This document shows, one piece after another, positions 1-64,000 of a stretch of 64,000 nucleotides of DNA; positions within the stretch are counted from its first letter, which is position 1, and each line of letters starts with the position of its first letter. The notes beneath the pieces were generated by a model. The model was not told the origin of the DNA and searched no databases. It saw nothing but the letters and a program-made list of their open reading frames with translations. This DNA is from Amphiura filiformis (lineage: Eukaryota), in NCBI RefSeq assembly GCF_039555335.1, contig NC_092646.1, positions 36,795,911 to 36,859,910 of the forward strand, written 5' to 3'. A program made the position numbers and the translations under genes.

Positions 1-10759: not shown

Positions 10760-12849
10760 GTAAGTGTAACCAATCTTTTTCATATTCCAATTTCAAATAA
10801 TGTGTATGATGTATTTGCAAAGACAAACACTTTTTCTATCACTTTATTACTTTCTTTTAAATATGTATCCGTTATTCTAACAAAAATAAAATTGCATTAT
10901 TATTACTGGGATCAAAAGTACTTTTGCGTTATTGTATAAATTTTACTCTTTTTTTAGTTAGCTGAATTAGTCAATGTCGTTTACTTTCGAACCCATAGCA
11001 TACCAACTTTTTGGTGCAAATTTAACAAAAACGCTAAAGAGTCTACACTGACCGCTGACTTGCATTCCGAAGTTTTATCATATCTCTCCAAATGACAACA
11101 TTCAAGTTCTAATATACAGCTGATAAAACCATTTCAAGACGCTAAAGACAGCATTGACGTTTCAAATTGTACCTAAAATGCTGATTTTGATACACATAAC
11201 TTAAGCGCCTCTAACCCTATTGAAATTAAGCTGCATTCTCTTCAGTTCTTTGAAACAAATTCTTATCAAATCCATATTTCTCACAGAATTAATATTACTA
11301 TACTATAGGGTCCACAACTTATAAGTTCCCCCAAGATTCTTTTTAAAATAAATCGAAAAATATTTGACGAAATGCAAACGTGTAAAATGGTTTCGGTAGC
11401 CTTATTTGTTTTACACATAATGGTCCAAATTATAGCGCACACGCCATTGCGTTAGGTCACTATGGTTCATTATGTAAACATATACTTCTAGTGCCCGTTT
11501 CTATTCATCGTTATGTAATCTTCTCCCGTGCATTATTTTCGCGAACTACTTCGCGTGCAGGTTTATATAGACCTGCACGCTAAACAATACATTATCTAAA
11601 ACCTGCACGCTAAACAATAGATTTTAGATAATACGTGCACGCTCAAATACTAGAAATACTACTTTCACATTACTATGTAACTATGTTCGATATATATACC
11701 ACCAAAAAAGTACGAATATACATTCTGTGGTGTTAAAATAGTTATAGGGTATGGTATTTTTTCATGCGCACTTTGTAACTCATAGGTTAACTGTTCTATT
11801 TTGCAACTATCATTGCCATAAATTATGATTAATGAACTCAAATAAATCAAACATCAAATGAGAATAATCGAGCTTCTATTAATTAAAAAGGGCTAAAAAC
11901 AGGTGGACCATAATTATACAAGATGACACCATTACAAAATATTCAGCATTTTACAAATGAATTACATGTAGGCCAATATCTAAGATAACATAAACACGCA
12001 CGGGAAACACACACTAGCGTATAATATCATGATCATGCTTTATAATACTGAACACATTGAAAAATTCCACTCTCGTGTGTTTTAACAATATTAGTAGATT
12101 TTAAATTGTAGAACTATAAAGTCCAGTTGATATTGATATATAAGTTTATTCTCTCATCTCCATTCACCGTAGTACTACATGTAGTGGGACGTCAAAATCG
12201 ATTGTTTCCAACTGCTTCAGTGCTCTCTGTGTTCGGAACCACGATATTAAATGATCACAACATAAAGTCAATTGGTTACAAACCATGCGTGAATAAGTTA
12301 CTAAAGTATGACGTATGGCGCAATCGATACCATTGATAGCTAACTTATACAGTGATTCATTTTCTTGACCAGTTACTAGTAAATGCTGCCTGGTCAATGA
12401 CCTGACGGTGTTTTTAACATTTAAGATATTTTACCTAATATTCAAACTAATATAATGAAAACAAATTGCTCGTCGTATGGGAGTTGCGCTTAATGCGATT
12501 CGAAAATTGAGAACAAAATTTCAGGTGACAAGAGAAGTGAAAAATCAGCCGACAGATGTGTTCGACTGATTACATGACTAATTTTGCACGCTCGTCTACT
12601 TCGGAAAATCTGAAAAGCAGTCGCGGGCATCGCATTGCGGGCATTATTCGGTCCGGGGATTCGTGAGTTTCCCACTTCCCTCGACCCCTCCCTACCACCA
12701 TTACCACCACTTCGAAATCATGCGCACGCCACTGATAATGATCAAATCGGTTTAAATGATGATTTAATTGGCAGTAGAGAAACGTTATCTTTTCTGTTTC
12801 CATTTTTCTTATCCTTTTTCTTTTCTCATTTTTTATTTCATTTCACCAG

Positions 12850-13538
12850 CATCATGTTTTGCTTCCGACTCTATGGTTCGCGTGAAACTACTCACCAAAG
12901 ATGACGGCACGAAAATAGAACGTAAACGAATGTATCAACTGAAAGTAGGAGATCACGTGGAAAGCTTTGACCCAGAAACAAACTCGGTGGCATTTTCCGA
13001 AGTGTATTTCATATCTCATGAAGATGAAAGCAGCAACTCCTCTCGCTTGATAAAGTTAGTGTTCGGATTCGAAGATAAGAAAGAGCTATCTCTTCGTCTG
13101 CATTCGAAGCATTTGGTCTACGCGTGCAGTATTAAGGAAAAAGCTGAACCAACTGAAGCACCCATCACTGATTCCTGTCGGTATCCACCGATGAATCCAG
13201 TAACCGCTGAAAGCGTGAAAATCGGCGATATCGTTTGGCTAAGAAATTCTGCCGGTGAATTCTCCCCAAAACCGGTGATCAAAATCGGTGAGTCCTGGAA
13301 TGGTATTCGACATCCAATGACTCTCAACCATTACATTGTTGTAGATGATGTTTTGGCGTCTGTTCATATGTATGATGAAGGGTTATACAGGCAGGTCACA
13401 GCTCCGTTGAGATTTCTGTATGGCATCAGCCCGTCTATTACCGACACTAGCCTTGTTAAGAAGCTGGTCCAAATGTGGGATCATGTTGAAGACAAATTTC
13501 TTGTAAGTGATTTGAGGCACTGGTTTGGATTAAATTGA
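12850..13538 (+). CDS. Copy 1 terminal exon: Hedgehog-type Hint (Hog) autoprocessing domain
   Basis: Acceptor tttcaccag|ca. It encodes (P)SCFASDSMVRVKLLTKDDGTKIERKRMYQLKVGDHV...LVYA...IRHPMTLNHYIVVDDVLASVHMYDEGLYRQVTAPLRFL. These are Hh-C hallmarks: the Cys-Phe start, TxxH-like LHSKHL, VV(N/D)DVLAS(C/V), and an A-P-(F/L)-R-(F)-L start of the sterol-recognition-like tail. The terminal frame differs by 1 nt from copies 2 and 3. Confidence 0.6.
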
Positions 13539-16500
13539 GAAACTTAAACAATATCGGTGGAGTAAAGGTTTCATCAACTGCATGTACATATATCGACTTA
13601 TGCATAAAACATTTATATGTTGGTTTGCCGTAACTGTTAAGAGACCAAAACATTAGGTTCGGGCGTTTCCTTTTTTTTTTCTTTCTTTTTTTTTTTAAAC
13701 CTTTCTCTGTTTTGGTCTTTTTTATTTAGTTTAAACAAAGTTTGAGGAGCAAATGCATACAACACCAATTATAACATGATATCAATGAGGCTACGAAAAT
13801 TTAAATGCTAGCATAAACTGTAGCCACTTATACTTTGATCATACTTTTGCTCGTAATCGGCGGGGCTCATAACATCGTGGATTATTGTATAATAGCGTAC
13901 AAACAGCTTGGCGCACCACCTACGCGAACCGTGCTTTGCGTATTGCATGACTGCAGTGCGCTTTTGTGAATTTAAACAGGCGCAGTAACAAAACCGAATA
14001 ATGTTCGCCTATTACGAGTTGATCATAGTATAGGCACTAAGTAAATGTATGTTTGTTAGACGTAACACCAGCAAGAAACAAAACAATTTGGGTCTGGCAT
14101 TCTTGTTAGTGTTTTTATTTCCTCATTTTTCCGTTTTAGTCTTTTCTATTCAGGTTAAGCAATGTTTGAAGGTCAAGTTTCATTTTACACAAACTTCCTT
14201 TTGATGTAAATTCACGGTCGCTCGAACTATTTTTTCTCCGAAAAATGTAGAACAAAAAGTTTTTACTATAATGATATTTCAAAGTGAATTTTTCCTCACT
14301 AAAATATTTCGTCCTTCACATCGGAGGACTTCTTCAAGTATGATTGATATGGTCGTCTGATCCACTTTCCCAGGAAACTGGTTTCCGGTACTTCTTACTC
14401 TCTTTTCCAGTCTGTAAAGGAGTTTTGGGTTTATCAAACAAACTGGAAATATTTATTTTAATCAACAATCTATTCAACGAAAAAAGTTTTAAGCCTTGTA
14501 AAGTACATAAAATGGAGCCACTTTGAAAATAAACGAATTCGTTAGAAAAAATTATATGTATTTCATTTAGTGGTAAGAACAACGTGCTTACATTAAGCAA
14601 CTTTTATCTTAATACATGAATTAAATTTTGTAAGTGATAAATTCAGCCTAGTCACCTTACTAAAATGATTCTAAAATTGGTGTTAAAAAGATCATATGAA
14701 TCATATTAGCGCAGATGGCGCTTTCACTGCACTAAAATGATTGATATGATCAATTTAATAGGGAGGCTGGCTTAGGTAAATTACTTAGTTATTCTGAAAT
14801 GATAATATATTGTACCAACATAAAAAAGTGAAATTGTACACAGTCATTGAAACTTGATCTTCGTCATCATCGTCCGCTCCTTCCTCTTCTTAGTTCATTT
14901 TTTGTTTGCTTTTCCTTCATTTTTTTCTTCATCATGCTCATTGTCTAGTTCTTAATTATCATCATCGTCTTCTTCTCATTCTTTTCTTTTCGTTTCTTCT
15001 TTGTCACTTCTTCTTCTTCTCCTTGGTTTATGAATATACTGCTATAATTTTAAAACTTGAAGCGCAATTATTATGAAACTTACCTTCAAGTCAATGGTAA
15101 GTACTTAATTGGTTATGATGTTTCTGACAAATTATTGATAAGTGGTGATAAGTTTGACGACAAAATGTACATATCGTGCATCATAATATTGCTAAATATC
15201 GATTAAGTATCTCCAAATTATCGATTAATAATCTACAAAACAAAACCCAAATTAATATATGGTAGTTGAATTTTAGTACGAATTAATGTGTTTTAATTTT
15301 CGTTTTACGACTGCGTACAATATAGTTGCCCACCCATTTCTGAAGATACACCCCTTTGATATCACTGACTTAATCATGTGCAGAGAAAGAAGGGAGATTA
15401 CAATCCTTTAAAATAACAGATACCTGGCCATTTTTTGTGTAAGTTTAGATTTTAATTTTAGAATGATTCCGTTTTTACATAATTTTAATTTAAAGTGGCA
15501 TAAAGCTAAATTTAATAATTGAATTTTTCTCAAAATCAACTGATATTACCAAACTGATTTACGAAAAAATATTGCTTTCGGGGAACCTGGTTGTGTTGGC
15601 GAAAAACACCATTTGTGTATTATTGTTCTTAATATCTGATATAATGCCAACGAAAACAGAATTTATCCAGATGATCTGATGGGAGAATCATCAAAATTTA
15701 GTTTTGCGTAATCTTGGTATTTCAACAGTCTTTGGGAATGTCAAAGTAGGATCCGTCAGAACAAAGTTCCTTAACTATAATATATTTGCACATCGCCTGA
15801 TGACTTTTGAATGTATTGAGTACAAAAAACTCGTGCTTCACAACGTTCGAGCTATGACAGTTATGGTGTATAATATACTGTGCCCTTGTTATCAGATGTA
15901 TGCTCATATTTTTCCTATGACCAGAGTGAATTGTAGGCCTGAAAAAGGTTTCCTTTGAGGGGTATGAACAATAGTAGTATTGATGCTATGCGACATATGA
16001 AGGAGAGATATGAAGACGAGATTCAAGGGCGACATATGCAGGCAAGATAACAAGATACGAAGGCGAGATGCAAGGACGAAATAACACCTATAAAACTTTA
16101 CAGTTCCCCAGATTTCGCAAAAAGCCTCATATGCGACTCGGGGGTCTTCAAAAATTATTGTAGAAATCCCCTTTGTTTTGCCAATTTTATCTATTTAAAC
16201 CTCCCCTCATGGTACATAATTTCGTCCTCGTATCATACCGCTCTCTTATCTTGCCCGAATATCTCGCATGTTGCCCTCGCATCTTATATCTCGCATTCGA
16301 ATCTCGCACATTAAAATGCAGATTTTGACATTTTCAGTGATTTTTAAGCACCTTTTTCAGTCTGTCGGTCAAGAAGTCAGCGTACCCGTAATCCATCCTA
16401 CACGCTACGTTTTCACGACTTTCGCTTTGTACTTAGGTTATAATAAGGTAACGGCGTCCGGGAACGTCGCACAGTAGGCCTAACGTATTTGTGAGTCAAC

Positions 16501-16739
16501 TTGGTGTATCGATTTCCAGCAAACAATTTTACGTTGTTCCAACGTCGTATGAATGTCATCTACGTTGTACATACGTAAACTCGTATCTGTGTTGTGAAAG
16601 CGTTATTTCGGACGTTGATTTTCAGACGTTGATATAACGTCATTATGACGTTGTTTAAACATCAAGTTGTGAACGTATTTATTCAAAAGTCCTTATTACG
16701 TCCGAATGAATTACAGAAAGTTAAGTTCGCATGTGTTTA

Positions 16740-17850
16740 AAGGGCATTATATATTGCTCGGACAACATCATATCATTGGCAAGCTAATATTATGAGGACA
16801 ATGAAAATGACTCCTTTTTTGAGAAAATAAGACGTTTAAAATAGATATTCCGCAAAAACCAACTGTAAGCGGTGAGTTCCTTCGAACGAGACAAATTTGA
16901 CCTAGAAAAAAGTGTGACGTCATGAAATGAAATGTGCCCGCTTTGAGAGAATGGACTGTAAATACTCTCAATGCACAGAACGTATTTTCTTTGTTATCAG
17001 AAAAAGAAAACTCTGAATCAAGTATCACAAATTTAATGGTTTTAAACATATGGATAAAATCAGACCGCTTCATTATTATATATTAGTAAATTGTGATATT
17101 ACAATTCATATGTATATCAACATCATGAGAAATATTTGGACTAAAAAATAAAATAAAAAATATTTTAGAGCAATACCGTATTCACTCGATAGTTAGCACA
17201 TGTGCTTACTATCGAGGGCTTTTGAAAACGTGCAAAAACGAAAAAAAATGAACAGCGCCATCCACAAAAGTGACAAAAGTGTAAAGGGTTTTGAGCAAAT
17301 CATCGATACACATAGCTATATACGAACAATTATACCTACAAATTTGTGTGTTAACTACATTAGCTCAGTTGGTAAAGCGACAGAATTTGAATCATCTTAA
17401 GGGGGTACTACACCCCTGGCCAATTTTATGCCTATTTTTGCATTTTTCTCACAAATTATAGCGTATTGGTGACAAATAAGATATGTATATTACAGGGCAA
17501 GGACTACAACTACTGCACTGAAAATTCAGCAACTCAAGGCAAGTAGTTATTGATTTATTGATCAAATATTGGTTTTCCCTCATTTTTGACTGTAACTCCA
17601 CAACTGTTGTCTGTGCTGAAATAAAATTTCCAGTGCAGTAGTTGTAGTCCTTGCCCTATAATATACATATCTTACTTGTCACCAATGCGCTATAATTCGT
17701 GAGAAAAATGCAAAAATAGGCACAAAATTGGGCAGGGGTGTAGTACCCCCTTAAGAATAGCGAACTGAGCAGGAGTTCGAGGCTCGTTATAAACTTTTCC
17801 GTTGTTTAATTTTTATTTGGGGGTTTGAGCTTTTCTTGATAAATTTAATC
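16740..17850. repeat. Segment present again in inverted orientation at 24070-26040 (large inverted segmental duplication arms)
   Basis: 16740-17160 is the reverse complement of 25640-26040. 17160-17850 minus the MITE is the reverse complement of 24070-24420. Sub-blocks recur at 25120-25270, 33150-33310 and 34255-34470. Confidence 0.6.
17401..17750. mobile_element. piggyBac-like MITE (family C, 350 bp, TIR GGGGGTACTACACCCCTGGCC, TTAA flanks)
   Basis: Flanked by TTAA at 17397-17400 and 17751-17754. Termini are perfect 28-bp inverted repeats. A second copy lies at 41451-41801. The paralogous empty site is at about 24150-24170 (cttaag-aagaccgaactgagc). Confidence 0.65.
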
Positions 17851-17984
17851 TTTTTTTGCTTTGTTTTTACCTAGCTGGGGTTTACACCCCCCAGCTAGGT
17901 ATTGTAATCGTTCGGGTTCTTCCGCTGGCAACAAACCACTGTAATCTTCCCGTTTTCTTCCGCTGGCAACTAAGTGAAATTGCA

Positions 17985-19270
17985 CATGTTTTTGTACTTT
18001 ATGCACCAAACCCTCTATCTTTTTAACCAAATATCCCACAGAGTTGTGCGATATGTCAAACTTTTCCTCTGGTCATAAGGAACAAAAAAGTCAGTGGTCA
18101 CATCTCTGTAGGATCATTGGTTAATGAGATATAGTCACTTTTTTGTACTTTGTGTACTTAACCCTCTATCTTTTTAACCAAATATCCCACAGAGTTGTGC
18201 GATATGTCAAACTTTTCCTCTGGTCATAAGGAACAAAAAGTCAGTGGTCACATCTCTGTAGGATCATTGGTTAATGAGATATAGTCACTTTTTTGTACTT
18301 TATGCACCAAACCCTCTATCTTTTTAACCAAATATCCCACAGAGTCGTGCGATATGTCAAACTTTTCCTCTGGTCATAAAGAACAAAAAGTTAGTGGTCA
18401 CATCTCTGTAGGATCATTGGTTAATGAGATATAGTCACTTTTTTGTACTTTATGCACCAAACCCTCTATCTTTTTAACCAAATATCCCACAGAGTCGTGC
18501 GATATGTCAAACCTTTCCTCTGGTCATAAAGAACAAAAAAGTTCCTGGTCACATCTCTGTAGGATCATTGGTTAATGAGATATAGTCACTTTTTTGTATT
18601 TTATGCACCAAACCCTCTATCTTTTTAACCAAATATCCCACAGAGTCGTGCGATATGTCAAACTTTTCCTCTGGTCATAAAGAACGAAAAAGTCAGTGGT
18701 CACATCTCTGTAGGATCATTGGTTAATGAGATATAGTGACTTTTTGTACTTTGTGTACTTAACCCTCTATCTTTTTAACCAAATATCCCACAGAGTTGTG
18801 CGATATGTCAAACTTTTCCTCTGGTCATAAGGAACAAAAAAGTCAGTGGTCACATCTCTGTAGGATCATTGGTTAATGAGATATAGTCACTTTTTTGTAC
18901 TTTGTGTACTTAACCCTCTATCTTTTTAACCAAATATCCCACAGAGTTGTGCGATATGTCAAACTTTTCCTCTGGTCATAAGGAACAAAAAAAGTCATCT
19001 CTGTAGGATCATTGGTTAATGAGATATAGTCACTTTTTGTACTTTATGCACCAAACCCTCTATCTTTTTAACCAAATATCCCACAGAGTCGTGCGATATG
19101 TCAAACTTTTCCTCTGGTCATAAAGAACAAAAAGTCAGTGCTCACATCTCTGTAGGATCCTTGGTTAATGAGATATAGCACTTTGTGCATTTAACCCTCT
19201 ATCTTGTTAACCAAATATCCCACAGAGTCGTGCGATATCTGATATGTCAAACTTTACCTCTAGTACGTGA
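17985..19270. repeat. Satellite array, ~150-bp unit x ~8.5
   Basis: Unit ...ttttgtactttatgcaccaaaccctctatctttttaaccaaatatcccacagagt[c/t]gtgcgatatgtcaaacttttcctctggtcataa... repeats with about 150-bp period. Confidence 0.85.
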
Positions 19271-19599
19271 AGACGGCCTGATTGGCGCGAGGTTCATATC
19301 GGTACGTATGCACCAAATATGTATCTTGTAAACCTTAATAAGTTTTGCCTTGCCTTGCTTCGTAATCCTGTTTGGGCTGGACAAAAAATTTTTTTCCACT
19401 TTTCCCCAGTTTCCCTATGGTATTTCGTCTTTAAGCTTACTGATATACAGGGATTGAATACGAGTGTCACGGCCCTGGTTAGTGTGCATTCAAATCAGAG
19501 ATCCCTGTTCAAGGCCATCTTACTTAGCCGTCGGAAATGATTGCAAATTACACATTTGTAATCATTTTGACCACAAAATATGATGTGAAAACACAGGTA

Positions 19600-20045
19600 A
19601 GCAATGTGATAAATTTATCTGTACACATTGTCGCACTCTGAGTGACGTATGGTATATTTGCAACCCTGTGGTGGATTTGCGAACAATTTGTCGACATAAT
19701 GATGTTCGCGGAGAAACGGTGGCCCAAAATGCGTTATTTTTGGTAATATGCAGACGAATGGCCAAATTAATAGAAAAATACCTGTGATAAATTTATCTGT
19801 ACAAATTGTCGCACTACGAGTGACATATGGTATATTTGCAACCCTACTGTGGATTTGTGAACAATTTTTCGACATAAATGACCTTCGCGGAAAAACGGTA
19901 GCCCAAAATGGGTTATATTTGGTAATATGCAGACGAATGGTCAAATTAATAAAAACAATACCTGTGATAAATTTATCTGTACAAATTGTCGCACTCCGAG
20001 TGACATATGGTATATTTGCAACCCTACTGTGGATTTGCAATTGAC
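19600..20045. repeat. Tandem repeat, ~178-bp unit x 2.5
   Basis: cctgtgataaatttatctgtacaaattgtcgcact... recurs at about 19605, 19783 and 19962. Confidence 0.8.
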
Positions 20046-20350
20046 CTGGGGAACATATTGGAACATTTTGCACGGGTCAGCTCAAAAGACATCACTAAGT
20101 TCTGGGGCCAAATCTTAGAATTGCGTTATCTGGACATCTGTAAGAGGTACAGGGCGCAAACTCGGTGACAACTCATGACCAGGGGTGAATTATGGAACAT
20201 CTTGCAGGGGTCTGGTCAAAGGTCATCTGGGTCAAATCTTAGAATTGCATTTTCTGGACATCTGTGAGGAGTACAGGACTCAAAACTCGGTGACAACAAA
20301 CCTCATGACAGGGGAACATTTTTGGAACATTTTGCAGGGGTCAGATACCT
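20040..20350. repeat. Tandem repeat, ~115-bp unit x ~2.5
   Basis: Repeated ggaacat[a/t]ttggaacattttgca[c/g]gggtca...atcttagaattgc[ga]tt[at]tctggacatctgt[ag]a. Confidence 0.7.
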
Positions 20351-20379
20351 CCACAATACCAACATGCCCCAGCTAGGTT

Positions 20380-20520
20380 TGTGGTCTATGACCACCATTT
20401 GCCTCTAGTTCATTTGGTTTCTTTATTGTTTCTTATTTGCTTTATTTTGTTTTGTTTTTTCTTTTCTTTTCTTTTTCTTCTTTCTTTTTTGTTCTATTCA
20501 TACTGGGGTCATGGGCTATT
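20380..20520. repeat. Inverted repeat partner of 23925-24070
   Basis: The poly-pyrimidine block ...tttctttattgtttcttatttgctttattttgttttgttttttcttttc...ttctattcatactggggtcatggg is the reverse complement of 23925-24070. Confidence 0.7.
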
Positions 20521-21604
20521 TATTCAACAATGTAATTGGGTATGCCCTCAATGTTAAAATGAGGTGGTCATGGTCCTCTTTGCCATTACACGCTACAGAA
20601 ATTCCATATTTTTCAAAGGCTCTGATGATGGTTCCCTTCTATCAAATGACTATCATTGAAGACTGAGTTCCGCAGTCTATTTCAAAATACTGACTTCGTT
20701 TTACATCAAGAAGGACACAATAACTGCGACTTAAACGTGATATGGACATGCTTTTTAACCGCAAAGAAATCGTTTGCATTTTATAATTTTAACCTTATCC
20801 ATTATACTTTTATGATTTTGTGCAATACGAAAAATAAAAAACAAAGAGCGTGTTTATAGTGAGCCAGATTATGCGGTATTTAGCTGGACTGCCACGCAGT
20901 CTATATTTGTTTATGTTTGACTAACCATTGCAAATCTAGACTACGCGGTAGTTTAGCCAAATAACGGAAAGATTGTCTCACTATAAACACGCTCATTGTG
21001 TAACATGTAAAACCCCGCTCCGATTCAATTGTGCCTGTTACATTGAGCGTGTTTATAGTGAGCCAGATTATCCGGTATTTAGCGTATAAGTACATCTTAT
21101 ACGGTATTGGTCGCCACTATAAACAGACCAATAGCGCTATTTGCCGCACATATTATACGGAACTGATATCCTTCGATATCGATGGATATTGCAGTATATT
21201 TATTCCGTATACGGCCACTATAAACAGACAGGGATTAACGATACCGTTATTCAAGGAAGTGGAGCAGGGTTATATAACTCTCCGAGCTCAAATTTGTCAC
21301 TGTAATAACATATCACCTATAAAATATGGTACGGTACTGTGGCAAAAATGTTAAAAAATAGGCCGGTATCGTTTCGACGGCAAACTGTTTGAAATTGGCA
21401 CTATATCCGTGTCTCCCACATTGCATTGCGGTGACCTCGAACACGCTGAGTTCAACCACCTCGGATTCAGAATAGCGCTATTGGTTGCCACTATAAACAG
21501 CCGAGATAACGGATAAGTCACATTCCATCCTAATCCCATATGCGCATAAGGATACCGTATAAATACCGTACACCACTATAAACACGCTCATAGTGTGCTT
21601 TATT

Positions 21605-21870
21605 GAATCAGGGACCTTGTATAGAGGCCCTGCATGAAATTATCGATTGGCTCCAGACAAAGGATTTGAACCGGTGTCCTTCACCGTAGTTATAGCGGAG
21701 TGCAGTCCATTCAATCAAATGTTGTCATCAACCTATTTGATCGTAATGCAGGGTTATATGTGTGAGACGAACTGTCGCGGTAGATTGCTATCATGCTTTT
21801 ATTGAATGCATTTGAGTAGTCCGCCATATTTACGGGATGATACGTCACATGCAAGGCCTCTATTCAGTAT
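21605..21870. mobile_element. MITE-like element with TIR cttgtatagaggccctgcatg
   Basis: Inverted termini at 21611-21635 and 21848-21867. It contains a tRNA-T-loop-like ggttcaaatcc, but no cloverleaf can be drawn. Confidence 0.4.
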
Positions 21871-23670
21871 CAAAGTTACGTAATGTTACTATGTCAACGG
21901 GATCACGCTCTTGAGTAATGAACCACGATCGAAACGATCACCACACAAAGTATATGGCACTCGAAGGCATACCAAAAAAGCGTGATCCGGTAACCAAGAG
22001 AATTACGTAACCACTTCGATGCTGAATATGGAGGGACTGTAAACGGCTTCCACCCATTGTACCATGCGAGTTGCTGGTTTACAAATTATCCTCAGTTGAG
22101 CAAGCATACGTTGATCAATAGACCCTGGTACGAATCCAAGCACAGTTACAACACAGCGCGTGTCTTGTCTTGTACATTGCGAAATGAGCCTACATGTTTG
22201 CCTATAATGACAGACTCTAGAAATGCCAACATAAATCTTCAAAGAACATCATCTTAAGAATTATTTCAGTATCGAAATCAGAAGGAATACCAAGCGTACG
22301 GTGTACACATTCCAGAAAAAAATATAATTTTGTTTGTTCTAGCATTCTGTATCTCCACAAAATTATCACATTTTGTCTTCAAAATCCTATGTAAATGATT
22401 TTCCATGCTACACAGAAATTGTGTTCGACAAAAGATAGACATTTTACACAATTTTGCATATCTTAAAAAAGATATTGGAATATTTTGATGTTTTTTTAAA
22501 TATTTAGTATAGGGCAACATGAGTAAATAATAAAATTCAAACATAGCGCACTCGGCGCAACTCGCATACAATCGAAGGTCGAAAAGATAATCTGATAACA
22601 ATATCTTGACAATAGCTATCAATAATCTGTTTCCAGTCCCTGATTGAATGGCCAAAAATACGCCAACAATGACATAACAGCAAGCCAAAGACGAATTCTG
22701 ATCACCAAGTGGGTTGGAGAAGTATGGAAGGACATTACAATGAAGGGAACCAGGCATAGATCTACTGTACATATTTCGAGGAGCATAACAAAGACCAATT
22801 GGTGTCGTATAACCTTTGACATGCATGCATTCTTTTGTCGAGAGTGACATGGTCTTTCAATTCGTGCCGAGTGTCCTTGTCAGACTTGACTATGCATCAG
22901 TGGTCATGAAATTAACCTCTGCCCCAGTAATCCCAAGCAATTGTCTGAAATTGCTCCTCGGAGATGTATCATACTCCTCAAATGATAGTCATATAACGAC
23001 CAAAAGATAAATGACCGACTATCATTGAGGACTAAGTTCCGCAGTCTAGGTGAAGCTGAGTCCTATCAAAATCAAACAGGAAACAATTTCGTGCCTAATT
23101 TTAACACCGGGATTTTTTACAAATGTATATCCAAGAACTATGTTTTTATTCAACATTTTTTATTCAACATTACTGAAAAAAAAAAGTTTTTTATATGACC
23201 GAGAATTTTCAAAGCAAAAACGCGTATTTCTGAATTGTGCCGAGTTCAACATGTATCGACCGACTTTTAGCACGACTATGCGTAACAATTCGCAAGGGAA
23301 ATGTTACGTGTAATCCGATTATCACTGTCAGCTGGATCACGCTTTTGAGTTCTGCACCACGATCGATATGATCGCAACACAAAGTCTATGGCATTCAACG
23401 CCATTTATTGTTCTATTGTGTCCCAGCAGCTATGTCTGCCATTGAGGTGTAGCATGGGTGTAGGAATGCATGAAATTGGATGTAGCGGTGAAATTTTAAA
23501 GTTAATCCAATTATTTGCCAGCGAAGTGTTACGTGTAATCCGATTATCACTTTGTCTATTAGAACGAAATGAGCGTATTTATTTGCCTTCAAAAAGGTGC
23601 GTGATCCAGTTACCAAGGAGTTATGTAACCACTCCACTTTTAATCCAACTGATCTTTAATTGTTCCTTTG

Positions 23671-23712
<42 letters not shown>

Positions 23713-23924
23713 AAAGTCCACAAAAAAACCTTCAAGAATTGTCAAATGTAGGCCTATATTCGAAGTTAAAAAAAAAGACCTGTAAAACAAACATGGCAGA
23801 GAAAAAAAAAATCTAAATAGTGAAATACTGAACAGATTTGAACTTAATCGAGTCTCGAAGTCCGGCGTTTTCCAAACTGAGCTAATGGGGTTCAGACATA
23901 CATTTGCAGGTTGAATTGTTCGTA

Positions 23925-24070
23925 TATAGGTATGTTTTGAATATATAACCCATGAACCCAGTATGAATAGAACAAAAAAGAAAGAAAAGAGAAAAAGAAA
24001 AGAAAAAACAAAACAAAATAAAGCAAATAAAAAACAATAAAGAAACAAAATGAAAAACAAAGATTAAATT
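23925..24070. repeat. Inverted repeat partner of 20380-20520
   Basis: Reverse-complement identity read directly. Confidence 0.7.
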
Positions 24071-24409
24071 TATCAAGAAAAGCTCAAACCCCAAAATAAA
24101 AATAAAGCAACGGAAAATTTTATAACGAGCCTCGAACTCCTGCTCAGTTCGGTCTTCTTAAGATGATTCAAAGTCTGTCGCTTTACCAACTGAGCTAATG
24201 AAGTTAACACACAAATGTGTAGGTTTAATTGTTCGTATATAGCTATGTGTATCGATGATTTGCTCAAAACCCTTTACACTTTTGTCACTTTTGTGGATGG
24301 CGCTGTTCATTTTTTTTTCGTTTTTGCACGTTTTCAAAAGCCCTCGATAGTAAGCACATGTGCTAACTATCGAGTGAATACGGTATGTTACCGCAAGATC
24401 TTAAAATTT

Positions 24410-25650
24410 GAGCGTGATTAATATTGTATTTATTATGCAAATAAACAATTTCAATGGGCCGGGAGCTAACCTTTTGTTGTCCATTGAAGGTCGCGCATTT
24501 ATGCATGAACGAACATGAAAAGAGCTGGCTTATGTGTTATGTACTACTCGTGAACATAGGGGAACGGCGGGTTATCCCGAACGCGGGGTAATCCCGAACG
24601 GTGCTGTCAAGAGGTTGGGGGTTCTTCTCAAAAATATTTAAAACGAAATTAGCCACTTTTGACTTTTGATCATCGGTTTTCTGATGCGTAGGAAATATTG
24701 TAGTGATAAAGAGGGGTGGATTGTACAATTAATAAGACAGGACGATTGCTTAAAGATATGACGTGACCATATCGTGTTGATATTAATAGCTTATCAGTAC
24801 AAGTAAGAACAAGTAATACATGAGTGGTGGGGTAACGGCCGTCAAGAGTGTGATGTATTTTATCTGCGTTGATCTACAGAGCTATATGTATCATGAGCTG
24901 GATATGAACTAATCTTTCACCGAGGTTCTAGAAATAAATTAAAAGTTATAATCAAAAATTCAATTCTTTTTAAAACTCCAAATTGATTCTTCAGTGAGCT
25001 TTCCAGTACCGTTCGGGATTACCTCCCAGATCGCGGGGTAATCCCGAACGACGCCATTTTCTTTGTTTCATCATATCTTCTAGCTAATTAATTAAGGTTT
25101 AGTTAATGAGAACGTGCTTATAATTAAAGTATTACCCACTCTTGATATTGGTATGGTTTATTCTACCTTACGTAATAAGGTAACGTCACATAGTTACGTA
25201 ATTCCAACGTTATTTTAACGTACCTGGACATGATTTTAAAAAGCCCTTTTGAAACATTCGGTAATGACGTCGTGGTATTTACGTCTTAAGGGCATATCTA
25301 TTGCAAAAACAAGTTTAACTCCATTCGAGGAGAATAATTATTACATTTCAAGTTGACACTCGTTGCAATTTTTTTATGCATATTTCTCCTGAAAAAAGAG
25401 AAATCGTGTTGATAAAGTGGGGAGAGTGGGGTAATCCCGAACACCTTTTCATATTATTATTAAGAGTGGGATTACCAGTAGTTTCCCTATGTTCACGATA
25501 ACACATGAGCCTAGAGCTCTTTTCATGTTCGTTCATGTATAAATGCGCGGCCTTCAATGGTAAAGAAAAGGTTAGCTACCGGCCGATTGAAATTGTTTAT
25601 TTGCATAATAAATATAATATTGATCACGCTTAAATTGTAAGCTCAAAATA
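24410..25650. mobile_element. Non-autonomous TIR element (~1.2 kb) with ~200-bp terminal inverted repeats and repeated ggggtaatcccgaacg motifs, inserted in the inverted copy of the 16.7-17.9 kb segment
   Basis: 24400-24610 is the reverse complement of 25430-25650. The gcggggtaatcccgaacg motif occurs at 24585, 25010, 25030 and 25425. The element is absent from the paralogous arm at 17160. Confidence 0.5.
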
Positions 25651-26383
25651 TTCTTTTATTTTTTAATCCAAATATTTCTCATGACGTTGATATAAATTAC
25701 ATATGTATTGTGATATCACAATTTACTAATATATAATAAAGAAGCGGCTGATTTTATCCATATGTTTAAAAACCATTAAATTTGTAATACGTTGAGAGTG
25801 CATTGAAAGTGTTTACAGTCCATTTTCTCAAAGTGGGCACATTTCATTTCATGACGTCAAACTTTTTTGTAGGTCAAATCTGTCTCGTTCGAAGGAACTC
25901 ACCGCTTACAGTTGGTTTTTGCGGAATATCAATTTTAAACGTCTTAGTTTCACAAAAAAGGAGTCATTTTCATTGTCCTCATAATATTAGCTTGCCAATT
26001 ATATGATGTTGTCCGAGGAATATACAGCCTGTCTCAAAAAAAATTGTGCAAGTAAAAAGCGCCCTCTTTGGCAATTAGAAAATATCGTTGTGACATAATG
26101 CTTACATCAACGTCAAGGGCGTAGTCTTACAACAAAAACACTATAAAATGTTCTCTTAAGTTTTTTTTAAAGACAGGAGGGATTTGGCTGTGTAATCCTG
26201 GCAAAGTGGTAGTGTCATTTTTGTTTTGGGATTTGATACCAGTGTGGAAAACTGTAAATGCTGATTAATAACAATCGCACAGTCAACTAAAAATGTTAAA
26301 CTGTATTTTCAATTGGAATACATATAACGTCTTATTTCTAGCCAATCTATTTTTGTTACTCGCTCTTTTCTTTTCTACGGTAG

Positions 26384-26542
26384 CGTTCTGGGGCGCATGG
26401 GAAGGATGGGGTTTATGTAGTGTAGCGTGTGGTGGAGGGAAACAGTACAGATACAGGAAATGCTACTACGACGGAGAATATCTCTCTGGATATTGCCCAG
26501 GATCACACTACGAGACGATAACATGCAACACAGAGGATTGCT
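26384..26542 (+). CDS. Copy 2 TSR-A exon (intact, 159 nt, phase 1-1)
   Basis: Acceptor ctacggtag|cg. It encodes (A)FWGAWEGWGLCSVACGGGKQYRYRKCYYDGEYLSGYCPGSHYETITCNTEDC, ending at the donor t|gtaagt. Confidence 0.55.
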
Positions 26543-27212
26543 GTAAGTAAAACATTTTTTTCTACCGACGCGTGAATTATGACGCCTTTTGCGACATATA
26601 CAGCTTCTCGTTTTGTGGAAACTATGATAGATAACTATAGATTCACTGAGTAGGGTAAAGTACATTGATAAATATGCCTATGCAAATCGGACATACGGTT
26701 CTCATAATAGTAATACATCGATTTATATTTTTTTGTATCTTATTGTTTCATCAATATTCAAGAGAGTCAGTGAGCTAAATTGACTAAAAAAGGCTCATTA
26801 ATATGTAATGTTTGCCAATATTTTGTTAAAAATCAATGCATTAATGTTCAGAGTTTTAATCTTGCTGACTTGTCTTAAAAACTGGTCTAATGTAGGCATA
26901 TACCGTATTATATTGTCTAGACGTCCCCTTATTTGTATTGCATTATAAATAAGTGTTTATGCATATTAGCTGTAATATATGTAATCATACGTATCTTGCA
27001 GATTCAATTCCGAATCAACAGAAACTTTGGAAATAAGCTCTTTTCGTGGGTATCTATTATGCTAAAACGGTGATGCTAAAAGTACGAGAACCCATTAATA
27101 AAACGCATTTATTCTATAAGTACAATTTTGTAATTTTATTTATGGCAATTCAAAGAAGGTCCAAACTTGATTATACTAACTTTATGATAATTGGGTATAT
27201 TTGAACTTATAG

Positions 27213-27347
27213 GTGGGTCATGGGGATCGTGGTCCGAGTGCAAATGTTCTGCTGGAATTGGTCACCAAATCAGATCCAGAACATGCCGTTACCCTTCCCA
27301 TGGTTACTATTACACCACACGTACAACGGAACGCAAATGCGATTGTC
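27213..27347 (+). CDS. Copy 2 TSR-B exon (135 nt, phase 1-1)
   Basis: Acceptor cttatag|gt. It encodes (C)GSWGSWSECKCSAGIGHQIRSRTCRYPSHGYYYTTRTTERKCDC, ending at the donor c|gtaagt. Confidence 0.5.
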
Positions 27348-27663
27348 GTAAGTGTAACCAATCTTTTTCTCTTTCTTTTTACAATTTCAGATAATGTGTA
27401 TATAAATATATATTATACGCAAAGAATTTTGCACCACATTCTTCTATTACTAAATTATGTATACTACTTTACTTCTTGTAATGGATAGCCATTATTTTAA
27501 CACAAATGAAATTGCATTATTATTATTGGAATGGTATGGGTTTGATGGAAATGTAGAAGTCATTTTGGTGAGGAAATACTTGAAACATTTACATAATTTA
27601 CATTCTTTGGTGCAACTGTCTTAGATGATGCCAAAATTAAAATCAGAACTGCTGTAGCGACAT

Positions 27664-28240
27664 CATCACTAGCCATTTGAAACCCATTTGGAGAGACAAG
27701 AAAATCTCAATGACAACAAGAATGAGCCTCCTGAGAGCATTGCTTGTTTCAATCTTCCTGTATGGGTGTGAAACCTGGACGAAACCTGAAACCTAAATGC
27801 CGAGATGGAAAAAGGATTAATGCGTTTAACTGCACGTGAAGGCTCCTCCAGGTCCAATACTCTACACATATATACTACCAACAAACAAGGGCAATAATGG
27901 AAAGTTTCATTGGAGAGCACAAACATCTGATCTCCATTGTGAAAAGAAGACAGCTCCAGTGGTTTGGCCATGTGGAAGAACAGTCTAGCTAACACCATTC
28001 TGCAGGGAGGTACAGATGGGGTAAGGAAGAGAGGAAGACCAAAGAAGACATGGATTGATAACATCAAAGAACCGACTGAATTGAACTTTGGAAATTGTGC
28101 ATCTCTAAAGCCAGCACTTAACCAGTGTGCCATTCTGCTGATATACTTATATCGCATAATGAATATCATTCGCCTATCGAGAAAACGCAAAAGCCTCATT
28201 GTGACCTCAAGGGTTGGTGGTACCCTGATTTTTAAATAAA
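27664..28240 (+). mobile_element. Non-LTR (LINE, CR1/L2/RTE-like) retrotransposon 3' fragment, frameshifted
   Basis: Translations give ...LLRALLVSIFLYGCETWT... and ...RRQLQWFGHV...RKRGRPKKTWIDNIKE..., which are the characteristic C-terminal motifs of LINE ORF2. Stops and frameshifts are present. It sits in the copy 2 intron between TSR-B and Hint. Confidence 0.55.
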
Positions 28241-28671
28241 ATGTTTGGGGAAAATATACGCTGCATCACCTAGATGATAATTGAGTTACTTAAGATGACT
28301 TCTTTAACAAGTACTACTTGGCTTTAGGCTTTAAAAAAGTTGACTTGCCTTTATCGACCGACCCAAAAATCTGAAAAACCAGAGTCGCCATTTTTTTCTT
28401 CATTTTTTTTAATGTCAGATTTTGATATTTTGGTTTATAATTTCAGAATATTTGTTTTATTTATGGTTTACTGTATCTATACAAATTCTGACTCGATTTC
28501 TGCGTTTGTGTTTCATATAAACCCTGTGACTACATTTAAAACATGTTCTGAGTACCTAAGGCATTGACATTGAAACATTACGCATATATTGCATTATGTA
28601 GAAATCAGTACCTTCCCATTTCCCCTCAACTCTAGCCAACCACCACCAAAATCCTACTCACGCCACTGCTA

Positions 28672-29084
28672 TAATTAACGACAGAGATAAAAAGATTTTA
28701 TCGCGTCTGATGTCACTGTCAATTACGATCCTTGATTGTTTACACAGGTTGATAGCGGGTAAAAGGAAGACCGATCTATCTGGTGCTGATCGGAGAAAGG
28801 AATAGCAGCAAATGGCAAAAATTTACGTACTTTTACAAGGCAAAAATCTGCTTTTTTAGGCATTGTTGACATGGTGCCTTCGCGGAAGAAGGTTTCCTAC
28901 TATAAAGACCTAACTTTTGAGATGGTTTGCATGTTTGAAGGTGTAAAATTAACAATAAGGCGCCCGGTTATACCGTCGGGTTCAGCAAGTCATCATCACG
29001 ACACTTGTAAACAAATCGTGCTCGAATTTGATTGACAGATGACGTCAGACGCGATAAAATCTTTTTATCTCTGTCTTTAATTAT
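28672..29084. mobile_element. MITE (~410 bp, ~55-bp TIR taattaa[c/a]gacagagataaaaagattttatcgcgtctga...), TA-flanked, in copy 2 intron
   Basis: Left terminus at 28673 and right terminus at 29025-29082 are reverse complements. Confidence 0.6.
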
Positions 29085-29195
29085 AATGGCCGAATTGGGT
29101 TGACCGTTTATTTAATTGGCAGTAGCGAGACGTTTTCTTTTCTCTCTCGTTTTAAATCCATTTTCTTTTCTTTTTCACTTCTTTTTTTTCAACAG

Positions 29196-29848
29196 CATCA
29201 TGTTTTGCTTCCGACTCTATGGTTCGCGTGAAAATACTCACCAACGATGATACGAAAATAGAACGTAAACGAATGGATCAACTGAAAGTAGGAGATAACG
29301 TGGAAAGCTTTGATCCGGAAACCAACTCGGTAGCATTTTCCAAAGTGTACTTCATATCTCATGAAGATGATACCAGCAACTCCTTTCGCTTGATAAAGTT
29401 AGTGTTCGGTTTCGAGGATGAGAAAGAGCTATCTCTTCGTCTGCATTCGAATCATTTGGTGTACGCGTGCAGTGTTGAGGAGAAAGCTGAACCAAATGTA
29501 GCACCCATCACTGATTCCTGTCGTTATCCACCGATGAATCCAGTAACCGCTGAAAGCGTGCAAATCGGCGATATCGTGTGGCTGAGAAATTCTGCCGGTG
29601 AATTCACGCCAAAACCAGTGATCGACATCGGTGAGTCGTGGAATGGTATTCGACATCCAATGACTCTTAACCATTACATTGTTGTAGATGATGTGTTGGT
29701 GTCTGTTCATATGTATGACGAAGGGCTATACAGGCAGGTCACGGCTCCGTTGAGATTTCTGTATGGCATCAGCTCGTCTATCACCGACACAAGCCTTGTT
29801 AAGAAGCTGGTCCAAATGTGGGATCATGTTGAGGGAAATTTCTTGTAA
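29196..29848 (+). CDS. Copy 2 Hint-domain exon
   Basis: Acceptor ttttcaacag|ca. It encodes (P)SCFASDSMVRVKILTNDDTKIERKRMDQLKVGDNV...VVDDVLVSVHMYDEGLYRQVTAPLRFL...VEGNFL, ending at stop TAA at 29846-29848. Confidence 0.6.
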
Positions 29849-30264
29849 GTGATTAGAGACACTGGTTTGGATTAAATATTAAGAAACTTTAACAATATTG
29901 GTAAAGTAACCCTATCATCAACTACATATCACTACTTATGCATTAGACATTTTATATGTTGGTTTGTCGTAACCGTCAAGAGATCAACATGTTTTGATCG
30001 GGCGTTTTACTCCTTTCTGTGCTTTGGTCTTTTCTATTCAGTTTGAACAAAGTTTGAGGAACAAATGCATACAGCACTAATGATAACATGATTTCGATGA
30101 GGCTACGAAAATTTAAAAGCTGGCATCGACTGTAACCACAGACACCCGGTATCTTCAAGTCAATGGTAAGTACTTAATTGGTTATAATGTTTCTGACAAA
30201 TTATTGATGAGTGGTGATAATACGTTTGTGAAGGTTGCCATTCATCAAGGTTTAAATATTGAAA

Positions 30265-30616
30265 TTAAACATAAAACTGATCAACTGGACTCACATTTAT
30301 TTGAGAGGCTACAGTATCGCACCTAATCCAAGGTGCATCTTCAGGCCGTCTGATGATCTGGCGGCAAAAGGTCGTTGACCTGTGACAAGGTGGTGTTGCC
30401 AGAGGTCGTGGATCTTGAGTCGAACTTCTTAGGAATGTTCTTGATGACAGAAGTGTAAGCCCCCGCCAAGTTATGGCGAAGACCGTCACCCCTGTTTAGT
30501 GAAGGTTGTTCTTTCTTGACGTAAATTGCTTCTTTGACGCCCCTTTCAAACCACCTGCGTTCTCTGTCTAAAATCACAACATCTTGGTTGTCAAAAGTGT
30601 GATGTGTACTGTCCAA
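30265..30616 (-). mobile_element. Retroelement fragment with GIY-YIG-nuclease-like C-terminal motif (Penelope-like element candidate)
   Basis: The minus-strand ORF reads ...VVILDRERRWFERGVKEAIYVKKEQPSLNRGDG..., which matches the E-A-x-x-I...P-x-(L/Y)-N tail of GIY-YIG endonucleases. The block 30225-30625 is an insertion relative to the paralogous copy 1 flank (15150). Confidence 0.4.
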
Positions 30617-31189
30617 ATGCGTGATAAGTTTGACGACAAAATGTACGAATTAATGTGTTTTAATTTTATTGCATATATCGTTTTATGACTGCGTACAATT
30701 TATTGCCCACCCATTTCTCAAGATACACCCCTTTGATATCACTGACTTTATCATGTGCAGAGAAAGTAGGGAGATTACGATCCTTTAAAATAGGAGATAC
30801 CTGGCCATTTTTTGTATAAGTTTAGAATGATTCCGTTTTTACATAATTTTAATTTAAAGTGGAATAAAGCTAAATTTAAGAATTGAACTTTTCTCAAAAT
30901 CAACTGATATTACCAAACTGATGTAATAAAAATATTGCTTTCTGGGAACCTGGTTGTGTTGGCAAAAAACACCATTAAGTGTTGTGCAGTATTGTTCTTA
31001 ATATCTGATATTATGCCAACGAAACAGAATTTATCCAGATGATCTGATGGGAGAATCATCAAAATTTAGTTTTGCGTAATCTTGGTTTTTCAACAGTCTT
31101 TGTGAATGTAAAGGTTAACCAAATTAGGATCTTAAACATTCGTCAGAACGAAGTTCCTTAACTATAATATATTGTTATAGACATGCTCT

Positions 31190-33155
31190 CAAGAGTGCAA
31201 ACCTGTTTCTGCCATTTTTTCATTCGCGGACCTATTTTTTTCGATAATTATAAAAATGCGATTTTTTTGATGACTCAAATTCATGCATAGGCTTTACACT
31301 TTCATTTAAGCTATAATTCGCTACTCTGTCTGATTATTAGTCCACACAGCAGCCCATAATACCGCAAAAACTTTCCGTATTTTACCGGAACTTAGTAGGG
31401 TTGCACAAATGGTGCATTGGTTTAGTGGTGTGCTCCCTTCAAAGGTAACTGATGTTCTTAAAATCGAATTTTGTTATGTCTTTCTACGAATATAAAATGT
31501 TTTTGAGTAAAACACTCAAAGTTCGAGTGCTCTGCGACATCCACATCAAGAAAATGTCCTGTCAAAGTAACATGGTCAATTCCAAAAATGTGCAAATTTT
31601 CAACATTAGCTAACATTTTGACCATTATGCTTATTTCCCTAGATTTGCATTAAATACCCATTCTCGACATATAGTTTTTGACCGTTTATCTGCTAAAGAC
31701 CGCTTTCAAATAAAAAGAAATTATGTTTAATAATTGCAAGGGTCTGTATATTAATGATTTTGCATTAATCCCCCCCCCCTTTATATAAAAAAAAAAAGAT
31801 TTGGGACGTTTAAAAGACTTGTGCCGATTTCTCACCTTAAGACAATATTGCTCGAGGGCTCGAAATCTTAGTTTTCCTCACAATTTTTGACCGTTTCTTT
31901 AACTTTGAAGGCCTCTGAGAGAATAAACTTAGCGCGACTTGCATTTAAAACGTATTAAATATATTTACTAACATAACAACTATCTATTTAAATCGAAAAA
32001 ACTGCAATTTAATCAAAAGTCAACTTCAATTTTGGCTGAATCTCTCAGGAGCCCGATTTTACACCTAGGCCCTTCGAAGGGCGCACACCACTAAATAATC
32101 GCCCCATTGAAATACGTGTGAAAACACCGGTTTTCTTTTCTCGTTTTTATGCCTTTCGGCGCTTTCTGAGATATTTAATGATAACCAGTCGATTGCAAAT
32201 CGATGAAAGTTTAACATATGTTTCAATGTTTGGGTAGTCTTCCGTCTCGTTTTCCCGGTAGGAGCCACTGAACAGCGCCCTCACTGTTTTTGACATGCTC
32301 TTAAGAGTGCAAACCTGTTTCTGCCATTTTTTCATTCGCGGACCTATTTTTTTCGATAATTATAAAAATGCGAATTTTTTGATGACTCAAATTCATGCAT
32401 AGGCTTTACACTTTCATTTAAGCTATAAATTCGCTACTCTGTCTGATTATTAGTCCAAACAGCAGCCCATAATACCGCATAAACTTTCCGTATTTTACCG
32501 GAACTTAGTAGGGTTGCACAAATGGTGCATTGGTTTAGTGGTGTGCTCCCTTCAAAGGTAACTGATGTTCTTAAAATCGAATTTTGTTATATCTTTCTAC
32601 GAATATAAAATGTTTTTGAGTAAAACACTCAAAGTTCGAGTGCTCTGCGACATCCACATCAAGAAAATGTCCTGTCAAAGTAACATGGTCAATTCCAAAA
32701 ATGTGCAAATTTTTAACATTAGCTAACATTTTGACCATTATGCTTATTTCCCTAGATTTGCATTAAAACCCATTCTCGACATATAGTTTTTGACCGTTTA
32801 TCTGCTAAAGACCGCGTTCAAATGAAAAGAAATTATGTTTAATAATTGCAAGGGTCTGTATATTAATGATTTTGCATTAATAACTCCCCCCCTTATATAA
32901 AAAATAAGATTTGGGACGTTTAAAGACTTGTACCGATTTCTCACCTTAAGACAATATTGCTCGAGGGCTCGAAATCTTAGTTTTCCTCACAATTTTTGAC
33001 AGTTTCTTTAACTTTGAAGGCCTCTGAGAGAATAAACTTAGACTTGCATCTAAAACGTATTAAATATATTTACTAACATTAACTATCTATTTAAATCGAA
33101 AAAACTGCAATTTAATCAAAAGTCAACTTCAATTTTGGCTGAATCTCTCCGGAGC
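31190..33155. repeat. Tandem duplication of a ~0.9-1.1-kb unit (2 copies; second lacks ~230 bp tail)
   Basis: 31190-32290 and 32290-33155 are more than 95% identical (atgctct[c/t]aagagtgcaaacctgtttctgccatttttt...). Confidence 0.85.
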
Positions 33156-33655
33156 CCGATTTTTAAGTCAGCGTACCCGTAACCCAATTCACGACGTTCG
33201 CTAACGTTGTACTTAGGTTGTGATAAGGTAACGTCGCAACGCTAATATAAAGTACCGGACATAATTTTAAAAAGCCTTTTGGAAAAATTCGGTAATGACG
33301 TGGTCATCCCATTGAATATTAGGCCCATAATATGTTTCGTTGGGCGATATATGTTGGAGATGAGAGATACGACGACGAGATACTAAGACACGATGCGACG
33401 AAGGTTAACACAAAGGCATGATGGATGAGATACGATGGCGAGATGCGAGGGCGAGATACGAAATAATACCAATAAAATTTTAAATGCAACCTGGGAGTCT
33501 TTGATTTTTTTTGGCAACCCATCACTATTTTCACAAACATCACTCAACGTTTGTCTATTGGGCGCATTGGTCATTATTACAAATCCACCCATCGCAGTAT
33601 ACCAAAATCGCTGAAAAGGTACCCCCAAAACCGTGACACATATTCAAGTACATAC

Positions 33656-33998
33656 CGGGGGTCACTCCCATTGTGGACTGTACACCACCCGCGATAATCA
33701 ACTTTTGAAAAGCACCCTAAGGATTTAACCCATGGGTAAAACGATACCCTAAACAGGTAACAGCGCCTGTTTTCACGCCCTAAACTGGGATTTTATTCCT
33801 TGCATCAAATTTCATACCCTAAATTTCGTTTCCGCGTATTTGCCATTGCAATTTTGCTACCCTTTTTTCCAATTTTTCATGTTTTTGACACCCTAAACAC
33901 GATACGCGCGTATCGTGCCTACCCACAAAAAAACTACCCTTTTTACGCGTTTTTATTATCGCGGATGGTGTACAGGCCACAATGGGAATGACCCCCCC
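33656..33998. mobile_element. MITE with ~40-bp TIR gggggtcactcccattgtggactgtacaccacccgcgataat
   Basis: Inverted termini at 33658-33700 and 33955-33996. The homologous flank at about 57080-57110 is uninterrupted, so this is an empty site. Confidence 0.6.
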
Positions 33999-35350
33999 CC
34001 CCGGGAAAATGCAAGCTGGAAAGCAAAATAATAAAATCGTTGGGAATGAAATCAATCCACGTCACGTGGTCTACTATATCATGCAACACCGCTTTTGCCA
34101 CAATTATAATTATGTACTTCCTATTGTAATCATGGTAATGTGTACTTTGATTTATACATGATTGTAAAATCGTACAATGAATTGAAATTAAAATAATATG
34201 TACTGATAAAAAGTCATGACAATTGTTTGTTCAACTATTTGTGAAGTCAATGTATATCGATCGTTACAACGTCGTATAATTGTCATCTCATGATCTACGT
34301 TGTAAATGCGTAAACTCGTATTCGTGTTGTGACAGGGTTATTTCGGGTGTTTATTTTCGGACGTTGATATAACGTCATTTTGACGTTGTTTCGATGTCAA
34401 GTTGTGAACATATTATTCAAAACTCCCTATTAAGTCCGGTCGAACGTTGTAACAACGTATGACTTACAGAAAGTTAACTTCGTACGTGTTTAAGGGGAGA
34501 GTGGAGAGGGCGTTTGGTGATGCGTATATTATGAAATTTGTTTTGTTTTTCAGTTACATAAATCCACGCCTTTTTTTAAGAGCGCAGCTGTAAATATTTT
34601 TCAACCCCTGGCTGGAATATTAAACTTTATGTATCCCTTCGACAGTTTGCACTGCATTGTGGGAAAAACATAAATAGGCTATTTGTTCATATTCTATATA
34701 TGTTGCTCGTAATTCTGCTCAGTGGCGTAGATTTCTTTTCGCCATGGGGGGGATGGGGTTTGAAAAAAATTCTAGCAAACTCAGCACCTTTTGGCGCCAA
34801 AACAAAGTAATTTTTCGCGAAGCGTGCGAAATATTGTACTGGTGAAATATTGTACAAAAGTTAAATAAATTCACCCGAAGCGTGAAAAATTTGGCATTTT
34901 TTAGGTTAAAATGGCCAAATATGGGGTTAATTTGGTCAGAAACCCATAAACAGGCGTCAAGATTGGGGGATGATTGTATGGACCATCCCCCCTGGTAAAA
35001 TATGGGGGGATAAATCCCCCATCCCCCGGGGTCTACGCCTATGAAATTTCTGCTCTCCACCCTGCAGTGCGTAATGGAGTACTACCATCGGCTGCTGTGG
35101 ACTACTGGTAAGTATTTGTTGTAGTGTTACCAAACATAAAATAGGCCAATGTATCATGCAGGAAGAAGCTCTGGTTACCTTTACACAAGCACAAACTTGT
35201 TCCTTGAGATAAAAACAATATACATTTCACTTTCGATCATTTTGTTTGTGTTCCTGGAGAGGTAAATGCTGGTAGTGAAGCTTAGTGACATCTTTAACTG
35301 TCACATGATTTCCAGTTTATCCAATAATTTCACTTGCCTCGGTTCATTTC

Positions 35351-35356
35351 TATAAA
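35351..35356 (+). promoter_or_regulatory. TATA box 62 bp upstream of the copy 3 ATG
   Basis: tctataaatacttgcc, with the same spacing and context as the copy 1 TATA. Confidence 0.55.
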
Positions 35357-35412
35357 TACTTGCCTATAGGAATTAACTGTTTCATTATATTGATGCGGCT
35401 TATCGAATAATC

Positions 35413-36103
35413 ATGGCGCTTACGATACTGTGCAGTTTTCTTTTATTGAGTGCATTTTTATACGCTCCAACTGTCTACGGATTCCAAGATCTAAACGACA
35501 ATGACGCGAGGTATATTGAAGGATTGTACGCAACCTTTCGTAGCCATTTTATTGCATTATGTTCGAGTAACAACCTCAACTTGAATATGACTTCGGTTCA
35601 ATTTGGTGTTTTAACGATGGGCAGAATATCAAACGCAAATGATTATCGTCCATTGCCTCTTCTTTTTTCCAGCACCCTCCCGTGCGCAAATACTTGCCCT
35701 GTGACAGCTCCAAACTACCATGCTGCTGTTCCATTACGCTTAGGTTCATCAAATTACAGGACCCATTGTGAAATACAGTTGATAGACGCCTTCGATCGGT
35801 TGAGAGGTTCTTATACAGGTTTAACAGATGTCTACATACTAACATACTTCAGTCCGTGCAATGATTGTGCTGAGAGACTGCGACGTCTGGCACAACGATG
35901 GCCTCAAATTAACTTCCACATTGGTTACATGACGGAATATCGTAGACCAATGCAGCAACCAAGCGGGTCCGGACAGCAATGGGTGCCAACCCTGACTAGA
36001 ACTAGAAATATTCTTCGGAATTCGCAGAACATCTTCTTTGGAAATGTAAGAGGTTTCTGTCAGCCGAGAGGAAAACGGAATGCAAATGATTGTGACCTTC
36101 CTG
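35413..36103 (+). CDS. Copy 3 exon 1: signal peptide + deaminase-fold domain + RGKR site; GTAAGA donor
   Basis: N-terminus MALTILCSFLLLSAFLYA... The zinc motif is HCE...(29 aa)...PCNDCAERL. RGKR lies at 36067-36078. The donor is ctg|gtaaga at 36104. Overall identity to copy 1 is about 65% with indels. Confidence 0.65.
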
Positions 36104-36827
36104 GTAAGATTTTAAAACGATAACGCTTTTTTAAGGGTTGTGGCTGTTGGAATAAAGACCAAACAAACAAATTCTTGTTTAAGCCGTAATATTGTAGTCT
36201 TTCAACCCTTTCACAACTTCAGCTGTGTAACTTACAAAAAATCCCGCTAAAAAGTGGTTCTTTTAATTTTAGAAAATACATTAAAAATCGCATTGGACTT
36301 TTTGTACTGATCGTACTATAAATGACCACCAGCCTATAATGTTCTGATCACATTTGTTCTCTATTGTTCCTTGCCCGGAAATATGCCCACGCAGTCAGGG
36401 ACCGTGCTTTTAAAACGCCCGCCAGATCACACAATAAGGCCATTGAACTGTGTAGTGGTCATACGTATTCGCGGAAGTAAAACGGTAGCACTGTCCCTTA
36501 TCGACTCATGAATAATGTGTGGAAACAGGTCAAGGACGGCATTCTGATAATTCTAATCCTTTCTTTTGAGGTCAATAGAATAAAGAAAGACCTTGAACAC
36601 AGGTGCCTGGTTGTAGATAATCATCAAAGCTGCTGGCATATAAGATATTTCGAGGAGGCAGCGCTTATTATTTCTTGTAAACACAATCTAATATGGTACT
36701 CACTACATGTAGAAGAGATATAGCTTCATGTTCAGTGTAATCAATTAAAATACTATGACTGGATATCAAAAAAATCGCGAGGCATTCCTTCTTGTTATGG
36801 ACGACAAGTATTAATTTTTATATTATT

Positions 36828-38700
36828 ACTAGCGGGATACCCGCGCTTCGCGCGGGTCCCCGCCAGATGGGAGCGTTCACCATAACAGGAATAATTACTG
36901 AACAGGTAGAATCATTGAAAAGGTACATTTTATTTTTCTAAACCTGTCTCTTCTTACACTTTCTTTTTTAGTTTCTTTTGCTTAGCTTGTGATTTTCCGT
37001 TTCCATGTTATTTATTTATTTAACCTCGTTCCCATTATTTTCTAAATCTGTTCTTTCTTACATTTCCCTTTAGCTTCTTTGTTTATTTGCTGCTTGTGAT
37101 TTCCCGTTTCCATGTTTTTTATTTAATTCTGTTCTTATTATTTTAGCTTCTTTTTTCTTACATTTCCTGATTAGTTTCTTTCCTTCTTTGTTTCGTTCCC
37201 GTTTCATTTAGTTACTTTAACTCGTATTTTTTTGTCCTCATTTTAATTTTATTTTTCTTCTTAGTACCGCTTCATGTTGTTTATACAACAAACATCTTTT
37301 TCCCGTATTTATTCCTCTCATAGCGTATCTGCGGACGTGTTCACCCGTTATCATAATCCCGTGACCCGTCCATGTACCTTTTTGCCCTTTATTTTTCCTT
37401 CTTTCCGTATTATCATGTCCCACATGATCATGTCCACTGGTCTCTGGCTCGCAGTCGTGTGGCTCTGCGCCGTTTACGCGCCCATTGGCGTAGTGCGCAT
37501 TACGCACGAGACGCCGACACGCTGCCGGCCAGCTGCAGTGACGCGTAGGCTGACAACCGATTTTCATAACAAAAAACCCGTTTTTACCTATATTTTCACT
37601 GTTTTTGCAGCCAATTCTTGACCGTTTTCAACCAAATAAAGTTTAAACACGTTCCCGTATATTCATCGATCTCCCGTATGAATTTGGTGACATTTGGATC
37701 GAAACTGACGGAGCCTTTATAGGCATACATAGATAGATACATAGATACAACATTCGCCTATTTATAGTAAGACTAGCGGGACACCCGCGCTACGCGCGGG
37801 TCCCCGCTAGGTGAGTAAATGGGAGAGCGTTCACTAAAACAGGAGGAATTACTGAACAGGTAGAATCATTGAAACGGTAAATTTTATTTATCTGAACCTG
37901 ACCCTCCTTAAGCCTACGTTTCCATTTGAACTTCTTTCTTTCTTTTTAGTTTCTTCTACATGGGCCAATTTTGTTCCATTTAAAAAAATTCTGCTGCTAA
38001 GCTTGCGATTTTCCGTTGACCATGTGTTTTTATTTATTCAATCCCGTTCCCGTTATTTTCTAAATCTGTCCTTTCTTACATTTCCTTTTAGCTTCTTTTT
38101 TTATTTGCTGCATAGCTTGTGATTTCCCGTTTTCATGTTATTTATTTAATTCTGTCCTCAGTTTAATAGCCTTTTTATTTAAATTTCCTGATCTTATTAT
38201 AGCTTTTTTTCTTACATTGCCTGAAGAACCCACATACTCGTACAGCCTGTTTGTCCTCATTTTGTTTTCTTTTTTATTTATAGTAGGCCTACCTCTTCAT
38301 GTTGTGTGTACTTTTTAACACACATCTTTTTCCCGTATTTATTACGCTACGGTCGTTAATATCATTCATTACGTGTCTCTGCGTCGTTTACGCGTGCCAT
38401 GGCGTAGTGCTGCGTTACCCGCGCGGTATCGCTGCGACACGCGAGCGGCTTGGCATTAGATACGCCCGTGCGACGCGCAGGGCTAGCTTAGTAACTGCCT
38501 CCTTTTTTTGTTCACCTAGTATAGCAACGGACCACATTTTCACTGATTTTGAGGCCAATTCTTGACCGTTTTCAACCAAATTTTCGCATTACCGTCTCCG
38601 TATATTCCTCAATCTCCCGTATGAATTTGGTGACATTTGACGAAACTGACGGAGCCTTTATGTGCATACATAGATAGATACATAGATACAACATTCCCCT
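36828..38700. repeat. Two tandem ~930-bp units, each headed by an imperfect GC palindrome (ctagcgggayacccgcgctwcgcgcgggtccccgc) and containing a CpG-rich core
   Basis: The units 36828-37775 and 37775-38700 align. The hairpin heads are at 36829-36866 and 37775-37812. The CpG-rich block is gtttacgcgcccattggcgtagtgcgcattacgcacgagacgccgac. Both strands are open in the GC-rich core, so the ORFs there are not credible. Confidence 0.6.
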
Positions 38701-40189
38701 ATTTATAGTAAGATGACAAAATCCAGTCCCTTCTCAATTGATTAGGCTCCGGGATTAGGCTTTCTTTTCGAAAAATAAATCATAGGGCCTAGAGGCCATG
38801 ATATAGGCCTAACCATATCCCTGGCCTAACCTAAACCCATATTCGGTATGCAGAAACCTTCACAGTCCGGGTGACGCTTGCACTCGCATCGCATTAAACA
38901 GGCAAAGATCGCTAAACTGAGGTCTGCTTCAATTGCCAACCTTTATCGAGGGGCGAGTTTGAGGTTTTATAGTCATCTATTACCTATACCATTTTCACCC
39001 CGATATGACAGTGACGTCAACGCGTTGAAACGACTGTTTCGCTCGCGCATCTATGCGGCGTCTTTAAGCGCGTGCGTATTTACACCAGCGCTTTGATCGA
39101 ACTCTAGCGAGTGAGGCTGCACCTAATAAAATTTGTACAGTACTGACGTGACGTCACTGTCACATCAGGGTGAAAATGGTATTGAAAATCGCAAACCAGC
39201 CAAATTTGTCATAGGTTTGAATAGCTAGTAGAAAAACCGTGAATATAGTGTCAGCAAGTCTCACACAACGCGATATATTTAAAAAGTATATTTTTAGAGG
39301 GCCTACGCTGGTTCGTTTGATTCTAGTTTAAAATCTGTTCATCAACTAATGTGGATGGTATTTTGGTTAACAAAAACGATACTGTTAAAAATATCGGTAT
39401 TTATGCAAGCGACATTTCTAATATGTAAAATGCATTGAAAATTGCCGTCTAAAGAGTACATAAATTAAAATCGCGAAGAGTAATAGTAACAATAACTATC
39501 TACATTTCAAGCGGAAACGCTTTTCAAAAACATACCACCTTTTTTCGGGCAATCGCTGAAACCGAAATATGAAATTCCAGGCCATCTGTAAAAAAGTGCG
39601 TGGGCGGAAATGACCATGAACTTGGGTCACCAAAACAAATGTTTATATTGGTGTCAGGCCTTTCATAGTGATACAACAATTAGCCCCCAATATTGGCTTT
39701 TATTTGAACCGTTATTTGTTAAACTGCGATTTTTTTAAATGGACAAGTCTTCCTTTTTGCTTCTGCTTTGGACATCCACGCGTTATGTTTAAAACAATCG
39801 TTTATATATACAATAATGGTGAAAACTTTTCAATGGCTTCAATTAGGCTTTCGTTTCACCAATTTGCGGCTTTTTCAAACTAAAATAGTATCCAATAATA
39901 GTGCTAAATTTGATCCACAAATGGCTTCAGGTGCATGGGCCTTCATTGTCCAAAGATGTCTCACCTCTATTGCCCCCCGGACGATGGTTGCCCTGATATG
40001 TAAGATTTGTAGCCCTTTTTGTACTTTTTAGCCCATTTTTGACCATTTGCGTCAATGTGTTTCCCCTTAAAAATTGCATTTCCCCACTTTGTCCACCCTC
40101 TGAAAAAGTGCTTGCTACGCACCTACCTCTGAGGGGTCTCAAACCCTCTCAAACACCCTCTCTTCCTCCACTTTTCTGATAGGGTCGAC

Positions 40190-40450
40190 GTCCCTGCTGG
40201 TGTCACATGGGACGGATTCGCCGGTCATTTATCGGACGTTGAACGATCGGATATAAGACGCCTGCAGGATTATTAGCGGCCACAACGCATAGAGAGACGA
40301 ACGGGAATCGGACCCCAAATCCGGTCATTTGTCGGACGTTGAACGATCGGATATAAGACGCCTGCAGGCTGCAGGATTATTAGCGGCCACAACGCATAGA
40401 GAGACGAACGGGAATCGGTCCCCAAATCCAACCGAATCTTCAGCCGGACT
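40190..40450. repeat. Tandem repeat ~115-bp x 2
   Basis: ccggtcatttatcggacgttgaacgatcggatataagacgcctgcagg...attattagcggccacaacgcatagagagacgaacgggaatcgg is duplicated. Confidence 0.8.
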
Positions 40451-41059
40451 GGTGATAATTCCACCGGATAAAATATTTTTGTATACAGTGATGTTCGTTG
40501 TCCCAATCCGTCGTAGTGTGACAGAGCCATAAATGTTTTAGTCTGTTGTAAACAATATAGGGTTGTTGCAACCCCTAAATTAGAACAAGATTAAAGGGTT
40601 TGGGTGATGTAAACATGAATACTTTTGATCAAGCGGGACAATTATACAAGCTAATTAATAATAATCATTGCTTTATGTTGTATTGTATAACCCTATAGGT
40701 GGTATTGTATAGTCCTATAAACTAAACTATTTTGCTGCTGTTGTTACTACTACCAATGACTACAACTACAATAACAACACCATAAAATGTTCCATTGAGT
40801 TTTTTTAAAGACAGGGCAGATTTGGCTGTGTAATCCTGGAAAGGGGTAGTGTCATATTGTTTTGGGTAAAAAGGATGAACTGTACCAACATCCACGATTT
40901 GAAACCAGTGGAAAAAAGTGTTTTATATACAAATACTGATTAATAACAATCGCGTAGTCAACTAAATGTTAAATTGTATTTTTAATGAGCATACATAACG
41001 TCTTATAAGATATTTTTGTAACATTAATTCTATTCTTGCTCTTTTCTTTTCTACGGTAG

Positions 41060-41218
41060 AGTTCTGGGGCACATGGGAAGCATGGGGTAAATGCGGTGTA
41101 GTGTGTGGTGGTGGGTACCAGTACAGATATAGGAAATGCTACCACAACGGAGATGTATCTATAGAACAGTGCCCAGGATTAAACTACCACTTAATGAGAT
41201 GCAACACACATAATTGCT
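41060..41218 (+). CDS. Copy 3 TSR-A exon (159 nt)
   Basis: Acceptor ctacggtag|ag. It encodes (E)FWGTWEAWGKCGVVCGGGYQYRYRKCYHNGDVSIEQCPGLNYHLMRCNTHNC, ending at the donor t|gtaagt. Confidence 0.55.
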
Positions 41219-41228
41219 GTAAGTATAA

Positions 41229-41357
41229 TTGAAGACCGAATTAAAAAGATTAGTTTGCGTCTGACGTCAGGGCAAAGGCGCGACGTGATTGGTTGATGAC
41301 CTGCGCAGTACAGCAGTTTGGTCTGGTTAAAACTAGTCTTCTTAATTCGGTCTTCAA
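41229..41357. mobile_element. MITE family B copy, inserted 10 bp into the intron after the TSR-A donor
   Basis: Termini are ttgaagaccgaattaa / ttaattcggtcttcaa. This is the same family as 1578-1720. Confidence 0.6.
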
Positions 41358-41450
41358 TATTATAAATCATTTTCTCACGACGCGCGAATTATGGCGGCTT
41401 TTGCAACATAATACAACTCCTCATTTTCTGGAAACTAGAAATTGCCTTAA

Positions 41451-41801
41451 GGGGGTACTACACCCCTGGCCAAATTTGTGCCTATTTTTGCATTTTTCTC
41501 AAAAATTATACTGCATTGGTGGTAAGTAAGATATGCATATTATAGGGGCAAGGACTACAACTACTGCACTGAAAATTCAGCAACTCAAGGCAAGTAGTTA
41601 TTGATTTATTGATCAAATATTGGTTTTCCCTCATTTTTGACTGCAACTCCTCAACTGTTGTCTGTGCTGAAATAAAATTTCCAGTGCAGTAGTTGTAGTC
41701 CTTGCCCCTATAATATACATATCTTACTTGTCAGTAATGCGCTATAATTTTGAGAAAAATGCAAAAATAGGCACAAAATTGGGCAGGGGTGTAGTACCCT
41801 C
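41451..41801. mobile_element. piggyBac-like MITE family C copy (TTAA-flanked)
   Basis: More than 95% identical to 17401-17750. The flanks are ccttaag|...|cttaagg. Confidence 0.65.
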
Positions 41802-42761
41802 TTAAGGTTAACAACTAATTTAAACTGTTACAGTTTGGTAGTTCACAGCATCTTGCGAATGGTAGTGAGCTTAGGCAAATTTGCATTGATCATTCATAGC
41901 GAGCATGTAGAAGAATTCAAATATCACATATACTTTTGTAGGTCCTGTGGTTCTTCAGTTATGTTGTAAAGAGGGCTGACACAACAAGACTTTTGTAAAA
42001 CGTATATAACTTATTAACAACAATAAATCAAGCAAGTTTTCAAAGTATATCATGTACTTTTGCAAAAATGAAGGTGTTCTCTTTCAATAATATATTGATC
42101 TAGATAATGAAAATCGGGGTTTTTTTTGGTTGCTTCGACCAACAGTACCTCGTCTACCCGCACGTCTTTAAGCAGATTCATTGAGTAGGGCAAAGTACAC
42201 TGATGAATATGCCTATGCAAATCGGACATACGGTTCTCATAATACTAATACATCGATTTATAATTTATTTATATCTTATGTTTCATCAATAATCAATATA
42301 GTTAATGAGCTAAAATGACTGGAAAAGCTCATTATAATTATAATATTATAATGTTTGCCAACATTTGGCTAAAAATCAATGCATTAATGTTCTCGGCGCT
42401 TTTTATTTTGCCTTGAAAATTGGTCTAATGTATAGAGTATTATATTGTCTAGATGCCTTCTAATTTGCATATTTTCAAAATTAATTAGCATTTATTCAAA
42501 TTAGCTCTAATATATGTAATTATACGTAACTCCCAAAATCAATTTCCGAATCAACTGAAAATTCGGAAATTTAAGCGTTTTCCATGTGTAGGGCCTATAC
42601 CTATTATACTAAAAAGATGATGCTAAAATCACGAAAACCCCATCTAATTAAACGAATTTTTTCTATGAGTACAATTTTGTGATTTTATTTTATGACAACT
42701 CAAAAAATGTCAAACATAATTATAATAACTTTGCGATGTTTGGGTATGTTTGAACTTATAG

Positions 42762-42929
42762 GTGGGTCATGGGGATCGTGGGGCGAGTGTTCCACTGGCT
42801 TCTGTTCTACCCAAGGACTGGCTTACCAATGCAGAAACAGAAGGTGTAGGAGTAGCCTGTGGCATTCAACTCAATACCTTGTAGACCTATATTCATACAG
42901 GATTGAAGATTGCCGCGACTGTAAATGTC
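42762..42929 (+). CDS. Copy 3 TSR-B exon (168 nt, strongly divergent sequence)
   Basis: Acceptor cttatag|gt. It encodes (C)GSWGSWGECSTGFCSTQGLAYQCRNRRCRSSLWHSTQYLVDLYSYRIEDCRDCKC, ending at the donor c|gtaagc. Confidence 0.45.
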
Positions 42930-43813
42930 GTAAGCGTAACCAATAATTTTCTCTTTCTTATTGCAATTTAATATGACTCAGAATTGATGTGAAGATCCAC
43001 TCGCCAGTTATCTGATTACTAGAAATTAAACCAAACACATGGCCAATGGATCTTCCATCTGAGACGGGGAAAGACTCAAACAGAAACAAACGGAGAGCAA
43101 AATATAACTTCACAAATAAACTTTAATTTCTCATCAACAAAGTGATCACAACAATCTAATAGATGAGTGAAATATTCTTAGCTCCTTTCCCGGCTGTGGC
43201 TGGCTGAAAACTACCACGAATAATAGGCCGGGGTAATTGAGGAGACGGAGCCGCGGAGCGATATATATTTAAATTAGCTATGGAAAGCAAATAGCGTCAT
43301 AACACACGCCCTGCCTTTCTTGAATTGGCGCCTGACAATTCTAATTTAATAATATAACTTTAAAATAGCAATTTGAATTGATCAACATATGATTTAAAAA
43401 TATATATATCTTTTTAACATAAACTTTAACATCAGACATAACATTCCTCAAGTAACTGCATGATTAATAATTAACTGCAACTTTTAATCTGAAACATTTA
43501 ACTCCAAAACACGATTGGATGGGGTGAAAATTATTTTTAAAAACAACATCTTTTAAAACTCTGAAGCTCGTACAGCAGACAAGGAAAAAGGGGAATAGTG
43601 GATGACAAACTAACACAATTCTGAAAGACATCGACCAAGACCTTGCACAATCCCCAAACTGGGCATTTACAATGTCAAGTTCCATGTGTTACTCTACACC
43701 TTAAACTACACCTTAAAATTAACCCTAGAGTTCATAATCTTGAATCGCTGAATCCCTGTACCTACCACGTAAAATCTTCTCTACTTCATACTCACTACTT
43801 GTGGTAACAGGAG

Positions 43814-45574
43814 TCAAAGGTAGACCGGTATAAAAGATGTGCGCTTATCCAATTCTTGGGAGGCCATAAGTGGGGCAAACGAGTCATCTGGACAATCAGC
43901 ATCTACAACATCTTCTAGAGGATCCCTTTGCACAAAATCTTTGGGCATGACATGATTTTCTGGTCTGGCATACCGATCATAGGCAAACTTCATTCGATTA
44001 ACATGCACTGGGGCTGACATCAACTTATTGTTTGTCAGATTTCGAACACGGAAATTCACGGGCCCCGTTTGCTCTACGAGTAAGTATGGTCCTGACCAAA
44101 ATTTCATGAGCTTCTTGTACAAGCCTGGTTGAGTGGCTGGAATATATAACCAAATTGTATCACCCACCTGAAACTGTACATCACTTGCATGTTCATCATA
44201 ACGGTCTTTCATGCTAGCTTGATTAAGTTCAAGATGTTGCTTAGATATTGCACGGAACACTTCTAATTGAGATACCAAATGATGGATATGTTCTCTCACT
44301 GTCTTGTCTGGGTATTCACTCTTAGCCATCAATGTCACATCCAGGAGTAGTCTTGCTTCCCTGCCATATAATAAAAAGAAAGGGCTAAATCCTACAGAAT
44401 TGTCTGCTGGTGTAGACCTATATGCAAATTGAATGGCTGGAATATACTCATCCCAGTTTGTCTGATACTCATTAGCATAGTGTGACAAGGTATCTAAGAT
44501 AACAGAGTTAAAACGTTCCTGAATAGCATTACACTGTGGATGATAACTACTTGTATTCAACTTTGATGTACGCATAATTCTACACACTTCAAGCACCAGT
44601 TTACTAAGGAAATTTGTACCTCGATCACTAAGCAAATATTGCGGACAACCATGATGGCATATAATATGATCAAAGAATGCTCTAGCTACAGTGGCTGCAT
44701 CAATAGTCTTAATTGGAACTAAGATAGGCCATCTGGTACAGTGATCTGTAAAACACAATACATACCGATTACCATTGGTTGTAATAGGTAGAGGACCCAA
44801 GATATCCACACTTACACGTTCAAATGCACTGGGGACCTTCATGGTCATCATTGGAGCTCTAACTTTGTGTCTATGTGTTTTTCTCTGAGCACAAGATATA
44901 CACGATCTTACCCAATTGTCAACATCTCTATACATACGTTTCCAGAAATATCTATTCCTCTGAAATCTCAGATTTCGAACAGTATTCACTTCTGGATCTG
45001 GCTTTGTCTCTGATGCAGGAGAATCATTGATAACATCATCAGTCATTGTCTCCAAGCCACATTCTGTCCAGTTTGAATCTGTTGCTGAGGAAGTAGGGGA
45101 GTCAACATGATATGAGTTACATAAATTACAAGATTCTGACACTTGAGTTGGTATTCTACTTAGTGCATCTGCATTACCATTCTTACATCCTCTTTTATGG
45201 ACTACTTCATAAGTATATGATTGTAACTTCAGTACCCATCTTGCGAGGCGACCTGTTGTACGCTTTTGACCAAACAACCATTTCAGTGCACAGTGATCAG
45301 TCTGAATTATATACTTTACAGTATGTTGAAGGTATGGGGAACATTTCTTAATCCCTTCAACTACAGCCAAAGCTTCATGTTCAGTAGTTGTATACGTCTT
45401 TTCGGAATCATGCAAAGCTCTACCTCCATAACAAATTACCTTCTCTTCACCATCTTGTACCTGTGCTAAAATGAAACCAAGACCTTTTATACTGGCGTCT
45501 GTTTGCAACATAAATTGAGTACCATCAAAACGAGGGTAGGCAAGAATTGGAGGTTCTACTAGCTTTTGTTTCAA
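43814..45574 (-). CDS. Gypsy pol: RNase H + integrase (zinc finger, DDE core, GPY/F tail)
   Basis: RNase H: ...LQTDASIKGLGFILAQ...YGGRALHDSEKTYTTTEHEALAVV... Integrase: ...CISCAQRK...VSVDILGPLP...LLSDRGTNF...CNAIQERFN...GPYLLVEQTGPVNFRV... Confidence 0.85.
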   Translation of the reverse strand: MKQKLVEPPILAYPRFDGTQFMLQTDASIKGLGFILAQVQDGEEKVICYGGRALHDSEKTYTTTEHEALAVVEGIKKCSPYLQHTVKYIIQTDHCALKWLFGQKRTTGRLARWVLKLQSYTYEVVHKRGCKNGNADALSRIPTQVSESCNLCNSYHVDSPTSSATDSNWTECGLETMTDDVINDSPASETKPDPEVNTVRNLRFQRNRYFWKRMYRDVDNWVRSCISCAQRKTHRHKVRAPMMTMKVPSAFERVSVDILGPLPITTNGNRYVLCFTDHCTRWPILVPIKTIDAATVARAFFDHIICHHGCPQYLLSDRGTNFLSKLVLEVCRIMRTSKLNTSSYHPQCNAIQERFNSVILDTLSHYANEYQTNWDEYIPAIQFAYRSTPADNSVGFSPFFLLYGREARLLLDVTLMAKSEYPDKTVREHIHHLVSQLEVFRAISKQHLELNQASMKDRYDEHASDVQFQVGDTIWLYIPATQPGLYKKLMKFWSGPYLLVEQTGPVNFRVRNLTNNKLMSAPVHVNRMKFAYDRYARPENHVMPKDFVQRDPLEDVVDADCPDDSFAPLMASQELDKRTSFIPVYL

Positions 45575-45668
45575 GATTTCAAACGCTTCTGCACACTCTT
45601 TTGACCAAACAAATTGAACATCTTTACGAGTGAGATATGTTAAAGGTGCGGCTATTTTACTGTAATCT

Positions 45669-46376
45669 CTAATGTACTTCCTGTAATAGCCTACAAAACC
45701 TAGAAATGATCTTACTTCCGATACCTTCGTTGGAACTGGATACTCTTGGACTACCTTGGTTTTTCTCTGGATCAGTAGCTATCCCATCTTTACTTACAAT
45801 GTGTCCTAAATAACGTACCTGTTCTTGAGCAAAAGTACACTTTTTAGGCTTGAGCTTCAAATTGGCTTCTCTCAACCTCTGAAACACTTGTCTCAAATGA
45901 TCTACATGTTCATTAAAAGAATTGGAAAACACTATTACATCATCAAGATATATTAATACAAATTTCCAATTTAAACCTCTGAACACTTCTTGCATAACTC
46001 TTTGAAACGTGGCTGGAGAATTTGTACACCCCATTGGCATTACATTAAACTCATACAAACCATCTTGTGTAATGAAAGCACTCTTTTGTTTTGAGCTTTC
46101 TTCAAGTCCAATTTGGTAATAACCTGACGCTAAATCTAGTGTGGAAAAATAATTTGGTGTTCCTGCGCCTAAGCTATCTAATGCATCATCTATGTGAGGT
46201 AAAGGAAAATTATTCTTGTCCACAATTTGGTTACATAATCTCATATCACAACAGAATCTTAGTGTACCATCAGGTTTAGGAATCATTACAACAGGAAAAC
46301 TCCAACTACTGGTGGATTCTCTGATTAAACCATCTTCTAACATCTGATTGACTTGTTTACGTATTTCAGCTTGCAC
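45669..46376 (-). CDS. Gypsy pol: reverse transcriptase
   Basis: ...FSTLDLASGYYQIGL...LYEFNVMPMGCTNSPATFQRVM...VLIYLDDVIVFS... The thumb region reads on in the +1 frame after a 1-nt frameshift in the run ggtttttctctgg at about 45760. Confidence 0.85.
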   Translation of the reverse strand: MQAEIRKQVNQMLEDGLIRESTSSWSFPVVMIPKPDGTLRFCCDMRLCNQIVDKNNFPLPHIDDALDSLGAGTPNYFSTLDLASGYYQIGLEESSKQKSAFITQDGLYEFNVMPMGCTNSPATFQRVMQEVFRGLNWKFVLIYLDDVIVFSNSFNEHVDHLRQVFQRLREANLKLKPKKCTFAQEQVRYLGHIVSKDGIATDPEKNQGSPRVSSSNEGIGSKIISRFCRLLQEVH

Positions 46377-48797
46377 ATGAGGAGGTTGTCTATAAGGACG
46401 ACATTTGATTGGCGGATGATTACCAGTTCTTATGACATGCTCAATTTTCGTATATCTTCCTCTAGGACTATCTTTGGTTTGAAAAACGTCTACATACTAG
46501 ATATAAGATCAGATAACATATCAGAATCGGTTTCAGTTAAATGAGAATCATTGAAATTGACCTGAGAAAGAACTTCACGTACCTTAGGATCTGGCGAATT
46601 CTGTGCCTTTAGGCTGCGTTCACATAGAAGTATACTATTCGGGTATACGGTGCACGTTTTGCAGGTTGACGCGTGTAGCTGAAATCGAGCAAGGCAATTT
46701 CATAGTACCGGGTCACATAAGGCTACGATCGCATAGAAGTATACTATTCGGGTATACGATGCACGTTTTGCAGGTGCACGCGTATAGCGTAAATCGAGCA
46801 AGGTAAGTTCATAGTACCGGGTCACATAAGAGCTATTCGAAAAGGCCGTATACCTGCGTTTAGTATAGTATAGTGGGAATCGCGCATGTTCGATTTTAGT
46901 GCAGCGTATACCATCCAAATTTAAAAAACCTAAACCATATGTGGGTAAATTCCCACAAATTCTGCACATTATGACACCTCATTGAATGCAATGTGACCTC
47001 AAGAAGTAAAGTTACAAGCATTGATAAGACGAAGAAAATGGGTAAACTGATATACTCGCTGTTCGCTATACGAAATACGCTCATTCGATCAGGCTGAGTT
47101 CACATAGTATACTCCTATATGAACTCAGCCTGATCGAATGAGCGTATTTCGTATAGCGAATACCGTATACCGTATACTTCTATGTGAACTCAGCCTTACA
47201 TGGACTGATGATACAGGTACTTCATCTACTACAGAGTCATCTATATCGGTAAAATGAATGATTTCACTGTTATTTACAAGTGTAAATGTACCAAGTTTTG
47301 TTCTAGGATACAACACAATTGGTTCATTGCTAGTGTTTAACACAAGTAATTGAGTACTACAACTAGATTTGTTAGCAATAGGTTGAACACTTGATACTGT
47401 ATTGGCAATCAATACTCCTAAATCACAACAATATAATAGATGAGTGAAATATTCTTAGCTCCTTTCCCGGCTGTGGCTGGCTGAAAACAACCACGAATAA
47501 TAGGCCGGGGTAATTGAGGAGGCGGAGCCGCGGAGCGATATATATTTAAATTAGCTATGGAAAGCAAATAGCGTCATAACAAATTTTAAATAATGTGTAT
47601 ATTTAAATTTGTCTTCACAAAGTGTATAATGCAATTTGCAAAGACTTTTGCGCCACTTTTGGCTTTACTTTAAATTTACTTACATTAATTTCTTGTAAGT
47701 GTCTATCTAATATGTTAACATGTTTAACAAAAAATAAAATTGCATTATTACTATTGGAATTATCGTATAAATTTGATTCATTTCTTTTAAATTAATCAAT
47801 GTCGTTTGCTTTCGAACCTATACCATACCAACAACTTCCCACATACACCTCCACCTGTGTATGGATTGAACAACTCGCCGTTTTCGCTTCTATATTGGAC
47901 ACCCCCGTACACTTTATGTTTTAAGCAATAATAAATAATCAGGTCTACCGTAATAAAGAATAATTGTCCACGGGCCTTCATTTTCACACATTTCATAATT
48001 TTTTCTAACTACAATTTTACTCAATAATAGTGTCAATTAGGGTGGTTTTTTTGCAAATATTTTATAAATTTTCGGGTGGCGGGGGGGGGGGGAAGCATCC
48101 CCTCAGATGTATAATGAAGTGCCATTTTTGCTTCTGCTTTAAACTCCCGGTACCCTATGTTTAAAGCAATAATTATACAATAACAGTGAAAACTTGTCCA
48201 CGAGTGACTTCAATTGAACCGCAATTTCACACATTTTCGGCTTTTTCAAACTAAGCTTAATTTTACACAATACTTGTGGCAAAATGGTCCACCAAATGGC
48301 TTCAATGAGGTCTTCATTTCTCAAATGTTTCTCACTTTCAAGGGAGCATATCCAACTCAGGCAACCTGCGTCGCGCAAGCAGGACACGATGGCCGGTTCG
48401 CGGCCATTTTTTATATTTCCTATTTTTCTCAAATTGCCTCTGACTGCTCTAGATCCGCCACTGAATCATCACGCACGCACGATACAAAGGATTGGATCAC
48501 TTGACCCGGAATTACATGACCAATTTTTGCACGTTTAGACAGGTCTTCGGAAAACTGAAAAGCAGTTGCGAACATTGCGCATTAGTCAGTCGGGGGAATC
48601 GGGACAGACCCATTTCCCCTCATCCCTTGCCCACCACCACAATTACGACCACTTCGAAATCATGCTTACTGCTAAAGGCGGGTTGACCGTTTATTTTATT
48701 GGCAGTAGTAAAACGTTTTCTTTTCTAGTTCGTTTTGTATCCATTTTCTTATCCTTTTTCACTTCTCTTTTTCTATTTTTTATTCATCTAACATCAG

Positions 48798-49456
48798 CAT
48801 CAAGATCGTGTTTTGCTTCAAACTCTATGGTTCGCGTGAAACTACTCACCAACGACGACACAAAAATAGAACGTAAACGAATGGATCAACTGAAAGTAGG
48901 AGATAACGTGGAAAGCTTTGACCCGGAAACCAACTCGGTAGCATTTTCCAAAGTGTACTTCATATCTCATGAAGATGAAACCAGCAACTCCTCTCGCTTG
49001 ATAAAGCTAGTGTTCGGTTTCAAGGATGAGAAACAGCTATCGCTTCGTCTGCATTCGAAGCATTTGGTGTATGCGTGCAGTGTTGAGGAGAAAGCTGAAC
49101 CAAATGTAGCACCCATCACTGATTCCTGTCGTTATCCACCGATGAATCCAGTAACCGCTGAAAGCGTGCAAATCGGCGATATCGTGTGGCTGAGAAATTC
49201 TGCCGGTGAATTCACGCCAAAACCGGTGATCGACATCGGTGAGTCCTGGAATGGTATTCGACATCCAATGACTCTTAACCATTACATTGTTGTAGATGAT
49301 GTTTTGGCGTCTGTTCATATGTATGATGAAGGGCTATACAGGCAGGTCACGGCTCTTTTGAGGTTTCTGTATAGCATCAGTCCGTCTATTACCGACACGA
49401 GCCTTGTTAAGAAGCTGGTCCAAATGTGGGATCATGTTGAAGAAAAATTCTTGTAA
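48798..49456 (+). CDS. Copy 3 Hint-domain exon (with in-frame 6-nt insertion before the catalytic Cys)
   Basis: Acceptor acatcag|ca. It encodes (P)SRSCFASNSMVRVKLLTNDDTKIERKRMDQLKVGDNV...VVDDVLASVHMYDEGLYRQVTALLRFL...EEKFL, ending at stop TAA at 49454-49456. Confidence 0.6.
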
Positions 49457-50299
49457 ATGATTTAAGGCACAGGTTTGGATAATACGAATTTGGATGTAGT
49501 AAAGAAAATATAACTCGATTGGTATTAAAGTTAACATCAACTATAACTACTTGGGCATTAAACAAATATATGTTTGTTTCAAGTAACATAAGAGACATAC
49601 ACAAATATTTGGGTCTCGCGGTCTGGGTTTCTTCTCCTATTTTGTTTTAGTCTTTTCTATTCAGGTTTAACAAAGTTTGAGGTGCAAATACGTACAAGAC
49701 CAATGATAACGTGATAAAGATTCATTTAAAGGTGGGTAACCTGATTGACAGCCTCATCCTCACTTTATCCCCATCAAAACGCAGATGTTGATATCAGGTG
49801 AAACCTCACATTTTCTCATTAACATATTGAAACGTTGCGTTCCAAATCGGTATATTTCCGGAGAAATGATCAAAACACTGTAAAATTAGTCTCAACTGTG
49901 GTATACCACATTTGAGTCTTCAACAGTTTTTTGATGATATCTTCGGAAATACACCGATTTGGAACTCCAAATTACAATATGTTAATGAAAAAAAATATGA
50001 TCTCTCATTTGACATCAATTTATTACATGATCATGGTTATTATCATTAAGACTACCAGTATCACGCTGTATAAACGTCAGTAATTCCATAAAGGACTTTA
50101 TGTGACTAATTCTTTATGTTCCTTAACACGGAATGTCTGGTAGAAGCAGACAGACCGGGGAAAACGAGGGTAGGCAGATTTCTTTCATGCTTTGATGGTT
50201 GAGCAAGTGTCCCAAGTTATGCACACTGGTGACATTGAAAAAATCTCACGACCCCTCTGGTACGAGATACAAGACCCCCCTAAAATGACCCCCTGCCTC

Positions 50300-52130
50300 C
50301 CCCTTTCCAACAACAAAAAAGCTAGAAAATGGGTATTTTCAAGATGATCAAATTTATAGAAAACCATTCACAATCAAAAATATACTCTGCAGGTATTAAG
50401 TTGACATATTAATCTTAACGGATATGAAAGAAAAAGTAAAAAATCTAATTGGGTTGTTCCATTTTTTAGGAGGGGTGTTTTCCTATTTTTCACTTTTTGA
50501 GAAAAAGTGAAAAATTCGTATTTTACCCACTTTTTGACGGAAAAAATAAAAACCTTCATACCTTTTAATTTTTTTTATTTTCACATGTAAACTAGTTTCA
50601 TACAAGACTAATTAAATAAAGAAATAAAAATCATGGAGAGTATTTTAATTTACGAGATAGAAGCCCCGGAAGTGGACTACTTTTTCCATATTCTAGCATG
50701 CAGATGTTGTAAAGATATTGAGTTTAAATGGTTTATTGAAGTCTTGATTGTGTATTTTTAATAAATAGAAATTGTTTTTCCTTTTATATAATGTCTAAGA
50801 TGACAATCAAAGGTATTTTGAAGCCCGGGCTATTCCATTATAATACAGAGGTATCACCCTAGAACATCTCAAATGTGCTTATAATAGGGCCTAAAAAGCT
50901 AGAAAATTAGTATTTTCACGATGATCAAATATATAGAAAACCATTCACAATCAAAAATATACTCTGCAGGTTTTAAGTTGACATATTAATCTTAACGGAT
51001 ATGAAAGAAAATGTAAAAAATCTAATTAGGTTGTTCCATTTTTTAGGAGGGGTGTTTTCCTATTTTTCACTTTTTGAGAAAAAGTGAAAAATGCGTTTTT
51101 TACCCACTTTTTGACGGAAAAAATAAAAATATTCATACCTTTTAATTTGTTTAATTTTCACATGTAAACTAGTCTCATACAAGAGTAATTAAATAAAGAA
51201 ATAAAAATCATGGAGAGTATTTTAATTTATGAGATAGAAGCCCCGGAAGTGGACTACTTTTTCCATATTCTAGCATGCAGATGTTCTAAAGATATTGAGT
51301 TTAATTGGTTTTTTGAAGCCTTGATTGTGTATTGTTAATAAAAAGAAATTGTTTTTCCTTTATAATGTCGAAGGTGACAATCAAAGGTATTTTGAAGCCC
51401 GGGCTATTCCATTATAATACAGAGGTATCACCCTAGAACATCTCGAATTTGCTATAATGGGTCAATAACATTTAAAAAGCTAGAAAATGAGTATTTTCAC
51501 GATGATCAAAGATATTAACCATAACAAAATATACTCGGTAAGTATTAAGTTGATGAATTACCATTAACAGATATGAAAGAAAACATTAAAAATCTAATTG
51601 GTTTGTTCCATTTTTAGGAGGGGTATTTTTTCTATTTTTCACTTTTTGAAAAAAAGGGAAAATGTGTTTTTTACCCACTAGAATGCAGATGTTGTAAATA
51701 TATTGAATTTAAATGGTTATTTGAAGTCTTTGGTTCTCCTTTATATTGTCTAATATTACACTCAAGGGTATTTTGATGTGTGGGGTATTCCATTATAATA
51801 CAGAGGTGCGAAGTTAGCTTATAATGGTTAAATAACATCAACAAAGGTAGAAAATTGGTATTTTCATGATGAACAAAGATATAGAAAACCCTTCTCAATC
51901 AAAAATATAATCTGCATGTATTAAGTTAAATTACTCTTAATAAGACTACGAATATAAGAGAAAAGGTAAAAAAATCCCAATGGTTTGTTCCATTTTGGGG
52001 AGGGTGTTTTCCTACTTTTCACCTTTTGAGAAACAGTGAATAATGTGATTTGTAACCAATATTTTGATGCAAAAGATAAAAACCTCCATATATTTTAATT
52101 TTTTAATTTTCACGGGTGAACTAGTTTAAG
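50300..52130. repeat. Satellite array, ~585-bp unit x ~3.2
   Basis: The unit aagctagaaaat[gt]ggtattttca[ac]gatgatcaaat...ttttcactttttgagaaaaagtgaaaaat... recurs at about 50312, 50897 and 51476, with a partial copy from 51850. Confidence 0.85.
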
Positions 52131-52839
52131 GGCTCGGATAGCGATGTTTTCACAGATTTCTTTGTCGGAATTGAGAGCACATGAACCTTCTGATATCAAA
52201 TAGTTTTGCTTTTTTGAAATGTGTGATATAATGTTGGGTTTTTTTTCAAATAATTACCAAAAACATTTTGATCTTTTTGGGAAAATATGTATATCTATAT
52301 GAAAGGTCAAAATTTTTAATTGATCGTCGGCGTCGGCTTTTCATCCCATCGTGAATTTCAAAAATCAAAATTAGTTGATATCGGAAGCACATTCCTCGTA
52401 TTCAGAATGTAATTCGATATGCCTGATGTGCTCTCAGGTCACATACAAAACATATGAAACGCCGCTATCGGCACCCTTAATTTCAGACTAATAAATAAAG
52501 AAATACAAGTCATGGAGGATATTTTAGTTTACGAGGTACACATGCCAGAAGTGGACTACTTTTCTGAAATGCTAGAATGCAGATGTTTTTAAGATATGGG
52601 CTTTTAATCTTTAATGTGTATTTGTAATTAAAATATGATTTGTTTTCAGTGTGGCACCATGGGGGGGTGCTATCCTCAACAAATGCCCCCAGTCAGAACT
52701 CTTTCCCCATTGTTGGACATGTAAGTAAGATGCAATGGTTGTCTCAATGATATGACTGCATATTTGTGCAAACAGCAATAGTGGAATAATGTTTACAAAA
52801 AAATACACAAATTGACATAAGGAAATAAGGGATTTTGAA

Positions 52840-53590
52840 CATTTTGAACATGGAGACATGGATATTTTAAAAAACCCATTTTTTAAGTCTTTTGTTGCTT
52901 ATTATTATATATATAAATAACCATATTAAGTTTGACCAAGTTAATGCAACTCTCCTAATTAGCATCATATTGTAGCGATATGAGCATTTAGCATACCGCA
53001 CATCTATTATCTGCTCAATATCAGCCATTTTAAACAGTGGAATATAGCAAAAACCATGATAAACTCAGTTTTCTACAAACACCCCTTTGAAAAAATGGAC
53101 TAACCCTGGCTAATATCACATGTTTGTGTCACCGTAGTCATGTGGTATAGAGTGATAAACAAAATATTGCAGTTTTGAATTGAAGTCATTTCCATATGCA
53201 GTTCCTAAAATTAGGAACTAAGGCATTTTGAACATGGAGACTGGATATATATAAAAAAAAACATTTTTAAGTCTTTCGTTGCTTATTGTTATAACAATAT
53301 TTGTCAAGTTTGACCAAGTTAATGCAACTCTCCTAATTACCATTATATTATAGAGATATGAGCATTTAACATACCGTACAGCTATTATCTGCTCAATATC
53401 AGCCATTTTACACAGTGGAATATAGCAAAAACCATGACACCCCAGTTTTCTACAAACACCCCTTTGAAATAATGGACTAACCCTGGCTAATATCACATGT
53501 TTGTGTCAGCGTAGTCATGTGGTATAGAGAGATAAACAAAATGTTGCAGTTTTGAATTGAAGTCATCACTATATGCAGTGATATGGAAGT
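52840..53590. repeat. Tandem duplication ~375-bp x 2
   Basis: ...gtcttt[tc]gttgcttatt...gtttgaccaagttaatgcaactctcctaatta...ctgctcaatatcagccatttta... is duplicated. Confidence 0.8.
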
Positions 53591-54490
53591 AGAAGTGTAA
53601 GTAACAAAAATGCCTCATTTGACTAATTGTTAAAAGTGCCCTGAATTGGTGGCCATGTAAGTAAAATACTAAAGAAGTCCCATGATTAGAATGCACTTTT
53701 GTAAACATCAAGAGTGGGGTAATTTATGACAAAAAAATAAAAAATAAAAAAAGGTATGAAGGTTTTTATTTTTCCCTCAAAGATTGGGGAAAATTAGGCA
53801 TTTTCAACATTTTAAAAATACAAGAATATAGTCTCACCCCTCATGCTGAAAATGGAACATTCCAAACATTTTTAAAGCTTACTGTGCATTTTTATATTGT
53901 AAAAATATGTAATATTACATGACAGAAAAAGTAAAGTGATAAACCATTGTGTTATATTCAAACATGTCATCTGGAATGTGTGCAAAATTCAATATTTTCA
54001 AATTTGTCAGGGGTAAGCAGAAACCAATTTTAGGGCGGTTTTAGGGGGTCTGGTATCTTGCTCAGGGGTGATATGAGAATTTTTCATCACCATTTTCATG
54101 AATACTTTAGGGAACCTAATGAAACTTCAAAATATGAGTAAAAAATGCTGACCCCTCTTTTCCTAGATTTTGCTATATTGTACTGTTTTCTGAGATATGT
54201 AGTGTTAAAAGGAACATTTACGTCTTCATTTTGCATGAATGTTTGAAAGGGACGGCATTAATGTTAAAAGTTAAAAAGTTTTAAAGAATTTGATTTTCCA
54301 AATATATCAGGTCACCTTCCTTTAACACAAAGTTCTTTCAAAACGAAAATTGCAGCACGCATGTAAATTTACGGTCGAACAGATATTTTTCCTCCCAAAA
54401 AATGGAGAGAACAAAAATTTGTGTCGACAAATTTGTTCGGGTTGTATTGTTTTAGTTTACGACAAACAAGTTGTTACGCCTTGTAAAGTA

Positions 54491-55621
54491 CAGGGTGTCC
54501 CAGAAAAAATTACCGGCCGAATAAATTTGGACGTAAGTCGATAAATAGACATCAGAATCCAAAAATCTAAACATCAGCGTGTAGCCTATCCTATTTTGCA
54601 TCTATACGCTAATTAGGCTGGAATCGGTTGACTGATTGCAAAGAAATGAGCGATTACATAACGCATGCATCAATTCACTTCATTCCAAGTTTAAAAGAAA
54701 CATCATTCAACACATTGCACAATACATGTAGTGGTTAACTGTCAATGGGCTTCATATTTTGTTCTGTGAAATCCTTTCGGCAGGATATTGAAATTGAAAG
54801 CTTGTATGTAAGATTATGCTCGGTACTTGTAAATATATTTTTTCGTTAATGTTCATATAAATGTTTTATAAAGAATTATTCATTCATTTATTCATTTCCA
54901 CGATTCACAAAAAAATACAGAAAAGTTACCAAACAGAAATAAAACAGCAAATAATAAAAATTAAAAACAACAAACAACAAACAAGAACAAAAAAATACAA
55001 TGCTCGCATAAATTTATTGCATAAAAATATTTCCAGCTGGCTTAAAAAATTTCTCATACACATTAATGTTTTTGGAATATTTCCAAGAAATTGTAATGCA
55101 AAGTTTAAATCTTTTAAAACTTCAACATTAATGTTGCATGGTAGGCCCTATCAAAAATCACACGTAAAACTGTAAACACTTGATCATTGTTATTCTTGGC
55201 TCAAATGTTCTTTGGAAAGTTAAAATATAACATATTTGCACAACATAAAAAATTTGAAGTTTGAAAGCTTCCAATAGCAGAAATCAAACTTTTCTCGGAC
55301 AAACTGTTACATCTTCAGTGAACGCATGAATGACATAACATCGTCCGTTTATAAAATAGATCATGTGTGTAACGACGCATAACGTGCGATTTTGTTACGT
55401 TATGCGTCGTTACACATGTGGACTAAATTTAATGAGATATGGAAAACTTGGAATAAACTGAATTGATGCATGCATTATGTAATCGTTTTTTAATAAAATT
55501 TTCGCATGTGATACACAACAAAATAAGCTATGCGCTTCATTTTAAAAATTTTGATTCTGATGCCTATTTCTCGACTTACGTTCAATTTTATTCTCTCGGT
55601 AATTGTTTCTGGGACACCCTG
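54491..55621. mobile_element. Tc1/mariner-like non-autonomous element (~1.13 kb, ~75-bp TIRs CAGGGTGTCCCAGAAA..., TA target duplication)
   Basis: Left TIR 54491-54565 is the reverse complement of right TIR 55545-55621. TA lies at 54489-54490 and 55622-55623. There is an internal hairpin at 55340-55420 and no transposase ORF. Confidence 0.65.
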
Positions 55622-56666
55622 TATACTATGAACAGATACAGATAAATTTAAGTGTACTAGTATAAAGTGAATATAAAGGACAACTTGCCTATATTAAGCA
55701 AATAAGTCTTAAGATATGATCTAAATTGTATAAGTGGTATATTACTGAAAGTGGAACAAACAACATAAATACACCGAAATCAAGCTATTGAATATCGATA
55801 ATATAATATCATGCAACTTCTTTTGCTGCAAATGATGTAATTACAGGTACCTGGCGGGGTATAGTTGTTTGTACATCATTTTGTGTACCTTTTGATTTAT
55901 TTCATTTTTGCTGAAGCATGGAATGGTATCGGCCTGTATTTATTAATGGCTTACAAAGTTACTTACTGACTAGCCTTTTGGTCTGAAATGAGCATATATC
56001 TAAAAATGTCACGAATGTGTCAAATGAAAGAGGAAAAAGTAAAGAATATAATAAAAACATTTCTCCACCCAGACGGTATGACCACCGAGTGACAGTGATA
56101 TACAATAACCTACTGCCGAAGCCCCATGGTTCAGCTATAGTGCGGTAACCGCTCTAGTTCCCAAATGTATGATCGAATACGGTAAATTTACTCTCAAATA
56201 TGATTTGAAATTTCCCAATTTTCACCATTTAAACATTATTAAAACATCCCCTCATGGCTAAAATAAAAATTCAGAACCCTCCTCAAGACACCCCCCCGGC
56301 GTAAATAATGATCGGTCCCTTGATATAATTTCTTCCTTAGGTCTTGCTTTCGTATGTCTCTCTAGAATAGCTTTCCTCATCTTCTCTGGTCTCTCTCGTA
56401 TCTTGTCCCGTATAATCGCATCTCATATCTCGCCCTCTTATCAGCCTTGAATATCTCGTATCTCGCCTTCAAATCTCGCACATTAAAATGCAGATTTTGT
56501 TATCACATATTTTCCACATGACCCAGTATAGGGCCTGAGATATGTGTGTGTTTTATATTTTGTAAGGTGATGCAACACTTTTCAGGCATTTGATTTTTGT
56601 TGTATCTCCTCCATCTTGTGTTTTTTAATCATTTTGTTAGTTAAGCATTCGTTGCATTTTGATGGA

Positions 56667-56715
56667 AATGAATTGAATTGAATTGAATTGAATTGAATTG
56701 AATTGAATTGAATTG
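56667..56715. repeat. (AATTG)n microsatellite, ~10 units
   Basis: gaattgaattgaattg... read directly. Confidence 0.9.
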
Positions 56716-59426
56716 AAAAGGTACGAAGACATGCGATAGCGAGATATGCAGGCAGGATACCAGCTGGCAAGATATAATACGGAATAATATTGATAAACTA
56801 ACAATTCTTTGGATTTCACAAAAATCCTCAAATACAGCGGGCGTGGTCGTCTTCGACATTTTGTACAGGGATGTGCCACGCACACTTGCCTTTCTCTATG
56901 GGCCTACCTACTTTTTGCTCTTTTTGCAACTCATCAGTGAACCAATTTTTCACACAAAAAGCACCCCGATTTTCCCAAATTGGGTGCTTTAAGTGTCAAA
57001 TGCGCCAAATCGGACGCATAGGTCTCCACTGACTGCCCAACCATCGATATACCAAAGACGCTGAAAGGGTACCCTTAAACCGTGACACATCACCGTACAC
57101 CTTCATCCAGGAAGAATGCAACCGGAATGCAAAATAATAAGAACGCGGGGAAAAAGCAATTAATGTGGTAGTTTAAGCATAACCATATCATATAACATCG
57201 CTATTGCCGCAATAATCTGTGCTTCTTATATCATGTATAATTATGTGTACTTTAGATGACTGTAAACACGTACATTGAAGTAAAATAAAATATTTTGATG
57301 TTAAACTGTTTGTTTAATTCTTTGTAATAGACTGGTTCTATTTTGGAAAAATCGCGATCCTAGCCGAAAGTTTGCGTAAAAGTTGGCAACCAGCTTGTTT
57401 GTGTTAACTTGGGTATGCTGAACTCGAATCTGTTTTCTGCCAAGCAATATTTTGAGACCGTGACCCTTCAGAAACACCCCCAAATGACCCCATAGGATCG
57501 CATAGGGGACAAAAAATTAATTTTATTCCAATAACACTTTCAAACATGTCAAATTACGCGTCTGGTCCCATGGATCCCAGAAATGTAATGTTTGTGAGTG
57601 TACGACCTATCGTTAAGAATTTATGGGGCATAAAAGGTCACAGGTCGAATTGGTTATTCTGTATTGGTCAAAAGTGAAAATTTTTCATTTATCTTCTGAA
57701 CTTGACATCGCAGATAGTAAAAACTATTCTTTTCCTAAATCCCTTCAACTTGAGGAACAGTTTGCATCAATTTTTACGAAAATCGGAGCAACTTTAATTT
57801 CACCCCTGTATTAACCTTGGACCTACTGAGCCTCATAACTTGGTAATTATATGTTCTACGCGCAGATATGTTACATTTTTGTGATCCTTAGACCCAGACA
57901 AATAATTTGACATGTTTTATAGTGAATTTGGAGCATTTTTAATTAACTATATGAACATGTAGGGGTTGGGGTCATTTTTTAGGGTCACGGGGTTCAAATA
58001 TAGCTTGGCAGACAAAATATTTGAAATATTTGAAAAAACCCTGCGTATATAAACAACTACCCGTTTTCGCTTCTGTATTTCACACCCAGCACTCTGAATT
58101 TATACAATAACAGTGAAAAAAGTGGCTTTAATTAGCCTGTCATTTCGCAAATTTTATATTTTTGGCTTTATCAAACTCAAATTTTACACAATAGTAGTGC
58201 CAAAATGGTTCACCAAATGGCTTCAATTAGGTCTTCATTTTGCAAACGTTTCTCACTTCAGACATCCCCCCTGTCGCACAACTTTATGGGTATAATAAAG
58301 CAATAATTTATAATAAAAAAAAGTCAAAACTTGTGCACGAATGGCTTCAATTGGGCCGTTTTTCGCAAATTTTAGGCTGTTTCAAACTAAAATTTTACAC
58401 AATAATAGTGACAATATGGTCCACCAAAATGGCTTCAATTGGGTCTTCATTTTACAAAAGCTTCTTACTTCTCAGGAACATCCCCCTCAGACACCCACCT
58501 GCGTCATGCAAGCGACCTAGACTGCTGCCCTCAGTCGTCAACCGTCTGGATTGACGACTGAGAAAACTACGTCATACGTGGAAAAAAGTCACGGATTTTG
58601 CAACAGGATTCCTAGTCTCCTACACAGCCAGTTTGTGTCGGTCTGACACTCGTTGATCTTAAATGTATGTTCGTGATCACCATATACAGTCTGGCCCGAG
58701 ACTACGGGATTCCTGTGGCATAGAGCATGCGCAGCTGTGTCCAAATTGACTTTTGACCGAGTTTGTTGTTTTTAGAACTTCAGAGCGCGATCTTGTCACC
58801 TCACAGAGGCGCGGCACAGATATGGACTGTATGATAATCAGTCGTCACTACGAAGCATAACAAAGTACATGCGAAGTGTAGACGGCTGATTGGAATTAAT
58901 CTACAAGCGACCCGAGCCATTTCTTACATTTTATAACTTTTTTCTCAAATCCCCCCCCCCCCCCCTCCCACCCTGACTGCTCTAGATCCGCCATTGGCAC
59001 TCTCAACCAACCTAAATAATTTGCCCGAATCAGCCTAGCCCAATTGCCCATAGATTAGGGCCTATAAAGCGTTGGTGCATAAGATATCTGTGGAATTGCT
59101 CGATTAGGCTGCCCTCACCAGTGTTGTAAACCAATAGCAAGCCATCGCTCGCCGCCTAGGCGAGGTTAGGGTTCACTCGCTTTTTTACACCGCTTTTGCA
59201 CCATCTTGCTGGTATCAACTAACAAAAAATACCCCCAAAATTGGCCCGTCTAAGCGTGTTAAAATGTCTAGAACCCAGGAGCTTCCGGGGGCTCTGCCCC
59301 TGGACCCATGCAAGGGCTTCGCCCCTGGACCCCATCAGGGGCAAAGCGGGCTCCTGGACCTCACGCCGTTATGACGCTTCGCTCCTTACCATGCTTACGC
59401 TCGCTACGCTCTATTGGGTCACATTT

Positions 59427-59830
59427 TCAGAAGTGCCCCCTCCCCTTTTCGAAATCCTGGATCCGCTCCTGAGAGAACCCATATGCGATCACTACAGCAT
59501 TGCATCTTTTTCTCATGCTTCTTATCAACCTGGCCACACGCTCCTGAGGGATGGCATACCAAGCTTCAAGCAGGATCTGTCTTAAACCAGCCAAGGTGGT
59601 TTGATCTGTCACTCTAGTGCGCACAGCCCGACCAAGTTGGTCCCAGAGATGTTCTTTAGGATGCAAGTCCGGGTTATTGGCTGGCTACACCATATGTTGA
59701 ATTCCTTCTTCTTGCAGGAAGTCATTTGCAAGCCCTGTGTGGTCGAGGGTTATCATCCTCTAGAACAGCGTCCAAGGTTTTGCAGAAATGATATACTGCA
59801 AACGACTTTTCATTCATTCTTTTATTTGTG
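59427..59830 (-). pseudogene. Tc1-family transposase C-terminal remnant (DD34E region), frameshifted
   Basis: The minus-strand translations ...LQDDNPRPHRA... and ...PANNPDLHPKEHLWDQLGRAVRTRVTDQTTLAGLRQILLEAWYAIPQERVARLIRSMRKRCNAVVIAYG... match the Tc1 motifs DN(A/D)PxH, SPDLNPIEHLW and EEW..IP....L..SMP.R. Stops and frameshifts are present. Confidence 0.65.
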
Positions 59831-60194
59831 CATTAACACACTCATTCATTCATTCAAAGCCATGAGATGAGCGCAGATAATGATCAGTTTGGCACATTTT
59901 CTTTGAGACCTCTCTGTCTATCAAAGAAAGTTACTCAGCCGTGGAATAAGTTATCCTCACAAATGACAGTGGTGTACCGTGGCCGCCCCAACCCCGGGGG
60001 GCTGAAGAAAATTCAATTTTGCCGCCCTTCCTCAACAGCCCGAAAAGGTTGACCCATTTTTTCTCGGACGTTTGAAAAAGTGAGGAGAAAAAAAAGAAAA
60101 AAAAAAGAGTTTCAGGTGCTAGCGCCCTAAAAGCAGCACATTTTGATGTATAGTACCATTTTTTTCACAATTTTTTATGCTTTATCAAATTTTT

Positions 60195-60330
60195 CCGCCC
60201 TTTTTGATGTACTAATTCTTTTTGCCGCCCCTTCGTTTTAGCCGCCCCTTCTTCTTCTGCCGCCCCTTCATTTTGGCCGCCCCTCCTTTTACCCCGGGGG
60301 GCTGGCGCCCCCAAAGCCCCCCAAAATACG
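60195..60330. repeat. Cluster of 5-6 GCCGCCCCT (GC-box-like, reverse complement AGGGGCGGC) motifs plus two ccggggggctg motifs, ~550-650 bp upstream of copy 4
   Basis: ttccgccc ... tttgccgcccct ... agccgcccct ... ctgccgcccct ... ggccgcccct ... accccggggggctggcgccccc read directly. This is an island of G+C in AT-rich surroundings. Confidence 0.4.
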
Positions 60331-60849
60331 CGCATGAATGAGGTGTCATTGTTGACAAGAAATAACAATGTTTTCACTGATATGAAACAATATACGTTTT
60401 TTGAAAGTTTCCAAACTTATTTGAGGAGTTTATTTAAGTTACAGTTTAATAGTTCTTTAACTTCAATTTCAAATGTATTTCGTCCACTGAGAGATAACAT
60501 TAAAGGAGTACTGACTATTAGTAGGATATCCTTCAAATGCGTTTTGTTTTTCGGAAATGTGTTTTGCATTTGTCATGCACGTACGCCACTATGTGTTTGG
60601 GACCGACGAAATAAATAGAACATGAATAATTTACATATTTTATCTGTAAATAATTTACTTGTTTTGATGATGTGCAGACTTTGTACTTTTTATTTATCAG
60701 TGAGTGGCTGCGTGATATACACACAGGGCTTACCCATTGGCTGAATGCTCTATTGAGCCGTGACATCATATCTAATTATCAGATGTCCTCATTGCAATAG
60801 AGATAGTCTGTAATATTTCCTTCTATTTGCTGCTGTTTATCGAATAATC

Positions 60850-61564
60850 ATGGCGCTTACAATACTATGCAGCTTTCTTTTAGGGAGTACATGTTTATAT
60901 GCTTCAACTGTCTACGGATACCAAGACCTGAACGATAATGATGCGATGTACATTGAAAGATTGTACGAAAACTTCCAGGCCCAATTTAATGCAACACGTA
61001 CGCGTCGCAACCTAAATGCGGTACAGTTTGGTGTTTTAACGATGGGCAGAATAGAAAACAGCAATAATTTTCGTCCATTGCCTCTTACATTTTCCAGCAC
61101 CCTCCCATGCGAGACTACATGCCGTGCGCACGGACTAATAGACCAACCTCCAGCTCCAAACTACCACGCTGCTGTTCCAACACGCTTAGGGTCACATACT
61201 AGGACCCATAGCGAGGTCCAGTTAATAGACGCATTTAATCGGTTAATATATGCTTATGAAGATTTAACAGATGTCTACATACTAACATATTTCAGTCCAT
61301 GCCCTGAATGTGCTGAGAGACTGCGAAGTCTGGCGCAACAATTTAATGATAGACGTCTAATTAACTTCCACATTGGTTACATGCGGGAATATGAGGAGCC
61401 AACGGCTCAATTGGACGGGTCCTGGTTACGAATGCCTACCATAGATAGAACTGAAGAGATTCTTCGGAATTTGCAGAACATCTTCTTTGGGAATATAAGA
61501 GGTTTCTGTCAGCCGAGGCAAAAGCGAAATGCAAATGATTGGGCCATCATTTGTGACCTTCCTG
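60850..61564 (+). CDS. Copy 4 exon 1: signal peptide + deaminase-fold domain + RQKR site; GTAAGA donor; the remaining exons lie beyond the window
   Basis: N-terminus MALTILCSFLLGSTCLYA... The zinc motif is HSE...(29 aa)...PCPECAERL. RQKR lies at 61516-61527. The donor is ctg|gtaaga at 61565. There is no canonical TATA at -62 in this copy. Confidence 0.65.
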
Positions 61565-61797
61565 GTAAGATTTTTAAAATAATTTTTTTTATTAATTTTA
61601 AAGACTTCTGGGAAAATATTCATGTGCTATAACATATTGGTGCAGGTTACACTTAAACGTTGTAGGAACGTTCGTGAACGCGTGAACGTTGTGAAATAAC
61701 GTTCTGAGAACCAACATTTGTGGACCCTTTTGATACCTTAACCCGACAGTACTTAGACAACAAATTCTATTATATCATGGACAATGCCGTGAGCATT

Positions 61798-62140
61798 ACC
61801 CAGCAAACACAAACACGTTCAGATAAAAACGTTTTAATAACATTGAATGTCGAGTTATATAAAGGTCATGAAAACGTTCTTTATGAAAACACACACTGCA
61901 ATAATATTTGTAAAATGTTTACAAAATGTTATTGTAAAATATTTTTGTAAAATATTTTGTCAACACTTAAGTAACATTATGTTAGAATATTTGCAGTAGG
62001 TTATCATCCACTGTTTTTGAATGTTATGAAAACGTTTTATACCCTTTATATGCCCTTTATATAACCCGACATTTAACATTTTCAGGCAACCTTTTCTAAC
62101 CTTTGCAAATGAAGTCGAAAACGTTTGTTTTCGCTGGGTA
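61798..62140. mobile_element. MITE family A, single complete copy (343 bp)
   Basis: Termini are acccagcaaacac...gttttcgctgggta. The interior contains ttatataacccgacatttaa. This is the same family as 653-1345. Confidence 0.65.

Positions 62141-64000: not shown

Follow-up and report, generated by a model that had tools for sequence, protein, structure and literature searches.

The exon at positions 12850 to 13538 of the window (the 64-kb stretch of Amphiura filiformis DNA analysed here) encodes a Hedgehog-type Hint (Hog) domain. Overall, our best explanation, to which we assign a probability of about 0.7 from gene structure and sequence comparison, is that it forms the last exon of a four-exon, tandemly repeated gene whose self-cleaving product would join an AID/APOBEC-like deaminase, two thrombospondin type-1 repeats (TSR-A and TSR-B) and the Hog domain. 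A Hog domain on a secreted AID/APOBEC-like deaminase with two TSRs is a combination without description in the literature that we searched.

Results

A Hedgehog-type Hint module at the end of the gene

The Hog exon of copy 1 (12850..13538, + strand), which carries a Hint fold with a tail resembling the Hedgehog sterol-recognition region (SRR), is the terminal exon, 4 of 4. It follows an acceptor AG at 12848-12849, starts with base 12850 and remains open to a TGA at 13536-13538. Along it, on the + strand, lie Ser(-1) (12852-12854), Cys1 (12855-12857), FISHED with its invariant His (13008-13025), HSKH at the TxxH position (13101-13112), ASVHM at the SCYA position (13356-13370) and APLRF of SRR helix 1 (13401-13415). 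All strings quoted in the preliminary description were recovered, namely P-S-C-F with the Pro codon split, HLVYAC, IRHPMTLNHYIVVDDVLASVH and YRQVTAPLRFL, and its recognition of a Hedgehog-type Hint module starting at Cys-Phe was borne out by Pfam, hhalign and Foldseek. The exon matched Pfam Hint (PF01079) with E 1.8e-18 and 67 bits, and scores of 67-70 bits were obtained for copies 1-3 and the RefSeq paralogue XP_072019147.1 (cut-off 29.7). Profile-profile alignment to canonical Hog domains by hhalign gave 98% probability and E 1e-13 over 183 columns that included both SRR helices. The fold was taken from an AlphaFold model of the copy 3 domain, which is 91% identical to that of copy 1 (pLDDT 78, helical tail); its top PDB matches by Foldseek were 1AT0 and 6TYY (E 5e-10, TM 0.85), with inteins and BIL domains ranked after them. 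These analyses confirmed that exon 4 of copy 1 is a Hedgehog-type Hint module and not a chance similarity. The dN/dS ratio was 0.18-0.22 for the Hog exon and 0.34-1.25 for the cargo exons, and these sequence comparisons showed that the Hog exon is conserved under purifying selection.

Three related identities were considered and rejected. When the conceptual proteins of copies 2 and 3 and XP_072019147.1 were scanned with Pfam, only Hint, TSP_1-type and APOBEC-type families were found and no HH_signal (Hedge) domain, so the gene is not Hedgehog proper. An intein was rejected because a stop codon lies 44 residues past the Hint core and there is no C-extein, and a bacterial pretoxin-HINT because the domain order is reversed and the gene has spliceosomal introns; PT-HINT gave a weak score in one relative only.

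Active-site residues and the junction

Cys-Phe was present in copies 1-3 and in all relatives for which the junction was available, including contig L006, where it appears only after a 1-nt homopolymer correction. As described before, the residue preceding Cys1 is not Gly; it is Ser in copies 1-3, and Ser, Ala or Gly among relatives. The Ser-Arg insertion reported at the junction of copy 3 was confirmed as 6 nt (P-S-R-S-C-F); the residue beside Cys is still Ser, so the insertion would only lengthen the linker. Across 15 sequences H86 (the TxxH His), H55, C91, C108, RHP, SVH and several tail residues were invariant. The Thr/His/Asp check proposed in the preliminary description gave a divided result: the His is invariant, the TxxH Thr position is variable (His in all three window copies; His, Thr, Asp or Gln in relatives) and Asp46 is not conserved. 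An invariant His instead lies at or beside the Asp46 position; five sequence alignments disagreed on the exact equivalent, two placing H55 there and three the non-conserved D57 or E58. Cys143 of the SCYA motif is replaced by Val, with S-V-H in 15/15 sequences. The brittle-star domain also contains an insert of about 19 residues with two invariant Cys that is absent from Hedgehog.

The C-terminal tail

The short SRR-like tail noted earlier holds up on alignment, matching both Hedgehog sterol-recognition helices. Its stated length of about 45 residues applies to copies 2 and 3 and nearly all relatives, which have 44 residues and end in FL-stop, and not to copy 1, whose tail is 11 residues longer owing to a 1-nt insertion near 13490-13500 that shifts the frame past the ancestral TAA. 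In the spliced, transcript-like contig L003 of a relative, the ORF ends at the same place as the ancestral stop. Invariant tail residues were Y178, R179, T182, R186, Y189, K202, V205, W208 and E212; AP.RFLY is conserved, the SRR loop spans 8-9 residues, and two or three tail helices were predicted in the AlphaFold model of the copy 3 domain. The Amphiura copies have lost the HWY hinge, whose Trp is retained in P0011-P0014. The earlier doubt about sterol transfer, raised on account of the short tail, does not stand, as both SRR helices are kept and human SHH is functional with an 8-residue tether (PMC7906309). A further downstream exon reached through CTT|GTAAGT at 13503 was also considered and rejected: copies 2 and 3 and nearly all relatives have TAA there, contig L003 is colinear into the 3' UTR, and the read-through in copy 1 results only from the 1-nt insertion.

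Cargo exons and gene structure

The preliminary description had joined the Hint module to thrombospondin repeats, which was correct, but had missed the upstream cargo, an exon for a signal peptide and an AID/APOBEC-like deaminase. In copy 1 this exon 1 (5408..6149, + strand; HSE...SPCTEC) has an RQKR site near its end and a phase 1 donor, CCT G|GTAAG. It is followed on the + strand by exon 2, encoding TSR-A (9661..9818), and exon 3, encoding a divergent TSR-B (10619..10759) that ends TGT C|GTAAGT in phase 1. All introns are phase 1 with GTAAG donors, and no further conserved block was found in intron 1. The paralogue XP_072019147.1, 96% identical to copy 1, joins its deaminase, both TSRs and Hint across the very same junctions; this RefSeq model, possibly ab initio in part, begins at an internal Met and lacks the signal peptide. 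TSR-B runs into Hint without an intron in a transcript-like contig of a relative, and in a second, brittle-star-like contig the exons follow in identical order and their phases are compatible.

Exons 2 and 3 scored 25-47 bits against TSP_1 (cut-off 21.6), repeat B being strongly divergent. In exon 1 the zinc motifs HxE and PCxxC were invariant. APOBEC_N scores were 23.5-26.4 bits (cut-off 25) and rose to 33-35 bits in close relatives, while SNAD4 and NAD1 matched around their cut-offs here and above them in close relatives. The fold was taken from AlphaFold modelling of the exon 1 domain of copy 4 (pLDDT 83), for which the top 50 PDB matches were all APOBEC, AID or dCMP deaminases, at weak values (E 4.5e-4 to 1e-2, TM 0.35-0.46). 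From motifs, profile scores and model we class the exon 1 domain as AID/APOBEC-like, with putative deaminase catalysis.

The deaminase ORF and the TSR-TSR-Hint unit could instead be two adjoining genes. Splicing in this window was predicted from sequence, copy 2 has no deaminase exon ahead of its TSR-TSR-Hint unit, other modules (CUB x3 plus TSR x4, or TSR only) precede the Hint exon in related contigs, and on contig L011 neither TSR nor Hint occurs in the 10 kb downstream of a deaminase exon with its donor. We counted the L011 result as uninformative. Several features nevertheless make separate genes very improbable. Deaminase conservation stops exactly at the GTAAG donor in at least eight genes, with unrelated read-through tails beyond it; in two species the phase of this donor agrees with that of the TSR-A acceptor; TSR-A has neither a start codon nor a signal peptide of its own; XP_072019147.1 joins the deaminase to TSR-A; and single ORFs exist in which a related deaminase is fused to Hog.

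Tandem copies and the state of copy 1

The window contains three copies of the Hog exon, starting at 12850, 29196 and 48798, all on the + strand. Copy 2 comprises TSR-A (26384..26542), TSR-B (27213..27347) and a Hog exon ending FL-TAA (29196..29848), and no deaminase exon was found upstream of its TSR-A. Copy 3 comprises exon 1 with signal peptide and deaminase (35413..36103; HCE...SPCNDC; RGKR), TSR-A (41060..41218), TSR-B (42762..42929) and the Hog exon with the 6-nt insertion (48798..49456); spliced, its four exons give an open reading frame of 558 codons, and by sequence this copy is intact. Exon 1 of copy 4, again encoding signal peptide and deaminase, lies at 60850..61564 (+ strand), with the remaining gene past the window end.

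In the copy flagged in the preliminary description, two frameshifts had gone unnoticed. One is the insertion near the 3' end described above. The other is a 1-nt deletion at about 9775 in TSR-A (TGCC-GGGA versus TGCCCAGGA in copies 2 and 3), which leads to a premature stop after ...GKCRDQITR. Because both its TSR-A exon and its 3' end are frameshifted, copy 1 is probably decaying. We put the chance that it is a pseudogene, with nothing functional encoded at 12850-13538, a little below even. The TSR-A stop and the loss of the ancestral Hog stop both point this way, as does the RefSeq model of copy 1, XP_072019146.1, which starts at an out-of-frame ATG within TSR-A and has no signal peptide. Yet the 228-codon Hog ORF of copy 1 is intact, with dN/dS of about 0.2 against copies 2 and 3, and its indels may stem from misassembly. 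As every exon is phase 1-1, skipping of the symmetric TSR-A exon would be expected to keep the copy 1 frame. Since copy 3 and XP_072019147.1 are intact, the family-level reading of a deaminase-TSR-TSR-Hog gene would stand even with copy 1 dead.

Deaminase-Hog fusions elsewhere

At least ten unannotated proteins, among them P0023, P0024, P0030 and P0052-P0054 from ENA and Logan assemblies, combine, in one ORF, a deaminase of this family with a Hog domain of canonical type (GCFP, FLDR, TxxH, SCYA, HWY). Shared with the Amphiura gene are a signal peptide, a deaminase of the same family (profile E 1e-8 to 1e-5) that closes with a conserved basic-Cys motif, and a C-terminal Hog domain. Unlike the Amphiura gene, they have no TSRs: a single ORF passes from the deaminase directly to the canonical Hog (G|CFP, FLDR, T/SxxH, SCYA, HWY), which shares only 21-25% identity with the brittle-star Hog. 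The profile search with the deaminase alignment returned only ENA and Logan proteins. A single-sequence search with the copy 4 deaminase gave no match, as the RefSeq protein lies inside the 90% cluster of P0001, and the neighbouring ORFs of contig L007 had no Pfam domains.

Discussion

Proposed processing and its alternatives

We propose that the deaminase-TSR-TSR-Hog precursor would enter the ER, where Cys1 would attack the carbonyl of Ser(-1) in an N-to-S acyl shift helped by the invariant TxxH His, and that a nucleophile would then resolve the thioester and free deaminase-TSR-TSR from the Hog domain. The probable outcome is a cut between Ser(-1) and Cys1 in the ER and the release of deaminase-TSR-TSR. 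The nature of the nucleophile is a more tentative matter. We lean towards transfer to a sterol-like membrane lipid, without granting it even odds, and rate it slightly above plain hydrolysis because the tail is conserved, a His lies at or next to the Asp46 position, and Drosophila Hedgehog D46H keeps cholesterolysis (PMC9163320, PMC12054796).

Simple hydrolysis, or transfer to a non-sterol nucleophile, is a possibility of roughly one in three; the Hog domain would then be only a release or maturation device, and the tail would serve membrane association or folding. Several Hedgehog residues are missing (Asp46 not conserved, Cys143 replaced by Val, Gly(-1) absent, the HWY hinge absent in Amphiura), D303A Hedgehog cleaves with DTT and cannot cholesteroylate (PMC9163320), and nematode Hog proteins with divergent tails are likewise without an assigned adduct (PMC2362128). 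The Hint fold alone, however, can form the thioester and cleave (1AT0 fragment; PMC9163320); the 44-residue tail is conserved all the same and aligns to both SRR helices, and the invariant His sits at or beside the general-base position, where D46H Hedgehog is active and has broadened sterol tolerance (PMC9163320). We consider it unlikely that the Hint domain is catalytically dead, a pseudo-enzyme for folding, ER quality control or binding in an uncut protein. Such a reading draws on the Val in place of Cys143, a residue needed for Hedgehog autoprocessing (C143A or C143D abolishes it; PMC12054796), on the non-conserved TxxH Thr, and on deaminase-Hog paralogues that have lost Cys1 (SSGFPS), so that non-cleaving versions of such proteins exist. 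Against it, Hog domains of non-animal eukaryotes likewise have Ser, Thr or Asp where the motif-J Cys would stand (PMC2362128). Cys1-Phe2 and the TxxH His are kept in all family members with the junction available, and dN/dS is about 0.2. Inteins tolerate variation at the Thr position. The points that weigh against the four-exon, self-cleaving gene as a whole are the Val at Cys143 throughout the family, the His at the TxxH Thr in the window copies, the disagreement of the alignments over the Asp46 equivalent, the hinge lost in Amphiura, the two frameshifts of copy 1, the missing exon 1 of copy 2 and the weak matches of the deaminase fold.

A broader reading, which we regard as speculative and doubtful as it stands, is that Hog is a portable 'cleave-and-lipidate' cassette, moved by phase-1 exon shuffling onto different immune-type cargo, namely deaminase, TSR and CUB modules, that would use Hedgehog chemistry to make a lipid-anchored secreted AID/APOBEC-like nucleic-acid mutator in brittle stars and in the hosts of the direct fusions. 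If this cassette reading were true, a His-based active site without Cys143 would mean that Hog chemistry can do without the branched-thioester route. The family is in effect a natural active-site experiment on position -1, Thr69, Asp46 and Cys143, the last two being treated as central in current Hedgehog work, and if the Amphiura Hog still cleaves, it bears directly on the proposed branched-intermediate mechanism.

Relation to known systems

The Amphiura domain resembles the Hedgehog Hog domain (Drosophila Hh-C, 1AT0; 6TYY = D46H) in its Hint fold, Cys-Phe start, TxxH His, IVVD..LAS strand, C-terminal helix-loop-helix with AP.R[FL]L and C-terminal position in a secreted precursor. It differs in having no Hedge domain, Ser, Ala or Gly at -1 in place of an invariant Gly, a variable Thr69, Val at Cys143 (SVH versus SCY), an SRR loop cut to 8-9 residues and, in Amphiura, no HWY hinge; it also has no conserved Asp46, and its invariant His at or beside that position resembles engineered D46H. 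Bacterial polymorphic toxins also combine a HINT autoprotease with a deaminase effector in one secreted polypeptide (PMC3239186, PMC3482391). In the toxins, however, HINT is N-terminal to the toxin and releases what comes after, whereas the Amphiura Hog is C-terminal and, as in Hedgehog, would release what precedes.

Like SNADs, the deaminase has a signal peptide and a zinc deaminase core of the AID/APOBEC type, evolves fast and has expanded in tandem in a lineage-specific way, and SNAD4 and NAD1 are among its best Pfam matches. SNADs, unlike the Amphiura gene, are reported from vertebrates and sponges and have no TSR or Hint domains, and the Amphiura scores near or below the family cut-offs mark a separate clade. 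For secreted AID/APOBEC-like deaminases neither the mode of action nor the means of delivery is established (PMC5889660); Hog-mediated release or a membrane anchor, if true, would offer a concrete mechanism.

Closer parallels in architecture are nematode Warthog, Groundhog and Quahog, cnidarian Hog genes, Lophohog and choanoflagellate Hoglet, in which, likewise, the N-terminal cargo is secreted and specific to its lineage and a Hog domain with a divergent tail for adduct recognition forms the C-terminus (PMC2362128, PMC9695228). No Wart, Ground or Lopho domain was present in the Amphiura proteins, as judged without dedicated models. The Amphiura gene differs from these non-Hedgehog Hog proteins in that its cargo consists of recognisable domains, an AID/APOBEC-like deaminase and TSRs, with no novel Cys-rich module, and in that its host is a deuterostome. 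Non-Hedgehog Hog proteins are known from nematodes, cnidarians, lophotrochozoans and protists, and none are listed in deuterostomes (PMC2362128, PMC9695228); the Amphiura genes are a tandemly expanded deuterostome family. No activity is known for the N-terminal part that most Hog proteins release, whereas the Amphiura cargo appears to be a recognisable enzyme on an adhesion-repeat stalk. A deaminase cargo gives a testable function and links Hedgehog autoprocessing with the mutagenic deaminases of immunity. RefSeq names copy 3 and one further copy 'warthog protein 4-like'.

A Hedgehog-type Hint module is encoded at 12850-13538

In the brittle star Amphiura filiformis, the copy 1 exon at 12850-13538 (plus strand), with an AG acceptor directly 5' and a TGA at its end, encodes a genuine Hint module, and chance resemblance is excluded. 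Its translation is 100% identical to RefSeq XP_072019146.1 and matched Pfam Hint with an E value of 1.8e-18 (67 bits; cut-off, 29.7 bits). Further copies, each ~90% identical, lie on the same strand at 29196-29848 (copy 2) and 48798-49456 (copy 3). The copy 3 Hog domain was modelled with AlphaFold (pLDDT 78, pTM 0.72), and the best PDB matches of the model in Foldseek were the C-terminal fragment of Drosophila Hedgehog, 1AT0 (E 5e-10, TM 0.85), and its D46H mutant 6TYY, with inteins and bacterial intein-like domains ranking next. Membership of the Hog/Hint family is thus established by profile and fold. The Pfam and 1AT0 matches bear out the Hedgehog-type Hint module proposed in the preliminary description, and each string it quoted from the copy 1 exon was found in the sequence.

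The Hint genes are predicted to begin with a deaminase exon

Every Hog exon is preceded by two thrombospondin type-1 repeat exons (TSR-A and TSR-B) on the same strand. Further upstream, long plus-strand ORFs at 5408-6149 (copy 1), 35413-36103 (copy 3) and 60850-61564 (copy 4, at the window end) each carry a hydrophobic signal-peptide-like start and the motifs H-x-E and P-C-x-x-C; none had its own protein annotation in the searched database. These ORFs matched Pfam APOBEC_N, SNAD4 and NAD1 near the cut-offs, which their close relatives exceeded. When the copy 4 domain was modelled with AlphaFold (pLDDT 83), the top 50 PDB matches to the model were all APOBEC3, AID, APOBEC1 or dCMP deaminases, with weak scores. 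Profiles and model point to an AID/APOBEC-like deaminase domain.

Conservation of the deaminase ORF ends precisely at a CCT G↓GTAAG donor, which is phase 1 like all remaining junctions of the gene. Spliced together, the four copy 3 exons form an open frame of 558 codons, and no other conserved block was found in intron 1. A second brittle-star-like genome contig has the same exon order and compatible phases, with a deaminase only 33% identical and a Hint exon 77% identical. The most decisive evidence that the deaminase ORFs represent exon 1 of the Hint genes is XP_072019147.1, which shares its 90% cluster with XP_072019146.1. This 'uncharacterized protein' of 500 residues, encoded on the same chromosome and 96% identical to copy 1, has deaminase, TSR-A, TSR-B and Hint in succession, with every junction exactly where it was predicted here. 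A conserved multibasic R-x-K-R motif (RQKR/RGKR; plus strand, 6089-6100 in copy 1, 36067-36078 in copy 3 and 61516-61527 in copy 4) lies shortly before the deaminase exon end and is also present in relatives P0015, P0017, P0018 and P0020; more speculatively, it is a putative furin-type site where the deaminase might later be cut away from its stalk of TSRs.

With the deaminase exons of copies 1, 3 and 4 as queries, a full HMMER search identified 25 relatives, among them several single ORFs of ~430 residues in which a signal peptide and the deaminase precede a Hog domain of canonical type (Pfam Hint E 1e-53; motifs G↓CFP, FLDR, T/SxxH, SCYA and HWY). A profile search with the deaminase alignment added more relatives, all ENA or Logan sequences; no direct fusion from NCBI or UniRef was present among the deaminase-search matches. 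The brittle-star proteins and the direct fusions share a [KR]R..C..C basic-Cys motif at the deaminase end, and the predicted cleavage site of the fusions lies a few residues past it. The simplest reading of these layouts is that two phase-1 TSR exons sit between deaminase and Hog in the brittle-star lineage. Other cargo was also observed. Three CUB ORFs and four TSR exons lie 5' of a Hint exon on the same strand in a brittle-star-like genome contig (L004 2172-10636; ENA ERZ25070167), and the Hog exon therefore seems to be paired with varied extracellular cargo. The deaminase relative P0021 (394 aa) is a fusion with a galectin domain.

Cys1 and the TxxH His are retained and Cys143 is replaced

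The Hedgehog active site comprises C1, D46, T69, H72 and C143 (PMC12054796, PMC9163320). In an alignment of 15 family sequences, Cys1-Phe2 was present wherever the junction was available (in one low-coverage contig after homopolymer correction). The copy 1 exon starts S-C-F-A-S, with the intron splitting the Pro codon ahead of Ser, and the reported Ser in place of Gly before Cys was read directly at S-C-F; across the family this residue is Ser, Ala or Gly. The Ser-Arg insertion described for copy 3 was confirmed as 6 nt, giving P-S-R-S-C-F, in which Cys is still preceded by Ser. Of the catalytic Thr/His/Asp positions whose absence was named earlier as a refutation, His of TxxH is kept in all sequences; the residue at the Thr position varies (His in the window copies, H/T/D/Q in other family sequences), and the D46 counterpart is ambiguous, being an invariant His55 when the sequences are aligned without gaps from [YF]SEV and a non-conserved D57 or E58 in gapped alignments. 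A ~19-residue insert with two invariant Cys lies behind the TxxH strand. Cys143 of the SCY motif is Val in all 15 sequences, so that the motif reads S-V-H.

The D46H mutant of Hedgehog remains active and tolerates a wider range of sterols (PMC9163320). Hedgehog carrying C143A or C143D is dead (PMC12054796), and the brittle-star family, with Val at this position, therefore cannot use the unchanged Hedgehog route; non-animal Hog domains likewise have no motif Cys143 (PMC2362128). Several deaminase-Hog paralogues (P0037/P0051/P0055) read SSGFPS, with Gly at the position of the nucleophilic Cys, and this points to versions that do not cleave.

The tail aligns to the sterol-recognition region

Copies 2 and 3, a fourth Amphiura copy and nearly all other relatives end in ...FL-stop, 44 residues past the S-V-H motif. 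The previously described tail of ~45 aa thus holds for copies 2 and 3 and most relatives and fails for copy 1, where a 1-nt insertion moves the frame beyond the ancestral TAA and adds 11 residues. The sequence CTT↓GTAAGT as a donor to another exon was ruled out by a relative's spliced contig of 900 nt (Logan SRR27871391), in which TSR reads into Hint without an intron, the stop position is the same and the sequence is colinear into the 3' UTR.

Tail helices were predicted at 175-191, 193-197 and 199-215 of the copy 3 model. Profile-profile and multiple alignments matched the tail to both SRR helices of canonical Hog domains: AP.RFLY is the counterpart of helix 1, and [ST]-W-V-x-K-[KR]-L-V of more distant paralogues that of the HWY hinge and helix 2. 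The hinge Trp is absent from the Amphiura copies. The inter-helix loop is 8-9 residues. Human SHH with an 8-residue tether retains cholesterolysis (PMC7906309); the short tail by itself is therefore no argument against adduct transfer.

These comparisons establish the domain identities and the junctions and show that Cys1, the His of TxxH and the tail are conserved. In the proposed mechanism, the precursor would enter the ER, an N-to-S acyl shift would take place at Ser↓Cys, and a nucleophile would resolve the thioester, freeing deaminase-TSR-TSR. Sterol-like lipid transfer is our tentative reading of the outcome from sequence (probability about 0.4); simple hydrolysis is nearly as likely, and no cleavage at all is somewhat less likely.

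Hedgehog proper was rejected because the brittle-star proteins differ from it in having no Hedge domain, and an intein because there is no C-extein. Nematode, cnidarian and lophotrochozoan Hog proteins have a similar layout, but the cargo of the brittle-star proteins is a recognisable enzyme and their host a deuterostome; neither PMC2362128 nor PMC9695228 lists a non-Hedgehog Hog gene for any deuterostome. A survey of AID/APOBEC-like deaminases described secreted members from vertebrates, sponges and slime moulds only, and no Hint fusion (PMC5889660), and our literature search identified no paper pairing a Hog domain with such a deaminase. Bacterial polymorphic toxins also combine HINT with a deaminase toxin, but in the opposite order (PMC3239186).

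The Hog exon is conserved and the cargo evolves fast

Analysis of the copies by the Nei-Gojobori method revealed dN/dS values of 0.18-0.22 for the Hog exon, compared with 0.34-0.69 for the deaminase, 0.37-1.25 for TSR-A and 0.52-1.05 for TSR-B. The cargo is thus fast-evolving and the processing module conserved, the same pattern as described for lineage-expanded AID/APOBEC-like deaminases (PMC5889660).

Copy 3 is intact. Its intron 3 measures 5.9 kb versus ~2 kb because it contains a minus-strand LTR retrotransposon (43145-47581; RT, RNase H and integrase; ORFs 43814-45574 and 45669-46376) flanked by 160-bp direct repeats (43145-43304 and 47422-47581, 98% identical). Copy 1 carries a 1-nt deletion in TSR-A that leads to a stop, plus a frameshift at the 3' end; since all exons are phase 1-1, skipping TSR-A would preserve the frame. 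The first ~27 residues of XP_072019146.1 (MRRSVWRWGPIQNKEM...) correspond to TSR-A in the wrong frame from an out-of-frame ATG (9692-9823), an artefact of this deletion.

No deaminase exon was found for copy 2 in the upstream region (13539-26383), and exon 1 may have been lost through rearrangement or insertion. In this region, the segments at 16750-17401 and 24157-26024 are inverted relative to each other (95-98% identical), and a 150-bp unit forms a tandem array of 8.4 copies (17989-19238). A foldback-like self-complementary element of ~360 bp occurs twice (94% identical), at 17395-17756 and, within copy 3 intron 2, at 41445-41807. Elsewhere, a large inverted repeat (2023-2854 versus 3385-4208, 91.5% identical), a direct repeat pair (31173-32060 versus 32285-33163, 96.5% identical) and a 377-bp unit duplicated in tandem (52840-53579) are probably repeats or transposons.

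Follow-up and report, generated by a model that had tools for sequence, protein, structure and literature searches.

Four units of one gene family lie within a 64 kb stretch of the Amphiura filiformis genome (the whole stretch analysed here, which we call the window). One of them, copy 2, has three downstream exons and no recognizable first exon, which raises the question of whether it is a stranded fragment or a gene expressed from another start. The full family gene consists of exon 1 (a signal peptide and an AID/APOBEC-like deaminase), TSR-A, TSR-B and a Hedgehog-type Hint exon, with phase 1 introns throughout. Copy 3 is the intact model (558 aa). The model that NCBI gives for a paralog (XP_072019147.1) confirms the exon joins, including the TSR-A splice join, as does an intron-less Logan contig from another sample (L001, 2296 nt) that encodes deaminase-TSR-Hint. 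RefSeq protein model XP_072019146.1 matches the copy 1 sequence of the window exactly. These two models are the only members of the family cluster in a collection of 15 billion proteins, and no encoding contigs are on record for two NCBI models (P0001 and P0004).

The parent family is characterized by a hydrophobic N-terminal leader and an HxE...PCxxC zinc motif. The best Pfam matches of its deaminase are SNAD4, APOBEC_N and NAD1, and the window deaminases score around 23 bits, under the Pfam cut-offs of 25-27. Copies 1, 3 and 4 carry the HxE...PCxxC domain, and copy 2 lacks it. By analogy with Hedgehog, the Hint/Hog module would cleave itself at its first cysteine, and the secreted N-terminal part would be freed. 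The combination of a deaminase, TSRs and a Hedgehog-type Hint was not found in the literature searched; a family that joins a secreted AID/APOBEC-like deaminase and TSRs to a Hedgehog-type autoprocessing domain is unusual, and is a more interesting object than its truncated copy. Rfam and tRNA scans detected no Rfam families or tRNAs in the window.

The retained part of copy 2 comprises three exons and a downstream flank:

26384..26542, forward strand: TSR-A exon (159 nt, phase 1-1) with WxxWxxW and six cysteines, from the exon model and Pfam TSP_1
27213..27347, forward strand: TSR-B exon (135 nt, phase 1-1), from the exon model
29196..29848, forward strand: Hint exon, with P-S-C-F-A at its start and a TAA stop at its end, predicted to be of the Hedgehog autoprocessing type
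29849..30139, forward strand: conserved downstream flank, presumed 3' UTR, from blastn and site-pattern counts

Together, TSR-A, TSR-B and Hint form a 315-codon frame without interruption. Their splice sites match the consensus (AG acceptors, GTAAGT donors) and have the same position and phase (1) as in copy 3. TSR-A matches its counterpart in copy 3 (tblastn, E=3e-19); it reads FWGAWEGWGLCSVACGGG..., with its six cysteines in the same positions. TSR-B is strongly diverged among the copies (39-52% amino-acid identity), but in each of them its length is divisible by 3. The Hint exon shares 94% amino-acid identity with copy 3 and 90% with copy 1. The copy 2 product exceeds the Pfam cut-offs for both Hint (PF01079; 68.3 bits, E=9e-19, cut-off 29.7) and TSP_1 (PF00090; 47.3 bits in two stretches, cut-off 21.6). 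Intact exons with consensus splice sites and conserved cysteine and tryptophan residues are, taken by themselves, features that speak against a relic.

The Hint exon starts with P-S-C-F-A-S, which places the catalytic cysteine first in the module, as at the Gly/Ser-Cys-Phe cleavage site, and this start is invariant in copies 1-3, P0002 and P0003. At the Thr-x-x-His site of the Hedgehog Hint the family has H-S-K-H (H-S-N-H in copy 2). In the HMMER alignments the family sequence ISHED lies opposite FMHRN in 6TYY and, shifted by one residue, opposite FMDRN in 1AT0 (the N-terminal stretches score only 3-4 bits), and the family may thus carry a histidine at the position of Hedgehog's general-base aspartate. 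The match of a five-sequence Hint-exon profile to these two structures of the Drosophila Hedgehog Hint is weak and covers part of the module only (E=0.002-0.006), and phmmer with the copy 2 Hint exon detected nothing in the PDB at E<=0.01.

Exon 1 and its promoter were sought upstream of copy 2 at the protein, protein-profile and DNA-profile levels. The three deaminase exons of the window and an orthologue with 36% identity, used as tblastn queries, gave no match better than E=1.2 in 13.5-26.4 kb. Two deaminase profiles run against the six-frame translation (hmmsearch --max) reached E=3.7 at best in the same interval, compared with 1e-123 to 1e-137 for the three real exons. A DNA profile of the promoter and exon 1 (nhmmer) matched only 5291-6178, 35295-36132 and 60752-61592, and nothing in 13.5-26.4 kb. 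The three approaches place exon 1 and promoter at 5.3-6.2, 35.3-36.1 and 60.8-61.6 kb only, and the leader MA(L/H)(T/A)ILCSFL... and a conserved promoter-proximal block of ~120 bp are likewise confined to these exon-1 sites. The first-pass annotation had described copy 2 as a 5'-truncated paralog with TSR-A, TSR-B and Hint, lacking a deaminase exon and promoter, and had reported no deaminase-like ORF in 13.6-26.1 kb; every search run supports the former, and the tblastn-style check that it had proposed for the latter was empty there, as were hmmsearch and nhmmer. Copy 2 lacks the HxE...PCxxC deaminase domain, the family signal peptide, the family promoter and a family-type start codon, and therefore cannot make the family product alone.

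Two deaminase-like matches in the window were rejected as noise. One (52812-52898, reverse strand; E=0.025 and 0.44 by tblastn/HMM) sits in a 360-bp tandem repeat, and the other (40972-41178, reverse strand; E=0.018) is the antisense of the cysteine-rich TSR-A exon of copy 3. A scan of 25.9-26.4 kb for sigma-70 promoters and terminators found nothing; the model is bacterial and irrelevant to a metazoan gene.

The DNA that occupies the place of the missing segment is bounded on both sides by homology to the copy 3 unit:

16536..16744, forward strand: last unit-level intergenic homology upstream of copy 2, matching 34263-34497 (blastn, 76% identity, E=2.5e-48)
16750..26024, no strand assigned: inverted-repeat and satellite block of 9.3 kb, located where the promoter, exon 1 and the beginning of intron 1 are expected
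26128..26383, forward strand: 3' remnant of intron 1, matching copy 3 at 40767-41059 (blastn; 84% identity at aligned sites, K=0.18)

Homology between copies 2 and 3 resumes at 26128 (equivalent to 40767), inside intron 1 of copy 3 and 12 bp from the position of about 26140 first proposed. On the other side, the matching segment 34263-34497 lies ~0.9-1.15 kb upstream of the copy 3 ATG (34497 being ~915 bp upstream), and 16744 is the left edge of the missing segment. The matches form a collinear chain (13539-13827 = 29883-30139; 15081-15786 = 30150-31173; 16053-16456 = 33165-33482; 16536-16744 = 34263-34497; then the block; then 26128-26383 = 40767-41059). Collinear with 16536-16744, the segments 16053-16100, 16281-16327 and 16374-16456 match the spacers between copies 2 and 3 and between copies 3 and 4. 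About 6.3 kb (34498-40766 in copy 3 coordinates) is missing from copy 2, with the 9.3 kb block in its place.

The satellites and inverted repeats noted earlier upstream of copy 2 make up this block. Its arms (16750-17857 versus 26024-24055) are inverted repeats that have diverged by K=0.047 over 705 aligned nt. They are interrupted at 17395-17756, by a foldback MITE, and at 24397-25644, by an element of 1.25 kb whose terminal inverted repeats are 130 nt long. In the core, TRF detected a 150-bp unit repeated 8.4 times (17989-19238) and a 178-bp unit repeated 2.4 times (19605-20038). No Pfam domains were found on the longer ORFs inside the block. The block ends meet the breakpoints: the left arm starts 5 bp past the end of homology, and ~100 bp separate the end of the right arm from the point where homology resumes.

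This arrangement bears on how the truncation arose. The first-pass annotation had offered a partial duplicate as the origin should copy 2 not be expressed, an idea that is probably wrong: a partial segmental duplicate would leave nothing of the unit past its boundary, and intergenic unit homology returns beyond the block (16053-16744 = 33165-34497). Because this unit-level homology lies upstream of the block, the truncation is better read as a secondary deletion; probably the full unit was duplicated, and the deletion came later. In principle, the intergenic homology could stem from old dispersed repeats; other copies were checked for within the 64 kb window only. A processed pseudogene was rejected, as introns 2 and 3 are still present in copy 2, with the positions and phases typical of the family, and copy 2 lies within the tandem array and has homologous flanks. 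We also rejected the divergence of the arms as a firm clock for the deletion, since the arms of a mobile element may have diverged before its arrival.

The introns of copy 2 contain two independent insertions, both anticipated in the first-pass annotation:

27664..28240, forward strand: fragment of a non-LTR retrotransposon ORF2, degenerate, 3'/C-terminal and frameshifted, in intron 3 (three-frame translation)
28672..29083, no strand assigned: MITE of 412 bp with terminal inverted repeats of 46-55 nt, 96% complementary

The conceptual translation of the LINE fragment matches 27 proteins, down to E=5e-48, some of which carry RVT_1 or PF20049, in agreement with a reverse-transcriptase ORF; the fragment is absent from copies 1 and 3 and has no match elsewhere in the window. 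The MITE, which ends one nucleotide before the position of 29084 given earlier, has a TA target-site duplication on either side (28670-28671 and 29084-29085), and copy 1 has the empty site (...CACTGATAATGA...).

The Hint exon of copy 2 has been under past purifying selection. Its dN/dS is 0.18-0.22, and the changes specific to copy 2 comprise 8 synonymous and 7 non-synonymous ones (omega ~0.25, binomial P=0.008). The probability of no stop is ~0.07 if all ~59 substitutions of the copy 2 lineage were neutral. Half of the arm divergence (K/2 ~0.024) predicts ~22 substitutions and, at the indel rate of the arms, ~4 indels in the copy 2 exons had they been neutral that long; as a rough estimate, exons intact under neutrality since the arms diverged have a probability of a few percent, which is mildly surprising. 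The ancestry of copy 2 is also mosaic. From the intron preceding Hint to ~29620 it groups with copy 3 (41 sites versus 10 and 18 for the alternatives), and over its 3' flank with copy 1 (41 sites versus 15 and 12), a pattern that points to gene conversion.

We consider copy 2 to be the remnant of a once-complete unit and most likely a transcriptionally stranded gene fragment, a reading to which we give a probability of about 0.6. The missing exon 1 and promoter, the collinear flanks, the replacement block, the open exons, the past purifying selection and the mosaic ancestry are observed; the order of events, the link between block and deletion and the present lack of function are inferred from them. 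A complete unit would have been duplicated in the array and would later have lost ~6.3 kb with the proximal promoter, exon 1 and most of intron 1; the lost DNA would have been replaced by the 9.3 kb block, probably a foldback-type element or a rearrangement caused by one. The three downstream exons would thereby have been orphaned, leaving copy 2 alone unable to make the family product. Their intactness would reflect a loss that is recent compared with the divergence of the copies, and/or gene conversion or unequal crossing-over in the array. Copy 2 is an ordinary truncated paralog, and probably a young one. Eight conceivable products were looked up exactly in the 15-billion-protein collection (extended copy 2, copy 2 from an internal Met, full copy 3, the chimera of copy 1 exon 1 and copy 2, TSR-A-skipped copy 1 and three exon-1 ORFs), and none of the eight is present, which signifies a lack of annotation and is not proof of no expression.

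That copy 2 is instead alive, either as the 3' half of a gene split with copy 1 or as a deaminase-less secreted TSR-TSR-Hog protein, seems unlikely to us. If copies 1 and 2 were one gene, the promoter at ~5.3 kb and exon 1 of copy 1 (5408-6149, ending in phase 1) would be spliced over ~20 kb to the copy 2 exons, skipping the damaged 3' exons of copy 1 and yielding an intact deaminase-TSR-TSR-Hint product of 562 aa. Such a splice would be in frame because all introns are phase 1, and the chimeric ORF is indeed open. The defects of the two copies are complementary: exon 1 of copy 1 is intact, with HxE and PCxxC retained and omega ~0.55, and its TSR-A is frameshifted by a 1-bp deletion (CCC>CC, ~9774) that leads to a premature TGA, while a 1-bp insertion abolishes its ancestral stop. 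NCBI modelled only the 3' part of copy 1, from an internal ATG, and the constraint on the copy 2 exons would also fit. However, the transcript would have to bypass the strong acceptors and 3' end of copy 1 and traverse 12 kb of satellites and inverted repeats; TSR-B and Hint of copy 1 are themselves intact and constrained (16 synonymous and 15 non-synonymous changes); copy 1 with TSR-A skipped is open as well, as a 523-aa single-TSR protein like the orthologue P0002; and the chimeric product is absent from the protein collection. We regard a split gene as improbable. Expression of copy 2 on its own appears more doubtful still, and depends on one candidate segment:

26293..26383, forward strand: candidate in-frame extension of TSR-A, specific to copy 2, reading MLNCIFNWNTYNVLFLANLFLLLALFFSTVA into FWGAW; hydrophobic and signal-peptide-like, which is not evidence of use

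From an ATG at 26293, the old polypyrimidine tract (...VLFLANLFLLLALFFSTVA, then F) would serve as signal peptide of a secreted 345-aa TSR-TSR-Hint protein. A scan of 13.85-26.38 kb (12.5 kb) for ORFs with an ATG start, a hydrophobic leader and a phase-1 donor at the end left this extension as the sole candidate. The first-pass annotation had named a diverged deaminase or alternative first exon spliced to 26384 as what would overturn it; no separate exon was found, and the unspliced extension is the one candidate start. Its frame is open from 26272, and the 31-codon extension is open and ATG-started in copy 2 only, copies 1 and 3 carrying stops in frame. The peak hydrophobicity of the candidate leader (2.84) resembles that of the genuine one (2.73), and copy 2 has TATAAAA at 26142-26148 where copy 3 has CATAAAA. 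The same genome has a Hog protein with another secreted N-terminal cargo (P0003), and such cargos are known in other phyla (PMC2362128). T-rich acceptor tracts nevertheless give hydrophobic peptides by chance, an open stretch of 31 codons is expected ~10% of the time in AT-rich DNA, a basic n-region is missing from the candidate leader, the ATG is preceded by an upstream ORF of 10 codons (ATG ~26259), and the product is again absent from the collection. Least probable of all is an assembly artefact, in which the block was mis-joined or collapsed and a deaminase exon does precede copy 2 on the real chromosome. Long inverted repeats and satellites are sequences in which assemblies typically go wrong, and the position of the block coincides exactly with the homology breakpoints. 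Against this, the arms differ (K=0.047, with distinct nested insertions), unlike foldback read artefacts, the flanks are unique and collinear with other units, and copy 1 agrees fully with its RefSeq model.

As a stranded fragment, copy 2 alone would represent routine gene-family turnover, in which a TE-associated deletion decapitated one tandem unit. For annotation, it should be left out of the count of functional deaminase genes, and gene predictors will be drawn to chimeric models by its intact exons. It documents the evolution of the array through deletion, TE insertion and gene conversion. Were it a secreted TSR-TSR-Hog protein, it could be a decoy or modulator of the deaminase-bearing paralogs; were it half of a split gene, the two tandem duplicates, damaged in reciprocal ways, would make up for each other's defects by splicing across a phase-1 intron of 20 kb.

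Several known systems share parts of this architecture. In bacterial polymorphic-toxin deaminases, a HINT peptidase lies N-terminal to the C-terminal toxin and releases it (Iyer et al. 2011, PMC3239186). Like these, the family appears from its domain content to join a deaminase and a HINT autoprotease in one secreted polypeptide, but the order is reversed, with the deaminase N-terminal, the Hint is of the Hedgehog type and the gene is eukaryotic with introns. SNADs were reported from vertebrates and sponges only, without TSR or Hint fusions (2018, PMC5889660). The parent family resembles them in its N-terminal hydrophobic leader, its HxE...PCxxC zinc motif and the presence of SNAD4 among its best Pfam matches; it differs in that the window copies fall below the Pfam cut-offs, the family has TSR/Hint fusions and copy 2 lacks any deaminase.

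The Hedgehog-related "Hog" proteins include the nematode warthog, groundhog and quahog and the choanoflagellate Hoglet (Bürglin 2008, PMC2362128). As in these, a predicted C-terminal Hint/Hog module starts with the catalytic Cys-Phe after a secreted N-terminal cargo and scores above the Pfam Hint cut-off; unlike them, the cargo of the full-length family is an AID/APOBEC-like deaminase with two TSRs, and copy 2 lacks the signal peptide and the deaminase. In echinoderms, molluscs and lampreys, AID/APOBEC-like deaminases are known to have undergone lineage-specific tandem expansions (PMC5889660, PMC5889659). The array is likewise tandem, fast-evolving and lineage-specific, with units disabled by TE-associated rearrangements or frameshifts and gene conversion between units. 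In contrast to the truncated paralogs of those expansions, copy 2 has lost the deaminase itself, while the non-catalytic TSR-TSR-Hint tail survives, fully open.

Four units of one gene family, all on the forward strand, were recognized in the 64 kb window by ORF listing, self-BLAST and tblastn.

Exons of the four units, in window positions
Copy 1, exons at 5408-6149, 9661-9818, 10619-10759 and 12850-13538, + strand
Copy 2, exons at 26384-26542, 27213-27347 and 29196-29848, + strand
Copy 3, exons at 35413-36103, 41060-41218, 42762-42929 and 48798-49456, + strand
Copy 4, exon 1 only at 60850-61564, the window ending beyond it, + strand

The product of exon 1 is a hydrophobic leader followed by an HxE...PCxxC domain, whose best Pfam matches (SNAD4, APOBEC_N and NAD1) each fall slightly below the cut-off. 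Exons 2 and 3 encode thrombospondin type-1 repeats (TSR-A and TSR-B), the last exon encodes a Hedgehog-type Hint module that starts with S-C-F-A, and every intron of the units is in phase 1. The exon joins are confirmed by the NCBI model XP_072019147.1, a paralog beyond the window (...ICDLP|AFWG...GC|CESWG...GC|PSCFAS), and by an intron-less contig of 2296 nt (L001, from SRR27871395) in which deaminase, TSR and Hint form a single ORF (locus 49-1470). When the spliced copy 3 model served as a protein query, the matches were two RefSeq proteins of Amphiura filiformis and one protein from a Logan assembly. The translation of the last exons of copy 1 is identical to XP_072019146.1, an NCBI model that begins at an internal ATG in a shifted frame; this identifies the window as chromosomal DNA of the brittle star.

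The architecture of the family thus starts with a signal peptide and an AID/APOBEC-like deaminase (HxE...PCxxC), continues with one or two TSRs and closes with a Hedgehog-type Hint/Hog module. The literature searched yielded no match for it, and no paper there brings 'Hog domain' and 'deaminase' together. Among 1.84 billion representative proteins, the deaminase-domain profile has 40 relatives (E<=1e-3), 32 of which match AID/APOBEC Pfam models and five of which also carry a Hint module. Given an architecture without a literature match and so few deaminase relatives, the noteworthy object is the full-length family, copy 2 being its decapitated member. Exon 1 of copy 3 (35413-36103) has an intact frame and intact catalytic motifs. 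Of its lineage-specific changes, 45 are non-synonymous and 12 synonymous (omega ~1.1, against ~0.37 for copy 4 and ~0.55 for copy 1), which points to relaxed constraint or else to positive selection.

The first-pass annotation described copy 2 as a 5'-truncated paralog with its TSR-A, TSR-B and Hint exons in place, and this observation is confirmed. The three exons form a single open frame of 315 codons, their splice sites match the consensus (AG acceptors, GTAAGT donors) and sit where the family has them, and homology to copy 3 starts within intron 1 of the latter (26128, equivalent to 40767). No deaminase exon was found in 13.5-26.4 kb by any method tried. In the proposed relaxed tblastn search (word size 2, E up to 100; queries were the three window exons and the domain of a 36%-identical single-TSR orthologue, P0002), the best match there had E=1.2. 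Deaminase profiles built from 4 and from 40 sequences and run with hmmsearch --max against all six-frame peptides of at least 15 aa gave a best E of 3.7 in that interval, compared with 1e-123 or better for true exons. At the DNA level, an nhmmer profile spanning exon 1 and the conserved promoter-proximal block gave only three matches, none of them in 13.5-26.4 kb. Satellites and inverted repeats do occupy the upstream DNA, as noted earlier; the satellite units measure 150 bp (x8.4) and 178 bp (x2.4), and the inverted repeats are nested. Both intron insertions also hold: the MITE has terminal inverted repeats of ~50 nt and a TA duplication, with the unoccupied site kept in copy 1, and the LINE fragment, read across two frameshifts, corresponds to the C-terminal end of a reverse-transcriptase ORF; 27 homologs match its translation (best E=5e-48), some with RVT_1 or PF20049.

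The reading of copy 2 as a 5'-truncated paralog is therefore supported; its suggested origin as a partial duplicate is not. Comparison of the copy 1-2 spacer with the copy 2-3 spacer, exon 1 and intron 1 yields an ordered chain, collinear with the copy 3 unit up to 16744 in the intergenic DNA.

Homologous blocks in order, upstream of copy 2 and upstream of copy 3
Block 1, 13539-13827 and 29883-30139
Block 2, 15081-15786 and 30150-31173
Block 3, 16053-16456 and 33165-33482
Block 4, 16536-16744 and 34263-34497
Block 5, 26128-26383 and 40767-41059

Within the 64 kb window, the span covered for further copies of these blocks, some also matched the copy 3-to-4 spacer, with their order unchanged. 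The chain implies that copy 2 was formerly preceded by the distal upstream DNA that a full unit has. What it lacks is the equivalent of copy 3 34498-40766, made up of exon 1 with ~0.9 kb of promoter before it and 4.7 kb of intron 1 after it. The lost interval is replaced by 16750-26024, in which inverted arms of ~0.75 kb surround a satellite-rich core, a different nested element splitting each arm. The left arm begins 5 bp past the end of homology and the right arm stops ~100 bp short of its resumption; no target duplication flanks the block. The simplest reading is that a foldback-type element inserted or rearranged here and that the deletion went with this event, rather than an incomplete duplication. 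The truncation is thus probably a secondary, TE-associated deletion in a complete unit. Its right breakpoint is bounded only to 26025-26128, because the sequence of intron 1 changes quickly between family members (only ~50 bp are common to copies 1 and 3).

The arms have diverged little (K=0.047) relative to the divergence between copies 2 and 3 in non-coding DNA (K=0.18-0.32), so the loss may be recent, although the arms could be older than the insertion and their divergence is therefore no clock. A self-complementary foldback element of 360 bp lies both in the left arm (17395-17756) and in intron 2 of copy 3 (41446-41806); the two copies are 94% identical and so belong to a MITE family with recent activity. 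The repeat that follows copies 1 and 2 (15081-15786 and 30150-31173; K=0.06 versus 0.19 for the adjoining 3' UTRs) is probably either a TE or a tract converted in recent times. After copy 2 the repeat is 400 bp longer, the additional stretch holding a 91-aa ORF (30341-30616, - strand) without a Pfam match. Intron 3 of copy 3 has grown to 5.9 kb through the recent insertion of a full-length Ty3/gypsy-type LTR retrotransposon (43145-47581, - strand), which has ORFs for RVT_1, RNase H and integrase and whose 160-bp LTRs share 98% identity. At the window start, 711-1345 resembles the 5' part of copy 4 intron 1 (61817-62140, 72-83% identity), and no TSR or Hint exons lie between it and the copy 1 promoter. 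It may be the remnant of a further, 3'-truncated unit with exon 1 just upstream of the window.

The orphaned exons of copy 2 are intact. Pairwise dN/dS of the Hint exon is 0.18-0.22, and where copies 1 and 3 agree and copy 2 differs, the exon has 8 synonymous and 7 non-synonymous changes at a non-synonymous to synonymous site ratio of ~3.6:1 (omega ~0.25, P=0.008). If the ~59 substitutions of the copy 2 lineage were all neutral, the probability of no stop codon would be ~0.07, and copy 2 was consequently under selection during much of its history. Compared with the Hint exon, which is 90-94% identical between copies, the TSR exons of copies 1-3 evolve fast (dN/dS 0.4-1.25, near 1; 39-67% amino-acid identity between paralogs), with their Cys and Trp residues conserved and TSR-B lengths of 141, 135 and 168 nt, all multiples of three; diversifying selection on a binding surface could account for this divergence. 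In copy 2, TSR-A and TSR-B are 25-36% different from those of the other copies, enough for RNA reads to be assigned to them without ambiguity. Across 29083-30139, compared with 12735-13827 and 48680-49715, copy 2 groups with copy 3 from the pre-Hint intron to ~29620 (41 sites versus 10 and 18) and with copy 1 in the 3' flank (41 sites versus 15 and 12). This mosaic ancestry implies that gene conversion or unequal crossing-over has been active in the array, and either can keep the exons of a dead copy looking healthy. Synonymous divergence of the Hint exon (0.15) is below that of the flanking non-coding DNA (0.17-0.32), a further sign of such exchange.

We favor, with a probability of about 60%, the view that copy 2 is a relic, young and non-functional, which owes its intact exons to recency, gene conversion or both. 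Splicing of copy 1 exon 1 to the copy 2 exons, as a split gene, seems unlikely. Copy 1 has an intact exon 1 followed by a TSR-A with a 1-bp deletion (CCC>CC at ~9774; TGCCCxGG to TGCCGGG at 9771-9780) that creates a premature TGA, and joining this exon 1 to copy 2 gives an open protein of 562 aa in compatible frames. However, the TSR-B and Hint exons of copy 1 are still constrained, and skipping TSR-A alone also gives an open single-TSR protein, similar to P0002. Copy 1 may itself be a second, differently damaged unit, or one rescued by TSR-A skipping (523-aa open product); its Hint exon has a 1-bp insertion just ahead of the ancestral TAA that removes the stop and extends the ORF by 11 codons (13494-13538). 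A new leader for copy 2 is very doubtful. A scan of 13.85-26.38 kb for hydrophobic leaders that start with ATG and run to a phase-1 donor found no separate alternative first exon, its sole match being the upstream extension of TSR-A itself. That frame is open to 26272 in copy 2 and closed by stops in copies 1 and 3, and from the candidate start ATG at 26293 it is predicted to read MLNCIFNWNTYNVLFLANLFLLLALFFSTVA|FWGAW, a putative 31-aa leader in an extended product of 345 aa. We give this route low weight because hydrophobic peptides arise by chance from T-rich acceptor tracts and a short upstream ORF precedes the ATG. The protein collection contains neither the split-gene nor the new-leader product, nor that of copy 1 with TSR-A skipped, nor those of copies 3 and 4.

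In weak profile matches to Hedgehog structures, the ISHED segment of the family Hint aligns to FMHRN of PDB chain 6TYY, an Asp-to-His variant, and, one residue out of register, to FMDRN of 1AT0. Where Hedgehog Hint has T-x-x-H, the brittle-star family has H-x-x-H, and in the LHS(K/N)H motif Lys is replaced by Asn in copy 2 alone (Hint exon 29196-29848). Secreted AADs have been reported from vertebrates, sponges and dictyostelids only, with no mention of their fusion to Hint or TSR (Krishnan et al. 2018, PMC5889660). Bacterial deaminase toxins released by HINT are known, but their domain order is opposite to that of the brittle-star family (PMC3239186). Hog proteins with assorted secreted cargos are also known (PMC2362128).
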